In this document: piece by piece, positions 1-46,820 of the stretch
How positions within the stretch are numbered: the stretch's first letter is position 1
How the letters are laid out: each line of letters opens with the position of its first letter
DNA from: Rhodospirillaceae bacterium
Lineage (GTDB): Bacteria; Pseudomonadota; Alphaproteobacteria; UBA7985
Direction: 5' to 3'
Length of the DNA: 46,820 nucleotides
Assembly: GCA_002700865.1 (NCBI GenBank)
Contig: PAFB01000123.1
Location: forward strand, 1 to 46,820
Program-made: the position numbers and the translations under genes
The notes under the pieces: model-generated
What the model saw: the letters and a program-made list of their open reading frames with translations, nothing else
The model's database searches: none
What the model was told of the DNA's origin: nothing

Positions 1-1
1 G

Positions 2-448
2 AGCAACCCGCCGGTAAAACTCAAGCGGCTGTCGAACGGCCTTGGACTTGGCTTGCCGAGCTATGAAACAAGCGGGTCAGCAGGAGCGGACATTCAGGCC
101 GCCGTGGACGCGCCCCTGACACTGAAGCCGGGTGAGCGTGGCCTGATCCCAGCGGGGTTCGCGATGGCTTTGCCGCAGGGCTTTGAGGCGCAGGTGCGTC
201 CTCGATCCGGGTTGGCGGTCAAAAACGGCCTGACGGTCCTCAATGCGCCCGGAACCATCGACAGTGACTATCGCGGCGAAGTCATGGTGCCGCTGATCAA
301 CCTCGGGCAGGAGCCTTTCGTGATTGAGCGCGGCATGCGGATCGCTCAAATGGTAATCGCGCCGGTGGTGCAAGGGGCGTTTACCGAGGTTGCGTCACTG
401 GACGACACGGAGCGCGGCACCGGCGGTTTTGGTTCAACCGGGGTTTAA
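2..448 (+). CDS. dut: dUTP diphosphatase (dUTPase), 5' end outside window
   Basis: The reading frame stays open to the window edge (..[27 protein letters not shown]..). dUTPase motifs are present: SAGx[18 protein letters not shown], and a C-terminal RGxGGFGSTG. The track's TTG at 53 is internal to this frame. Confidence 0.9.
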
Positions 449-454
449 GCAGCA

Positions 455-1195
455 ATGTCGGTCGATAAGCGCCAAGCCGACGATGCCGCCCTCGACGCTT
501 TCAGCGATGAGCAATTGGAGCGCTACGCCCGTCATCTGATCCTGCCGGAAATCGGTCCCCTTCGACAGCGAAGGCTGCAACGGGCACGGGTGGTTCTGGT
601 TGGCATGGGCGGCATTGGCTGTCCTGCCGCACAGGCACTCGCGCACGCCGGGATCGGTCATCTGACGCTGATTGACCCGGATACGGTGGATCTTTCGAAC
701 CTGCCCCGGCAAACGCTGTTTCGAGCTGCCGATGTCGGTCGTCCCAAGGCTATGGTTGCGGCGGAGGTGCTCGAAGACGTCGAACCAGACCTCACCGTCG
801 GCATCAACATCCAACCCCTGCGCCCGCAGAACGCTGGCGCGTTACTGAGTGGGCATGATTTGGTCATCGACGGTTCAGACAACTTTTCAACGCGCCTGGC
901 GGTGTCGCATTGGGCGCAGGCTGAAGGCAAGACGCGGCTGGTTGCTGCGTCAGTGACGGGTACCGAAGGGCAACTGCTGTGTCTGGACGCTGAGACACGC
1001 CGCTACGCCGACCTTTTCCCCGAAGGCCCTCCGCCGGAACAGAACTGCGCAGACGTCGGTGTTCTGGCGACGTCGTCGATGCTCATGGGGCAGATGGCCG
1101 CGCATGCGGCGGTGCAGTGGCTGGCAACTCAGGAGCGCCCCGTGTCTCAGCTGGTTTCGACCTGGCCGCTGCGTATTATGAGACTGGGTGTGTGA
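455..1195 (+). CDS. ThiF/MoeB/HesA-family adenylyltransferase
   Basis: RYxRHLILPEIG followed by the Rossmann loop VVLVGMGGIGCP and DPDTVDLSNLPRQ, typical of E1-like MoeB/ThiF enzymes. Starts 6 nt after the dut stop. Confidence 0.8.
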   Translation: MSVDKRQADDAALDAFSDEQLERYARHLILPEIGPLRQRRLQRARVVLVGMGGIGCPAAQALAHAGIGHLTLIDPDTVDLSNLPRQTLFRAADVGRPKAMVAAEVLEDVEPDLTVGINIQPLRPQNAGALLSGHDLVIDGSDNFSTRLAVSHWAQAEGKTRLVAASVTGTEGQLLCLDAETRRYADLFPEGPPPEQNCADVGVLATSSMLMGQMAAHAAVQWLATQERPVSQLVSTWPLRIMRLGV

Positions 1196-1369
1196 TCAGC
1201 GCCACAATCAACATACACTCGCAATGCGCTTTAACAAATATCGTTAAAACACTTGAAACGAACGATTTTCCACGTAAAACAAGATTCGTTGTCGCGCCAC
1301 GAAATTTTCTGCGTGGAATTCTAAGCGTCAGCTACGTATTTTTGAAGTGTAAAAGCGGGTTTATTTACC

Positions 1370-1936
1370 GTGCAATTCAGTGGTTCTAGTCGAGGGGCTC
1401 GACATTCTACGTCGACCCTTCGACGCCTCACATGGATCTTGTCTCTTTCCCTGGTCGTCATCGGATCTCTGATGGCGCTGACGTCGCGTGCCGAGGCACA
1501 GTATGTTGGCACAGGCCCGGAAACACAGAAGCCACTGCCCCGTTTCGTTTCACTGGCCAAAGACGAGGCCTTCATGCGCCGCGGACCAACGATGCAGCAT
1601 GCCATCGAATGGGTTTACCGCCGCAAAGACTTACCGGTTGAAGTGGTGGCCGAGCACGACAATTGGCGCAAAGTCCGTGATTACGAAGGCACCATCGGTT
1701 GGATGAATCGGGTCGTGCTGGGCAATGAGCGGACTGGAATGGTGTTGGTCGAAGGGGCCAAACTGTTCCGGGCGCCGACGCCAGACGCTCAGGTTGTCGC
1801 GCTGATGGAAGACGGCTTGGTGGGGAAGCTTGATCGGTGTGAGCAGGGCTGGTGCCTCATGCGGATTAACGAAACCAGCGGCTGGATCCCACAGCCTCAA
1901 CTCTATGGCGTGCGTAACGGCGAAGAGTTTCGCTGA
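1370..1936 (+). CDS. Secreted bacterial SH3-like domain protein (COG3807/DUF1058-type)
   Basis: N-terminal signal-like segment (LSLSLVVIGSLMALTSRAEA). Two SH3-like segments follow: PRFVSLAKDEAFMRRGP..PVEVV..WRKVRDYEGTIGWM and a second ending GWCLMRINETSGWI. The GTG start is uncertain. Confidence 0.6.
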   Translation: MQFSGSSRGARHSTSTLRRLTWILSLSLVVIGSLMALTSRAEAQYVGTGPETQKPLPRFVSLAKDEAFMRRGPTMQHAIEWVYRRKDLPVEVVAEHDNWRKVRDYEGTIGWMNRVVLGNERTGMVLVEGAKLFRAPTPDAQVVALMEDGLVGKLDRCEQGWCLMRINETSGWIPQPQLYGVRNGEEFR

Positions 1937-1988
1937 GGGTTAACAAGAGCGAAGAGTTTCGCTGAACAAAAGCGAAGAGTTTCGCTGA
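1920..1988 (+). repeat. Three direct copies of GCGAAGAGTTTCGCTGA, each a 6-bp-stem hairpin (AGCGAA-GAGT-TTCGCT). Copy 1 is the last codons plus stop of the SH3-like gene.
   Basis: Read directly. Copies lie at 1920-1936, 1949-1965 and 1972-1988, spaced 29 and 23 nt. Confidence 0.85.
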
Positions 1989-2049
1989 GTTGTAAAAAAG
2001 ATTTGCTCACTTTAGCGGCTTATGCCCATAAATCTCTCTTGTACGCATT

Positions 2050-2559
2050 ATGTTCTCGTGCGAATTTCCGCGCATGGGCACAGGTGATCATGACTTTCTG
2101 ACCATTTCCGTTGACGATGAAGCGGGAACTGCACGGCTGGCGGCGCAACTCGCGCGCGTGCTGGGGGTTGGTGACGTCGTGTTGTTGCAGGGTACGTTGG
2201 GCGCTGGAAAAACCGCGTTTTGCCGGGCGCTGATCCGCGCGGTTCTCGATGAACCGGAAGCGCTGGTTGCCAGTCCGACCTTTACGTTCAGCCAGATTTA
2301 CAGCGCTGATCATTTGGTCGTGACGCACTTCGATCTTTATCGCATGGGCGAGCCGGAGGAGGTCTTTGACCTTGGCTGGGATGATGCCCGTGCCGAAGGG
2401 GCCGCTTTGGTGGAATGGCCGGACCGGCTGCGGGGTCTGCGCCCGACTGACGCCTTGATACTGGCCATCGACCTTGACGCCGAACGCGAGCAAGCACGGA
2501 CGTTCCGGTTTAGCGGACCGCTGGACTGGGCAAAGCGGCTGGGCGAGGTGCGGTTGTGA
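2050..2559 (+). CDS. tsaE: tRNA t6A37 threonylcarbamoyltransferase complex ATPase subunit TsaE (YjeE)
   Basis: P-loop LQGTLGAGKTAFCRA, then SPTFTF and HFDLYR motifs. Size fits TsaE. The start could instead be the internal ATG at 2074. Confidence 0.85.
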   Translation: MFSCEFPRMGTGDHDFLTISVDDEAGTARLAAQLARVLGVGDVVLLQGTLGAGKTAFCRALIRAVLDEPEALVASPTFTFSQIYSADHLVVTHFDLYRMGEPEEVFDLGWDDARAEGAALVEWPDRLRGLRPTDALILAIDLDAEREQARTFRFSGPLDWAKRLGEVRL

Positions 2560-5500
2560 GTTTACGCGGTCTCTATAACATTCCTTCTTACGCTGACTTT
2601 GGTACCACGCTCGCACGCGGCCTGCTGGAGGCCGATATCGACCTCGCTAACGCGACTATTCTGCTGCCAAACCGGCGCGCAGGGCGAACGCTGCAAACGA
2701 CATTTTTGCGGTTGCGTGAAGGCCAGGCGATGTTGCTGCCCCGCATGGTGCCAATGGGCGATTTGTCCGATGAAGATGCGGTGGGAGAGGCCATAGCAGG
2801 CGGCATTGACGCTGACGCCCTGCCTGACCTTGACCTCGATCTCGCGCCCGGCTGGCCAAAACTGCAGCGCGAGGCGGCTTTGGCTGAGTTGGTTGCCAAA
2901 AAGGACGCGAGCCTGAGCGCTGATCACGTCATGGCACTGGCGCAAGAGCTGGCGCGGCTGATGGATCAGATCGAGACCGAGGGGCTGAGCGCTGAGGGTT
3001 TTGAAACGCTGGTTGAAAAGTCGGAGTTGGCCGATCACTGGCAGAAATCGTTGCTGTTCCTGTCGATATTGTACGAGGTTTGGCCGCAGGTTGAGGCCGA
3101 GGCCGGTCTGATTTCTCCGGCCCTGCGACGTCGTTTGTCGATCGAAAACCAGATCCGGCAATGGGCACTGGCACCGCCAGCGGCCCCCGTCATTGCCGCA
3201 GGTTCCACGGGCTCGATCCCGGCGACCCGCGCCCTGCTGGCAGCGGTGCTGGACTTGCCCCAAGGGGCGGTGGTTTTGCCCGGCATGGACCCGGACTTGA
3301 ACGCGGCGACATGGCGCGAAATTGAGCACGAAATCACCCACCCGCAACACGGCTTCTACGAAGTCCTGCGGGACTGTAACACGACCCCGGATCAGGTGCA
3401 GGTCTGGCCATGGATTGATGAGCAAAATCAGGCACCTAGAACCGAATTGCTGTCCAAGGCCATGCTGCCGGCAGAAATCGCGGCCAGTGCCTCTGACGGC
3501 TGGCGCGCGGGCGTTTCCGGGCTCAGTGTCGCGGCGATCGAGCAGGCCTTTGCTGACGTCACGCTGTATGAAGCTGAGGACGACGATCTGGAAGCCCAAA
3601 CCATCGCGCTGGCTCTCCGACAGGGGTTGGACCGCCCCGCCTTTGTTTCGGCGCTGGTGACGCCAGACCGGGGGCTGGCCGAGCGCGTCAAAGGGCATTT
3701 GCAGCGTTGGGGGATCGAGGCGGATGATTCCGCTGGTTTACGGTTGGAGGATGCGCCAGCGTTCAAATTTGCGCGGATCGTTCTGGACTTGGTCGAAGGT
3801 AAGGTGGATCACTTCGATCTTCTGTCCCTGCTGCATCACCCCTTGTGCCAGTTGGGCTTGAATGAAGGACAGCGGTTACGGGGTCGGATGACGCTTGATC
3901 TGCAGGTTCTGCGCAACACACCTTCAGGCAACGGCTTCACGCCGATGACAAACTGGATCGACGCCAACCCAAAAGTTGAGGGAATTCAACAGGCCTTTGC
4001 GGTTCTGAGCCGGGTCATTGACGCGACTCAAGCCATGCGGCTGGAGGCTGACCGCGCGGAAAACCCGCAAAGTTGGACGGCCTTTGCCTGGCTCATTGCA
4101 CTGGTGGAAGTCATCGAAGCACTGTCACAGCCCCCGGTGGACCCGGAGACGGGCGACGAGCCGGCGGCGACGGTCTGGGCGCAAACCGGTGCTGAAAGTG
4201 TCATTGCGTTTCTGATGGAGTGGGTGGAAACACTGGTCGAGCGCGACGCTGCCACCCAGCCCCTGAGCCTGCCACAGTTCCGCGCCCTGCTCGAACGAGC
4301 CGCCAGCGGTAGAAGCCTTCGCTCGCCGTTCATCGGCCATCCGCGGGTTCTGATTTTGGGCGGTATCGAGGCGCGTTTGACCAGCGTTGACCGGATCATT
4401 CTGGGCGGGCTTAACGAAGGTACCTGGCCGGCTGAGACCCAGCCCGGTCCGTGGATGTCACGCCCCATGAGGCGGCGTTTTGGCCTGCCTGCGGTGGAGC
4501 GTCGGATCGGATTGGCGGCGCATGATTTTTGTCAGGCTTTTGGCCGCTCAGAGGTGATCATGACCCGCGCCGCTTTGGTTGACGGCAGCGCTACCGTGCC
4601 CTCGCGCTTTATCAAGCGCCTCAAGGCCTTTCTGAAGATTGTGGACGCCGGGCATGTCCTTCAGCCCAGCGGCGTGTCGCTCTTGCAGGCCGCGCGCGCG
4701 ATCGACAGTGCGGCCAAGATTAAGCCAGCACGTCGCCCGCGCCCCAAGCCCCCGCTGTCCGCCCGTCCCCGGTCATTTGCCGTCACTGACGTCGAGCGCT
4801 GGCGTGCAAACCCTTTCGAGTTCTACGCCAAACACACCCTACGCCTGCGGCCTTTGCGCCCCTTGGGTGGTCAGGTTGATGCCGCGGTGCGCGGCACCAT
4901 CATTCATGATGCGCTCGAAGCCGTGCTGAAAGCCAACCCCGGCGCGCTGGGGCCTGACTTCGCCGAGACGGTCTATGACGCGCTCTTCAACCGGTTTCAG
5001 GCGAGCGGTTTGCCGGATCCCCAGCTGGCTCTATGGCGGCCAAGGCTGCGTAAGGCGGCGGCTTGGTTTGCCGAGACTGAAGCGCGCTTCCGCGCTCTGG
5101 ATCGGGAGCCGACGGCGCTGGAGGACAAGGCTGAATACAGCTTCGACGTTGGAAGTGAGCGCTACACCCTGCGCTGCCGGGCCGACCGCATCGACCGCAC
5201 CCCAGAAAACGACCTCGTGGTTGTGGATTACAAAAGCGGCGCTGTTCCTTCCGGGGCTGACGTCACCTCCGGCGATAAACCGCAACTCGCGCTCGAAGCC
5301 GCCTTGATCGGCAAAGGCGCGTTTCCAAAGGTCAGCGGCGGTCTGACTGTGGCCGGACTGGAATACTGGCAGATCAACGGGCGTGACGAGGGCGGTTCGA
5401 TTGAGTTCCGGCCGCGCAAGGACACGTCCGCAGAAAAAATTGCGGCCTTGGTGGATCAGACATGGGACGATCTGCGCGCGCTGATCGCGGCCTATCAGGA

Positions 5501-5597
5501 CGAAAACCGGCCTTTCATGGCGCGTGTTGTCCGAAAGAGTGATTACATCGAGCTGGCCCGACAGGACGAGTGGGAAGGGGGTGACTTTGACGACTGA
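2556..5597 (+). CDS. addB: Double-strand break repair protein AddB (alphaproteobacterial type, C-terminal PD-(D/E)XK nuclease)
   Basis: About 1000 aa and immediately upstream of addA. C-terminal nuclease motif RADRIDR..LVVVDYKSG. The GTG start overlaps the tsaE stop (GTGA). Confidence 0.85.
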   Translation: MSLRGLYNIPSYADFGTTLARGLLEADIDLANATILLPNRRAGRTLQTTFLRLREGQAMLLPRMVPMGDLSDEDAVGEAIAGGIDADALPDLDLDLAPGWPKLQREAALAELVAKKDASLSADHVMALAQELARLMDQIETEGLSAEGFETLVEKSELADHWQKSLLFLSILYEVWPQVEAEAGLISPALRRRLSIENQIRQWALAPPAAPVIAAGSTGSIPATRALLAAVLDLPQGAVVLPGMDPDLNAATWREIEHEITHPQHGFYEVLRDCNTTPDQVQVWPWIDEQNQAPRTELLSKAMLPAEIAASASDGWRAGVSGLSVAAIEQAFADVTLYEAEDDDLEAQTIALALRQGLDRPAFVSALVTPDRGLAERVKGHLQRWGIEADDSAGLRLEDAPAFKFARIVLDLVEGKVDHFDLLSLLHHPLCQLGLNEGQRLRGRMTLDLQVLRNTPSGNGFTPMTNWIDANPKVEGIQQAFAVLSRVIDATQAMRLEADRAENPQSWTAFAWLIALVEVIEALSQPPVDPETGDEPAATVWAQTGAESVIAFLMEWVETLVERDAATQPLSLPQFRALLERAASGRSLRSPFIGHPRVLILGGIEARLTSVDRIILGGLNEGTWPAETQPGPWMSRPMRRRFGLPAVERRIGLAAHDFCQAFGRSEVIMTRAALVDGSATVPSRFIKRLKAFLKIVDAGHVLQPSGVSLLQAARAIDSAAKIKPARRPRPKPPLSARPRSFAVTDVERWRANPFEFYAKHTLRLRPLRPLGGQVDAAVRGTIIHDALEAVLKANPGALGPDFAETVYDALFNRFQASGLPDPQLALWRPRLRKAAAWFAETEARFRALDREPTALEDKAEYSFDVGSERYTLRCRADRIDRTPENDLVVVDYKSGAVPSGADVTSGDKPQLALEAALIGKGAFPKVSGGLTVAGLEYWQINGRDEGGSIEFRPRKDTSAEKIAALVDQTWDDLRALIAAYQDENRPFMARVVRKSDYIELARQDEWEGGDFDD

Positions 5598-8500
5598 CCC
5601 AACCACCACGTCCGGTTGGCTGTGGGACGATGACATTGACGGCATCGCCCCTGCGCCGAACCTGCTCAAGGCCACCCACGACCAGCGCGACGCCGCTAAT
5701 CCGGAAGCCACTGCCTGGGTCGCAGCGTCCGCGGGCACGGGAAAAACCCGAGTTCTGACCAACCGTTTGCTGGCCCTGCTGCTGGAAGGGGCAGAGCCGC
5801 GTGAAATTCTGGCGCTGACCTTCACCAAAGCCGCCGCTGCCGAAATGGCCGATCGGGTCAGTGAGGCGCTGGAAGCGTGGGTGACACTGAGCGAAGCCGA
5901 TTTGCGGGCTGCGCTGTTCCGGCTGGCGGGTGCGCACCCCACGGATGATCAACTGGCACTCGCCCGTCGCCTGTTTGCCAAGGTGCTGGAAGCCCCCGGT
6001 GGCCTCAACATTCAGACCATTCACGCCTTCGCGCAAAGCCTGCTGGGGCGATTTCCAGTCGAAGCCGGCGTGCAGCCCGAGTTCAAAGTGCTGGAAGAAA
6101 GGGAAGCGACGGCTCTGCTCGAAACCACGGTTGATCGATTTTTGGTTGGCTTGATCGCCCGCGAGGAGCCGGCCATCTCAAACGTGTTTGAAGTGCTGGG
6201 TGAAGACACTTTTCGCGATGTTCTTTCCGGTCTCGTGCGCGAACGGGGCCGCTTGCATCGCTTGCTTGGCCCCAACAAGCAACCGGCGAAACAGGTCTTG
6301 GAACCCCTCGCGGCACGGCTCGGGGTGGAGACGGGTTCGACGACTGAGGGTTTAAAGCGGGCTGTGATCCATGCAGACGGCATTCCGGGTGATCTGCGCG
6401 CAGCGTTTCAAGCCTATGCAGAGTGGGCGCAGTCGAAAGGCGTGGCCGTCAACAGAAATAACCGCGTGATGTTCACGGCCATCGACTGGCTTGCACAAGC
6501 TCGCGCCGAAGACCGCCTGGCCACTTTGAAGGACTACAGTTTACTGTTCCTGACCGGCGCAGGTGGCAAGCGGGATCTGGCACGCCTGGTGACGCAGAAG
6601 TTCCATGGCGGAGCCGCCGAAAGCCTGGAGCGACTGCAGCAGGAACAGGACCGGGTCTACACGCTGATGCATGGGATCAAGGCTTTGGAGCAGATGGCGG
6701 TTTCCGAGGCCCTGCTCGACACGGCTGGTGTGGTTGTGGACACCTACGACACGGCCAAACGGGCGATCAGTCGGGTGGATTTCGACGACTTGATCCTGAA
6801 GACGATCGACCTGCTGACGGCTGAGGACGGCGCGGGGCTGTGGGTGGCTTATAAGCTGGATCAGGGCTTGTGCCATGTTCTGGTTGACGAGGCGCAGGAT
6901 ACCAACCCAGACCAGTGGGCCATTGTGCGGGGTCTGACCGATGCCTTTTACGACGGTACGGACCCGGACTATGAGCGACCAAGAACGACCTTTGTCGTGG
7001 GTGATTTGAAGCAGTCCATCTATGGCTTTCAGCGCGCAGATCCGAAGGTGTTTCAGGCCATGCGCAGCGCGTTTCGGACCGATGTGGATCGCGCAGGGCA
7101 GCACTGGATCGACCCAGTGCTTAACGTCACATTCCGGTCCTCCAAACCGGTTCTGGACGCGGTGAATACCGTGTTTGGCCATGGCGAGAATGCCCGTGGA
7201 CTGACCTTTGACGATGAAAGTTGGCCCGTGCACCTGACGGGCAGGCCCGGGGCAGGCGGTTTGGTTGAGGTTTGGGACCGGGTCAAAGCGCCCCCCAAGG
7301 ACAAAGACGCACCCCATGTCCCGGTGAGGCCCGACGACGATTTGGACGAGGACGACCGACCGGAAGTTGAGCTGGCAAAACTGCTGGGTGAACGGATTAG
7401 CCTCTGGACGGCGGGCACGGCGACCGGTCCGGGACAGCCCGGATGGCTGGATAACCATGACCGACCAATGCGCGCCGAAGACATTCTGGTGCTGGTCCGC
7501 TCGCGCTCTGGTCCGTTCATCAACACCTTGACCTATACCCTGAAAAAGAAGGGTGTGGACGTTGCTGGCGCAGACCGGCTGAAGCTGCAAGAGCAGCTGG
7601 TCATCAAGGACTTGCTGTGCCTGACGGAATACCTGCTACAACCCCGTGCCGACCTGTCCCTTGCAACGGTTCTACGCAGTCCCCTGTGCGGCTTCAGCTC
7701 GGACCAACTCTATGAACTGGCGCACCGACGGGCGGAGGGAGAAACGCTGGAAACAGCACTGGCTAAGGCCGCTCAGAACGGTCTGGCAATTGCGCAGGAA
7801 GCTCGGAGCCTGTTCCAGACGCTGCGCAACCGGTTAGCGTCAACACCCTATGGCTTTTACAGCTATTTGCTGACTCGGCTGGGGGCAGGTCGGCGCTTTG
7901 CGGAGCGCTTGGGACCGCAAGCGGGCGACGCCCTGAAGGAATTCCTGAGGGCCGCTCTTGCCTACGAGCGAGCAAACACCCCGACCATTCCCGGATTTCT
8001 AGGCTGGCTTTCAAAGGCGGAAATCGAGGTTAAGCGGGAGCAGGAAGGGGCCAATGGTGGTGTCAGGATCATGACCGTCCATGGCTCCAAAGGACTGGAA
8101 GCCCCGGTCGTCATTCTGCCCCATACGCACCGCCGCATGGACGACATTGCCCGCGATCGACTGCGCTGGTTCGATACGGACGACGCGCCTGTGCCCCTGC
8201 CTTACTGGAAGCCCTCGTCGGAGGATTCGCCGTTTCAGACGATGGAGTTGGAGGCGCTGGATAAGGCCAAGGCTGAGCAGGAAGAACGACGTCTGCTTTA
8301 CGTCGCCATGACCCGCGCCGAGGAGCGGCTGTTCATTTGTGGCTGGCAACCCCGCCGGGCAAAGGACGAAAGTGAAGCGCTGGTCTCTTGGTACGATATT
8401 GTGCTGGACGCCATGAAGGCCTCTGATGCTGTCGAAGTCCTCACCCCGGGCGAAGACGATGTCGCCACTCCACTCTATCGGCTGTACAGCGCCCCGGAGA

Positions 8501-9291
8501 AACCTGACCGCGTGCCAAAAAGTGGCTCGGGCGACGCGGCGGCTGCAACTGCAAAGGCAACCTCGACAACGGTGCCCGCGGCTGCTGGTACGGCAGACTC
8601 GGCCGCGCAACAGAGTGCGCTCAAGGATTTGCTGGCTCCGATCTCCGAAGAACCCTCGCCGCCGCGACCCTTTACCCCCAGCCAGATGCTTGAGGAACCG
8701 GCATCGCCCTCACCCTTGGCTTCGCTGCGTGCTTTGGCAGGGCAGGGCGTGGGCAGGCGTGGGCATGTATCGTCTTCGCCGTTCTTTCGCGGAAATGTGC
8801 TCCACGGCCTGCTACAGCGGTTGCCGGAAGTGCCTGAGGCTGACCGCGAAGCCGCAACACAGCGGTTCCTCAGCCGTCCCTCATTTGGCTTGATGCCGCG
8901 TCAGATTGAGGCTTGGGGACAGGAAGCTCTGGCCATTGTCAACGATCCCGCTTTTGCCGATCTGTTCAGCACGCGGAGTCGGGCAGAGGTCGCCGTAACC
9001 GGTCTTGTTGGCGAATTGGTGGTCTCAGGCCAAATCGACCGCTTGGTTGAGCGTGATAAAGATGTATGGGTGGTCGACTATAAATCAAACCGCCCCCCGC
9101 CCAGCGACCCTGCTCACGTGCCAGAGAGCTATCGTGCGCAGCTGGCAGCTTATAAAGCGGTCTTGGGGGGCTTGTATCCAGACAAGGCAATCCGCACCTT
9201 CCTGTTATGGACTGAGACCCCGCATCTGATGGAGATTGCTGTGAATGCAGCAGACCTGCCAGTTTTGGCAAAATCGTCCGGCAGCGATTGA
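5581..9291 (+). CDS. addA: Double-strand break repair helicase-nuclease AddA (UvrD/Rep superfamily 1 helicase plus C-terminal nuclease)
   Basis: Walker A ASAGTGKT, DEAQDT, TVHGSKGLEAPVV and YVAMTRA helicase motifs. C-terminal nuclease motif GQIDRL..WVVDYKSN. I prefer the GTG at 5581, which follows GGGAAGGGGG and overlaps the addB stop. The track's ATG at 5524 would overlap addB by 74 nt. Confidence 0.9.
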   Translation: MTLTTDPTTTSGWLWDDDIDGIAPAPNLLKATHDQRDAANPEATAWVAASAGTGKTRVLTNRLLALLLEGAEPREILALTFTKAAAAEMADRVSEALEAWVTLSEADLRAALFRLAGAHPTDDQLALARRLFAKVLEAPGGLNIQTIHAFAQSLLGRFPVEAGVQPEFKVLEEREATALLETTVDRFLVGLIAREEPAISNVFEVLGEDTFRDVLSGLVRERGRLHRLLGPNKQPAKQVLEPLAARLGVETGSTTEGLKRAVIHADGIPGDLRAAFQAYAEWAQSKGVAVNRNNRVMFTAIDWLAQARAEDRLATLKDYSLLFLTGAGGKRDLARLVTQKFHGGAAESLERLQQEQDRVYTLMHGIKALEQMAVSEALLDTAGVVVDTYDTAKRAISRVDFDDLILKTIDLLTAEDGAGLWVAYKLDQGLCHVLVDEAQDTNPDQWAIVRGLTDAFYDGTDPDYERPRTTFVVGDLKQSIYGFQRADPKVFQAMRSAFRTDVDRAGQHWIDPVLNVTFRSSKPVLDAVNTVFGHGENARGLTFDDESWPVHLTGRPGAGGLVEVWDRVKAPPKDKDAPHVPVRPDDDLDEDDRPEVELAKLLGERISLWTAGTATGPGQPGWLDNHDRPMRAEDILVLVRSRSGPFINTLTYTLKKKGVDVAGADRLKLQEQLVIKDLLCLTEYLLQPRADLSLATVLRSPLCGFSSDQLYELAHRRAEGETLETALAKAAQNGLAIAQEARSLFQTLRNRLASTPYGFYSYLLTRLGAGRRFAERLGPQAGDALKEFLRAALAYERANTPTIPGFLGWLSKAEIEVKREQEGANGGVRIMTVHGSKGLEAPVVILPHTHRRMDDIARDRLRWFDTDDAPVPLPYWKPSSEDSPFQTMELEALDKAKAEQEERRLLYVAMTRAEERLFICGWQPRRAKDESEALVSWYDIVLDAMKASDAVEVLTPGEDDVATPLYRLYSAPEKPDRVPKSGSGDAAAATAKATSTTVPAAAGTADSAAQQSALKDLLAPISEEPSPPRPFTPSQMLEEPASPSPLASLRALAGQGVGRRGHVSSSPFFRGNVLHGLLQRLPEVPEADREAATQRFLSRPSFGLMPRQIEAWGQEALAIVNDPAFADLFSTRSRAEVAVTGLVGELVVSGQIDRLVERDKDVWVVDYKSNRPPPSDPAHVPESYRAQLAAYKAVLGGLYPDKAIRTFLLWTETPHLMEIAVNAADLPVLAKSSGSD

Positions 9292-9384
9292 CGTTGGCGG
9301 GGTGCTGACTTTAGGGTCGGGTCAAGATTAAATGTTATACGCCCCGACGCTATCGGGGCTCGTATTGGTGAAAGGAGCCTGATC

Positions 9385-9705
9385 ATGGCCGTTGTTGAAG
9401 TTACTGATGCCACTTTCCAGTCTGAGGTTGTTGCCTCGGAAAAGCCCGTGCTGGTGGATTGCTGGGCTGACTGGTGCATGCCATGCAAGGCGATTGCCCC
9501 TTCGCTGGACCAGCTTTCCAACGAAATGGCGGATCAGATCACCATCACCAAGCTGAACGTCGATCAGAATCAGGCAACTGCGCAGGGGCTGAACGTCCGC
9601 AACCTGCCAACGCTCATGATCTTCAAGGGCGGCGCACCCGTGGCAATGCTCGCCGGGGCACAGCCGAAGTCCTCGATCAAATCGTGGATCGAGCGCAATA
9701 TCTGA
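9385..9705 (+). CDS. trxA: Thioredoxin
   Basis: 106 aa with thioredoxin fold motifs (VLVDCWADWC-x-PCK, ..NLPTLMIFKGG). GGAG lies upstream of the ATG. The active site reads CMPC rather than the usual CGPC. Confidence 0.9.
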   Translation: MAVVEVTDATFQSEVVASEKPVLVDCWADWCMPCKAIAPSLDQLSNEMADQITITKLNVDQNQATAQGLNVRNLPTLMIFKGGAPVAMLAGAQPKSSIKSWIERNI

Positions 9706-10146
9706 TTACAGCTCGGTAATCTGATAAACGATTGGAAAGGGTTCGCCGTCGGTGAACCCTTTGTCGTTTGTGACAAAGGCATCGCATCCCTGATCCAATG
9801 CCGTCGCAAAGTGTAGGGCGTCAGGCAGGTCGAGTTTGAAATCCAGCGCGACCTGCGGGGCGGTCCAAAGCACGCGGGAGCTGACCGGTTGCAACTCGAT
9901 CCCAAAGCGATCACCGTCGAAGAACCGCTCATAGGCCAGTAAAATCGCCTCGTTATCCCGACGAACCGCCCCCATCAGGCACTCGCTCACCACCAATTCG
10001 CTGCTGATCAAATCAACACCGTCCTGCGCCAGCTGGCGCAAAGTACGATGCACGAGCGCGTGATACTCAGCGTTTTTTTCTACCAGATAGATGATAACGT
10101 TAGCGTCGAGATAAACTCGGTTGCTGTGCATGAGGTCGTCAATCAT
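9706..10146 (-). CDS. PIN-domain protein (VapC-like ribonuclease toxin family)
   Basis: N-terminal VYLDANVIIY (first acidic residue), an internal SSELVVSE, DALHFATAL, and C-terminal FVTNDKGF. This is the usual PIN acidic-residue pattern. Confidence 0.75.
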   Translation of the reverse strand: MIDDLMHSNRVYLDANVIIYLVEKNAEYHALVHRTLRQLAQDGVDLISSELVVSECLMGAVRRDNEAILLAYERFFDGDRFGIELQPVSSRVLWTAPQVALDFKLDLPDALHFATALDQGCDAFVTNDKGFTDGEPFPIVYQITEL

Positions 10147-10149
10147 GGC

Positions 10150-11415
10150 TCACACCGCCTGGCGACCCGACGCAAGGGTCACGCCCTGATTTTCGGCCAA
10201 AAAAGCACCCGCCAGATAGAGCGATCCACAGACAAGAATCAGGCCCGGCGGTGCGTCGCGCAGGGTGCGGAGTGCCGCTTGGATCGATGGCGCAGTCGCA
10301 ACCTGTGCGGCGCCCATGGCGCGCGCGGCCTGCGCGGCGGCATCGGCGGTGAGAGTGACAGCGGCGCCGGGAATTTCCACGGCCAGTGCGCGCTCGACGC
10401 GGGGCAGCAGCGGGGCGACAAATCCTTGCGCGTCTTTGGTTTCCAGCAGGCCATAGACCAGATAGACTGGTTGATCCGCAGGCAAACTGTCAGCGATGGC
10501 CATGCCCGCATTGGCGTTGTGCGCGCCATCAACCACCAGCCGATGACGCCCTTCGCCCGCCGCGTGCCAGAGCGCGCCCGCCTCGATGGTTTGCATGCGG
10601 GCGGGCCACTGAGCCTGTCGCATGCCGCGTCCGATGTTGAGCGGATCAATGCCCAGATAGCGCGCGGCGGCAGAGGCCAGCGCTGCGTTGGTCCGCTGAA
10701 AATCACCGGCAAGGCCCAGTTTGGCGTTCTTGGAAACTGGATTAACGGGGAGCGCTTCGGTGCCGCGTTGCCGTGCTTCGTCGAGCAGTACAGCGGTTAC
10801 GGCGTCAACCTGTGGCACGAAGTAGGCGCGCACGCCGGGCTTGAAGATGCCCGCTTTTTCGCGCGCTATGGCCTCAATGGTGTCACCGAGAAAGTGCTGG
10901 TGATCCACATCAATCCGCGAAATCAGGGAGACTTGAACCGCTTCGGCAGGCAGGATGTTGGTGGCATCCAGCCGGCCTCCCAAACCGGTCTCCAACAGGA
11001 CATAATCAGCCTCGTTTTCTGCAAAGGCCAAGAACGCGGCGGCAGTTGTCAGTTCGAAGAACGTGCCAGGCTGATCGCCATTGGCGGCTTCGACGCGCTC
11101 CAACACCGCAAGCAGCGCGGCGTAGCTGATGGTCTCACCCCTCAGTTGGATGCGCTCGGCAAAGCGGACCAAGTGGGGGCTGGTGTAGACGTGGACGGTC
11201 TTGCCAGCGGCTTCGAGCATGGCTTTCAGGAAAGCCAGTGTCGAACCCTTCCCGTTGGTCCCGGCAACGTGGATTGCAGGCGGCATGCGCCGTTCAGGGC
11301 GGCCCAAATCTTCCAGCAGCGCGTCCAGACGGTCGAGCGACAAGTCGATAAGCTTGGGGTGCAAAGCAAGAAAGCGGTCAAGCGCCGCTTTGACGCCTGC
11401 GTCTTCGTGCATCAT
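10150..11415 (-). CDS. folC: Bifunctional folylpolyglutamate synthase / dihydrofolate synthase
   Basis: Mur-ligase P-loop HVAGTNGKGST and about 420 aa. The ATGA overlap with the accD stop matches the conserved accD-folC pairing. Confidence 0.9.
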   Translation of the reverse strand: MMHEDAGVKAALDRFLALHPKLIDLSLDRLDALLEDLGRPERRMPPAIHVAGTNGKGSTLAFLKAMLEAAGKTVHVYTSPHLVRFAERIQLRGETISYAALLAVLERVEAANGDQPGTFFELTTAAAFLAFAENEADYVLLETGLGGRLDATNILPAEAVQVSLISRIDVDHQHFLGDTIEAIAREKAGIFKPGVRAYFVPQVDAVTAVLLDEARQRGTEALPVNPVSKNAKLGLAGDFQRTNAALASAAARYLGIDPLNIGRGMRQAQWPARMQTIEAGALWHAAGEGRHRLVVDGAHNANAGMAIADSLPADQPVYLVYGLLETKDAQGFVAPLLPRVERALAVEIPGAAVTLTADAAAQAARAMGAAQVATAPSIQAALRTLRDAPPGLILVCGSLYLAGAFLAENQGVTLASGRQAV

Positions 11416-12353
11416 GCCTGATCGAAGCTCGCAATCGGTTCGTCTTCAGTCATGGCGGGGTGATTATTTTCCGCGCTTGGCTCACTCGCCTCCGCGCGGC
11501 CCGGAACACCACGCAACAGCCCGAACAGCATGATCAACCGTCCACGCAACTCCAACCGGTCAACGACTTGATCAACCATGCCGTGCTCTTGCAGGTATTC
11601 GGCAGTCTGGAAGTCATCGGGCAGCTGCTCGCGGATGGTTTCCTCGATCACCCGACGGCCTGCAAAGCCAATAACGGCATTCGGTTCTGACAGGGTAATG
11701 TCGCCCAGCATGGCAAAGCTTGCCGTGACGCCGCCTGTGGTCGGGTTGGTGAGCAGGACGATGTAGGGCAGGCGGGCATCGCGCATGCGCTCTACAGCGA
11801 TAATGGAGCGCGGCATTTGCATCAGGCTCAGTATGCCTTCCTGCATCCGTGCACCACCGCTGGCGGGGATCACCAGAAGGGACGCGTTGTGCTTCACGGC
11901 TTCTTCGGCGGCAAGGATCAGCCCCTCACCCACCGCGCGCCCCATGGACCCGCCCATGAAAGCAAAGTTAAAGGCCGCAATAATTACGGGACTGTCGCCC
12001 ATCGTGCCTTTGGCGACCACGACAGCGTCTTTTTCTTCCGTCTTGGACTGATACTCGCGCAGTCGGGCGATGTAAGGCTTCTTGTCTTTGAACTTGAGCG
12101 GATCAGCCGGCATTTCCGGCTGGTCCAGTCGCAGGTACTCGCCGTCGTCAAACAGGCTTTCCAACCGCGCGGTCACACTCATGCGATGATGGTGCCCGCA
12201 GTGGGTGCACACCTGCAGATTTTCTTCCAACGCCTTGTGGAACAGCATCTGGTCGCAAGATTGGCACTTCGTCCAGAGATTGTCCGGCGTTTCTTTTCGG
12301 TTGCCCACCAAGCGCTGAATGCCGGGACGGACGTGACGGGATAGCCAGTTCAT
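11412..12353 (-). CDS. accD: Acetyl-CoA carboxylase carboxyltransferase beta subunit
   Basis: N-terminal Zn ribbon CQSCDQ..CTHCGHH followed by the carboxyltransferase domain (GGSMG, SGGARMQEG). Confidence 0.95.
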   Translation of the reverse strand: MNWLSRHVRPGIQRLVGNRKETPDNLWTKCQSCDQMLFHKALEENLQVCTHCGHHHRMSVTARLESLFDDGEYLRLDQPEMPADPLKFKDKKPYIARLREYQSKTEEKDAVVVAKGTMGDSPVIIAAFNFAFMGGSMGRAVGEGLILAAEEAVKHNASLLVIPASGGARMQEGILSLMQMPRSIIAVERMRDARLPYIVLLTNPTTGGVTASFAMLGDITLSEPNAVIGFAGRRVIEETIREQLPDDFQTAEYLQEHGMVDQVVDRLELRGRLIMLFGLLRGVPGRAEASEPSAENNHPAMTEDEPIASFDQA

Positions 12354-12369
12354 AAAACCTCAGATGGGG

Positions 12370-13185
12370 TTAGCGTACACCTTGTGAAAGGGTCTTGGTG
12401 AAGTCTAGCACAGCTTTGACCAACTCTGGCTTCGGACGGCCTTCGTCGTCGAGGTTGTTCTCGATCTGCCGCACGATGGCCGACCCCACCACTGAGGCGT
12501 CAGCCACGGACCCGATGTCGCGGACCTGTTCGGTCGTGTTGATACCAAAACCCACGGCGATTGGCAGGTCAGTAAACCGCTTGAGCCGGGCAACGGCGTC
12601 CTCAACCGCTTTTTGGTTCGCCGAAGCCGCACCCGTAATGCCCGTGATGGAAACGTAGTAGACAAAGCCGGAAGTGTTGTTGAGCACCGTCGGCAACCGG
12701 GCTTCGTCGGTTGTCGGTGTGGCAAGTCGGATGAAGTTCATGCCGGCTTCGTTCGCGGGAATGCACAACTCGTCGTCTTCTTCGGGTGGCAAATCAACGA
12801 CAATCAGCCCATCGACCCCCGCGGCCTTGGCGGCAGCGAGGAATCGGTCAACGCCGTAGATGTAGATGGGGTTGTAGTAGCCCATGAGGATCAGCGGCGT
12901 GTCCGGGTCGTCTTTGCGGAACGCCTGCACCATCTCCAGCGTTTTGGGCAGCGTCTGTCCACCCTTGAGCGCGCGCTGCGCCGCAAGCTGGATGGCAACG
13001 CCGTCGGCCATGGGGTCGGTGAAACACATGCCAAGCTCGATGATATCAGCGCCCGCCGCGGGCAAGCCTTTGAGGATGGCGAGGCTGGTGTCCATATCCG
13101 GGTCGCCGGACATGATGTAAGACACAAAACCCGCGCGACCTTCGGCCTTCAGCTGAGCGAACTTGTTGTCAATCCGAGTGGTCAT
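12370..13185 (-). CDS. trpA: Tryptophan synthase alpha chain
   Basis: [19 protein letters not shown] and a GFGI-type motif. Overlaps the trpB stop by 4 nt. Confidence 0.95.
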
Positions 13186-14420
13186 TGAGTGGTTTCTCCC
13201 ATGACGTCGGCCATGTCGAAACCGAGGTGTTTTGCAACGGTGAAAATGTCCTTATCGCCCCGACCACACATGTTCATAATCATGATGTGGTCTTTAGGCA
13301 GTTCTGGAGCGATTTTGGCGACGTGGGCGAGGGCGTGCGAAGGTTCAAGGGCCGGGATGATTCCTTCGGTGCGGCAGCACAATTGGAAGGCTTCCAGCGC
13401 CTCGTCATCCTTGGCGTAGACGTATTCAACCCGTCCGATATCGCGTAGCCAAGAGTGTTCCGGACCAATACCGGGATAGTCCAGACCGGCTGAAATCGAG
13501 TGTCCTTCGATAATCTGCCCGTCCTCGTCCTGCAGCAGATAGGTCCGGTTGCCGTGCAGCACGCCAGGTTGTCCGCCGGTCAGCGAAGCGGCATGGTCTT
13601 CGCCTTCCAGCCCCAATCCACCAGCCTCGACACCAATGATGCGCACGTCGGTATCATCGAGGAAAGGGTGAAACAGTCCCAGCGCGTTGGAACCACCGCC
13701 GATGCAGGCGACCAGCGAGTCTGGCAAGCGGCCTTCGCGCTCAAGCATCTGCTGCTTGGCTTCGGTGCCGATAACTGATTGAAAATCGCGAACCATCGCG
13801 GGGTAAGGGTGCGGGCCGGCGGCCGTGCCGATGATGTAGAAGGTATCCTCGACGTTCGTCACCCAATCGCGCAGCGCTTCGTTCATTGCGTCCTTGAGCG
13901 TGCCGGAACCGGAAGTTACCGGAACGATCTCAGCGCCCAGAAGCCGCATGCGGAAGACGTTCGGGGCCTGACGCTCAACATCAGTCGCGCCCATGTAGAC
14001 CGTACAGGGTAAGCCGAACAGCGCGCAGACAGTCGCCGTCGCGACCCCGTGCTGACCGGCGCCAGTCTCTGCGATAATCCGGGTTTTGCCCATGCGTCTG
14101 GCCAGCAGGATCTGGCCCAGGCAGTTGTTAATTTTGTGCGCGCCGGTGTGGTTCAACTCATCCCGTTTGAAGTAAATCTTCGCGCCACCGAGTTCCTTAG
14201 TGAGACGCTCAGCCAAGTACAGGGGGCTGGGACGGCCAACGTAGTCTTTCGCCAGCATGTTGAACTCTTCCCAGAACGCAGGGTCCGGCTTTGCAGCACC
14301 CCATTCACGTTCAAGATCGAGGATCAGAGGCATCAGGGTTTCGGCGACGAAGCGTCCGCCAAAAATACCGAACAAGCCGCGCTCGTCCGGTCCGGTCTTG
14401 AAAGAGTTTGGCGTCGACAT
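13182..14420 (-). CDS. trpB: Tryptophan synthase beta chain
   Basis: FGx[25 protein letters not shown] and GGGSNA motifs. Confidence 0.95.
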
Positions 14421-14466
14421 GGTTTTCCTGTTTCGTATTCAGAATCGGGCAGAGACTAGCAGCGTT

Positions 14467-15924
14467 TTACGCGCGAGCAACTGCGGCTAAGAAGGCTCTG
14501 ATCTTCGCAGCGTCCTTAGTGCCGCGTTCACCGTCTTTTTCGACGCCTGAAGAGACATCGACGTAGGTGGGTTGGGTCACAGCGATGGCCTCCGCGACGT
14601 TTTCGGGCGTTAAGCCGCCAGCGAGCATCCACGGCGTATTGCCGATTTTCGCCTTTGCCAGCACGCGATGGTCAAAGCCAAGAGCATTGCCGCCAGGCAA
14701 TTCCGCGTCCTTAGGCGGCTTGGCATCGAAAAGCAGGCCGTCCGCTGCTTTGCGGATGTCCGCTACGGCGGCGAGGTCGCTTTCTTCGGCAACGGAGACA
14801 ACGGCGATGACGGGCAAGCCTGTATGGGCGCGGATCGCCGCAAAGCGCTCTGCGCCTTCGTGGGCGTGGACTTGCAGCATATCGAGATCGACGGTGGCCA
14901 GCAGGGTGTCAAGAAAAGCGTCTGTTGGTTCCACCACCAGCCCGACGCGGCTGATCCGCCCTTTGGCCTGCTCGCACAGAGCGGCGGCGGTTTCCGGGCT
15001 GACGTTGCGGGGGGACTTTTCGAAGAACACAAAACCCACGTGGGTTGCGCCATTGCTGATGACCGCTTCGAGCATCTCCGGGGTCTTGATGCCGCAGATT
15101 TTGGCGTAGCAGCGCGCGGGCAGCTCAACACCATCGCTCAGAATACGGTCTGCGATCAGCCAAGTGACGCTCAGAAACACAACCAGCGCCACGCCGGAAC
15201 TGAGCACAGCATGGTAAGCGCCCAAAGTGGTAAACAGCGGCAGGTTGAACACCCAGGCTGAAAGGCCCGCGCTTAACACCAGCAAGCCAGCGGTCCAAAG
15301 CGCCCGCAAGCCGCCGCTGGCGCGCCAGGCGTGAAAGGTGAAGGCCTTGCGGGGTCGGCGATGCCTGAGCGGGACGACCGCCCAGGCTCGAACGAAAAAG
15401 TAGGCGACCAAAACGCCGCTGATGGCGATGACGCCGAGCAAGGCGTTACGGTTCACGGCCTGCCGATCCAGCGCAGGGGACGCTTCAGCTTCGACCCCAA
15501 TGGCGGCAAGTTCCCGCGGGTCGTTGCTGCCGTATTGGATAAAGTCTCCCACGGCGCTGCCCAAACTGCCCCAGAGCGTCGCGCTGTCGCCGTAAGTCAG
15601 CAGCGAGCCGACCATGGTCAGGCCAATCCATCCGAAGATGGTTGCAAAGATAATGCAGAACCCTAGCACCGCAGAACGCAGGGCAGCGGCGGACCAGAAG
15701 GGGGCCGGGACATCTCGACCACCGCCCAGCTGCTTCCGGCGCTGCGCCATCAGGCCGGTCATCTCCCATGCTGCCGCATGATACAGCAAGGTGACAACAC
15801 ACAGCCCGTAAATCGCGTTTTTCAGGTCGAGCAGGCCTGTTTGAGCCCCGAGGTACACGGCAGCAGGTGCCACGGCTGCGAGGCCGAAGATCAGGACTTG
15901 GGATGCGGTGCGTAGAGCCGTCAT
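14467..15924 (-). CDS. trpF: Fusion ORF: ~270-aa polytopic membrane domain (N-terminal) plus complete phosphoribosylanthranilate isomerase TrpF (C-terminal ~211 aa)
   Basis: The C-terminal part carries TrpF motifs: KICGIK, HVGFVFF..SPR, LPGGNALGFD, LAGGL, VDVSSGVE. The preceding ~270 aa has several long hydrophobic helices and lies in the same frame with no stop. No ATG/GTG/TTG lies in frame just upstream of KICG. Confidence 0.8.
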   Translation of the reverse strand: MTALRTASQVLIFGLAAVAPAAVYLGAQTGLLDLKNAIYGLCVVTLLYHAAAWEMTGLMAQRRKQLGGGRDVPAPFWSAAALRSAVLGFCIIFATIFGWIGLTMVGSLLTYGDSATLWGSLGSAVGDFIQYGSNDPRELAAIGVEAEASPALDRQAVNRNALLGVIAISGVLVAYFFVRAWAVVPLRHRRPRKAFTFHAWRASGGLRALWTAGLLVLSAGLSAWVFNLPLFTTLGAYHAVLSSGVALVVFLSVTWLIADRILSDGVELPARCYAKICGIKTPEMLEAVISNGATHVGFVFFEKSPRNVSPETAAALCEQAKGRISRVGLVVEPTDAFLDTLLATVDLDMLQVHAHEGAERFAAIRAHTGLPVIAVVSVAEESDLAAVADIRKAADGLLFDAKPPKDAELPGGNALGFDHRVLAKAKIGNTPWMLAGGLTPENVAEAIAVTQPTYVDVSSGVEKDGERGTKDAAKIRAFLAAVARA

Positions 15925-15952
15925 GACGCTTGCTAACTTGCCTCCCCTTCCC

Positions 15953-16774
15953 CTACACCCGCCGCGCGCCCGGCGCCCAGCCAGTACGGTTCACGAAGCA
16001 GACCAGATTAACGATGGTAAAAACAGCAACCCGCAGCAGAAACAGAGCCTGCGTCAGCAGCAAAACACCGAAGTAGCTCGGGCCGAAGACCGGGTAAGAC
16101 GCCGCGCCAGCCTGCAGCGCCAGTTGCGCCACCACCAGGGGCAGTGCAAACACCAGATTGAGACCGAGCAGCAAAAGCGTAACGCCACCGGTCGCCCGCG
16201 TGCTGTCGCCAAACGTGTAGGGCGCGCCAACCGCAGCCGCAGCGATGACAAAGCTGAAACGGACATACAGAAACAGATGGAGCAATGCTGGAATGGCAAT
16301 CATGAAGGGTGCCAGTTGCGCGTTGGGTAAGTTATCGCGGAACAACAGATAAGCGACAAAACCGCCACCAATCAGCAGCGCACCAACAAGGTAAAAGACC
16401 ATCAACCGCAAAATCACGGCACGGTAAGAGTCCCGCCACTCTTCATTCATCAGCACCTTGCCTGAACGTGATCCCACACCCAGCAGGCGCGCTACGTGCG
16501 TGGTGTAGTAGGCTCCGATGAACACTTCGAGGATGATCAGGTTGATCACGTCGATGATAATCGCATCGGCGCTGGCAACCAGATTTCTGGAACCTCGAAA
16601 GTCGAGCACAAGGGCTGTGATAAAATCGATGAGCACCGCGAGGATAAACGGGATCAGCGCAATGCCGAGCAAGCGTTGCCATTGACCGAGCAAACCATCG
16701 ACAATGATCTGACGCACAACCCGGCCCGCCGACAAAGGCGGGAACTGTCCCATCAGGCGGATCGGCTTAACCAT
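15953..16774 (-). CDS. Polytopic membrane protein of unknown function
   Basis: About 6 hydrophobic helices. I place the start at ATG 16774 (MVKPIRLMGQF..), which overlaps the pyrF stop by 8 nt. The track's longer ORF to 17071 runs antisense-frame through pyrF and is Arg/Pro/Ser-rich junk. Confidence 0.6.
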   Translation of the reverse strand: MVKPIRLMGQFPPLSAGRVVRQIIVDGLLGQWQRLLGIALIPFILAVLIDFITALVLDFRGSRNLVASADAIIIDVINLIILEVFIGAYYTTHVARLLGVGSRSGKVLMNEEWRDSYRAVILRLMVFYLVGALLIGGGFVAYLLFRDNLPNAQLAPFMIAIPALLHLFLYVRFSFVIAAAAVGAPYTFGDSTRATGGVTLLLLGLNLVFALPLVVAQLALQAGAASYPVFGPSYFGVLLLTQALFLLRVAVFTIVNLVCFVNRTGWAPGARRV

Positions 16775-17492
16775 GGGCCAACTCGTCCAGAATGGTTTGC
16801 GTGGAAGCGCGGGGGTCTGAGGCGCGGGTGATGGGTCGGCCGATGACCAGCGATGTCGCGCCAGAGCGCTTGGCCTGCGCCGGTGTCGCAACACGGTTTT
16901 GGTCGTCTGCCTTGGCACCGGCAGGGCGGACCCCCGGGGTGATAAACGTGCCCTCGGGCAAAGCCGCATGCAGGCTTTTGACCTCCAGCGGAGAGCAGAT
17001 AAAGCCAGTGATGCCACTGTTGCGCGCCAGGGTGAAAAGCCGCTGAACCCGCTGTGCCGGGTTGGCGTCAAGCACCCCCAAACCGGTTAAGTCGTGTTCA
17101 TTCATGCTGGTCAGCACAGTGACCGCCAGAAACTGAAAATCGTCTCGCTCCAAGGCTGGCAAACCGGCGAGCATCGCCTCGCCACCTGCTGCATGAACTG
17201 TCGTCACCCGCACGCCCATGTCGGCAATGCGCGCGGCTGCGGACTGAACCGTATTGGGGATGTCGTGGAGCTTCAGGTCGAGAAAGATCGGATGGTCTTT
17301 GGCGAGCTTGCGCACCAGCGCGGCGCCAGACTGGTAGAACAGCTCCATCCCGACTTTGTAGCCGACGTTCAGACCCGCTAAGTCCCCCATCAGCGGCGCA
17401 ACGTCCGGCTCACCCATATCCAGCGCGACAAACAAGGGCGGGAGGGTTGACTGGCTTCGGTCGTTTTGCTGCTGCGGCTGCTGCGTTGGCAT
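16767..17492 (-). CDS. pyrF: Orotidine 5'-phosphate decarboxylase
   Basis: LFVALD, FLDLKLHDIPNTV and a C-terminal GRPI motif. Confidence 0.9.
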   Translation of the reverse strand: MPTQQPQQQNDRSQSTLPPLFVALDMGEPDVAPLMGDLAGLNVGYKVGMELFYQSGAALVRKLAKDHPIFLDLKLHDIPNTVQSAAARIADMGVRVTTVHAAGGEAMLAGLPALERDDFQFLAVTVLTSMNEHDLTGLGVLDANPAQRVQRLFTLARNSGITGFICSPLEVKSLHAALPEGTFITPGVRPAGAKADDQNRVATPAQAKRSGATSLVIGRPITRASDPRASTQTILDELAHG

Positions 17493-17811
17493 AAATTCGG
17501 GCGGATCCTGAAAGGAACTTCGGACGGGGCTGGATACGATACCAAGGGCTTAACCTGTCTGCCCCCTGCCTGCCTAGGCTGGAATTCGCTCATCTCCTTT
17601 GCCAAAGGTCGCATTCAGGGGAGCGCACCCCCTGACAAAACGGCCTTTGCTTGTTGGCAGTCCCAGTGACACATTTCTCGTATGCGGCAATGTGATCAAC
17701 CTGAAGCATTGAATCTGCTTCCTAAGGGATAAGATTTCGTCCAGTGTCGCGTTCGTCCCAAGATGTTTGTCTGATCGGGTCATTTGAGTCAGTTGTGGAG
17801 TAACCGCCGCC

Positions 17812-19074
17812 ATGTCGAGCAGCCAGAACAGTATTTCAGCACGCGTGGCGATGATTATCATTGCCGGTTGCTTGATGGCGCTGATTTCGATGGGTGTGCG
17901 ATCATCTTTTGGTCTTTTTGTGGCCGGCGCACCTGATGCTTTAGGGGTCAGCGCCGGTGATTTTGGTCTGGCCTTGGGATGTCAAAACCTCATGTGGGGC
18001 GTTTTGGGTGCCTACGCGGCGACCCTTGTTGACCGATTTGGCCCCATGTGGGTGTTGATCGCGGGCTCTCTGATGTACGGCTTTGGCATCGTCGGAATGC
18101 TGCTGCTGCCCGGCACGATGTGGACTTACGTTCTGATGGGAGGGGTTGCCGGTGGCGGTGTTGCTGCGACAGCCTTTACCATCGTAGCGATCAGCTTCAG
18201 TAAACTGGTATCGCCGGAGCAGCGTTCATGGGCGCTTGGGCTAGGGACTGCTGCGGCGTCGTTTGGCCAGTTTGCTATCGGGTTGCCGACGGGAATTCTG
18301 CTGCAAAAAATCGGCTGGGAAGGCACTTTGTACGTGCTGGCCGGGGTCACCTTTTTGATCATTCCGCTATCGTTCTTTTTTGTCGGCGTCAAAGGCACGG
18401 CTGCAGAATCAAGTGTCAACGCGTCCTCGGGTACCTCTGCTGAGGTCTGGGCTGAAATCAAGCTTGCCTTCCAGCATCGCGGCTACGTGCTGCTGTTCTT
18501 TGGCTTCTTTGTCTGCGGGTTCCACATCTCGTTCATCTACATCTACCTCCCTAAGTTCCTGATTGATCAGGGCGTTCAGCCGCAATGGCTGAACGGCTTT
18601 GGCGGCATTGGGGCGGTATCGCTGGCTCTGGTTGGCCTGTTCAACATCGTCGGCGCTTACGTGTCAGGCCTCTATGGAAAGGCCGGGGTAAAGCGCTATG
18701 GGCTCGCTTTCATTTACGCGGCGCGCGGCGTGGTCATGGCGCTCTATATTCTGCTGCCGATCACAACGGCGAGCACCCTCGTTTTTGCGGCCGTCATGGG
18801 CATGCTGTGGCTGTCAACAGTGCCCCTGACCCAAGGCATCGTTGCTCAGATTTTCGGCATTCGGTACATGACGACGCTCTACGGGATTGTCTTTATTTCC
18901 CACCAGATCGGGGGCTTTACCGCGACCTTCCTGGCGCGCTGGATTGAGAATTTGACCGGTGAATTGACGTGGATGTGGTTCGCAGCAACGGCTATTGGAT
19001 TTATTGCGGCGGTTGTGCATTGGCCGATTGATGAGAAACCGGTTGAGCGCCCGCCCCAGCCTGCCACCACCTGA
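17812..19074 (+). CDS. MFS transporter
   Basis: 420 aa with about 12 hydrophobic segments in a 6+6 arrangement around a central loop. An MFS-like LVDRFGP motif follows TM2. Confidence 0.8.
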   Translation: MSSSQNSISARVAMIIIAGCLMALISMGVRSSFGLFVAGAPDALGVSAGDFGLALGCQNLMWGVLGAYAATLVDRFGPMWVLIAGSLMYGFGIVGMLLLPGTMWTYVLMGGVAGGGVAATAFTIVAISFSKLVSPEQRSWALGLGTAAASFGQFAIGLPTGILLQKIGWEGTLYVLAGVTFLIIPLSFFFVGVKGTAAESSVNASSGTSAEVWAEIKLAFQHRGYVLLFFGFFVCGFHISFIYIYLPKFLIDQGVQPQWLNGFGGIGAVSLALVGLFNIVGAYVSGLYGKAGVKRYGLAFIYAARGVVMALYILLPITTASTLVFAAVMGMLWLSTVPLTQGIVAQIFGIRYMTTLYGIVFISHQIGGFTATFLARWIENLTGELTWMWFAATAIGFIAAVVHWPIDEKPVERPPQPATT

Positions 19075-19104
19075 TCCTGCCAACTGGTCCCGGTCCCGCC
19101 TCTG

Positions 19105-19524
19105 ATGTCTGACACATCATCACCATCGCAACCTTCCCCTTCGTCTCTGTCGCAACACGCGCTGGCATTCTGGGCGCTGACGGTTGGGACTTTGGTGGTT
19201 GTGATGCTGGTGGTCGTTATGGCGGTGGTGACGCGGCTGCCCGGCAGCTACAGCGGCACCGTTCTCGCCGTCTTCCCGCCGCGCACGCCGGCGGATCAAG
19301 TGTTCGCCGCTATCGATGAAACAGACGCTCGCATCATTCGAGCGACCTTGTTCAGCAATGCCTGGATTGTTGAAGAGCAATCACCTGGTTTTGTGGCTCG
19401 ACTTCGGGAAGCAGGGGCCTTAGCCGCGTGGAAACCCATTTCGGGGGTTTCTTTTGCCGTTGGCGGCTGCACCTTTGGCGCCATTTTGGCCAATGACCCC
19501 GCCTTTGATGCCGGTCCATCTTGA
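19105..19524 (+). CDS. Hypothetical membrane-anchored protein
   Basis: Ser/Pro-rich N-terminus, one strong TM helix (FWALTVGTLVVVMLVVVMAVV), then an ~85-aa soluble domain. I recognise no family. Same strand as, and 30 nt after, the MFS gene. Confidence 0.45.
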   Translation: MSDTSSPSQPSPSSLSQHALAFWALTVGTLVVVMLVVVMAVVTRLPGSYSGTVLAVFPPRTPADQVFAAIDETDARIIRATLFSNAWIVEEQSPGFVARLREAGALAAWKPISGVSFAVGGCTFGAILANDPAFDAGPS

Positions 19525-19545
19525 CGCCTTTATCTCAGACGCGCT

Positions 19546-20664
19546 CTAGGATGTTGCGCGCGTTACCCAAGACTGCAGGGAGACAAACCGGCACCCCTGC
19601 GCCTTCAAGCCATCAATCACGTCAGGCAAGGCGTCAACCGAACGCTGGTGAATCGAATGCAGCAGCACAATGTCCCCCGGCGCGCTCTGCTCCAGCACAT
19701 GTTCGGTGATGCCCCGCGCCGTGTCGATCTTCCAGTCCAGGCTGTCGTTGGTCCAGTTGATGACGTCCATGCCGTGGCTGGTCGCGGTCGCCAGAATGCC
19801 TGAGTTATAATTGCCAAAGGGCGGGCGGAAGAATTTTGGCGTAATCCCAATGCCGTTGAGCGCTGCTACACCCTTACGAAAGTCCTCACGCACCGTAGCA
19901 AGGCTTTCAGCGCGCAGGTTCTTGTGGTCCCAGGAGTGGTAGCCGACTTCGTGACCCCGGGTAATGGCAGCTTTGGCGGTGTTCGGGTTCTTTTGGACTT
20001 TGCTGCCCACAAAGAAAAACACAGCCTTCACGCCCTTTTCATCAAGGATGTCGTAGATCTGCGCGTCACGGGTGTGATGCGGGCCGTCATCAAAGGTCAT
20101 TACACAAGGGTAGGATCCGCCGGCATTTTTCATCCCGGCGGGGCCTTTGGTAAAGCTCAGCCCCGGCGCGACATAGGTGTCAAACCCACCGGGGACCGAG
20201 CGGCTTGACTGGATGCTCGTTGGGTCGAGCGGCGCGACAGGGGCGGTTGGCTGCGGCACGGCTGCGGTCGCTGGCACAATGGTTCGTGAGATCACCCGGC
20301 CATAGGGGCTTTGTGGACCGCCACTTGCGGCCAAAGCTGCGGCGGCGGCCTGGGCTTCGGCAAGCTGCAAAGCGCGGCGCTGGGCGAGGTATTGGTTGAG
20401 CTGCGACTGGGTCATCATGAAGATGCCCTGATCAGTCTGGATGGTGAACTTGTCTTCGTTTGGGGCGGCGGACTGATCGAGCGCGCTTTGGTCAAGCGAC
20501 TCCGCTCCCCCTTGCATCAGCACTCGTTCACCCGTGTCAGAAAACAGCTCAGCAACAGCCTTGTCCGCGGCTTCAGGGGCAACAACACCCCCGCCGACCG
20601 AGGCCGCACAGCCCGTCAGCAGCAGTGACAGGAAAATACCCGATGCCGCGAGACAAAAACGCAT
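19546..20664 (-). CDS. Polysaccharide deacetylase (NodB-homology domain) lipoprotein
   Basis: Lipobox LLLTGC at the N-terminus, then a long Ala/Gln-rich linker. NodB motifs follow: TFDDGP, HEVGYHSWDH, RPPFG, LLH. Confidence 0.8.
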   Translation of the reverse strand: MRFCLAASGIFLSLLLTGCAASVGGGVVAPEAADKAVAELFSDTGERVLMQGGAESLDQSALDQSAAPNEDKFTIQTDQGIFMMTQSQLNQYLAQRRALQLAEAQAAAAALAASGGPQSPYGRVISRTIVPATAAVPQPTAPVAPLDPTSIQSSRSVPGGFDTYVAPGLSFTKGPAGMKNAGGSYPCVMTFDDGPHHTRDAQIYDILDEKGVKAVFFFVGSKVQKNPNTAKAAITRGHEVGYHSWDHKNLRAESLATVREDFRKGVAALNGIGITPKFFRPPFGNYNSGILATATSHGMDVINWTNDSLDWKIDTARGITEHVLEQSAPGDIVLLHSIHQRSVDALPDVIDGLKAQGCRFVSLQSWVTRATS

Positions 20665-20699
20665 AAACGATTAATCCTCAAAATATTACGTCTGCAGAA

Positions 20700-20713
20700 C
20701 CACGAATTCGTGG
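20700..20713. repeat. Perfect 14-bp palindrome CCACGAATTCGTGG between the DUF349-like stop and the deacetylase start
   Basis: Read directly. Function unknown (operator or weak hairpin). Confidence 0.3.
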
Positions 20714-20754
20714 CGAAAACAATATCAATCACTAAAAAGCGGGGTTTTTCGGAT

Positions 20755-22704
20755 TTATGCGGCGTAATCAGTCGCTTGGGCGGGACCCTCAACTTTGGGA
20801 GGCTCGCTGCCTGCTTTGGATTTCGCATTTGAGAGCTTTTTAAGCTTGCGTTGGATGTCGGACAGGTCCTTTTGCAGGCTTTCCAACCGACGCTCCTTAC
20901 GCCGAAGCTCTTTCTCAAACTTGGCGTCGCTCTGGTTCTCCAGAACCAGGCGACCCATGCGGATTTCATCTTCGATGGTGTAGGCCAGTTCGCGTTTGCG
21001 GGTGAAGGATTCCGCCAACCGCGCGCCAAAATCGTCGCGCTCGGCGGCGGAAGCTTCGTCACGCAGTTTACGGATGCCGGTTCGTACATCCTGAAATTCA
21101 GCCCAAAGCGCCTGGTCGGTATCACGACCAGCGCTGCCCGCTTGCTTCCAGTCCGCCATGACCTGATCAACATGCGTGTCGAGTTCTTTGACCGTTGCGC
21201 CAACCGGTGGGTGGCTCAAGCGGTCGAGCAGCGCGCGTTTGCGGAAACTGTTGCTTTCGCGGCTTTCATCCAAGGTCTCAAAAAACGCCTTTCGGGCCTC
21301 GTTCAGAGCCTTTCGCGCCGTGCGCAGGTCTGCGCTAATGCGGCTGCTTTCTTCCGCGCCAAGCCGTCCTAATCCTTTGAGCTGATTCATGGCCGCTTCC
21401 GCGCCCTCCATACCCGCCTTGGCAGCATCTTCGATCCCGCGCCATTCTTTCATGGTGGCAATTTCGGCGGGTAGCTGGGCGGCTTTGGCCAGCGACTGGC
21501 GCGCACTGTCTGTGAGCGACACGACCAGCGCTTGGCGGCGTTCAATCTCGCGATCGGCGCGCCAGTGCAAATCATCAACCCGGCGCCGCAGCTTGTCGGT
21601 CAGGTCGCGGTGCGCACCATCGGCGCGTCGCTCCAAAGCGCTCACGGACTTGGACAGCCCGCGCAGTGACCGCCCATCGGTGAGGGCTGCGCCATCTTCG
21701 GCCAGCCCGTCGCAAGTCGCCTCCAGCGTGCGTGCTTCCTGTTCCAGCGCCGTCCTCAGTGTCTGCGTTTCGCTTGCCAGCGCATAGATATCTCGTTCGA
21801 TTGCTGCTGACATTTGCTGGAATTTCTGGTTCATAGCCTCATCATCCGCGCCACCCGCCTTCAGCCACGCGGCCTGCAGTCCCGCTAACTGAGCCGCCAT
21901 ATTCGTGCGGTCCGGGCTGGCCATCAGGTCAACCAGTTCGTTGAGGACTGATTGCCGTTCGGCGATGAACACTTCCGGGTGATCTTCCGCCATTCGGGCG
22001 CGCTTGAGCACGGTTTCCCTTGCGGCGGCGTAGCGTCTTTCCAGAACAGTGTCGTGAACAGCACCCGCTGACCCGGATTGCGTCCATTCTTCGCCAAGCT
22101 GTTCGATTTGTGTGGACAGGCCGCTGGGTGCTGCGGTGCTGAGGGCTTCAAGGCGGGTGATGATGCCGCGTTTCAGGTCCCACTGCGCCTGTGTACGGGT
22201 TTCCAGGGCAGCAACCAGCGCGGCAAACCCGCTTTCCAGCGCCTCCAAATCGCCCAGTCCGGGCGCATCTCTCAGGTCGGATCTCAGTTGGGCGACGTGC
22301 GGCTCCACGTCAGCGACGGAGGCCTGAGGGTCCGCGATTTGTCCCTGCAGTGTCGCCAGCGTGCCTGCGCGCGTCTGGTACAAAGCGCGCGCCTCCGCCA
22401 AGGCGCCAGCCTTGGAGCCTTTCGACCCCCGCGCAACCACCCGCCCGCCGTCGGCGAGCCTGACATTCCCGGCTTTGTCGACGTAGGCCAGTTCCTGTTC
22501 CCGGGCAGCAGATGAAACGGCTTTTTTGCTGGAGGACTTCACGGGCGCTTTGGCAGATGCCTGCGCCGCGCGGCGGCGTTTCTCGCGGCGGCGCTGGTCG
22601 GCGCGGTCTTCGGCGGCGTGTGGGTTCTGACGCGGTGCCCAAAACCACCGAAAAACACCAACGATAGAGGATAAAATCCCCTTTTTTTGATCACGCGACT
22701 TCAC
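20755..22704 (-). CDS. DUF349-like helical-repeat protein with basic N-terminus
   Basis: A Trp-centred helical unit recurs: QAQWDLK, EEWTQSGSAG, LQAAWLKAGGAD..NQKFQ, MKEWRGIED, MADWKQAGSAGRDTDQALWAEFQ. This resembles DUF349 repeats. The N-terminal ~90 aa is Lys/Arg-rich after a short hydrophobic patch. Confidence 0.55.
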   Translation of the reverse strand: MKSRDQKKGILSSIVGVFRWFWAPRQNPHAAEDRADQRRREKRRRAAQASAKAPVKSSSKKAVSSAAREQELAYVDKAGNVRLADGGRVVARGSKGSKAGALAEARALYQTRAGTLATLQGQIADPQASVADVEPHVAQLRSDLRDAPGLGDLEALESGFAALVAALETRTQAQWDLKRGIITRLEALSTAAPSGLSTQIEQLGEEWTQSGSAGAVHDTVLERRYAAARETVLKRARMAEDHPEVFIAERQSVLNELVDLMASPDRTNMAAQLAGLQAAWLKAGGADDEAMNQKFQQMSAAIERDIYALASETQTLRTALEQEARTLEATCDGLAEDGAALTDGRSLRGLSKSVSALERRADGAHRDLTDKLRRRVDDLHWRADREIERRQALVVSLTDSARQSLAKAAQLPAEIATMKEWRGIEDAAKAGMEGAEAAMNQLKGLGRLGAEESSRISADLRTARKALNEARKAFFETLDESRESNSFRKRALLDRLSHPPVGATVKELDTHVDQVMADWKQAGSAGRDTDQALWAEFQDVRTGIRKLRDEASAAERDDFGARLAESFTRKRELAYTIEDEIRMGRLVLENQSDAKFEKELRRKERRLESLQKDLSDIQRKLKKLSNAKSKAGSEPPKVEGPAQATDYAA

Positions 22705-22870
22705 GATGAGTCTTTTCCCGGTCCAATGTTTGCACGAACATAGTTTGATCTTTATCTATATTTATACGACATTACGAGAACCGGTGCGTGGAAAAAACAC
22801 GCTAGGTTCTGATATTCTCGATAGGTCATAAACAATGCGTCACCCCTTCTCTGCTCTCCGAGGTTAGACC

Positions 22871-23944
22871 TTGGCAGCTGCGATATGTGCCGCAGCGACA
22901 GTCGAAGCCGGTGCACAAACAGCCAACAGCGGACTCACGATTGCCACCTGGGGCGGATTCTATCAGACTGCCCAGACCCAAGTCCTCGCCGAGCCCTTTG
23001 CCCTGCAAACCGGGCGCACGGTTGACGTCGTTACCTACACCGGCCACCCGAACGAAGCGCGCCAGCGTGTCGAAGCGGCGCGCAGCACCGGTCAGAGCGT
23101 GGGCTGGGATGTTTTGGATTTGGAGCGTGCGGACGCCGAAGAGTTGTGTTTTCAAGGCTATCTGGAACCGCTGGAGCTGGCGCGGGCTGGCATCGATGAC
23201 GTCGAGAGTGATTTTGTGCAAGGGGCCGTCGGCCTGTGCTGGATCGGCAACGTCGTCTGGTCACAGAGCTTTGGCTTCGACCGCCGGTTATTCAACAGCG
23301 CTGAGCCCTTTGCGCTCGCTGACGCCTTTGACCCCTTATTGTTCCCGGGTCGCCGCTTGCTGACCCATTCCGGGCAAGTCGCCATGGAACTCGCTCTGCT
23401 TGCGGATGGAATGGCGCCCGAACGGGTCTACTCGGCCTTGGCAACGGATCAGGGCGTGCAGGATGCTTTGGCCGTGCTGGACCGGGTTAGAGGTGACGTG
23501 CAGTTTGTCAAAGCGACCTCGGATGTCTTCAGGTTGCTTGAGTCCGGGCGGGGAGCGGTTGGATTGATTTACCACTTCGACGCCCTGCGCCATGCGCGCG
23601 CGGCGCAACCGGTGATCGGGTACATGTGGGACAGCCACGTCATCGACCTCGACGTATTCGCCATTCCGGACGGCGCAGCAAACCCGCAATTGGCCATGGA
23701 CTTCATTGCCAATGTTTCGCGCGGCGCTTACCAGTCGGCGATGGCCACAGTCACGGGCTATGGCCCCGCAAGGCTGTCAGCGGCGCGGGCAGCGCGGCAG
23801 GATTTGCGGGCTTGGTTACCGACCTCACCGACGCATCTGCCCTTTGGCCTGCTGTTCCGTGGTGATTTCTGGGACACGGCCGAGGGCGAGGCCGCGCAGG
23901 CGGCCTACGACGCGTGGCGAGGGTCCATCACTGGCGCGCTATAG
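22871..23944 (+). CDS. ABC transporter periplasmic substrate-binding protein (PotD/PotF-like, family 1), orphan
   Basis: TIATWGGFYQ..VL..F...G..V motif near the N-terminus and an overall PotD-like length. The TTG start at 22871 has GAGG 7 nt upstream. An in-frame ATG at 22835 is separated from it by TAG at 22865-22867. No permease or ATPase gene is adjacent. Confidence 0.7.
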   Translation: MAAAICAAATVEAGAQTANSGLTIATWGGFYQTAQTQVLAEPFALQTGRTVDVVTYTGHPNEARQRVEAARSTGQSVGWDVLDLERADAEELCFQGYLEPLELARAGIDDVESDFVQGAVGLCWIGNVVWSQSFGFDRRLFNSAEPFALADAFDPLLFPGRRLLTHSGQVAMELALLADGMAPERVYSALATDQGVQDALAVLDRVRGDVQFVKATSDVFRLLESGRGAVGLIYHFDALRHARAAQPVIGYMWDSHVIDLDVFAIPDGAANPQLAMDFIANVSRGAYQSAMATVTGYGPARLSAARAARQDLRAWLPTSPTHLPFGLLFRGDFWDTAEGEAAQAAYDAWRGSITGAL

Positions 23945-23977
23945 CCCAGATTAGACTGCATCTTTGGGGGTCTGTCG

Positions 23978-25072
23978 CTAACCCTCGCTGATGGCGAGCA
24001 GATACAGCACCAGACCGGCCAGTAGCAGCCCCAGCACGACCAGAACCGCAACCTTCCAAACCGACGTTGGCCGCTCCCCCTGAACTTCGCCAGTGCGTGC
24101 GTTAACGACGAAGCGGTAAACGCGATCATTCCATCGGAAGGCTGACAGGTAGGTTGGCAGCAGAACGTGCTTGAAGGTGGTATCGTCATAGCGTGTGTCC
24201 AGCCGGGTAATCCGCTGTCGGTCACCACCAATCGACCGCCTCACGTCGCGCTCGATTGCCGTCTGCATGATCTGTTTCGCTTCGACAAAGCCGTCGGTCA
24301 ACGGCACTTGATAGGCTTCGGAAATATAGCCGGCCAGATACTCATCGGCGTAGGGCCTTTGGTTTTCCAAGTCCCACGGCGTCAACCGTGACAGGTGCTG
24401 GCGCGGCAGTGAATTCGAGGAGGGGACCAGAACATCGTCAAACAACCGCGTCACCCGCCCACTTTTCGGCGTCCAGCGCACACGGGTTTCCGTGCGCCGG
24501 TTTTCCCCACTGCCGACGGTCACCGTGTAGGTGTCCCCCCGAAAACCCTGATACCGGGTGGCGGTATCCGCGTCGAAGGTCCAATGGGGCAGGTAGACGC
24601 CCTTGAACTGGTCATCAGCGGTGGTGTGGCGGCGCATGGCTTCAGGGGCAAGCCAAGAGCGCTTTAGCCAGCGTTTGGTCGCTGTCCGAGCCTCTTTGGC
24701 GGTTAACTTGAAGGGAAGCAGGGCATCGGGTGACAGTCGCCTGACCTGAACCGGATCAACCACAACTGGCACGGCACAAAACGGGCAGCGCCCGGCGGTC
24801 TCGTTTTTAGCCAGCGTGAACTCAGCCGCGCAACTGTCACATTTTACAGCTGCGACGTGCTCAACCGCGTGGCTGTTTTCCAAGTCACGCAAAGCGCTGT
24901 CGAGGTCGTTTTCAACCACCTCGATTTGTGTAATCTCAATCGGGTTTTCGTGACCACAATAGTCGCAAGCAAGCACCTCCATTCCCGGCTTGTAGGCCAG
25001 AAGCGCGCCGCAGTTCTCGCAAGGGTAATCCTTGCGGTCGAGGGTGGTGCCGTCCTGGGTGTCGGTATCCAT
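23978..25072 (-). CDS. Double zinc-ribbon protein with C-terminal TM anchor (YdjG-like?), function unknown
   Basis: Two CxxC..CxxC ribbons (CENCG..CDYCG and CDSCA..CPFCA), a ~230-aa soluble region (..GVYLPHWTFD..), and a terminal helix VAVLVVLGLLLAGLVLYLLAI. Confidence 0.7.
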   Translation of the reverse strand: MDTDTQDGTTLDRKDYPCENCGALLAYKPGMEVLACDYCGHENPIEITQIEVVENDLDSALRDLENSHAVEHVAAVKCDSCAAEFTLAKNETAGRCPFCAVPVVVDPVQVRRLSPDALLPFKLTAKEARTATKRWLKRSWLAPEAMRRHTTADDQFKGVYLPHWTFDADTATRYQGFRGDTYTVTVGSGENRRTETRVRWTPKSGRVTRLFDDVLVPSSNSLPRQHLSRLTPWDLENQRPYADEYLAGYISEAYQVPLTDGFVEAKQIMQTAIERDVRRSIGGDRQRITRLDTRYDDTTFKHVLLPTYLSAFRWNDRVYRFVVNARTGEVQGERPTSVWKVAVLVVLGLLLAGLVLYLLAISEG

Positions 25073-25147
25073 AAGAATGTCCCCGTTTATTCTGATGGTC
25101 TTGGATTACAGTCAGGCCCAACCGCAATGGCCGGTCCTCCATCGCTG

Positions 25148-25171
25148 AAAAAGGGGGCCCTTGCCCCCTTT
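25148..25171 (-). terminator. Intrinsic terminator after the SPFH-GYF gene
   Basis: The minus-strand RNA reads AAAGGGGGC-AAGG-GCCCCC-UUUUU, a GC stem plus U-tract, 10 nt after the stop at 25181. Confidence 0.65.
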
Positions 25172-25180
25172 AACCTGATC

Positions 25181-26302
25181 CTACCCCAAGAGCGGTGGCG
25201 GGCTTTTGGGAACCGGTGGCGGTGCCACACTGAACAGCCGCGCAATCGCGGGCACGTCTGCCGCCCGCGTCCACGCCGCCATCCCTGCGGACCAGACCAG
25301 AGCGTCTGGGTGCAGGCGTCCCGCGGCGACTTCGTCGTGCAAGGCGTGCCCCTGAAACGGCCCGGTTTGCGCGCCATTCACGGCAATGAAGTAAGATGGT
25401 TCGGAAGGCAGCGGCGGCGGCGGTGCTGCGGCTGCTGGGGATGCGGCACCGTTCGGTGAGAAGGCCGCGGCCATCTGTTGTGCCATGGCCAGACCCATTC
25501 CCATCCCCGCACCGGTTGCTGCAGCGCCGCCTGCTTCACCTTCAGCAGTCAATGATTCAGCCGCCTGATACTGCATGAACTTGTTCAAGTCCCCGATCAC
25601 CCCCATCGAGGAACGCTTATCCAGCGCTTCTTCGACATTGGGCGGGAGGGAGATGTTTTCGATCAGCAATTTTTTCAGATCCAACCCATAGGCGGCGAAA
25701 TCTGGCCCCACGAGGTTGGTCAGAAAGTCCCCCAATTCCATGTAGTTTGCGGCGAGGTCCAGCGCAGGAATCTTTGCCTTCCCTAAGCCGACCGCGACCC
25801 GGCTGACAATGAGATTGCGGAGCTGGTTGCTGACTTCATCAACCGAAAAACGGCCATCGGTTCCCACCACTTCGCGCAGAAATTCCACCGGGTCGGAAAC
25901 CCGGATTTCATAGGTGCCAAAGGCCCGCAAGCGGACAGGTCCAAACTCGGCATCGCGCAGCATGATCGGATTTTTCGTACCCCATTTGAGGTCGGAAAAC
26001 CGCTTGGTGTTGACGAAGTAAATCTCACATTTGAAAGGGCTGTTAAACCCGTATTTCCAAGCTTGAAGCGTGCTCAAAATTGGCAGGTTTGCTGTTTCCA
26101 ACTGCCACAGGCCCGGATCAAACACGTCGGCAACTTCGCCTTCGTTGACCATCACGGCCACCTGACCTTCGCGCACCGTCAGCATGGCACCATACTTGAT
26201 TTCATTGCCCTGCCGCTCGAACCGGTAGACCATGGTGTCGCTTGTGTCGTCCGTCCATTCAATGACGTCGATAAACTGACCGCCAAAAATTCCGAATGCC
26301 AT
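25181..26302 (-). CDS. SPFH/band-7 family protein (COG4260, YdjI / virion-core-protein-like) with a C-terminal GYF_2-like domain
   Basis: The N-terminus MAFGIFGGQFIDVIEW..VYRF....I..G..L.V.EGQ.AV is characteristic of the COG4260 SPFH group. An Ala/Gly/Pro linker follows. The C-terminus YFIAVNGAQTGPF..L......G.L.PDALVWSAGMAAWTRA..VP matches the GYF_2 pattern. GAGGAG RBS upstream. Confidence 0.8.
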   Translation of the reverse strand: MAFGIFGGQFIDVIEWTDDTSDTMVYRFERQGNEIKYGAMLTVREGQVAVMVNEGEVADVFDPGLWQLETANLPILSTLQAWKYGFNSPFKCEIYFVNTKRFSDLKWGTKNPIMLRDAEFGPVRLRAFGTYEIRVSDPVEFLREVVGTDGRFSVDEVSNQLRNLIVSRVAVGLGKAKIPALDLAANYMELGDFLTNLVGPDFAAYGLDLKKLLIENISLPPNVEEALDKRSSMGVIGDLNKFMQYQAAESLTAEGEAGGAAATGAGMGMGLAMAQQMAAAFSPNGAASPAAAAPPPPLPSEPSYFIAVNGAQTGPFQGHALHDEVAAGRLHPDALVWSAGMAAWTRAADVPAIARLFSVAPPPVPKSPPPLLG

Positions 26303-26355
26303 GGTTGGCGTTCTCCTCGTTTTTCTCTGCGATTGCCGCCGGCGTTGCGGGCGGC

Positions 26356-27525
26356 TTAGTTGGCGTCCACGGCTGACTGACCGGCTTCCAGCGCGGCGGC
26401 CGAGGCGGATTTCAAGACGGCTTTGAGGTCGTTTTCCATGGATTGCATGGCAACAACGGCCTCGGCGCGCTTTTTCTTGGCCTCATCGGCGATGGCCAGT
26501 GAGTCATTGATGGCACCGATCAGACTGTCATTAGCCTCCTGAACGGTTTCAATGTCAAAGACCCCCCGCTCGATCTGCTCGCGCACCTGAGCGTTTACAG
26601 CCTGCAGATTGTCAGCGTTGGCTTTCAGCAAGTCGTTGGTCAGGTCCTGCGCGGCTTCGACCGCCTGACCGGTCTTGGCCATATTGTGGATCGCGATAGC
26701 CTGGGCCAGCTGTTGCTGCCAAAGGGGCTTTGTGTTGACGACAATCGAGTTGATCTTGTTGACCAGCGCCTTGTCGTTTTCCTGCACGAGGCGGATCGAA
26801 GGCAGGGATTGCATGGTTACCTGCCGCGTCAGTTGCAGATCGTGAACCCGCCGTTCCAGATCATCGCGCGCTGAACGCAGGTCCCGAACGGCCTGCGCGT
26901 CCAGCATCTCACCCGTTTCTTCGGCTTTGGCCGCCAGAGCAGGGATCTCCTGCTCATCAAGCATCTTCAGCTTTTGCTCACCAGCGTCGATCCACAGCTC
27001 CAGATCGTGGAAATAATCGAGGTTGGCGTCATAGAGCTTATCGAGCTTTTCGATGTCAGTCAGCATGACAACTTTTTGCTTTTCGAGGTCGATTTCGATC
27101 TGGTCAACCTGACCTTGGACGGTATCGAACTTCGATTTGAACCGCACCAGATTGTCCTGCCCCATGCCAAACAGGCGCATGAAGAAATTTGGCTTCCGGT
27201 TCGGGTCCAGTGAGCGGGCGTCAAAGCCCTTGAGCGCTGAAACCATGTTGGTGAGTGCGTCGCCCGCCGGGCCAACATCCTTGTTCCGCATCCCTTCAAG
27301 CATGGTCGAGGAGACTTCCGTCAATTCCTGCTGTGCTTTTGAGCCAAAAAAGATGATTGAATTGGTGTCGGACATGTCCAGCTCAGACATGTATTTGTTG
27401 ACCATGGCTTGATTGGTCGGGTCGTCAAGATCGACCGGCACCAGCGCGGTGTCAGTTACTGCACCGTCGTTGGCAACATCGGGGAAAATGACTTCTGCAA
27501 CGGCGGTTTTGGTTTCTGTAGCCAT
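26356..27525 (-). CDS. telA: TelA-family toxic anion (tellurite) resistance protein
   Basis: ..YM..LD..DTNSIIFFGSKAQQEL...S..ML followed by a long helical body, typical of TelA/YaaN/YceH. I place the start at ATG 27525 (MATETKT..). The track's extension to 27684 overlaps the upstream gene and is low-complexity. Confidence 0.85.
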   Translation of the reverse strand: MATETKTAVAEVIFPDVANDGAVTDTALVPVDLDDPTNQAMVNKYMSELDMSDTNSIIFFGSKAQQELTEVSSTMLEGMRNKDVGPAGDALTNMVSALKGFDARSLDPNRKPNFFMRLFGMGQDNLVRFKSKFDTVQGQVDQIEIDLEKQKVVMLTDIEKLDKLYDANLDYFHDLELWIDAGEQKLKMLDEQEIPALAAKAEETGEMLDAQAVRDLRSARDDLERRVHDLQLTRQVTMQSLPSIRLVQENDKALVNKINSIVVNTKPLWQQQLAQAIAIHNMAKTGQAVEAAQDLTNDLLKANADNLQAVNAQVREQIERGVFDIETVQEANDSLIGAINDSLAIADEAKKKRAEAVVAMQSMENDLKAVLKSASAAALEAGQSAVDAN

Positions 27526-27568
27526 GGGAGGAATTCCTTCTTCGATCAGTTCAGGAGGCAGTGGCCGT

Positions 27569-28465
27569 TTACAGGCCTTCCCGCTCCATTTGTTTGCGTA
27601 GGACGTCGAGTTGGACTTCGAGGTCGATTGAGTCCTCGGCGTCCAATCGTTGTTTTTGCTCGTCGAATGCTTTTTCAATGACATCGAGCGTGGCGTTGAA
27701 ATCAGCGCGATGGGCTTCGGCCCTGCCCGTGGCTTCTGCAGTGGCGAATTGCTGCACCGACGATGCCGCCCGTTCGAGATACGTGGCCATGAAGCGCCGG
27801 GCGCGGCGAATATCGCCGGGGTCTTCCAGTATCCCTTCCAACACGCCTTCGGCGTGGTCGGCGATGCGGCTTACTTGCGCTTGATCCCGTGAGGAGGCCA
27901 GCTGCGCGCCACTGGCCCGCATTTGCTTGACCAGACCGTGGGCCTGAGCGAGCTGCTTGCGCAGATCGCCTCTGTCAATCCCAGCGACCTTGTCGTTCAA
28001 ACCGCCACCGGCCATTGCTGCCCCGGTTGCCGTGAACAGTGCCAGCCAAAGGGCCACTCCTGCCAGAACAGCAACCCCAACCGCCTGTGCGATGCCCGCA
28101 GGCCCCGCAAGACAAGCGAGAAACAGCGCCGCCACTAGCGCGCCTGTACCCAATATCAGCAGGGGGAGGGGGCTGTTCAAAGCCGCTTCGACACCGCCTG
28201 AATGCCGAATTTTCAGCCCCCGGCGCACCAGACTGATACCGGCAAGCTGCAGGGCGATCGCGCCGAGCAGCGCGACGGCCGCATCAATATCCGCGCTTAT
28301 CGTCTCAACGATCAACGCCAGGATCATGGGGGGCAGCGGTAAAGCAATCAGCCAGCGCGTGACGCCGGGGCGCAGACGGGTCGATTTCTCGATCTGGTTC
28401 TCAGATGAAGCCGCGTACGCGCCAGCCTGCATCGATTTCGATGATACTCGTTTTCCCTGCGACAT
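27569..28465 (-). CDS. XpaC-like (5-bromo-4-chloroindolyl phosphate hydrolysis protein family, PF10112-like) membrane protein
   Basis: About 4 N-terminal TM helices. The cytoplasmic helical region contains ILEDPGDIRRARRFMATYLERA..SV..F, which resembles the XpaC family signature. Adjacency to telA matches the xpaC-yaaN pairing known in Bacillus. Confidence 0.55.
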   Translation of the reverse strand: MSQGKRVSSKSMQAGAYAASSENQIEKSTRLRPGVTRWLIALPLPPMILALIVETISADIDAAVALLGAIALQLAGISLVRRGLKIRHSGGVEAALNSPLPLLILGTGALVAALFLACLAGPAGIAQAVGVAVLAGVALWLALFTATGAAMAGGGLNDKVAGIDRGDLRKQLAQAHGLVKQMRASGAQLASSRDQAQVSRIADHAEGVLEGILEDPGDIRRARRFMATYLERAASSVQQFATAEATGRAEAHRADFNATLDVIEKAFDEQKQRLDAEDSIDLEVQLDVLRKQMEREGL

Positions 28466-28468
28466 GGC

Positions 28469-28564
28469 TTAAATGACCGTCCCACTCATGGCAGCAAAAG
28501 CAGTAACGACGGCAAGGATCACGTACACAGCCAGACCAAGGTTTCGAAGTGTTGGCGAGTTCAT
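28469..28564 (-). CDS. Unannotated 31-aa single-TM peptide (MNSPTLRNLGLAVYVILAVVTAFAAMSGTVI)
   Basis: My own translation; it falls below the ORF-track length cutoff. GGGGAAGG lies 7 nt upstream of the ATG. Its TAA stop ends 3 nt before the XpaC-like ATG. Confidence 0.5.
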   Translation of the reverse strand: MNSPTLRNLGLAVYVILAVVTAFAAMSGTVI

Positions 28565-28665
28565 AGGCAAGCCTTCCCCAAAAGATGAAGTGGTCCCCGT
28601 ATTCACTCTTTTTACATCGGAATTGTTAAGGCTAAATGCAAGAGATCTCTCTCACTTTTGTCCGT

Positions 28666-30456
28666 CTATATCCCCCAAATAAACGCAATCAACGGTGTTC
28701 CGATCAGGACAATGAGAATTTCCAGCGGTAATCCCATGCGCCAATAGTCTCCAAATCGATACCCGCCCGGCCCCATAACCAGCAGATTGTTCTGGTGTCC
28801 AATCGGCGTCAGGAAGGCACAGGACGCACCCAGCGCCACGGCCATCAGGAAAGCATCCTGCGAGGACCCGATTTCATTGGCGACCGTGGCGGCAATCGGG
28901 GCCATGACGACGGCGGTCGCCGCATTGTTCATGATGTCGGACAGGGTCATGGTCACGACCATGATAATTGCCAGCAGGATCAGGGGGCCAAAGGAACCCG
29001 CGGTTGAAACCACGCTATCGGCGATCAACACGGTTGCACCGGTCTTCTCCAGCGCATCCCCCAGCGGGATCATGGCACCCAGCAGGACGATGATGGGCCA
29101 GTCGATGGACTGATACAGCTTTTGCGGATCAATCCGCCCAAACAGCAGCATGCCCACAACCGCGGCGGCAAAGGCAATGGCCACCGGCACACCCAACAGC
29201 GCCGTCGCTGCAATCGCCAGCGCAAACAGGCACAGCGGCGCCCAGTCCTCCCGCTGACTCTGCCCCAGCATCAGCGCGCGTTGCGCCAAAGGAACGGCGC
29301 CCAGATCGTTGATTGTATCGGGCAGGGTTGAGGGTTCGCCCTGCAGCAGCAGCACGTCGCCAGCGCGCAGGCGGACACGGCCAATGCGGTCCTGAATCGG
29401 CGTGCCCTCGCGCGCAATGGCCAGCAGGTTTGCCCCGTATTTCCGGCGCAGATACAGGCTCCGCGGGGATCGGCCTTCGACCCGTGAGCCCGGCAGCACA
29501 ACGGCTTCCATCAAGGCCGCATGTTCTGAGGTCATGTGTTCTTCAACAAACTCGTCGGCCCCGGCCAATTCGAGCTTTTGGGCTGCCAAAAAGTCTTGCA
29601 GCACGTTCGGTCCCGCCTGGATCATCAGGATATCGCCCTTGCGGATATGGCGCAGGCGCAGGTTGCCGAACAGCTTGGTCGCGCCGCGGATAATGCCGAC
29701 GACTTGAATGCCGCCATCCGACAGGCTTTCTAGGCGGAAAATCTGCTCGTTGATCAGGGGGTGGTCTTCGGGCACGAGGATTTCGGTGACGTAGTCTTTG
29801 ATCTCAAAATGCGCTGTTTCGCCTTGTGGCGGTTTGCGTTTGCGCGGGATCAGCCGCCAGCCGACCAGCAGCAAGAACACCAGCCCAACAAAGGCCAGCA
29901 CGCCGCCCACGGGCGAAAATGCGAACAGGCCAAAGGGCTCACCGGTGATTTGTTCGCGGTAGTTGGAAACAATGATGTTCGGCGGCGTGCCGATCAGGGT
30001 CGTCAAGCCACCCAGAATGGTCCCGAATGACAAGGGCATCAGGATCTGGCTTGGCCGCTTCGACAGCGAAATTGCGACGGGCATCAACAAGGCCAAGGCA
30101 CCGACATTGTTCATAAACCCGGACAGCAAGGCTGCGATCCCGGTGAGCATGGCCATGAACAGCAGCGGCCGGTCTGAAACGCTTTCCAGTGGCCCGGCTA
30201 ACCGGTCGATCACGCCGCTGTTCTGGATGGCACGCGAGATGATCAGCACCAGCGCCACGGTGATGACCGCACTTTGCGAAAACCCCATAAAGGCATCAGC
30301 GGATTGCACCACGCCAAGCAGGACGGCGGCAATCAGCGCAGTCAGCGCAACGACATCATAGCGAACGCGTCCCCAGACAAAGGAGATCATCGCGAGGCCA
30401 AAAATCGCAAAGATAATGGCCTGATTGACAGTCAGAATGGCGGCTTCATTTTGCAT
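28666..30456 (-). CDS. SLC13/DASS-family permease with two central TrkA-C (RCK_C) domains
   Basis: 596 aa. Hydrophobic N- and C-terminal halves flank a ~170-aa soluble insert with duplicated RCK_C-like segments (..GD.L.IQG.. and ..GDVLLLQGEP..). Confidence 0.8.
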   Translation of the reverse strand: MQNEAAILTVNQAIIFAIFGLAMISFVWGRVRYDVVALTALIAAVLLGVVQSADAFMGFSQSAVITVALVLIISRAIQNSGVIDRLAGPLESVSDRPLLFMAMLTGIAALLSGFMNNVGALALLMPVAISLSKRPSQILMPLSFGTILGGLTTLIGTPPNIIVSNYREQITGEPFGLFAFSPVGGVLAFVGLVFLLLVGWRLIPRKRKPPQGETAHFEIKDYVTEILVPEDHPLINEQIFRLESLSDGGIQVVGIIRGATKLFGNLRLRHIRKGDILMIQAGPNVLQDFLAAQKLELAGADEFVEEHMTSEHAALMEAVVLPGSRVEGRSPRSLYLRRKYGANLLAIAREGTPIQDRIGRVRLRAGDVLLLQGEPSTLPDTINDLGAVPLAQRALMLGQSQREDWAPLCLFALAIAATALLGVPVAIAFAAAVVGMLLFGRIDPQKLYQSIDWPIIVLLGAMIPLGDALEKTGATVLIADSVVSTAGSFGPLILLAIIMVVTMTLSDIMNNAATAVVMAPIAATVANEIGSSQDAFLMAVALGASCAFLTPIGHQNNLLVMGPGGYRFGDYWRMGLPLEILIVLIGTPLIAFIWGI

Positions 30457-30612
30457 GCCGTTTAGTTACTGGGATTTGATCAACTTTGCGAGGCCTTGGT
30501 TTCATGGCGGACACGCTAAAACAGACGGAAAAGGACGATTGCAGGCCACGGCGAACCGACCTATAAGCGGCACATCATGTCCCCAAGCGCGAGCAGCGAG
30601 GGCATCGAGCGC

Positions 30613-30702
30613 GGAGAGGTGGCCGAGCGGCTGAAGGCGCTCCCCTGCTAAGGGAGTATACGGGAGACCGTATCGTGGGTTCGAATCCCATCCTCTCCGC
30701 CA
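30613..30702 (+). tRNA. tRNA-Ser (anticodon GCU), class II with long variable arm, CCA encoded
   Basis: Cloverleaf folded by hand. Acceptor GGAGAGG/CCTCTCC, anticodon stem CTCCC/GGGAG with loop CT-GCT-AA, long variable arm, T-loop GGTTCGAATCC, 3' GCCA. Confidence 0.93.
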
Positions 30703-30795
30703 TTCATTTCGCTTCAATTTCTGTTTTCCATAGAGACTAAAGAGCGGTGGGCGTGGATTGTCTGACGTTTCAACCCAGTTTTGCGCCTTTTGGCC

Positions 30796-30830
30796 GGGGT
30801 AGGACGGGACAGGACGGGGTTGGGCAGGGG
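30796..30830. other. G-run tract (GGGG-N6-GGG-N7-GGGG-N2-GGG-N2-GGGG) on the plus strand; a C-rich, G-poor tail on the phnF transcript
   Basis: Read directly. It lies immediately 3' of the phnF stop (30833). It could be a Rho utilisation-type region or G-quadruplex-capable DNA. Confidence 0.3.
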
Positions 30831-30832
30831 TT

Positions 30833-31594
30833 TTAGTGTTCGATGCGCAAGGCGGCGAGATCGGCGCGGAAGAAGGCTTCGCAGTATTCGATAGCTGCGC
30901 CTTTGGCAGGCTGGCCCGACCCCTGCGGTGAGGGGTCTTCAATATTCAGTGCGATGGTATGAAGAACGGCAACCCGGCCTTGCGCGGTGTCATGCCCGCT
31001 TGCGCTGCCGCCCAAGTGTCGGGCTATCGGCCCCTCAACCCAATCAGCGGTGACTTCAGTCCACAAACGGCGGTAACCCGGAACGCCGCAAGCCTGCAGG
31101 CTCGCGGTGACTGACAGCGTATCGGCAAAGGCCGTCCGCAATTCTGGCAGGCGGGCGGCGGGGAAGGAACTGCGGGTGTAGGCAAAGGGCTGACCATCGA
31201 TTTCCGCCAGCGTTTCAATCTGGTGAACAGACGCGCCAGAACGCAGTTTGAGGGTGCGGGCAATGTGGGGCTCAGCCGGGCGGGTTTCAGAAACGACAAT
31301 CCGCTTTTCCCCCTTGCGCTGAAGCCCTGCGACGTTGTCCGTAAACCGGGTGCGCTGCCCCACGCGGTAGTTCAGACGCGGTTGAACAACCTCAGCCCCT
31401 GCGCCTTGACGCACGCGGATCAAACCCTCGGCCGCCAGTTCAGCCATGGCGCGTCGCACCGTGTGTCGGTTCACAGCAAAGCGAGTGGAGAGCTGCGCCT
31501 CAGTGGGGAGGCGCTGACCGATGGGATATCGGCCCGTGCGAATATCGTCTGTGAGTTGATCTCTTATCTGCTGCCAAACGTAGCGGGTCGCCAT
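30833..31594 (-). CDS. phnF: Phosphonate metabolism transcriptional regulator PhnF (GntR/HutC family)
   Basis: N-terminal GntR wHTH (..G.RLPTEAQLS..F.VNRHTVRRA...L..EGLI...QG.G) plus a UTRA-like C-terminus. Divergent from phnG. Confidence 0.85.
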   Translation of the reverse strand: MATRYVWQQIRDQLTDDIRTGRYPIGQRLPTEAQLSTRFAVNRHTVRRAMAELAAEGLIRVRQGAGAEVVQPRLNYRVGQRTRFTDNVAGLQRKGEKRIVVSETRPAEPHIARTLKLRSGASVHQIETLAEIDGQPFAYTRSSFPAARLPELRTAFADTLSVTASLQACGVPGYRRLWTEVTADWVEGPIARHLGGSASGHDTAQGRVAVLHTIALNIEDPSPQGSGQPAKGAAIEYCEAFFRADLAALRIEH

Positions 31595-31638
31595 GTTGTA
31601 GCCTCGGCTGCTGGTTCACGTCTGAAAATGTGCGCGGT

Positions 31639-31656
31639 TCGTCACACGGCTGTCAA
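31639..31656 (+). promoter_or_regulatory. Candidate Pho box (TCGTCAC-ACGG-CTGTCAA) upstream of phnG
   Basis: Two 7-bp direct repeats with a 4-bp spacer, matching the CTGTCAT-N4-CTGTCAT PhoB consensus at 5/7 and 6/7 positions. Oriented toward phnG and about 80 nt upstream of its start. Confidence 0.4.
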
Positions 31657-31685
31657 AAATAACCCTTAACGATTTAGGGGTTATT

Positions 31686-31703
31686 TGTCTATACAAATAG
31701 ACA
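31686..31703. promoter_or_regulatory. Candidate PhnF (HutC-type) operator: inverted repeat TGTCTAT-ACAA-ATAGACA containing GTcTAtAC
   Basis: Perfect 7-bp arms, read directly. It contains the GT-N-TA-N-AC core typical of HutC-subfamily operators. Located between the candidate Pho box and the phnG start. Confidence 0.5.
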
Positions 31704-31735
31704 TATGAACGGCAACCATAAAGGAAGCACCAACG

Positions 31736-32197
31736 GTGAAACAGGCGTCTGACTCCTCGGCAAGACAGGAATGGATGAGCGTTCTCGCCAAAGCCCAGCC
31801 CGACAGGCTACTCGCGCTTTGGCAAGCAACCTCGCGTGGCGAAGAACAAAGACTGACATGGCTGCGCGCGCCGGAAATCGGGACGGTGATGGTGCAGGGA
31901 CGCGCGGGCGGGACAGGCGAAGCCTTTAACCTCGGTGAAGTCAGTGTCACGCGCTGCTCAGTGCAAATCGATGCATGGGTTGGACACGCTTACGTGCAGG
32001 GTCGCGACAAGAACAAGGCGAGGCTCGCCGCCCTGTGTGACGCGCTGCTGCAGGCTGAACCGGAGACTGCCAGCCGCATCAACACAGGCATCATCGCCCC
32101 CCTTCAGGCTGAGGCTGCGAAACGGCGCGCGCAGACAGCGGCTAAAGCCGACGCCACCAAGGTAGAGTTTTACACGCTGGTTCGGGGAGAAGAATGA
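31736..32197 (+). CDS. phnG: C-P lyase system protein PhnG
   Basis: ..R..WM.VLA.A....L...W......LR.PE.G.VMV.GR.GG.G..FNLGE..VTRC.V is the PhnG pattern. First gene of the phnGHIJKLM run. GTG start. Confidence 0.85.
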   Translation: MKQASDSSARQEWMSVLAKAQPDRLLALWQATSRGEEQRLTWLRAPEIGTVMVQGRAGGTGEAFNLGEVSVTRCSVQIDAWVGHAYVQGRDKNKARLAALCDALLQAEPETASRINTGIIAPLQAEAAKRRAQTAAKADATKVEFYTLVRGEE

Positions 32198-32868
32198 TGA
32201 GCAAAGCCCTAAACGCACCGCCAACCTCAGCTCCGTCCGCCACCACTCCCACCGCCTTTCCCGCCGCCTCTCCCACCACCTCTCCCACCGCCTCTCTTGA
32301 TGCATTGAGCGGTGGTTTTGCGGATGCGAGTTTTGACAGCGCGCACGCCTTTCGCACGCTGCTGGATGTCATGGCCCGTCCCGGTTTGATTGGTCGCTTG
32401 ATGCAGGCCAAAGCTCCGGCGCCAGCTTCACCGTCACTGGCCACGGCGCTGTTAACCCTTTGCGACGGCACAACCCCGCTTTTCCTCGCGCCAAGCCACG
32501 CAACCCCGGCGCTGAAAGACTGGATCGCGTTTCACATGGGTGCGCCGCTGACTGCGGATCCGGCAGAAGCTGTCTTCGCGGTGGGGTCGTGGGACAGCCT
32601 TGGTGGGATCGAGCGCTTTGCCGTGGGAAGCGATGACTACCCCGACCGCTCGACCACTGTGCTGGTTGAGACTGACTGGTTGGCCAACGAAGGGCTTCGC
32701 CTGACCGGGCCGGGGATCGCCACGAGCGCCTTCCTGAACCTGCCGCAATCGTGGCTGCCGGCGCTGCAGAGCAATCACGCGCTGTATCCGCAGGGGGTGG
32801 ACTGCTTTTTCTGCTGTGAGGAGGCGATTGCTGCCCTGCCGCGCTCCACGCGTGTGGAGGCAGGCTGA
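32194..32868 (+). CDS. phnH: C-P lyase system protein PhnH (with low-complexity Pro/Thr/Ser N-terminal extension)
   Basis: After ~35 low-complexity residues: GFAD...D...AFR.LLD.MARPG, the PhnH signature. Overlaps the phnG stop and is coupled to phnI (TGATG). Confidence 0.85.
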   Translation: MMSKALNAPPTSAPSATTPTAFPAASPTTSPTASLDALSGGFADASFDSAHAFRTLLDVMARPGLIGRLMQAKAPAPASPSLATALLTLCDGTTPLFLAPSHATPALKDWIAFHMGAPLTADPAEAVFAVGSWDSLGGIERFAVGSDDYPDRSTTVLVETDWLANEGLRLTGPGIATSAFLNLPQSWLPALQSNHALYPQGVDCFFCCEEAIAALPRSTRVEAG

Positions 32869-33986
32869 TGTATGTCGCAGTAAAGGGTGGCGAAACCGCC
32901 ATCGACAACGCTCACCGTTGGTTGGCAGACCTTCGCCGGGGTGACAGAGAACTGGCGCCGCTGCAAACGGAACAGGTGAGCGAGCAGCTGACGCTGGCGA
33001 CCAGCCGCGTTATGGCTGAGGGTGCCATCTATGATCGCGAATTGGCGGCGCTGGCGATCAAGCAGGCTCGGGGCGATTTGATTGAAGCGATCTTCTTGCT
33101 GCGCGCCTATCGAACCACATTACCGCGGTTCGGGACCAGCTTGCCCATCGATACCGGCGCAATGGCCTGCGTGCGTAGGATTTCCGCCACGTTCAAGGAC
33201 GTGCCAGGCGGACAGGTGCTGGGACCGACCTTTGACTACACCCACCGCCTGCTCGATTTCGCGCTGGCCGCCGATGGTGAAGTGCCGGCGGCGCTTAAGG
33301 CTGAACAGCAGAACCAAGCCACCACGCCACCGAGTCAAAAGCCCAGGATCAGCGATTTCCTTGACGAAGAAGGTCTGCTTCAGCCCGAGCCCAGGGGCAG
33401 TGAAACACCACCGGACCTGACGCGAGAGCCGGTCGCCTTTCCAGCCGGTCGCGCGCTGCGGCTGCAGGCGCTGACCCGTTCAGACGAAGGGTTTCTGCTG
33501 GGTCTGGCTTACTCGACCCAACGGGGTTACGCCCGGAATCATCCCTTTGTCGGGGAATTGCGCATTGGTCTGGTCGCCGTAGAGATGGCAATCCCGGAAC
33601 TGGGTTTTTCCATTGAAATCGCCGAAATCGAAGTCAGTGAGTGCGAAACGGTCAACCAGTTTCAAGGGTCAAAGACGCAACCTGCGCAATTCACCCGCGG
33701 TTATGGACTGGTATTCGGGCAAGCCGAGCGCAAGGCGATCAGCATGGCGCTTTGTGACCGGGCGCTGCGGTGGGAGGAGTTGGGTGAAGACAATCTCGGC
33801 GCACCAGCGCAGGACGAGGAGTTCGTCATTATGCATGGCGACAACATTCAAGCGACGGGCTTTGTCGAGCACATCAAACTGCCCCACTACGTCGATTTTC
33901 AGTCTGAAGCCGAACTCGTTCGCCGTCTCCGCCGCATGCACGCTGACAATCAAGACCATCAGCAAACCCAAGGGGATGACTCATGA
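32868..33986 (+). CDS. phnI: C-P lyase system protein PhnI
   Basis: MYVAVKGGE.AI N-terminus and AIKQARGD motif. Confidence 0.9.
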   Translation: MYVAVKGGETAIDNAHRWLADLRRGDRELAPLQTEQVSEQLTLATSRVMAEGAIYDRELAALAIKQARGDLIEAIFLLRAYRTTLPRFGTSLPIDTGAMACVRRISATFKDVPGGQVLGPTFDYTHRLLDFALAADGEVPAALKAEQQNQATTPPSQKPRISDFLDEEGLLQPEPRGSETPPDLTREPVAFPAGRALRLQALTRSDEGFLLGLAYSTQRGYARNHPFVGELRIGLVAVEMAIPELGFSIEIAEIEVSECETVNQFQGSKTQPAQFTRGYGLVFGQAERKAISMALCDRALRWEELGEDNLGAPAQDEEFVIMHGDNIQATGFVEHIKLPHYVDFQSEAELVRRLRRMHADNQDHQQTQGDDS

Positions 33987-34852
33987 GCGCTTTGGTCCGC
34001 GAACACTATAATTTTGCTTATCTGGATGAGCATACCAAGCGCATGATCCGACGCGCCCTGCTCAAAGGCGTTGCCATACCGGGCTACCAGGTTCCCTTCG
34101 CCAGCCGTGAAATGCCCATGCCCTATGGGTGGGGGACCGGCGGGGTGCAGGTCTCGGCAGCTTGTATGGTGCCGGAAGACCGGGTCAAGGTGATCGATCA
34201 GGGTGCGGATGACACCACCAACGCAATTTCAATCCGAAAGTTCTTTGAGCGCACGGCCGGGGTAACCGTGACGGAGCGCACAAAGGAAGCAACCCTGATC
34301 CAAACCCGCCACCGCATCCCCGAACAACCGCTGTCGGAGGATCAGATCCTCGTCTACCAAGTGCCGATCCCCGAGCCTTTACGCTTCCTTGAGCCGCGCG
34401 AGACGGAGACACGGAAGATGCATGCGCTCAGTGAATACGGCCTGATGCATGTCAAACTCTACGAAGACATCAGCCAGCACGGCGAGATTGCGACAAGCTA
34501 TGCTTATCCGGCTGAGGTCAACGGCAGGCACGTCTTTGATCCGTCTCCCATTCCGAAGTTCGACAATCCCAAGCTCGACAACTCGCCGGCCTTGCAGCTT
34601 TTCGGCGCGGGACGGGAGCAGCGGATATACGCGGTGCCGCCCTATACCCGGGTCCGCAGCCTGGACTTCGAGGATTACCCTTTTGTCGCCGCTCGGGCCG
34701 AGCACAGGTGTGCTCTGTGCGGTTCGACCCATACCTATCTCGACGAGGTCATCATTGATGATGAAGGGGGGCGGATGTTTGTCTGCTCGGACACCGATTA
34801 CTGTAACGAACAGCAACGAGCCAATGCGGAGGCGGAACGCGATGCAGGATGA
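33983..34852 (+). CDS. phnJ: Alpha-D-ribose 1-methylphosphonate 5-phosphate C-P lyase PhnJ
   Basis: YNFAYLDE.TKR.IRRA.LK..AIPGYQVPF.SREMP.PYGWGTGG and a C-terminal Cys cluster (CALCGS...C..). Confidence 0.92.
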   Translation: MSALVREHYNFAYLDEHTKRMIRRALLKGVAIPGYQVPFASREMPMPYGWGTGGVQVSAACMVPEDRVKVIDQGADDTTNAISIRKFFERTAGVTVTERTKEATLIQTRHRIPEQPLSEDQILVYQVPIPEPLRFLEPRETETRKMHALSEYGLMHVKLYEDISQHGEIATSYAYPAEVNGRHVFDPSPIPKFDNPKLDNSPALQLFGAGREQRIYAVPPYTRVRSLDFEDYPFVAARAEHRCALCGSTHTYLDEVIIDDEGGRMFVCSDTDYCNEQQRANAEAERDAG

Positions 34853-35618
34853 ACCGCTATTCTCAGCCTCTGCGGTGAGCAAGTCCTATGGCACCCACGT
34901 CGGTTGTCGTGATGTCAGCTTTGACCTCTGGCCGGGCGAAGTCCTTGGTATTGTCGGTGAAAGTGGATCAGGAAAGTCCACGCTGCTGAACTGTATCAGC
35001 GGCCAGCTCGACCCCAGTGAGGGGGACGTGCTCTACCGCACCCAAGACGATGGAATGAAAAGCACGCAGGCCATGAGCGAACCGGAATTGCGAAAGTTGC
35101 GCCGGACGGACTGGGCTTTTGTCCATCAGAACCCTCGGGACGGTCTCCGCTTGAGCGTGTCCGCAGGGGGGAATGTGGGTGAGCGGCTTATGGCTGTTGG
35201 CGCGCGGCACTATGGTGATATCCGGCGAAGCGCCAGCGAATGGTTGGAGCGGGTTGAAATCAGCACGGCGCGCATCGACGATCGCCCAAGCACCTTTTCA
35301 GGTGGCATGCAACAGCGCCTGCAAATCGCCCGTAATCTTGTGACGCATCCTCGATTAATCTTCATGGACGAGCCCACTGGCGGCCTCGATGTTTCGGTGC
35401 AGGCGCGTTTGCTCGACCTGTTGCGGAGCCTGGTGCGAGAGCTTGGACTGAGCGCCATCATCGTCACGCACGACCTTGCGGTTGTTCGCTTGCTCGCTGA
35501 CCGCCTGATGGTCATGAAGGACGGCTCTGTGGTCGAGCAGGGGCTGACGGATCAGGTGCTGGACGACCCACAGCACGCTTACACCCAACTTCTTGTCAGC
35601 TCGGTGCTCATGCCATGA
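34842..35618 (+). CDS. phnK: C-P lyase system ATP-binding protein PhnK
   Basis: ABC ATPase with Walker A GESGSGKST, signature FSGGMQQR and Walker B LIFMDEP. I place the start at ATG 34842 (MQDEPLF..). The track's ORF from 34449 is an out-of-frame overlap of phnJ. Confidence 0.88.
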   Translation: MQDEPLFSASAVSKSYGTHVGCRDVSFDLWPGEVLGIVGESGSGKSTLLNCISGQLDPSEGDVLYRTQDDGMKSTQAMSEPELRKLRRTDWAFVHQNPRDGLRLSVSAGGNVGERLMAVGARHYGDIRRSASEWLERVEISTARIDDRPSTFSGGMQQRLQIARNLVTHPRLIFMDEPTGGLDVSVQARLLDLLRSLVRELGLSAIIVTHDLAVVRLLADRLMVMKDGSVVEQGLTDQVLDDPQHAYTQLLVSSVLMP

Positions 35619-36289
35619 TCCATGTCGAAAATGTCTCCAAAACCTTTACTCTTCACAATCAGCACGGTGCCGTGATTGAAGTGGTCTCTCGCGCTAATCT
35701 GGACGTGCATTCAGGTGAATGCGTGGCCTTGACCGGTGTCTCGGGCAGCGGAAAATCAACGCTGATGCGTATGATATTCGGCAACTATCTTGCCGCCAGT
35801 GGTCAGATTACGGTGGACGGCGTGCGCATTGTGGGCGCCAGCCCTCGCGAGATTATTGCCTTGCGACGGCATAGGCTCGGCTATGTCAGCCAATTCCTGC
35901 GGGTGGTGCCCCGCGTTTCCACGCTGGATGTGGTCTCTGAGCCCTTGTTGCGCGTGGGTACCTCTGAGGTTGAAGCCCATGGCGGGGCAAAAGACCTGCT
36001 GGCCCGCTTGCGTATTCCCGAGCCGCTATGGTCGCTCTCGCCCCTGACTTTTTCAGGAGGTGAGCAGCAACGGGTCAACATCGCACGCGGTTTCGCACAC
36101 CATTATCCGGTGCTGCTGGTGGACGAGCCGACGGCAAGCCTCGACGGCACCAACCGAGACACCGTGCTTACGCTTATCGAAGAGGCCAAGGCGCGCGGTG
36201 CCGCCATTCTTGGCATCTTCCATGATGCCGACGCCCGAGCGCGGGTCTGCGACCGGGAAATTGATGTAAGTGGATTCAAAACACCATGA
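35615..36289 (+). CDS. phnL: C-P lyase system ATP-binding protein PhnL
   Basis: ABC ATPase with GVSGSGKST, FSGGEQQR and LLVDEPT. Position after phnK, with an ATGA overlap. Confidence 0.88.
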   Translation: MIHVENVSKTFTLHNQHGAVIEVVSRANLDVHSGECVALTGVSGSGKSTLMRMIFGNYLAASGQITVDGVRIVGASPREIIALRRHRLGYVSQFLRVVPRVSTLDVVSEPLLRVGTSEVEAHGGAKDLLARLRIPEPLWSLSPLTFSGGEQQRVNIARGFAHHYPVLLVDEPTASLDGTNRDTVLTLIEEAKARGAAILGIFHDADARARVCDREIDVSGFKTP

Positions 36290-37443
36290 GTAGCAGCGCA
36301 AACACCATCGTTCTGACCAACGCGAAGCTGGTGCTGGAAGACGAGATCGTTGATGGAACCATTGTCTTCGATGCGTCTGGTTCTATCGCGCAGATCGACA
36401 CCGGGTCGAGCGCCCTGCCTTCCGCGGTGGACTGCGAAGGCGATTTCGTGATGCCAGGGTTGGTTGAGCTTCATACAGACAATGTGGAACGCCATTTTGT
36501 CCCACGCCCCCGCGCCTACTGGCCCAATGCCATTGCAGCGGTAATGGCGCACGACAGCGAGATTGCCGGCGCAGGCATTACTACCGTGTATGACGCGCTG
36601 AGCGTTGGCGACTATGATGGCGAAAACAGCCCACGCCGGGAGCTGTTTGCCGAGATGGTTGAAGCCACCCGACGGGCAAGCGCGCTTGGCATTTTTCGCG
36701 TGGAACATCGCCTCCACCTGCGCTGTGAACTGAGTGACCCGCGATTGATGGAGACGCTGGAACCTGTTGCGATGGCCCACAAGGCGGATATCGTCAGCCT
36801 CATGGACCACACCCCCGGCCAGCGCCAGTGGCGGGATGTGGACGCACTGCGCACCTACATGAGCCGAACAGGTCTTTCGCCCCAGGAAGTCGAGCGCACC
36901 ATTGGGCTGAGGATCGAGAAGGGCAACACCAGCACGCCTGAAAATTGGCGCGCTGTTCTGGACCTGTTTGCCGAGCAGAAAGTGACTCTGGCGACCCACG
37001 ACGACACCACGGTCGACGATATAGATCATAGCGCAGATGCCGGCATTGCGATCAGTGAGTTTCCCTGCTCGCTGGCCGCTGCGCAGCGGGCCCATGAACG
37101 CGGCATGACCACCATTGGCGGCGCGCCGAATGTGGTGCGTGGCGGCAGTCATTCAGGCAATGTTGCCATGGAGGAGCTGGCGCGCAACGGTGTCCTCGAT
37201 GCCCTGAGTTCAGACTACGTCCCCAGTGCCCTGCTGCAGGCCCCCTTTCTGATGGCAGAGCGCCTGAACATGCCCTTGCATGACACACTCAAGACGGTGA
37301 CACAAAACCCAGCTCGCATGGTCGGACTGTTTGATCGCGGGGTTCTGGAGCCGGGTAAGCGGGCGGATGTCCTGCGCGTGCGGGTGGTTGAAAGCACGCC
37401 CTTTGTCCGGGCAACTTTTGTTCAGGGTCAGCGGGTGTCCTGA
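36286..37443 (+). CDS. phnM: Alpha-D-ribose 1-methylphosphonate 5-triphosphate diphosphatase PhnM (amidohydrolase fold)
   Basis: PGLVELHTDN metal motif, [24 protein letters not shown] and LSSDYVP. Confidence 0.88.
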   Translation: MSSSANTIVLTNAKLVLEDEIVDGTIVFDASGSIAQIDTGSSALPSAVDCEGDFVMPGLVELHTDNVERHFVPRPRAYWPNAIAAVMAHDSEIAGAGITTVYDALSVGDYDGENSPRRELFAEMVEATRRASALGIFRVEHRLHLRCELSDPRLMETLEPVAMAHKADIVSLMDHTPGQRQWRDVDALRTYMSRTGLSPQEVERTIGLRIEKGNTSTPENWRAVLDLFAEQKVTLATHDDTTVDDIDHSADAGIAISEFPCSLAAAQRAHERGMTTIGGAPNVVRGGSHSGNVAMEELARNGVLDALSSDYVPSALLQAPFLMAERLNMPLHDTLKTVTQNPARMVGLFDRGVLEPGKRADVLRVRVVESTPFVRATFVQGQRVS

Positions 37444-38123
37444 TGTCAAAACCACGATACGCCCTGTATTTTTCACCAGCAGACGAAAGCGCTTTGGCCG
37501 CTTTTGGCGAGCAGGCATTGAAGCGGCGACCAGATGGGCGCGACAGTGATCTTGGCCCGGTGTTCGGTGCGCCGGATGGTTCGGATCATCGTCAACGTGC
37601 TGCTTTCCCGCGCCACTACGGCTTTCATGCAACGCTAAAAGCCCCCTTTGAGTTGGCTAAAGGAGCCGACGAGACCCACCTGAAAGCGGCGTTGGAGCGA
37701 TTTTGTGAGCAGCACAGGCCGGTCGATCTGCCGGGTTTGGGGGTGCAGCAGGTGCAGGAGAGGTTTCTGGCTCTGACGTGCCGCCGGCACGATGCCTTGC
37801 AGGATCTGGCCTTCGCCGTCGTCAGTGACTTCGAGAGCTACCGCGCCCCGCTCAGCGCCAGTGACCGCGCGCGACGAAAGCCTGAGCAGCTGTCAACGGT
37901 TGAACGGATGAACCTTGATCGCTTCGGTTATCCCTTCGTCGGGGAAGCCTTTGCTTTTCACATGACCCTGTCCGGGTCGGCTGAGCCATCTTTTCTGGCC
38001 TTTCTCGAAGACCTGTTCGCCCAGACGGTCAATCGCCCCGAGCGGCTGGATCATCTGGGGCTGTTCTATCAGCCAGACCGTGACTCAGTCTTTGTCCGGA
38101 TTGCGCATCACCGCCTTGGCTAG
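37443..38123 (+). CDS. DUF1045 / 2H-phosphoesterase-like putative phosphonate metabolism protein
   Basis: Two H-x-T-x motifs (FHATLKAPF and FHMTLSG), as in the 2H phosphoesterase superfamily. Translationally coupled to phnM (TGATG). Confidence 0.7.
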   Translation: MSKPRYALYFSPADESALAAFGEQALKRRPDGRDSDLGPVFGAPDGSDHRQRAAFPRHYGFHATLKAPFELAKGADETHLKAALERFCEQHRPVDLPGLGVQQVQERFLALTCRRHDALQDLAFAVVSDFESYRAPLSASDRARRKPEQLSTVERMNLDRFGYPFVGEAFAFHMTLSGSAEPSFLAFLEDLFAQTVNRPERLDHLGLFYQPDRDSVFVRIAHHRLG

Positions 38124-38624
38124 CTGATCCACCGCATCGCTCAGCTTGCCGCTGTTGTCGATTGTCAGCACGCGGGCGCGTCTGGTTTTGATGGCGACAG
38201 AGCGGCCCAGCCGGTTGCTGATCTCTTCCCGCGTCTCCCGGCCCCGTGCCAGAAGGCGTTCGGTCAGCACCTCTGCCGGCGCTGTCAGATGGATCACCGT
38301 TATGGAATCGAAGCGGTCCTCAAAAGCCGGGATGGCCTTGCGCGAAGCGTTGAGGATTACGTCTTCGCCTCGGTCGAGCGGCGCAAAGCTCTGGTGGCGC
38401 AGACCGTAGTGCAGGCCATGCGCTGGCCAACTCAAGACGAAATCTGCAGGATCAAAGTCATGGGGTGCAACGGGCTCGAAATCCTCGCTGTCATCCGTCC
38501 GGGGTCGGGTGATAACCCGTTGGACAAAATGCAGCCCTTCAGGAGCGCGCGCGCGTAGGGCGTTGATCACGGTGTCCTTGCCCACACCACTGGGTCCAAC
38601 AAGCAGGAAAAGACGCCCCGGCAT
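38085..38624 (-). CDS. phnN: Ribose 1,5-bisphosphate phosphokinase PhnN
   Basis: Guanylate-kinase-like P-loop LLVGPSGVGKDT. I prefer the ATG at 38624 (MPGRLFLL..), which forms TGATG with the upstream stop. The alternative ATG is at 38642. Confidence 0.85.
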   Translation of the reverse strand: MPGRLFLLVGPSGVGKDTVINALRARAPEGLHFVQRVITRPRTDDSEDFEPVAPHDFDPADFVLSWPAHGLHYGLRHQSFAPLDRGEDVILNASRKAIPAFEDRFDSITVIHLTAPAEVLTERLLARGRETREEISNRLGRSVAIKTRRARVLTIDNSGKLSDAVDQLAKAVMRNPDKD

Positions 38625-39253
38625 CAGCGCTCCCCGCTCCATTTCTCGATAAAGGCCTCAGGGCTGAGCGCTTGGAAATCGGGCAGGGCCTCAGCAAGTT
38701 TCGCGTGCGACCAGTCCCACCAAGCCAGCGCCTGCATGGCCTCGCTCGTCGCCGCGTGCTCATAGCGCGGACGGATCACCTGTGCGGGATTGCCGGCAAC
38801 AATGGTGTAAGGCGCGACATCTTTGGTCACCACGGCACCCGCGCCGACCACCGCGCCAATCCCAACGGAGCGGCCCGGCAAAACAAGCGCGCCGTGGCCC
38901 AACCAGACGTCGTGCCCGATGGAGCAGCTGTTCGCTCGCCGCCACGCAAAGAAAGCCTCGTCATCCTCGCCCATACCGTACTTGCTTGCGCGGTATTGGA
39001 AGTGGTGTTGGCTCGTGCGCCACGTGGGGTGATTACTGGCGTTAATGCGAACGTTGTTTGCGATGGAAACGAACTTACCAACCTCTGTCATCATCAGATC
39101 AGCAAAATGCTGGACATAGGAGTAATCGCCGAAATCCACGTCAACCAGTGCAGTCAGCTGGCCGACCTCCGTATACCGACCCAAGCGCGAACGTTCGACG
39201 GTGGCGGTGGGGTGAATCGACGGGTCTTCGCCCAAAGCTGAGCTGGCTGTCAT
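38624..39253 (-). CDS. Hexapeptide-repeat (LbH) acetyltransferase of phosphonate clusters
   Basis: Left-handed beta-helix repeats (..[31 protein letters not shown]..). I place the start at ATG 39253, which overlaps the phnM2 stop (ATGA). Confidence 0.75.
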
Positions 39254-40401
39254 GGTTGTGGCGCTCCAAACACAAGTTGGCCTGCGACCCAAACGCCTTT
39301 GACCTGCGCAATGCCACCTTGAAGGGACAGGCGCACGAAGTCAGCGCGTTTTCCGGGCAAAAGTTTACCCCTGTCATCAAGCCCGGCGATGCCGGCGGGT
39401 CCGTCCGTCACGAGACTGACGGCCCGCGCGGCTTCCATCCCTTCGTCAATCAACCGGGCAACAGCGTGAAGCTGGGAGCTGGGCACGTAATCGCTCAGCA
39501 GCGCCGCTACCAAGCCGTCGTGGATCAGCGCGCGGGCGTCTGCATTTCCGCCGGAGCTTTGTCCTCGAACAACATTGGGCGCGCCCATAGTGGCGGGCAG
39601 TCCGCTGGACACGGCCGCTTCTGCGGCGACACGGGTAACGGGGAACTCGGCATAATGCGCGCCGATGGTTTTGGCGAAGGCGATATGCTCGGCGGTTTCA
39701 TCGTCATGGGTGGCGAGTGAGATGTTCAGTCGCCGCGCATGCTCTGCGACCAGCACGCTGCGCGCCGCGCCGTTTTCTTCGCTTTCACGAACAAAATCAG
39801 CCGCAAAGATCCGCGCCTGATCCACAGTTTCACCGCGTCGAGCAACCATCCACTGCACCATGTCCTCGATATCGCGCACCTGTCGTTTGCCGGGCGCGTG
39901 ATCCATGATGCTCATTGCGTCGGGGTGCACGCGCTCCAGCAGCGCTTCGAGGGTTGTCGGCATCAGGGGATCGGTGACTTCGCAGCGAAAATGCAGCCGG
40001 TGGTCTGCGCGCAGCACCCTGTCCGCACGGGCACTCTGCACAGCCTGCACAAAGGGTTCGATCAGAGCGAGGCGCTCCGGTTTGCGCGACGAAGTGCCAA
40101 TGGCCACGGCATTGAAGGTCGTCGTCACACCCGCGCCGATGACATCGCTATCGTGGGCAAGCATGGCCGCTCGCCCCGGCCAATCCACGCCGGGACGCGG
40201 CATCAGCCGGCCTTCCAGCGCGTCGGTATGAAGATCAATTAATCCGGGGACGACCAGATCGCCGCCGCAATCGAGCGCTTCCCCCTTTGGAGCCTCTGTG
40301 TCCGCTGGTGCATCCACAATTGCGCCGTCTTGCCAATGCAACTCGTCAAGCCAAAGTCCAGCCTGAGGATCGGCGATTATGCGTGCATTCCGAATAGTCA
40401 T
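39250..40401 (-). CDS. Second PhnM-like amidohydrolase (paralogue)
   Basis: [34 protein letters not shown] and LSDYVP parallel the phnM at 36286. I place the start at ATG 40401 (MTIRNARI..). Confidence 0.85.
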
Positions 40402-40423
40402 CGCGCCCTGTTGCACCGCTAAA

Positions 40424-40441
40424 GTGACAGTCGAATGACAA
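40424..40441 (-). promoter_or_regulatory. Candidate Pho box (minus strand TTGTCAT-TCGA-CTGTCAC) in the phnM2 / phnC divergent region
   Basis: Near-consensus PhoB direct repeats, read directly. Oriented toward phnM2, ending only 23 nt from its ATG. Confidence 0.5.
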
Positions 40442-40525
40442 ATGAAAAGCCTGCAACATGACATGATGCAAGCGTAAATGCCTGTCCCGTGTAATCGTCC
40501 ACATAGCATAATACACGCGTAATAA

Positions 40526-41428
40526 ATGAGTCACAAAACATCCCTACCCCAGTCTCGAACAGTAATAAAAAGACGGGTTAGTGCGGTGCTTCAGCTTAAG
40601 TCAGTAACCAAACGTTTCGGTGAAACGACTGCCGTGGATCAAGTTAGTCTGGAAATTCCCACGGGGCAGATGGTGGGAATTATTGGTCGGTCTGGCGCCG
40701 GGAAATCAACGTTGCTTCGGCTGATTAACCTGTTGAGTAATGCTTCGGGCGGCGAGTTGGTTTTTGAGGGTTGCGATGTTCTCAAACTGCGCGGTCGAGA
40801 ACGCCGTCAGTGGATGCGCGAATGTGCGATGATCTTTCAGCAGTTCAATCTTGTCCCGCGCCTGAGCGTCTTAAATAACGTCCTGCTTGGCCGCCTGAAC
40901 TACCACAATGCCTTCACGTCGTTGTTGGGGCTGTGGTCTGAAGAGGAAAAAATCGCTGCCATCCAGAATCTGGAGCGGCTGGACATGGTGCAAACCGTCC
41001 TAAAGCGCGCCGATGAGCTTTCTGGCGGGCAGCAGCAACGGGTCGCCATTGCACGTGCGTTGATGCAGAACCCGAAGATCATGCTGGCCGATGAGCCAAT
41101 TGCCTCTCTCGATCCCCACAACGCGAAAATCGTCATGCAGACCTTGCGTGACATCAACCAGCGCGACGGCCTGACCGTGATCTGCAACCTGCACACGCTC
41201 GATACGGCGCGCGCCTTCTGTGACCGAATCATCGGAATGGCTCAGGGCCGCGTGGTCTTTGACGGTTCCGCGGACGAGCTGACCATGGAGGCCGCGCAGG
41301 AAATCTATGGCGTCGACGGCATCAAAGAGGCGCTGGACGAATCAATTACCTCAACTGATTTGGGAACCAAATTCCCCCAATCCACGGCAAGCAGGCCTGC
41401 GCCAGTCGCAGCCTCAGCGGTCGGATAG
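40526..41428 (+). CDS. phnC: Phosphonate ABC transporter ATP-binding protein PhnC
   Basis: Walker [18 protein letters not shown] and MLADEP. First of the phnCDEE run. The start could instead be GTG 40586 (VLQLKSV..). Confidence 0.88.
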
Positions 41429-41553
41429 AGCCGAGCTTGCACGGATCAGGGAAACGAAAACCCGCAGCTTGTTCGCCCAAGCTGCGGGCTCCGACCGGAT
41501 GACACAAGTGACGCCCGGTCTGCACCTTCAAACCGATTCAAGGGAATGGATCA

Positions 41554-42480
41554 ATGAAAGCACTTATGAAAATTAGCACCGTTGCGGTCGCTTTGGTAGC
41601 AGCATCAGCGGCTTCTGCTGAGTCCTACTACATCAACGCCGCTGACTACGGTGTCACTGAATTTAACTTCACGGCACTGGGTGGTGAAAACGTTGAAGAC
41701 CAGAACCGTCGGCAGGAATGTCTGGGCGTGCGTCTGGAAAAGGTTCTGAACATTCCGGTGAACATGCGCACCGCTGCGGACTACGCTGGTGTTCTGGAAG
41801 GCTTCCTGGGCGGTACCGTTGACATGTCCGAACTGGGCGCTTCCGGTTACGCACGGGTTTACCTGACGGATGCCAATGCCGTTGAGCCTCTGGCTGTTAC
41901 CAAGCAGATGGACGGTTCCACCGGCTATTACTCTGAAATCCTTGTTCGGGTGGACTCCGGTATCGACAGCTTTGCTGACCTCGAAGGCCGTTCGTTCTAC
42001 TTCGGCGATCCTGACTCCACCTCTGGTACGCTGGTCCCGACCGTTTCCTTCCGCATGATGGGCATTGATCCTGAAGAGTACTTCTCTGAAGTCGGCTTCT
42101 CCGGTGGTCACGAGCAATCCATCGTTGGTGTTTACAACGGTGATTTTGACGCTTCCGGCACTTGGATTTCCGGTCAGGGCAACTTTGAAGATGGCTACAC
42201 CCGTGGTGGTTTGCGCCGGACGCTGGACAACGGTCTGATCGACATCTCCGAAATGAAGCCAATCTGGCGTTCGGACGAAATTCCAGAAGGCCCACTGACC
42301 GTGCGCCAGGCACTGCCAACCGAAGTTAAGGAAGCGGTTCGTACCTCCTTCCTCAACTTTGCTGACGAAGATCCAGAGTGCATGGCAATCTACGGCAACG
42401 AGATCAGCGGCTACGCACGTGCTGACCACAGCAACTACGAGTTCATCGTGGAAATGCGCCGTGGTGCCTTCGGCGGCTAA
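41554..42480 (+). CDS. phnD: Phosphonate ABC transporter substrate-binding protein PhnD
   Basis: Signal peptide MKALMKISTVAVALVAASAASA. PhnD-like ..DPDSTSG.LVP.. motif. Lies between phnC and phnE. Confidence 0.85.
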   Translation: MKALMKISTVAVALVAASAASAESYYINAADYGVTEFNFTALGGENVEDQNRRQECLGVRLEKVLNIPVNMRTAADYAGVLEGFLGGTVDMSELGASGYARVYLTDANAVEPLAVTKQMDGSTGYYSEILVRVDSGIDSFADLEGRSFYFGDPDSTSGTLVPTVSFRMMGIDPEEYFSEVGFSGGHEQSIVGVYNGDFDASGTWISGQGNFEDGYTRGGLRRTLDNGLIDISEMKPIWRSDEIPEGPLTVRQALPTEVKEAVRTSFLNFADEDPECMAIYGNEISGYARADHSNYEFIVEMRRGAFGG

Positions 42481-42492
42481 TTGCTGACGTCA

Positions 42493-42537
42493 GGGGCGCG
42501 GCAGATTGTTTCCTTGGCGGAGACCCTGCCGCGCCTC
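42493..42537 (+). terminator. Intra-operon stem-loop after phnD (GGCGCGGCAG ... CTGCCGCGCC)
   Basis: 10-bp GC-rich stem with a 21-nt loop, read directly. No clean U-tract, so more likely a partial attenuator or mRNA stabiliser than a full terminator. Confidence 0.35.
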
Positions 42538-42616
42538 TGCGCTCTTTGAGTATGCCAGTTACCTCACCCCAATGGGGGCGATCACTGGCCTGTTCTATGC
42601 CCTGTGCTGATCGAGA

Positions 42617-44017
42617 ATGACCCTTATGACAACCGTACAAGACTCCACCCTAAGCAGCGTCCGAGCCGCGCTAAAGGCGCAGGAACGATTGCAGTTTATT
42701 TATACGCTGTTGTCGGCGGGTCTGATCCTTGTGTTTCTGGTGACAGGCTTCCAGTTCGCCAGCGATCGGTCAGCGGGTGGGTTGGGCAAAATGTTTGTCG
42801 ATACCTGGCCGCACGATATCGTCTTTGTGCAGCGTTCGACGGGCGACGAAATCGAGTACGCGTCCTACATAACGCCGGAATTTGAAGACCAGTACGGCGA
42901 CCGTAACGACTACCCTCAGCGTCTCAAGAACCTGGTCGCTGCTGAAACTGGCCTTGGTGGCGCCGAGGTCGTGTTGGTGCGGGACTGGTACTTTTACCTG
43001 AACCCAATCAACATGGTCGTTTACGTCAGGAACATTGGAAGCCAGCTGTTTGGCTATCTGATTCGGATGGTTGAAGACGCCATCAATGACCCCGGCCGCA
43101 TCTTCTTTTTCCCCGCCTACAAAGCCGGCGACGCAGATGCCGACAGGACAATTTTCGAGGGGACAGGCGTGCAGTACTGTCCTTGGGGTCAAAGTTACGC
43201 GGATCAACGACTGGAAGAAGCACGCGCCAAAGGTGAGATTCAAGGCGCGACGGGCGGGTCTGAAGCGTCCGCCAATTCGATTTTCTATGCCGGAGACAAT
43301 GGCCTGGGCCAGCAGCGTCTGGCGAGCCGGGCGGCGGAAGCGGCCTTGCCCTGTGCCAGCGCTTGGCAAATGCTGCAAAACCAGCCCAAGGCCGCATGGG
43401 TCGTTTACGTCTGGCACGCGGTCCAGACCATGAACTACGCCCTGTTTGCAACCTTGGTGGGCGCGGTTCTGGGGCTGATGCTGGCGCTGATTGCGAGCCG
43501 GAATATCACGGGGAACCGGGGACTGAACTTTACCGCGCGCCGGGTGCTGGATGTCTGTCGCGCCTTTCCTGAGCTGATCATCGTGTTTGTTCTGGCCATT
43601 GCTTTTGCCAACGGCTCTCTGGTGCCAATCATTGCGGCCGTCGCTTTCCACACCACTGGCGCGTTGGGGAAGTTGTTTTCTGAAGCCATCGAGAACGCTG
43701 ACATGAAGCCGCTGGAAGGACTCGCGGCCAGTGGCGGCAACTTCACGCAACGCATTTTCTTTGGACTGATGCCGCAAGTTCTGCCCAACCTGCTCAGCTA
43801 TTCCGCACTCCGGGTCGAGATCAATATTCGTGCTTCAGCGATCCTTGGTTTTGTCGGGGGAACCGGATTTGGGCAGGATCTGAAAGTTGCGGAGAGCCGT
43901 GATAATGGCATTGCGCTGATTTTCTTGCTGCTCTTGCTGGTGCTGATGATCGTTTTGATCGACCAGATCAGCCTTCGCCTGCGTAAGCGCCTCATCGGCG
44001 CTCAGATGGGGAACTAA
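42617..44017 (+). CDS. phnE: Phosphonate ABC transporter permease PhnE (long form with ~200-aa extracytoplasmic insert after TM1)
   Basis: The C-terminal ~230 aa has the PhnE/BPD-transporter pattern (..AFPEL..., GALGKLFSEAIEN.D..P.EG..A.G.., QVLPN). The N-terminal TM is followed by a long soluble segment. Confidence 0.8.
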   Translation: MTLMTTVQDSTLSSVRAALKAQERLQFIYTLLSAGLILVFLVTGFQFASDRSAGGLGKMFVDTWPHDIVFVQRSTGDEIEYASYITPEFEDQYGDRNDYPQRLKNLVAAETGLGGAEVVLVRDWYFYLNPINMVVYVRNIGSQLFGYLIRMVEDAINDPGRIFFFPAYKAGDADADRTIFEGTGVQYCPWGQSYADQRLEEARAKGEIQGATGGSEASANSIFYAGDNGLGQQRLASRAAEAALPCASAWQMLQNQPKAAWVVYVWHAVQTMNYALFATLVGAVLGLMLALIASRNITGNRGLNFTARRVLDVCRAFPELIIVFVLAIAFANGSLVPIIAAVAFHTTGALGKLFSEAIENADMKPLEGLAASGGNFTQRIFFGLMPQVLPNLLSYSALRVEINIRASAILGFVGGTGFGQDLKVAESRDNGIALIFLLLLLVLMIVLIDQISLRLRKRLIGAQMGN

Positions 44018-44020
44018 CCA

Positions 44021-45448
44021 ATGATGACTGCGACCGATCAAATGACCGTTGCCCGCCTGCGTCAGGACCACCCCGCGATTTTTCAGGCACCGTGGTACCG
44101 TCGCTACGCCAGCTTTGTCTTGCTTGGCGGCTTGGCGATCTACCTGATCATCAGCTTTTTCGCCATGGGACTACACAACGCGTCGCGCGACTTTCGGCAG
44201 GACAACTTCCGCAGCGCGACGTTGGATTTTTATTCCTACATCGAAGAGCTGAACATCAACTATCGCCGACCTGAGTCGACCAAGTTTCATCGGCAGTGGT
44301 CCGCCCGTGACCCGGATAGCGGGATAATCACAGCCGCCATTCACAACAAGTATGACGTGGTCATCATGCCAGATGGAGAGCTGACTTTTTCTCTTGGTGA
44401 TGAGGTCCTTGCGCGTTTTGGCCTCGATCAGAACGGCACTTTTGCCGCGTTGGTAACGCCCTTCACCCAAGGCCCTGACAGCCAGGTGGTCGGCCATCCT
44501 TTCACCTACAAACCCAAGTTCAAAGGCAATGGCACCGACCTGCTCAACGCCCAGATCCGTTTTACCAACGGCAGTCAGCTCAAGATCACCAAAGGTGGCG
44601 TGCGGATCAAAAATCGCAGGCTGGGGTGGGAGTACTTTTGGTTCGGTGAGGGTCATGAACTCACCGAAATGACGGGGCCAGAATTCTGGGTCTTCATGGG
44701 CAGCAGTGAAACCCGTGAGATCAGCAAATACGTTCGCAACGCCAATGGTCTACGCGACACACTCAGGCTTGATGTATCGCCATGGCGATACGCCTGGCAC
44801 AGTTTTCTGAACAATGACGACTGGAAGCATAAGGAAGTCTATGACAAGGCCCTGCAGTCTCTGGCGATGGCCTATTGTGGACTGATCATTGCGGCCTTCT
44901 TTGCTGCGATCCTCGCTTTCCCCGCCGCACAGAATGTGTCCAACGTCTTCATCAGCTTCCTGCTAAAGCGCTTCATGGATCTGATCCGTGCGATTGATCA
45001 TCTGTTCTGGGCGCTGATCTTTATTCGCGGTGGGTTTGGGCAGGGTATGCTGTCCGGTATCAGTGCCTTTGCTGTTGTGGAAACAGGAACGCTCGGGAAG
45101 CTCATGGCCGAAGCCATTGAGAACATCGACAGCAAGCAACCCGAAGGCGTGCAATCAACCGGCGCCTCTGAAATGATGGTCCGGCGCTACGGCATTATTC
45201 CGCAAATCCTGCCCGTGTTTGTCAGTCAAACGCTCTATTTCTTCGAAAGTAACGTCCGGAGCGCCACTGTGATCGGTGCCGTGTGTGGGGCCGGTCTGGG
45301 CTTGCAGATTCTCAATAATGCAACCAACGGGACGGACTGGGAAGATATCGCCTATGCCGCCCTGATTATCATTGCCATGGTCATGGTGATCGACAGTTTC
45401 ACAAACTGGCTGCGGGGTCGGCTGATTGGCATTGGTCGGTCGCGTTAG
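44021..45448 (+). CDS. phnE: Phosphonate ABC transporter permease PhnE (second paralogue, same long architecture)
   Basis: GTLGKLMAEAIENIDSKQPEG...GAS and QILPV parallel the first PhnE. Again an N-terminal TM plus a ~240-aa soluble insert. Confidence 0.8.
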   Translation: MMTATDQMTVARLRQDHPAIFQAPWYRRYASFVLLGGLAIYLIISFFAMGLHNASRDFRQDNFRSATLDFYSYIEELNINYRRPESTKFHRQWSARDPDSGIITAAIHNKYDVVIMPDGELTFSLGDEVLARFGLDQNGTFAALVTPFTQGPDSQVVGHPFTYKPKFKGNGTDLLNAQIRFTNGSQLKITKGGVRIKNRRLGWEYFWFGEGHELTEMTGPEFWVFMGSSETREISKYVRNANGLRDTLRLDVSPWRYAWHSFLNNDDWKHKEVYDKALQSLAMAYCGLIIAAFFAAILAFPAAQNVSNVFISFLLKRFMDLIRAIDHLFWALIFIRGGFGQGMLSGISAFAVVETGTLGKLMAEAIENIDSKQPEGVQSTGASEMMVRRYGIIPQILPVFVSQTLYFFESNVRSATVIGAVCGAGLGLQILNNATNGTDWEDIAYAALIIIAMVMVIDSFTNWLRGRLIGIGRSR

Positions 45449-45518
45449 TAGGCCGCTTTGCCGCACGGCTCCAGCGATTAAGCCATATAATCGCCGGGTG
45501 CCGTGGGGCTGCTGAATA

Positions 45519-45863
45519 TTAGCCGAGTTTGGTCATGCCAGTCTGGTGGGATGCTATCTTGCCATCACGCAGACGACAGAATTCAACCGCGGCGTAAGTG
45601 CCCTCAGGCCGCGCGGTGTTAGCTGGAAATACCCAATCATATTCCATAACAAGCACCTCATCGTTTTCATAAAGAACCGATCCGCTCGCCTTGACGCCAA
45701 CGCAATTCTTTAGGGTTTCTAGGATATCTTGCTTGGAGGTTTTTGCCTGATTGGAGTTACTCCAGCCCTCGTATTCGTCATGCCAGATTTCATCAAACAT
45801 CTGCTGATCAAACCCACCTTCGATGGTTTTTTGAAAAGCCACCATCTTTTCGCCAATCGTCAT
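45519..45863 (-). CDS. NTF2/SnoaL-like small protein
   Basis: 114 aa with an alpha+beta cone-like pattern and a C-terminal ..F.R.RDGKI motif typical of SnoaL/NTF2-like proteins. The local sequence is visibly AT-richer than its neighbours. Confidence 0.5.
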   Translation of the reverse strand: MTIGEKMVAFQKTIEGGFDQQMFDEIWHDEYEGWSNSNQAKTSKQDILETLKNCVGVKASGSVLYENDEVLVMEYDWVFPANTARPEGTYAAVEFCRLRDGKIASHQTGMTKLG

Positions 45864-45937
45864 TCAACCAGTTCCTTCAGTAGTGAATTGATTACTGAAG
45901 ATTAGGTGCTTTTTGTTACCGGACTGTGATTCAACAA

Positions 45938-45970
45938 CGAAAAACGACTAGATGAATTACGTGTTTTTCG
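45938..45970 (-). terminator. Hairpin CGAAAAAC-N17-GTTTTTCG downstream of the isomerase gene
   Basis: 8-bp arms, read directly. On the minus strand it is followed by TTGTTG. Weak terminator candidate. Confidence 0.3.
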
Positions 45971-46033
45971 CGTCATTTGAAGGCATCGTCTGGGTAAGTC
46001 TTTAGCAAGCGGTGACTTGACCTGTTGGCGCCT

Positions 46034-46624
46034 TTAGCCGCGGCTGAATGTAATGGCGTCTTCCAGCCGGTCGTCGCCCCAGAACACTTCCGTCCCAACA
46101 ACAAAGGACGGCGCGCCGAACACGCCGACGGCTTTGGCCGCTTCGGTATTGGCGCGGTAGGTTGCGTCGGTTTCAGGCATGGCGGCGGCAGCGGTAATCG
46201 CTTCATAGGAATGACCAAACTGATCGCACACCAATCGAATGTTGTCGTCGCTTCCCGCTTCAACCCCGTCGAGGAACCAGGCGCGATAGGCCGCCTCAAA
46301 GTAGTCGAGGTACCAACCCTGCTGCTCAGCGACGACACCAACGTGGTTGGCGCGGTCAAAATCCTTGAGCGGATAGGGAGCTGGTACTGGTGGCACGGGC
46401 AGGTCATAGCCGCTGGCACGACGCTCGATATCCCGCCACATGTAGCGCACTTTGGCTTCCTTTTCGGGTGGAAAGGGGATGTTGTTCATCTCCCGCATGA
46501 TGGCCCGCACACTGAAAGGACGGAAACGCAAGTCGAGGCCTTCACGCTCCATCACAGAACGCAAACGCAGGGCGGTCAGAAAGGTATAGGTGCTGCCAAT
46601 GGACAGGAACGCAGTGATTTGCAT
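46034..46624 (-). CDS. DsbA-family 2-hydroxychromene-2-carboxylate isomerase-like protein
   Basis: N-terminal beta-strand F.S..S.Y.F with no CxxC, and a C-terminal GVFGAPSFVV....FWG.DRL motif characteristic of HCCA isomerase/DsbA-like family members. Confidence 0.75.
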   Translation of the reverse strand: MQITAFLSIGSTYTFLTALRLRSVMEREGLDLRFRPFSVRAIMREMNNIPFPPEKEAKVRYMWRDIERRASGYDLPVPPVPAPYPLKDFDRANHVGVVAEQQGWYLDYFEAAYRAWFLDGVEAGSDDNIRLVCDQFGHSYEAITAAAAMPETDATYRANTEAAKAVGVFGAPSFVVGTEVFWGDDRLEDAITFSRG

Positions 46625-46820
46625 GGACGTGCTCCGTCGGGCCCGAGAATTTCAGTGACTATACACTAAATTCACGCTCAATGATCCGCGCGCGCAAGAA
46701 ATGTGTCTCGCCCCACTATATCCCTGACGCCCAAAGAAGGGGCCAGCAACAGCCGGTTCCAGTCGCCGTTTCGCCTTGGGGTCCTGAAGACCTGCGGGCC
46801 TTGGCTGATCGGGACGCTGC

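Follow-up and report, generated by a model that had tools for sequence, protein, structure and literature searches.

Can an enzyme of tryptophan biosynthesis be made only as a part of an integral membrane protein? To our knowledge, textbooks describe the enzymes of this pathway as soluble, and the fusions that we know of join enzymes of the pathway to each other. TrpF, the PRA isomerase, is usually a soluble protein of about 200 amino acids, or it is fused to TrpC. In the stretch of DNA analysed here (46,820 nucleotides, referred to as the window), a TrpF domain is preceded in the same reading frame by a polytopic membrane domain, and a full-text literature search found no published description of a membrane-anchored TrpF. 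Two explanations had been offered by the initial annotation: either the protein is genuinely a PRA isomerase tethered to the membrane, or a membrane gene located upstream had lost its stop codon. Our work suggests that both are right and that they are parts of one story: most probably, two overlapping genes merged to encode one membrane-anchored TrpF, and the merged gene has since become fixed. In a whole marine genus, the only PRA isomerase appears to be made exclusively within an integral membrane protein. This raises the question why the membrane tethering of a central biosynthetic enzyme may be tolerated or even favoured, and which role is played by the membrane proteins encoded beside trpF that have neither a Pfam entry nor a solved relative. 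Localisation or channelling of PRA could be of importance because this intermediate is labile. We regard the fusion as a real and conserved architecture of a known enzyme family, and as a moderate rather than a high surprise; moreover, the fused gene provides a handle on an uncharacterised membrane family and is of interest for the evolution of the pathway.

The locus

The fused gene is indeed a single open reading frame of 485 codons that extends from an ATG start codon to a TAA stop codon, as had been claimed before (Table 1). It is part of a block of genes that are all located on the minus strand, in the order pyrF, a gene for a 273-aa membrane protein, the fused ORF, trpB, trpA, accD, and folC. 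The trpFBA-accD-folC arrangement of the initial annotation is thus present, with trpB, trpA, accD and folC downstream of the fused ORF. The 273-aa membrane protein is encoded separately, by a gene that belongs to a family that we call family A. This gene is located upstream of the fused ORF, from which it is separated by a gap of 28 nt, and its likely start codon, the ATG at position 16774, overlaps the stop codon of pyrF (ATGGTTAA). The trpC gene is a separate gene elsewhere in the genome.

Table 1. Coordinates of the genes, domains and predicted structural elements at the trpF locus (positions in the window; residue numbers refer to the fused protein).
Feature	Position	Strand	Remarks
pyrF	16767..17492	-	PF00215, 157 bits
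Family A 273-aa polytopic membrane gene, separate	15953..16774	-	homologues precede trpF in the same order
Whole fused ORF (six-helix membrane domain + TrpF)	14467..15924	-	485 codons, ATG start, TAA stop
N-terminal membrane domain, residues 1-272	15109..15924	-	six TM helices; no Pfam/NCBIfam family
TM1, about residues 2-28	15841..15921	-	runs inside to outside; hydropathy, AlphaFold2, charge counts
TM2, about residues 34-62	15739..15825	-	invariant Y48, H49, W53, E54; AlphaFold2 models
TM3, about residues 79-111	15592..15690	-	invariant FGWIGL.MVGSL; hydropathy, AlphaFold2
Acidic loop, residues 112-158	15451..15591	-	predicted periplasmic; invariant LWGSLG and YGSNDPR motifs
TM4, about residues 159-181	15382..15450	-	hydropathy, AlphaFold2
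Basic loop, residues 182-205	15310..15381	-	predicted cytoplasmic; near-invariant VPLRHRRP..AFTFHAW
TM5, about residues 206-226	15247..15309	-	hydropathy, AlphaFold2
TM6, about residues 236-261	15142..15219	-	predicted to end in the cytoplasm; hydropathy, AlphaFold2
Junction/linker, residues 260-274 (..RILSDGVELPARCYA)	15103..15147	-	L268, P269, R271, C272 invariant
TrpF (PRA isomerase) domain, residues 273-485	14470..15108	-	PF00697, NF002295; predicted cytoplasmic
Catalytic Cys277 codon	15094..15096	-	aligns with Cys7 of Thermotoga maritima TrpF
Catalytic Asp400 codon	14725..14727	-	aligns with Asp126 of T. maritima TrpF
trpB	13182..14420	-	PF00291; 46 nt downstream of the fused ORF
trpA	12370..13185	-	PF00290, 317 bits
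accD	11412-12353	-	
folC	10150-11415	-	

The TrpF domain is complete and the only one in the genome

The initial annotation had assigned a complete TrpF to the last 211 or so residues. This is borne out for the C-terminal 213 residues, which score above the cut-offs of two profiles: Pfam PRAI (PF00697) matches residues 274-479 with 131.6 bits (cut-off 22.7) over positions 1-191 of its 193 positions, and the NCBIfam TrpF equivalog NF002295 matches residues 273-484 with 262.8 bits (cut-off 216). Cys277 and Asp400 are invariant in the 11 sequences of the genus alignment. Their counterparts in T. maritima TrpF are the general base (Cys7) and the general acid (Asp126) of the reaction. With the monofunctional TrpF of T. 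maritima (PDB 1LBM and 1NSJ), the domain shares the full length, the aligned Cys and Asp residues, the GGL...VDVSSGVE phosphate-binding region, and the trpF-trpB-trpA block. However, the monofunctional enzyme is a soluble protein of about 200 amino acids, whereas the fused TrpF lacks a separate start codon and follows, in frame, on 272 residues that form six transmembrane helices.

The bifunctional proteins TrpC-TrpF (NF006945, for instance E. coli TrpCF, PDB 7ETX) and TrpF-TrpB (NF010376) resemble the fused protein in that TrpF is joined to the product of a neighbouring gene. The partner is different here: it is a membrane domain without any family match rather than an IGPS or PALP domain, and both trpC and trpB are separate genes. 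In agreement with this, PF00218 (IGPS) was absent from the fused protein in the Pfam search, and NF006945 matches only the TrpF half, with 103.6 bits as compared to a cut-off of 380.

A profile search with PF00697 identified the fused gene as the sole match in the MAG that contains the window (G000) and in four genomes of the genus that are 94-98% complete (G001, G005, G008, G009). A second, soluble TrpF encoded elsewhere was thus not found with this profile in these genomes. Since the only PF00697 gene of these organisms has retained the catalytic residues, the fused protein should be their working PRA isomerase, and from the sequences the same should hold for the genus.

The fusion is conserved in the genus

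An alignment with the closest relatives had been suggested to find out whether the fusion is conserved. Among 40 relatives that were searched, all ten other genomes of the genus contain the fused gene in the same frame, at full length and free of stop codons, with 74-84% identity; in one of them (G006), the copy is distributed over the ends of two contigs. Besides that of the window, nine coding sequences could be completely recovered; all of them are 485 codons long, and they have the same ATG and no indels at a dS of about 1-1.6. The median dN/dS (Nei-Gojobori, 45 pairs among ten coding sequences, i. e. that of the window and the nine complete ones) is lowest for TrpF (0.077), as compared to 0.124 for residues 1-272 and 0.195 for the linker. 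Such low dN/dS values at this dS indicate that both halves have long served as coding sequence in the present frame. These comparisons lead us to conclude that the fusion is genuine, that it is fixed genus-wide with purifying selection on both halves, and that its conservation goes far beyond chance. Two separate genes with a stop and a start codon at the junction, as they had been considered evidence against a fusion, are not present in the genus: none of its genomes has a stop codon at the junction, and no start codon is conserved there. Two separate genes do occur in the sister genera, where they provide a date for the fusion rather than an argument against it (see below).

The membrane domain is predicted to place TrpF in the cytoplasm

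About six hydrophobic helices had been noted in the first 270 or so residues, and six transmembrane helices were also obtained by Kyte-Doolittle hydropathy and in two AlphaFold2 models. In addition, the models contain an amphipathic helix within the loop formed by residues 112-158. The model of the full-length protein is of moderate quality (pLDDT 72, pTM 0.50); the membrane domain modelled alone folds with confidence, the values being 79.7 and 0.74, respectively. The charges are distributed unequally: the N-terminus, loop 2 (58-79), loop 4 (182-207) and the linker contain 14 lysine and arginine residues, as compared to three in loops 1, 3, and 5. Loop 3 (109-158) contains seven acidic and two basic residues, loop 4 (182-207) seven basic residues and no acidic one, and this distribution between the loops is maintained across the genus. 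According to the positive-inside rule, the bias of 14 versus 3 suggests that both termini are inside, which would place TrpF on the cytoplasmic side, where its substrate is. The topology prediction that had been asked for with respect to TrpF thus points to the cytoplasm, as judged from hydropathy and charge counts. Moreover, the membrane domain has many invariant polar residues, in TM2 (H49, W53, E54) as well as in the acidic and the basic loop (see Table 1), and it is under purifying selection. This suggests that the domain does not just serve as an anchor, and it has probably retained the activity of its separate ancestor.

We propose that a single inner-membrane protein of about 52 kDa is translated from the fused ORF. 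In this protein, the six-helix domain with both termini in the cytoplasm would carry the TrpF domain, which is predicted to be catalytically intact, on the cytoplasmic face of the membrane. There, TrpF would catalyze the isomerisation of PRA to CdRP for the subsequent steps that are encoded by the downstream trpBA genes, and it would do so as the only PRA isomerase of the cell.

The membrane domain (residues 1-272) has no match in Pfam even at E <= 1 and none in NCBIfam. In a word-indexed search of 5.8 billion proteins, all of its relatives, eleven 90%-identity clusters from ENA, NCBI, and Logan, are 485-492 amino acids long and carry PF00697. When 1.84 billion representative proteins were searched exhaustively with a profile, only the cluster of the genus itself and three fragments were retrieved. 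In the collections searched, the domain was thus found only in this genus and always fused to TrpF, and it appears to be confined to it. Foldseek with the model of the domain returned nothing from the PDB at E <= 0.001. A fold search of the Atlas yielded the own cluster and one cluster of hypothetical proteins of 255 amino acids (TM 0.49/0.52), and the best score for ESM Atlas features was 0.79, which is under the lead threshold of the tool. The best match by VIA-align was CysZ (PDB 3TX3, 3tx3_B) with a Z score of 7.8 over 185 aligned residues, a value in the range that the tool itself gives as usual for unrelated helical bundles; there was no Pfam match of the domain to EI24/CysZ at E <= 1. 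Folds of the CTL/Pns1 type reached Z scores of 6.3-7.3 (218 residues aligned at Z 7.3), and this is again the range of unrelated helical bundles. We consider these folds as leads rather than assignments.

The fusion may have arisen by the merger of overlapping genes

In the relatives of the genus, pyrF is followed by one or two genes for membrane proteins of about 270 amino acids, and then by trpF. Two genera of the same family (g2 and g3, genomes G011-G014) have two such genes, A and B, upstream of trpF-trpB-trpA, and in G012 pyrF is located directly upstream of gene A. The stop codon of the gene that adjoins trpF overlaps the start of trpF by 4 nt (ATGA) to 37 nt, both in genomes of the same family and in the MAGs L029 and L030; with such an overlap, a small indel would be sufficient to merge the two genes. 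The genomes that were read from the three other families of the order (G016-G021) also have a gene for a polytopic membrane protein directly upstream of trpF, and with the exception of G018 its product has the C-terminal motif RTGWRPG of family A. The 273-aa protein of the window is a member of family A as well, and the fused membrane domain is the positional counterpart of gene B.

Is the fused domain also related to gene B? The profile of the genus could be aligned with the product of gene B of G012 (L041:4361-5191) over 155 collinear columns, from TM2 as far as the basic loop behind TM4; hhalign gave a score of 35.3, with P = 1.9e-4 and a probability of 48%. In shuffle controls, the maximum scores were 23.0 for 150 global shuffles and 28.2 for 150 block shuffles that kept the hydrophobicity pattern. 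Both proteins have LRS before and G.xM..L..Y.D behind TM3, N...ALIA.SG within TM4, and VPLR..RP in the loop that comes next. Taken together, this is no more than suggestive of homology. No similarity was detected by hhalign between the domain and the proteins that are encoded at the same position in genus g2, and the 22 genomes of the order contain no further relatives of the G012 gene. As far as these comparisons tell, the membrane proteins encoded next to trpF evolve very fast. The unfused membrane genes between pyrF and trpF, both the G012 gene and those of family A, resemble the fused domain in position, size (about 265-320 amino acids), and polytopic nature, but they are separate genes whose stop codon overlaps the trpF start, and sequence similarity to the fused domain is marginal for the G012 gene and undetectable for the others. 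We also considered the idea that the fused domain and the adjacent 273-aa protein of family A are tandem paralogues. This is not supported by BLASTP or hhalign: the matches between the domain and family A are short and weak (E 0.043 over 29 aa by BLASTP; P 0.0077 over 20 columns and P 0.11 over 43 columns by hhalign), and the resemblance of the motifs R.WAV.P and R.SFV.P is not significant.

Since the fusion is found in the whole genus and the genes are separate in the sister genera, it can be placed after the split of the genus from the sister genera and before its radiation. We suggest that the ancestor of the genus had a gene for a membrane protein of about 270 amino acids upstream of trpF that overlapped the trpF start and was probably translationally coupled to it. 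This gene would then have lost its stop codon or shifted its frame into trpF, and the original start codon of trpF would have decayed afterwards. The locus would thus be a clean and datable example of overlapping genes that merge and then lose the internal start.

Other fusions and a possible functional coupling

When we searched with the TrpF part for long proteins, further fusions of membrane proteins to TrpF were found in metagenomes, in the context pyrF-X-trpF-trpB. P0028 (461 aa) and P0038 (465 aa) have N-terminal domains that are 71% identical to each other, and P0038 is encoded on locus L045 directly after pyrF. P0021 (374 aa) was found in two samples; on both loci, L043 and L044, it is preceded by pyrF and a gene for a 295-aa membrane protein. 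These proteins resemble the fused protein of the genus in having a polytopic N-terminal domain in frame with TrpF in the same genomic context. They differ from it in that the N-terminal domains are unrelated to that of the genus by BLAST, which suggests that the fusions were separate events, and in that they have retained an internal start, an ATG or GTG codon three to five codons before the KICG motif. The respective lineages, of which very few sequences are on record, may still make free TrpF. Across the lineages, the stages of the merger can thus be seen side by side: separate genes with an overlap of 4-37 nt, a fusion with an internal start, and a fusion without one. P0032, in which a PF03458 membrane domain precedes TrpF, was not counted as a fusion; its middle section resembles out-of-frame read-through.

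The recurrence of such fusions might mean that they are due to function. The membrane domain could work together with TrpF, for instance as an organiser of tryptophan synthesis at the membrane, or as a link between this synthesis and the transport or sensing of a metabolite of the pathway, as in the 'Rosetta stone' concept, and the fusion would then have been selected rather than being the result of a neutral merger. We consider this as rather unlikely, even though several observations are in its favour: in all genomes of the order whose upstream DNA was read (G011-G014, G016-G021), membrane genes separate pyrF from trpF, they overlap the trpF start, fusions with unrelated N-terminal domains have occurred in at least two further lineages (P0028/P0038 in L045, P0021 in L043/L044), and the loops of the membrane domain have the invariant polar motifs described above. 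However, co-directional overlapping genes fuse easily, and the recurrence may reflect nothing but opportunity. Fusions of pyrF to TrpF occur as well; they are a warning that genes at this locus can fuse for no other reason than being neighbours, and they point to adjacency rather than to a shared function. Moreover, of 101 genomes from across the class, 23 are matched by the profile of family A, and in all three of the matched genomes in which trpF was located (G025, G027, G031) the match is away from trpF. In many alphaproteobacteria, pyrF and trpF are immediate neighbours, without any membrane gene in between. A universal linkage of family A and trpF can therefore be ruled out; the linkage is regional. 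Finally, none of the matches to folds or families (Pfam, Foldseek, VIA-align) hints at an activity related to tryptophan. In a wider version of this idea, the fast-evolving polytopic proteins whose genes separate pyrF from trpF, both within this order and elsewhere in the alphaproteobacteria, are functional partners of TrpF and stand for an unrecognised membrane-associated step, a scaffold, or a sensor in tryptophan biosynthesis. It is tempting to speculate along these lines, but we would not expect it to be the case. If it were true, the overlap with trpF, with its probable translational coupling, and the repeated independent fusions would be its marks, and the genus of the window would represent the most committed form, in which TrpF is made only in a membrane-bound state.

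One product or two

A membrane-anchored TrpF as the single product implies that translation does not start again at the junction. The N-terminus of TrpF is MAKVKICG or similar in the outgroup as compared to ..LPARC(Y/Q)AKICG in the genus. In the window, codon 275 encodes the lysine of KICG. The codons from 250 to 283 do not include any ATG, GTG or TTG, and the next possible start, ATG284, is already past the catalytic Cys277. The initial annotation was thus correct in noting neither a stop nor such a start codon before KICG. Across the coding sequences of the genus, none of codons 257-283 is a conserved ATG, GTG or TTG. Moreover, the synonymous sites of codons 262-275 vary freely, so that the genus has no conserved Shine-Dalgarno motif or internal ribosome-binding site.

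Nevertheless, two products could be made if a mostly soluble TrpF of about 22 kDa were released, either by non-canonical internal initiation or by proteolysis of the linker. Some features would fit: the linker is probably flexible, with a pLDDT below 50 for residues 269-277 in the full-length model; the near-cognate codons ATT261, CTG262 and CTG268 precede KICG in the window; GTG occurs at codon 261, 266 or 270 in a few members of the genus, in one case (L003) with a GGAG 5 nt before GTG266; and the independent fusions elsewhere have kept their internal ATG or GTG. We regard this scenario as improbable, since it is opposed not only by the lack of a canonical start in the window and of any start or Shine-Dalgarno motif conserved in the genus, but also by the invariant residues of the linker (Table 1), which a dispensable leader would not need, and by a frame that has stayed free of indels over the dS given above. 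A single membrane-bound product is thus the reading that we prefer.

There is next to no chance that an assembly or sequencing error erased a stop codon or shifted the frame between two genes, even though the window is derived from a fragmented MAG (160 contigs, 73% complete): the frame is kept in ten other species-level genomes with 16-26% protein divergence, independent projects among them, in addition to the constant length of 485 codons in the nine complete coding sequences and the purifying selection on both halves. The genomes of the genus are uncultured MAGs that were obtained in several independent marine projects, and in the public databases they are labelled as Alphaproteobacteria bacterium, Rhodospirillaceae bacterium, or Geminicoccus sp. 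MED756/SP156.

The family A gene upstream of the fused trpF

The open reading frame for the window's family A membrane protein was listed with a TTG start, giving 372 aa and an overlap with pyrF of about 300 nt. The true start is likely the ATG at 16774; this codon overlaps the stop codon of pyrF (ATGGTTAA), and translation from it gives a 273-aa polytopic protein. This protein has no family match in Pfam or NCBIfam. Its sequence contains the motifs of family A, namely R.SFV.PA, SW..T.G and, at the C-terminus, RTGW.PGA.

The window's genome (G000) encodes a second, diverged family A membrane protein (E 1.5e-14 against the A3 profile) on a different contig, C107, outside the window and apart from the trpF found there. 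In one alphaproteobacterial MAG (locus L029), four tandem family A paralogues of 276-315 aa, with a mutual identity of 25-34%, directly precede trpF on its 5' side; genes at this locus seem to duplicate readily in tandem.

Coordinates of the features discussed
Feature	Location	Positions	Strand
Family A ORF as listed (TTG 17071)	window	15953-17071	-
Diverged family A gene	G000:C107	11461-12303	-
Four tandem family A genes	L029	472-4002	+
Two antisense ORFs	window	14567-15261	+
trpC, first piece	G000:C156	9137-9541	
trpC, second piece	G000:C144	18514-18882	

Other TrpF proteins and neighbouring observations

Five metagenome proteins of 398-455 aa (P0023, P0026, P0036, P0041 and P0046) combine PF00215 with PF00697; these candidate PyrF::TrpF fusions fit the pyrF-trpF adjacency that is common among alphaproteobacteria. 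In P0032 (481 aa), a PF03458 (UPF0126) membrane domain is joined to TrpF via an Arg/Pro/Thr-rich stretch of about 100 aa; since this stretch looks like out-of-frame read-through, P0032 is probably an artefact of a frameshift or of gene calling.

The two long ORFs antisense to the fused gene (180 and 197 aa), both without any match, are the usual open frames in GC-rich coding DNA. Finally, trpC of the window's genome lies in two pieces on separate contigs, one matching profile positions 1-133 and the other 131-253; the split looks to be a break in the assembly and not in the gene itself.

Follow-up and report, generated by a model that had tools for sequence, protein, structure and literature searches.

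A conserved gene cluster linking XpaC-TelA and SPFH-zinc-ribbon membrane modules in marine Alpha- and Gammaproteobacteria

The window analysed here, a stretch of 46,820 nucleotides from a Rhodospirillaceae bacterium (assembly GCA_002700865.1, contig PAFB01000123.1), carries five minus-strand genes for a 31-residue membrane peptide, an XpaC-like protein, a YaaN-type TelA, a Band_7_1 SPFH protein with a GYF tail, and a tail-anchored zinc-ribbon protein (ZnR). In our preferred reading, to which we give a probability of about one half, they represent a chromosomal operon, conserved among marine Alpha- and Gammaproteobacteria, that places two membrane modules in one transcription unit, most likely for PspA-less stress sensing or maintenance at the inner membrane. 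We found no account of the XpaC-TelA-SPFH-ZnR combination in the searchable literature, nor a named or characterised operon that includes it, a point on which the initial annotation of this DNA had been undecided.

TelA and XpaC occur widely and affect how well cells tolerate daptomycin, nisin and tellurite, by no known mechanism, and the only work so far on a Band_7_1 SPFH protein paired with a YdjG-type protein comes from Bacillus subtilis, in connection with PspA. The cluster connects TelA, whose function is poorly understood, with a scaffold known from membrane stress, and the long retention of this putative operon in abundant marine bacteria, including tractable Paracoccus and roseobacters, offers the testable hypothesis of a single PspA-free membrane-maintenance pathway.

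The peptide, XpaC and TelA genes

The gaps between the five genes are 3, 43, 53 and 108 nt, as given by open reading frame coordinates and the sequence, in agreement with the layout first proposed. Furthest upstream, the peptide gene (28469-28564, minus strand) encodes 31 residues plus a stop, MNSPTLRNLGLAVYVILAVVTAFAAMSGTVI, with a single transmembrane segment predicted from hydropathy at residues 9-27. It is absent from the ENA annotation, whose gene caller placed only four genes at the locus and started XpaC 11 codons later than we do; the upstream XpaC start is backed by an N-terminus, MSQGKRVSSKSM, that is kept in relatives. Comparison of the peptide gene with two relatives gives 14-16 synonymous and 2-5 non-synonymous codon changes, with 16-18 differences at third positions and 1-6 at first or second positions; the start codon is ATG or TTG. 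A profile built from 12 peptides and searched against 27,243 small segments matched 38 of them, all adjoining an XpaC start on the same strand, with the next-best match only at E = 3. The gene thus lies directly upstream of XpaC in 37 loci besides the window and the profile finds none elsewhere; in 35 of the 37 the distance from peptide stop to XpaC start is -4 to +4 nt. The peptide gene, which changes mainly at synonymous sites, is therefore real, if unannotated, and is translationally coupled to XpaC. Conserved and coupled though it is, most of the gene calls and deposited annotations that we inspected leave the micropeptide gene out.

A promoter-like element (28613..28642, minus strand) precedes the peptide gene and consists of CTTGCA (28642-28637) and CCGATGTA (28620-28613), separated by 16 nt; in alignment, both boxes are kept in relatives at ~82% identity. 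In Rhodobacterales the corresponding position holds another conserved element, TTCCCCCTAG ... CCTAAGTTT, all 11 of whose occurrences in 1.17 Mb lie there. We infer that the CTTGCA/CCGATGTA element may act as a promoter for some sigma factor.

The XpaC-like gene (27569-28465, minus strand) encodes a 298-residue polytopic membrane protein with a C-terminal helical Halogen_Hydrol domain. Residues 117-289 match positions 4-191 of the 191-position PF10112 profile (E = 2.9e-18, 67 bits against a cut-off of 29.8), and hydropathy marks hydrophobic segments at 35-53, 56-74 and 102-120, for three or more predicted transmembrane segments. The TelA gene, of YaaN type (26356-27525, minus strand), encodes 389 residues that match PF05816 at positions 2-331 of 332 (E = 7e-104, 347.9 bits against a cut-off of 30). 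Its product is predicted to be soluble and all-helical, with no transmembrane or other hydrophobic segment by hydropathy and an AF2 model made up entirely of long helices, of moderate confidence only (pLDDT 68). The initial annotation had cast TelA in the role that PspA has in Firmicutes, a proposal that found no footing here: Pfam gives TelA no similarity to PspA, and the top 50 entries of a fold search included no PspA, Vipp1 or ESCRT-III structure and nothing significant.

The pair resembles the xpaC-telA genes of Firmicutes (xpaC-yaaN; lmo1966-lmo1967 in Listeria), in which a YaaN-type TelA gene likewise follows directly after XpaC in the same orientation, and the XpaC-linked TelA proteins of S. 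aureus and C. butyricum share 32-33% identity with that of the window. The proteobacterial version differs in its coupled peptide gene of ~30 codons, for which there is no room upstream of xpaC-telA in S. aureus; moreover, the window's XpaC has ~115 residues N-terminal to the Pfam match, including two of the hydrophobic segments, and SPFH-ZnR comes after the dyad. Ter and kilA (klaA-klaB-telB) clusters also contain a TelA-family protein; however, the window's TelA is only 25-28% identical to the plasmid KlaB type, TerB/C/D/Z, KlaA and TelB are missing, and the locus is chromosomal rather than part of a conjugative plasmid.

Published phenotypes of XpaC and TelA are mainly toward membrane- and cell-wall-active agents. 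In Enterococcus faecium, deletion of xpaC lowers the daptomycin MIC and shifts lipid microdomains only if telA is intact, and in Listeria telA affects tolerance to nisin and, modestly, to tellurite. By analogy with these Listeria and Enterococcus homologues, from which alone the phenotype is known, the window's TelA may contribute to tolerance of tellurite or envelope-active antibiotics. In the preferred reading, the single-pass peptide and polytopic XpaC would presumably act as the receptor or regulator in the membrane that keeps the soluble, long-helical TelA at the cytoplasmic face and in check.

The SPFH-GYF protein and its zinc-ribbon partner

The SPFH gene (25181-26302, minus strand) encodes 373 residues, comprising a Band_7_1 domain that matches the full PF13421 profile (E = 8e-96, 320 bits against a cut-off of 24), a low-complexity, proline-rich linker ahead of the C-terminal domain, and a C-terminal GYF_2 domain (PF14237, E = 5e-16) that also matches PDB 7z3c. 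A scan with a 19-residue window found no hydrophobic segment, and the protein has no membrane anchor of its own. Band_7_1 and GYF_2 occur together in 36 of 36 sampled SPFH partners of the window's ZnR subfamily, with invariant PPP stretches on the flanks of the GYF domain in every one; the C-terminal zinc finger of the YdjI/SamI type is absent from the window's protein and from all 36, with GYF_2 in its place. The rule that emerges is that the SPFH partner of this ZnR anchor always has a GYF domain with flanking proline-rich stretches, which could drive self-association. With Pfam assigning XpaC, TelA and SPFH (Band_7_1 plus GYF_2), the families initially proposed from the sequence are all borne out.

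The ZnR gene (23978-25072, minus strand) encodes 364 residues in which no Pfam model scores above its cut-off; for the central domain, where a YpeB/NTF2-like fold would be expected of the YdjG/SamG type, there was only a weak PepSY match (E = 0.006). The predicted architecture is two N-terminal zinc ribbons, a central beta-rich domain and a C-terminal transmembrane segment at 343-361 (hydropathy). Four CxxC pairs supply eight cysteines, seven of them invariant and one nearly so among 54 sequences. The AF2 model (pLDDT 86, pTM 0.80) likewise has two ribbons, a beta-rich domain and a helix at 338-363, a fold that is predicted with confidence and of which no relative has been solved; a whole-chain Foldseek search returned nothing significant. 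The family amounts to 10,554 clusters at 50% identity, has no Pfam model and often goes under misleading names.

ZnR aligns over its full length with a protein of E. gallinarum (BLASTP E = 4e-30, 24% identity) whose gene is flanked by a Band_7_1+DZR gene on one side and a TPM_phosphatase gene on the other. Because this end-to-end alignment is to the protein of an SPFH-ZnR-TPM locus, we regard ZnR as YdjG/SamG-like, a member of the zinc-ribbon partner family of Band_7_1 SPFH proteins, as had been suggested for it. Its layout agrees with the published domain description of YdjI/YdjG/YdjH. YdjG and the Enterococcus homologue both carry PF08271, and at the primer-encoded N-terminus, the part of YdjG compared, MIISYKCPNC resembles the Enterococcus MDVITHKCPNC, indirect hints of a possible homology to YdjG itself. 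A search seeded with the Enterococcus homologue gave, among the matches listed, only Enterococcus and Tetragenococcus relatives; the Enterococcus SPFH homologue ends in a double zinc ribbon. The earlier view that all five products are membrane-associated or have a long helical body holds for the peptide, XpaC and ZnR, which have transmembrane segments by hydropathy, and for the helical TelA, but fails for the SPFH protein, which has an alpha/beta domain rather than a long helical body and no transmembrane segment.

The pspA-ydjGHI (pspA-samGHI) operon of B. subtilis shares with the window a soluble Band_7_1 SPFH gene beside the gene of a membrane protein that has two zinc ribbons at its N-terminus, a central domain and a C-terminal transmembrane segment. 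The window differs in having neither PspA nor a TPM-domain YdjH/SamH within ~10 kb, in an SPFH protein that ends in GYF_2 with proline-rich flanks instead of a zinc finger, and in a gene order of SPFH then ZnR, joined to XpaC-TelA in a Gram-negative host. SPFH-NfeD operons (YqiK/YbbK-type, FloA-NfeD) also combine an SPFH scaffold with a dedicated membrane partner, whereas the window's SPFH is of the TM-less Band_7_1 subfamily and is paired with a zinc-ribbon tail-anchored protein, not an NfeD OB-fold protein. In B. subtilis, YdjG and YdjH are both required for membrane foci of soluble YdjI, and SamGHI acts beyond PspA. If this recruitment of YdjI by YdjG/YdjH, known from published homologues, extends to the window's pair, ZnR would recruit the SPFH scaffold to the membrane.

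Linkage of the two modules across genomes

The survey covered 80 reference-genome loci anchored on a ZnR gene, those most similar to the window's ZnR. XpaC, TelA, SPFH and ZnR occur together in 45 of the 80, a proportion that reflects the choice of loci by similarity and is not an unbiased frequency. Order and strand are as in the window in 44 of the 45, and XpaC precedes TelA on the same strand in 45 loci, as it also does in S. aureus and C. butyricum. The four-gene loci belong to Rhodobacterales, Geminicoccus, Granulosicoccus and Thiotrichaceae, and the genes flanking the cluster differ between these lineages. The cluster is thus not confined to this genome, and with recurrence in 45 of 80 loci the adjacency of the two modules is not chance.

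On the ZnR tree the four-gene state makes up one large clade, so deeply diverged (~45% identity) that the linkage must be old and long maintained. The branching is consistent with one joining of the modules and several subsequent separations, and the association therefore counts as one evolutionary observation rather than several independent ones. Each dyad also exists alone, as the initial annotation supposed: XpaC-TelA without SPFH-ZnR in Lamprobacter, S. aureus and C. butyricum, and SPFH-ZnR without XpaC-TelA in six phyla. Close TelA relatives (57-60% identity) have no SPFH-ZnR within 7 kb, 329 plasmid records carry TelA and only 12 carry ZnR, some 8 ZnR genes stand as orphans, and within the four-gene clade the linkage has been lost in several lineages. 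The link is accordingly frequent, not obligatory.

It is possible, and we hold it as a tentative alternative, that these are two independent membrane-stress modules, neighbours since one ancestral proteobacterial event and kept together by inertia or shared regulation, each working as it does when alone. Their separate occurrence in many lineages and the single joining on the tree favour this, as do the DUF2927 and other genes inserted between cluster parts in Rhodobacterales and the terminator-like hairpin that lies between SPFH and ZnR in the window. However, order and strand persist down to ~45% ZnR identity, in two classes and with all flanking genes changed, which would be unusual synteny if neutral, and reading frames overlap or abut both inside each module and between the two, those of TelA and DUF2927 in Paracoccus among them.

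Candidate functions and the internal hairpin

Under the preferred reading of one PspA-less operon, co-transcription would bring both assemblies to the same membrane sites, and the SPFH platform would organise the patch where TelA acts. We infer some physical or functional coupling between the modules, and the five products may even act as a single complex. A more elaborate version, which we consider unlikely, is that they constitute one PspA-independent Gram-negative membrane-repair machine (with DUF2927 as a sixth product in Rhodobacterales), in which ZnR nucleates an SPFH-GYF cage on the inner membrane, facing the cytoplasm, and within that patch a micropeptide-XpaC receptor releases or polymerises TelA on bilayer damage. 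Were this true, TelA, which has lacked a mechanism since the 1990s, would be the effector of the SPFH platform.

The context of the locus is core chromosome. As the initial annotation noted, no PspA/PspA_IM30, TerB/C/D or NfeD is found among the called genes within ~10 kb, and Pfam annotations of the neighbours over that distance include no TerZ, TehA/B or Kla partner. The background that it gave on xpaC-yaaN, pspA-ydjGHI and the contexts of TelA/Ter families agrees with published papers. Membership of the TelA family, the tellurite phenotypes of Listeria telA, and a thiopurine/metalloid methyltransferase (TPMT, PF05724) encoded directly upstream of XpaC in 8 Granulosicoccus loci could point to a resistance function against tellurite or further toxic oxyanions and metalloids, to which SPFH-ZnR would contribute accessory membrane proteins. 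Yet the TPMT link is limited to one genus-level clade, and the missing Ter, Teh and Kla partners, the bias of XpaC-TelA phenotypes noted above and the action of SPFH/YdjG homologues in membrane stress make this improbable.

Still further down the scale, and in our view very improbable, is the defence-type role first suggested, in which the cluster would act at the membrane against phages or toxins. TelA/Ter components have been proposed to block entry of phages or xenobiotics, TelA occurs on jumbo phages, and on a Vibrio coralliilyticus plasmid an SPFH-ZnR dyad adjoins genes with TIR and TRAFs-binding domains. Against this, four of the five proteins had no match in PADLOC-DB v2 at E <= 0.1 and none had one at the default threshold, the single weak match being ZnR to PDC-S64 (E = 0.028, 11.4 bits). 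Neighbours are housekeeping or metabolic in every lineage examined, with no mobile genes, known defence genes or variable island in that context; annotated phage genomes contain neither ZnR nor SPFH, and no joint module; and the locus, present in one copy, is inherited stably throughout Rhodobacterales.

The intrinsic terminator initially proposed for the 108-nt gap is represented there by a terminator-like hairpin followed by a T-run (25148..25171, minus strand), AAAGGGGGC-AAGG-GCCCCCTTTTT, read from the sequence and folding on its own at -15.9 kcal/mol. Two relatives at ~82% identity (L087 and L090) have an equivalent hairpin and T-run in which loop and stem bases differ. A consensus terminator scan did not detect the hairpin at 25171-25148, probably because the stem, extended by A-T pairs, consumes the T-run. 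If this conserved hairpin has a role in expression, it would lower that of the ZnR anchor relative to the SPFH scaffold. In most other lineages the SPFH and ZnR genes overlap or sit within a few nucleotides of each other. The hairpin inside the unit, like the inserted genes of Rhodobacterales, indicates that the unit can be split.

Composition of the cluster and the identity of ZnR

The cluster consists of five co-oriented minus-strand open reading frames, positioned exactly as the initial annotation gave them: a 31-codon peptide (28469-28564, including the stop), XpaC (298 aa, 27569-28465), TelA (389 aa, 26356-27525, from an ATG at 27525), SPFH (373 aa, 25181-26302) and ZnR, the tail-anchored double-zinc-ribbon protein (364 aa, 23978-25072), separated by gaps of 3, 43, 53 and 108 nt. 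The gene caller used on the matching Tara Oceans scaffold called four genes, and the peptide is absent from that annotation. Pfam profile searches upheld the families proposed for XpaC (XpaC/Halogen_Hydrol, PF10112, 67 bits against a cut-off of 29.8), TelA (PF05816, E = 7e-104, full length), SPFH (Band_7_1, PF13421, E = 8e-96) and its C-terminal GYF_2 domain (PF14237, E = 5e-16); ZnR gave sub-threshold zinc-ribbon matches only, and an NCBIfam scan of the five proteins added nothing. The initial description of all five products as membrane-associated or long-helical proved slightly too broad, because a hydropathy scan detects no transmembrane segment in TelA or SPFH, against one in the peptide, at least three in XpaC and one in ZnR, at its very C-terminus.

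ZnR belongs to a large family that has no Pfam model, with more than 6,000 matches among 90% clusters and 10,554 representative clusters at 50% identity, 2,806 of these at E <= 1e-30. The protein carries four conserved CxxC pairs and many invariant motifs, while source databases often name family members 'primosomal protein N'' or 'RNA polymerase subunit RPC12' (also RPC12/RpoP), and the Enterococcus relatives 'ATP-binding protein'. The Enterococcus gallinarum homologue aligns with the window's ZnR end to end (E = 4e-30, spanning both ribbons, the central motifs and the transmembrane segment), and sits between an SPFH gene (Band_7_1 with a C-terminal double zinc ribbon) and a TPM-domain gene. 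This is the same three-gene make-up as that published for YdjI, YdjG and YdjH of Bacillus subtilis (SamI, SamG and SamH). On the strength of this full-length alignment and the matching gene set we file ZnR as YdjG/SamG-like, a likeness drawn through the Enterococcus homologue. Searching from the Enterococcus protein yielded close relatives only, B. subtilis YdjG not among them; the YdjG N-terminus as encoded by a primer, MIISYKCPNC, resembles the Enterococcus MDVITHKCPNC. The AF2 model of ZnR (m447f8f452948) is confident (pLDDT 86, pTM 0.80) and predicts two ribbons, a domain of ~30-residue strands (157-186, 193-217, 285-314) and helices, and a terminal transmembrane helix. Foldseek found nothing significant for this model in the PDB (best E = 0.03). 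Weak matches to pore-forming toxins and secretins were discarded, as they reflect long beta hairpins only.

TelA was initially proposed to take the place of PspA. Its AF2 model has very long helices at moderate confidence (pLDDT 68), and its best Foldseek matches in the PDB are generic helical bundles, none significant, with no PspA, Vipp1 or ESCRT-III among the top 50; we therefore set aside the idea of TelA as a PspA analogue by fold. A PDB sequence search likewise found no relatives of TelA, XpaC, the SPFH domain or the ZnR body. The proposal is thus unsupported, because there is neither a sequence match nor a significant fold match to PspA; an analogy of function alone is conceivable.

Recurrence and separability of the two modules

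We surveyed the neighbourhoods of the best 80 of at least 600 ZnR matches on one-genome-per-species reference contigs, scoring each with the window's proteins. XpaC, TelA, SPFH and ZnR occur together at 45 of these best 80 loci (a share biased toward the window's relatives, since the best ZnR matches were sampled), 44 of them in the window's order and strand; the exception is L072, where XpaC and TelA are encoded downstream in the opposite orientation. Two dyads that are found apart elsewhere do stand joined here, as first suggested, and the recurrence contradicts a juxtaposition peculiar to one genome. Three loci carry TelA-SPFH-ZnR (two with limited upstream DNA, the third with a split TelA frame and no XpaC match), 20 carry SPFH-ZnR only (at least 6 with too little upstream DNA to judge), and 12 carry ZnR alone, ~8 of which are true orphans. 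No SPFH gene was found hidden beside the ZnR-only genes, whose neighbours are unrelated (HypD/HypE, cytochrome b561, P450).

Among the best 80 loci the four-gene state extends over many Rhodobacterales genera, Geminicoccus, Granulosicoccaceae, Thiothrix/Thiotrichaceae and unclassified Gammaproteobacteria. SPFH-ZnR without XpaC-TelA is found in Planctomycetota, Bacteroidota, Acidobacteriota, Kiritimatiellota, Undibacterium, Inquilinus, Methylotuvimicrobium and a Rhodospirillaceae MAG, and the dyad alone also in Tsukamurella, Comamonas and Vibrio. The cluster persists as a unit amid changing surroundings, because each lineage flanks it with entirely different genes: the window's clade has CitMHS and SBP, Rhodobacterales have pseudouridine synthase, Dtd and PfkB, and Granulosicoccus has TPMT. 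Thirty-three loci, most of them from Rhodobacterales (for example L079:4786-5757, and L101:7062-8090 on Paracoccus pFER4), have a DUF2927 (PF11150) lipoprotein gene inserted in the same orientation after TelA and before SPFH; the window and the gammaproteobacterial versions lack it. Paracoccus shows a 4-nt overlap of the TelA and DUF2927 frames, and its SPFH and ZnR genes abut. In all 36 SPFH partners sampled, Band_7_1 is combined with GYF_2, and invariant proline-rich stretches flank the GYF domain. By lineage, the C-terminal module of Band_7_1 proteins is GYF_2 in Proteobacteria, Planctomycetota, Bacteroidota, Tsukamurella and Vibrio, HTH_17 in Comamonas and a double zinc ribbon in Enterococcus (examples of the variation are L093:4766-5998, L096:4591-5691, L094:4667-5815 and L095:4897-5988).

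In a neighbour-joining tree of ZnR the four-gene state falls in one large proteobacterial clade, outside which the dyad-only phyla are placed and within which secondary break-ups are scattered (Competibacteraceae, Methylotuvimicrobium, a Roseicyclus/Gymnodinialimonas subclade). Because the state occupies a single clade, it would go back to one ancient joining, kept down to ~45% ZnR identity; the tree fits this and gives no sign of repeated independent joinings. The modules are nonetheless separable, since no SPFH-ZnR was found within 7 kb of XpaC-TelA for two close TelA relatives (57-60% identity), and plasmid records number 329 for TelA versus 12 for ZnR (tblastn), Paracoccus being the sole organism in both tallies with 5 records each. 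The link is real and long-lived, and it is not obligatory.

Neither PspA, TerB/C/D nor NfeD is encoded within ~10 kb of the cluster, as originally noted; the neighbours over that distance are a phn C-P lyase operon, GntR, a CitMHS transporter, SBP, a DUF349 protein and a polysaccharide deacetylase. Upstream of the CitMHS gene, 30833-38123 encodes a GntR/UTRA regulator and, with its ABC ATPases, a C-P lyase operon of the phnGHIJ type; these appear unrelated to the cluster. Just past the opposite-strand SBP gene, a 649-aa protein with weak DUF349 matches (20755-22704, minus strand) keeps its position in L087 and L090, the two close relatives at ~82% identity, and is not among the recurring neighbours of distant loci. 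The "defence-type" reading first put forward found no backing: nothing within ~10 kb suggests a mobile or defence island, and a PADLOC scan of the five proteins returned one weak match, ZnR to PDC-S64 (E = 0.028). The only defence-like neighbourhood seen among the loci examined is L095, a Vibrio coralliilyticus OCN008 plasmid, where opposite-strand TIR-domain and TRAFs-binding-domain genes adjoin SPFH-ZnR (1-4010).

The peptide gene and flanking control sequences

Comparison between loci indicates that the 31-aa peptide ORF is a real gene. It is intact in both ~82%-identical relatives, from which it differs by 14-16 synonymous and 2-5 non-synonymous codon changes, with 16-18 differences at third codon positions; the start codon is either ATG or TTG, and the TAA/TAG-GCC-ATG junction with XpaC never varies. 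Distant loci have small hydrophobic ORFs directly 5' of XpaC with the pattern M-x3-4-[LV][QR][KR][LIV][AG][FY] followed by a hydrophobic stretch. When a profile built from 12 peptides was run against the full set of 27,243 short stop-to-stop segments from 81 sequences, both strands included, all 38 matches at E <= 0.32 abutted the XpaC start on the same strand, and the next-best match, at an unrelated position, had E = 3. The peptide stop and XpaC start overlap or lie no more than 4 nt apart in 35/37 loci, a hallmark of translational coupling. We assign the peptide to the XpaC-TelA module, because it precedes XpaC at two loci lacking SPFH-ZnR, as a matching ORF in Lamprobacter and as a called 32-aa hydrophobic gene in the other. 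Staphylococcus aureus has no room for a peptide gene upstream of XpaC.

A conserved non-coding element upstream of the peptide gene is probably its promoter. In the window it reads CTTGCA-N16-CCGATGTA (28613-28642), and CTTGCA-N16-CYGATKT is common to the window and its relatives. Eleven Rhodobacterales loci from several genera (L011, L036, L043, L046, L049, L050, L053, L057, L060, L066, L071) instead carry TTCCCCCTAG, with CCTAAGTTT ~17 nt further on; in 1.17 Mb the 10-mer turns up 11 times, always at this pre-peptide position, against ~2 occurrences expected by chance on both strands. Other genera have GCCTATATT at the corresponding position. RpoH promoters require TTG at -35, which is present in the window's CTTGCA only and not in the Rhodobacterales TTCCCCC element, and the RpoH regulon supplements make no mention of TelA or band 7.

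The intrinsic terminator initially reported in the 108-nt SPFH-ZnR gap is borne out by sequence and folding as a stable terminator-like hairpin, AAAGGGGGC-AAGG-GCCCCCTTTTT, with a T-run (25171-25148, minus strand), missed by a simple terminator scan. Both close relatives also have a hairpin and T-run after the SPFH stop, built from different loop and stem bases; the SPFH and ZnR frames of most other lineages overlap or abut. We infer that the hairpin may attenuate transcription, lowering expression of the anchor relative to the scaffold without fully separating the genes.

Possible function of the joined modules

Published work on homologues offers a basis for a model. In B. subtilis, YdjG and YdjH are needed for membrane foci of the soluble YdjI, and SamGHI have roles beyond PspA. 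Deletion of xpaC in Enterococcus faecium lowers the daptomycin MIC and redistributes lipid microdomains only when telA is intact, implying that XpaC restrains TelA. Combining these functions with the anatomy of the cluster, we propose that the peptide and XpaC would hold or regulate TelA, that ZnR would anchor SPFH-GYF, with GYF/proline-rich self-association possible, and that co-expression of the two membrane-anchoring modules could let them act on common patches of membrane in a stress response that does not depend on PspA. We put the probability of such functional coupling at about 0.5. The main rival, that the modules are merely co-located, seems to us appreciably less probable, if still a serious contender.

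XpaC-TelA and SPFH-ZnR are dyads of known kinds. In the searchable literature we found no description of their long-maintained fusion in Proteobacteria (a mention in the Ter comparative genomics of Anantharaman et al. 2012 is possible), of the coupled micropeptide gene, of GYF-tailed SPFH as the standard partner of the ZnR anchor, or of the ZnR family's size and the absence of any solved structure related to it, and nothing relevant on TelA/XpaC with SPFH or in Rhodobacter, Paracoccus or roseobacters. An MVP-TelA-SPFH link, credited to Suprenant 2007 by a citing paper, serves as a lead only.

In a phage collection, ZnR and SPFH matches are distant (<=30% identity) and come from unannotated records, mostly short fragments; TelA alone, as already published, is carried by named large phages. 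One of these is the 469-kb jumbo Sinorhizobium phage Phosso, whose TelA shares 43% identity with the window's and is much closer to it than plasmid KlaB-type TelA is; the Phosso record gave no match to SPFH or ZnR. In eight Granulosicoccus loci a thiopurine/metalloid S-methyltransferase gene (TPMT, PF05724, E = 5e-67; for example L026:3867-4565) lies directly 5' of peptide-XpaC-TelA, and may, in this one clade, link TelA to metalloid chemistry.
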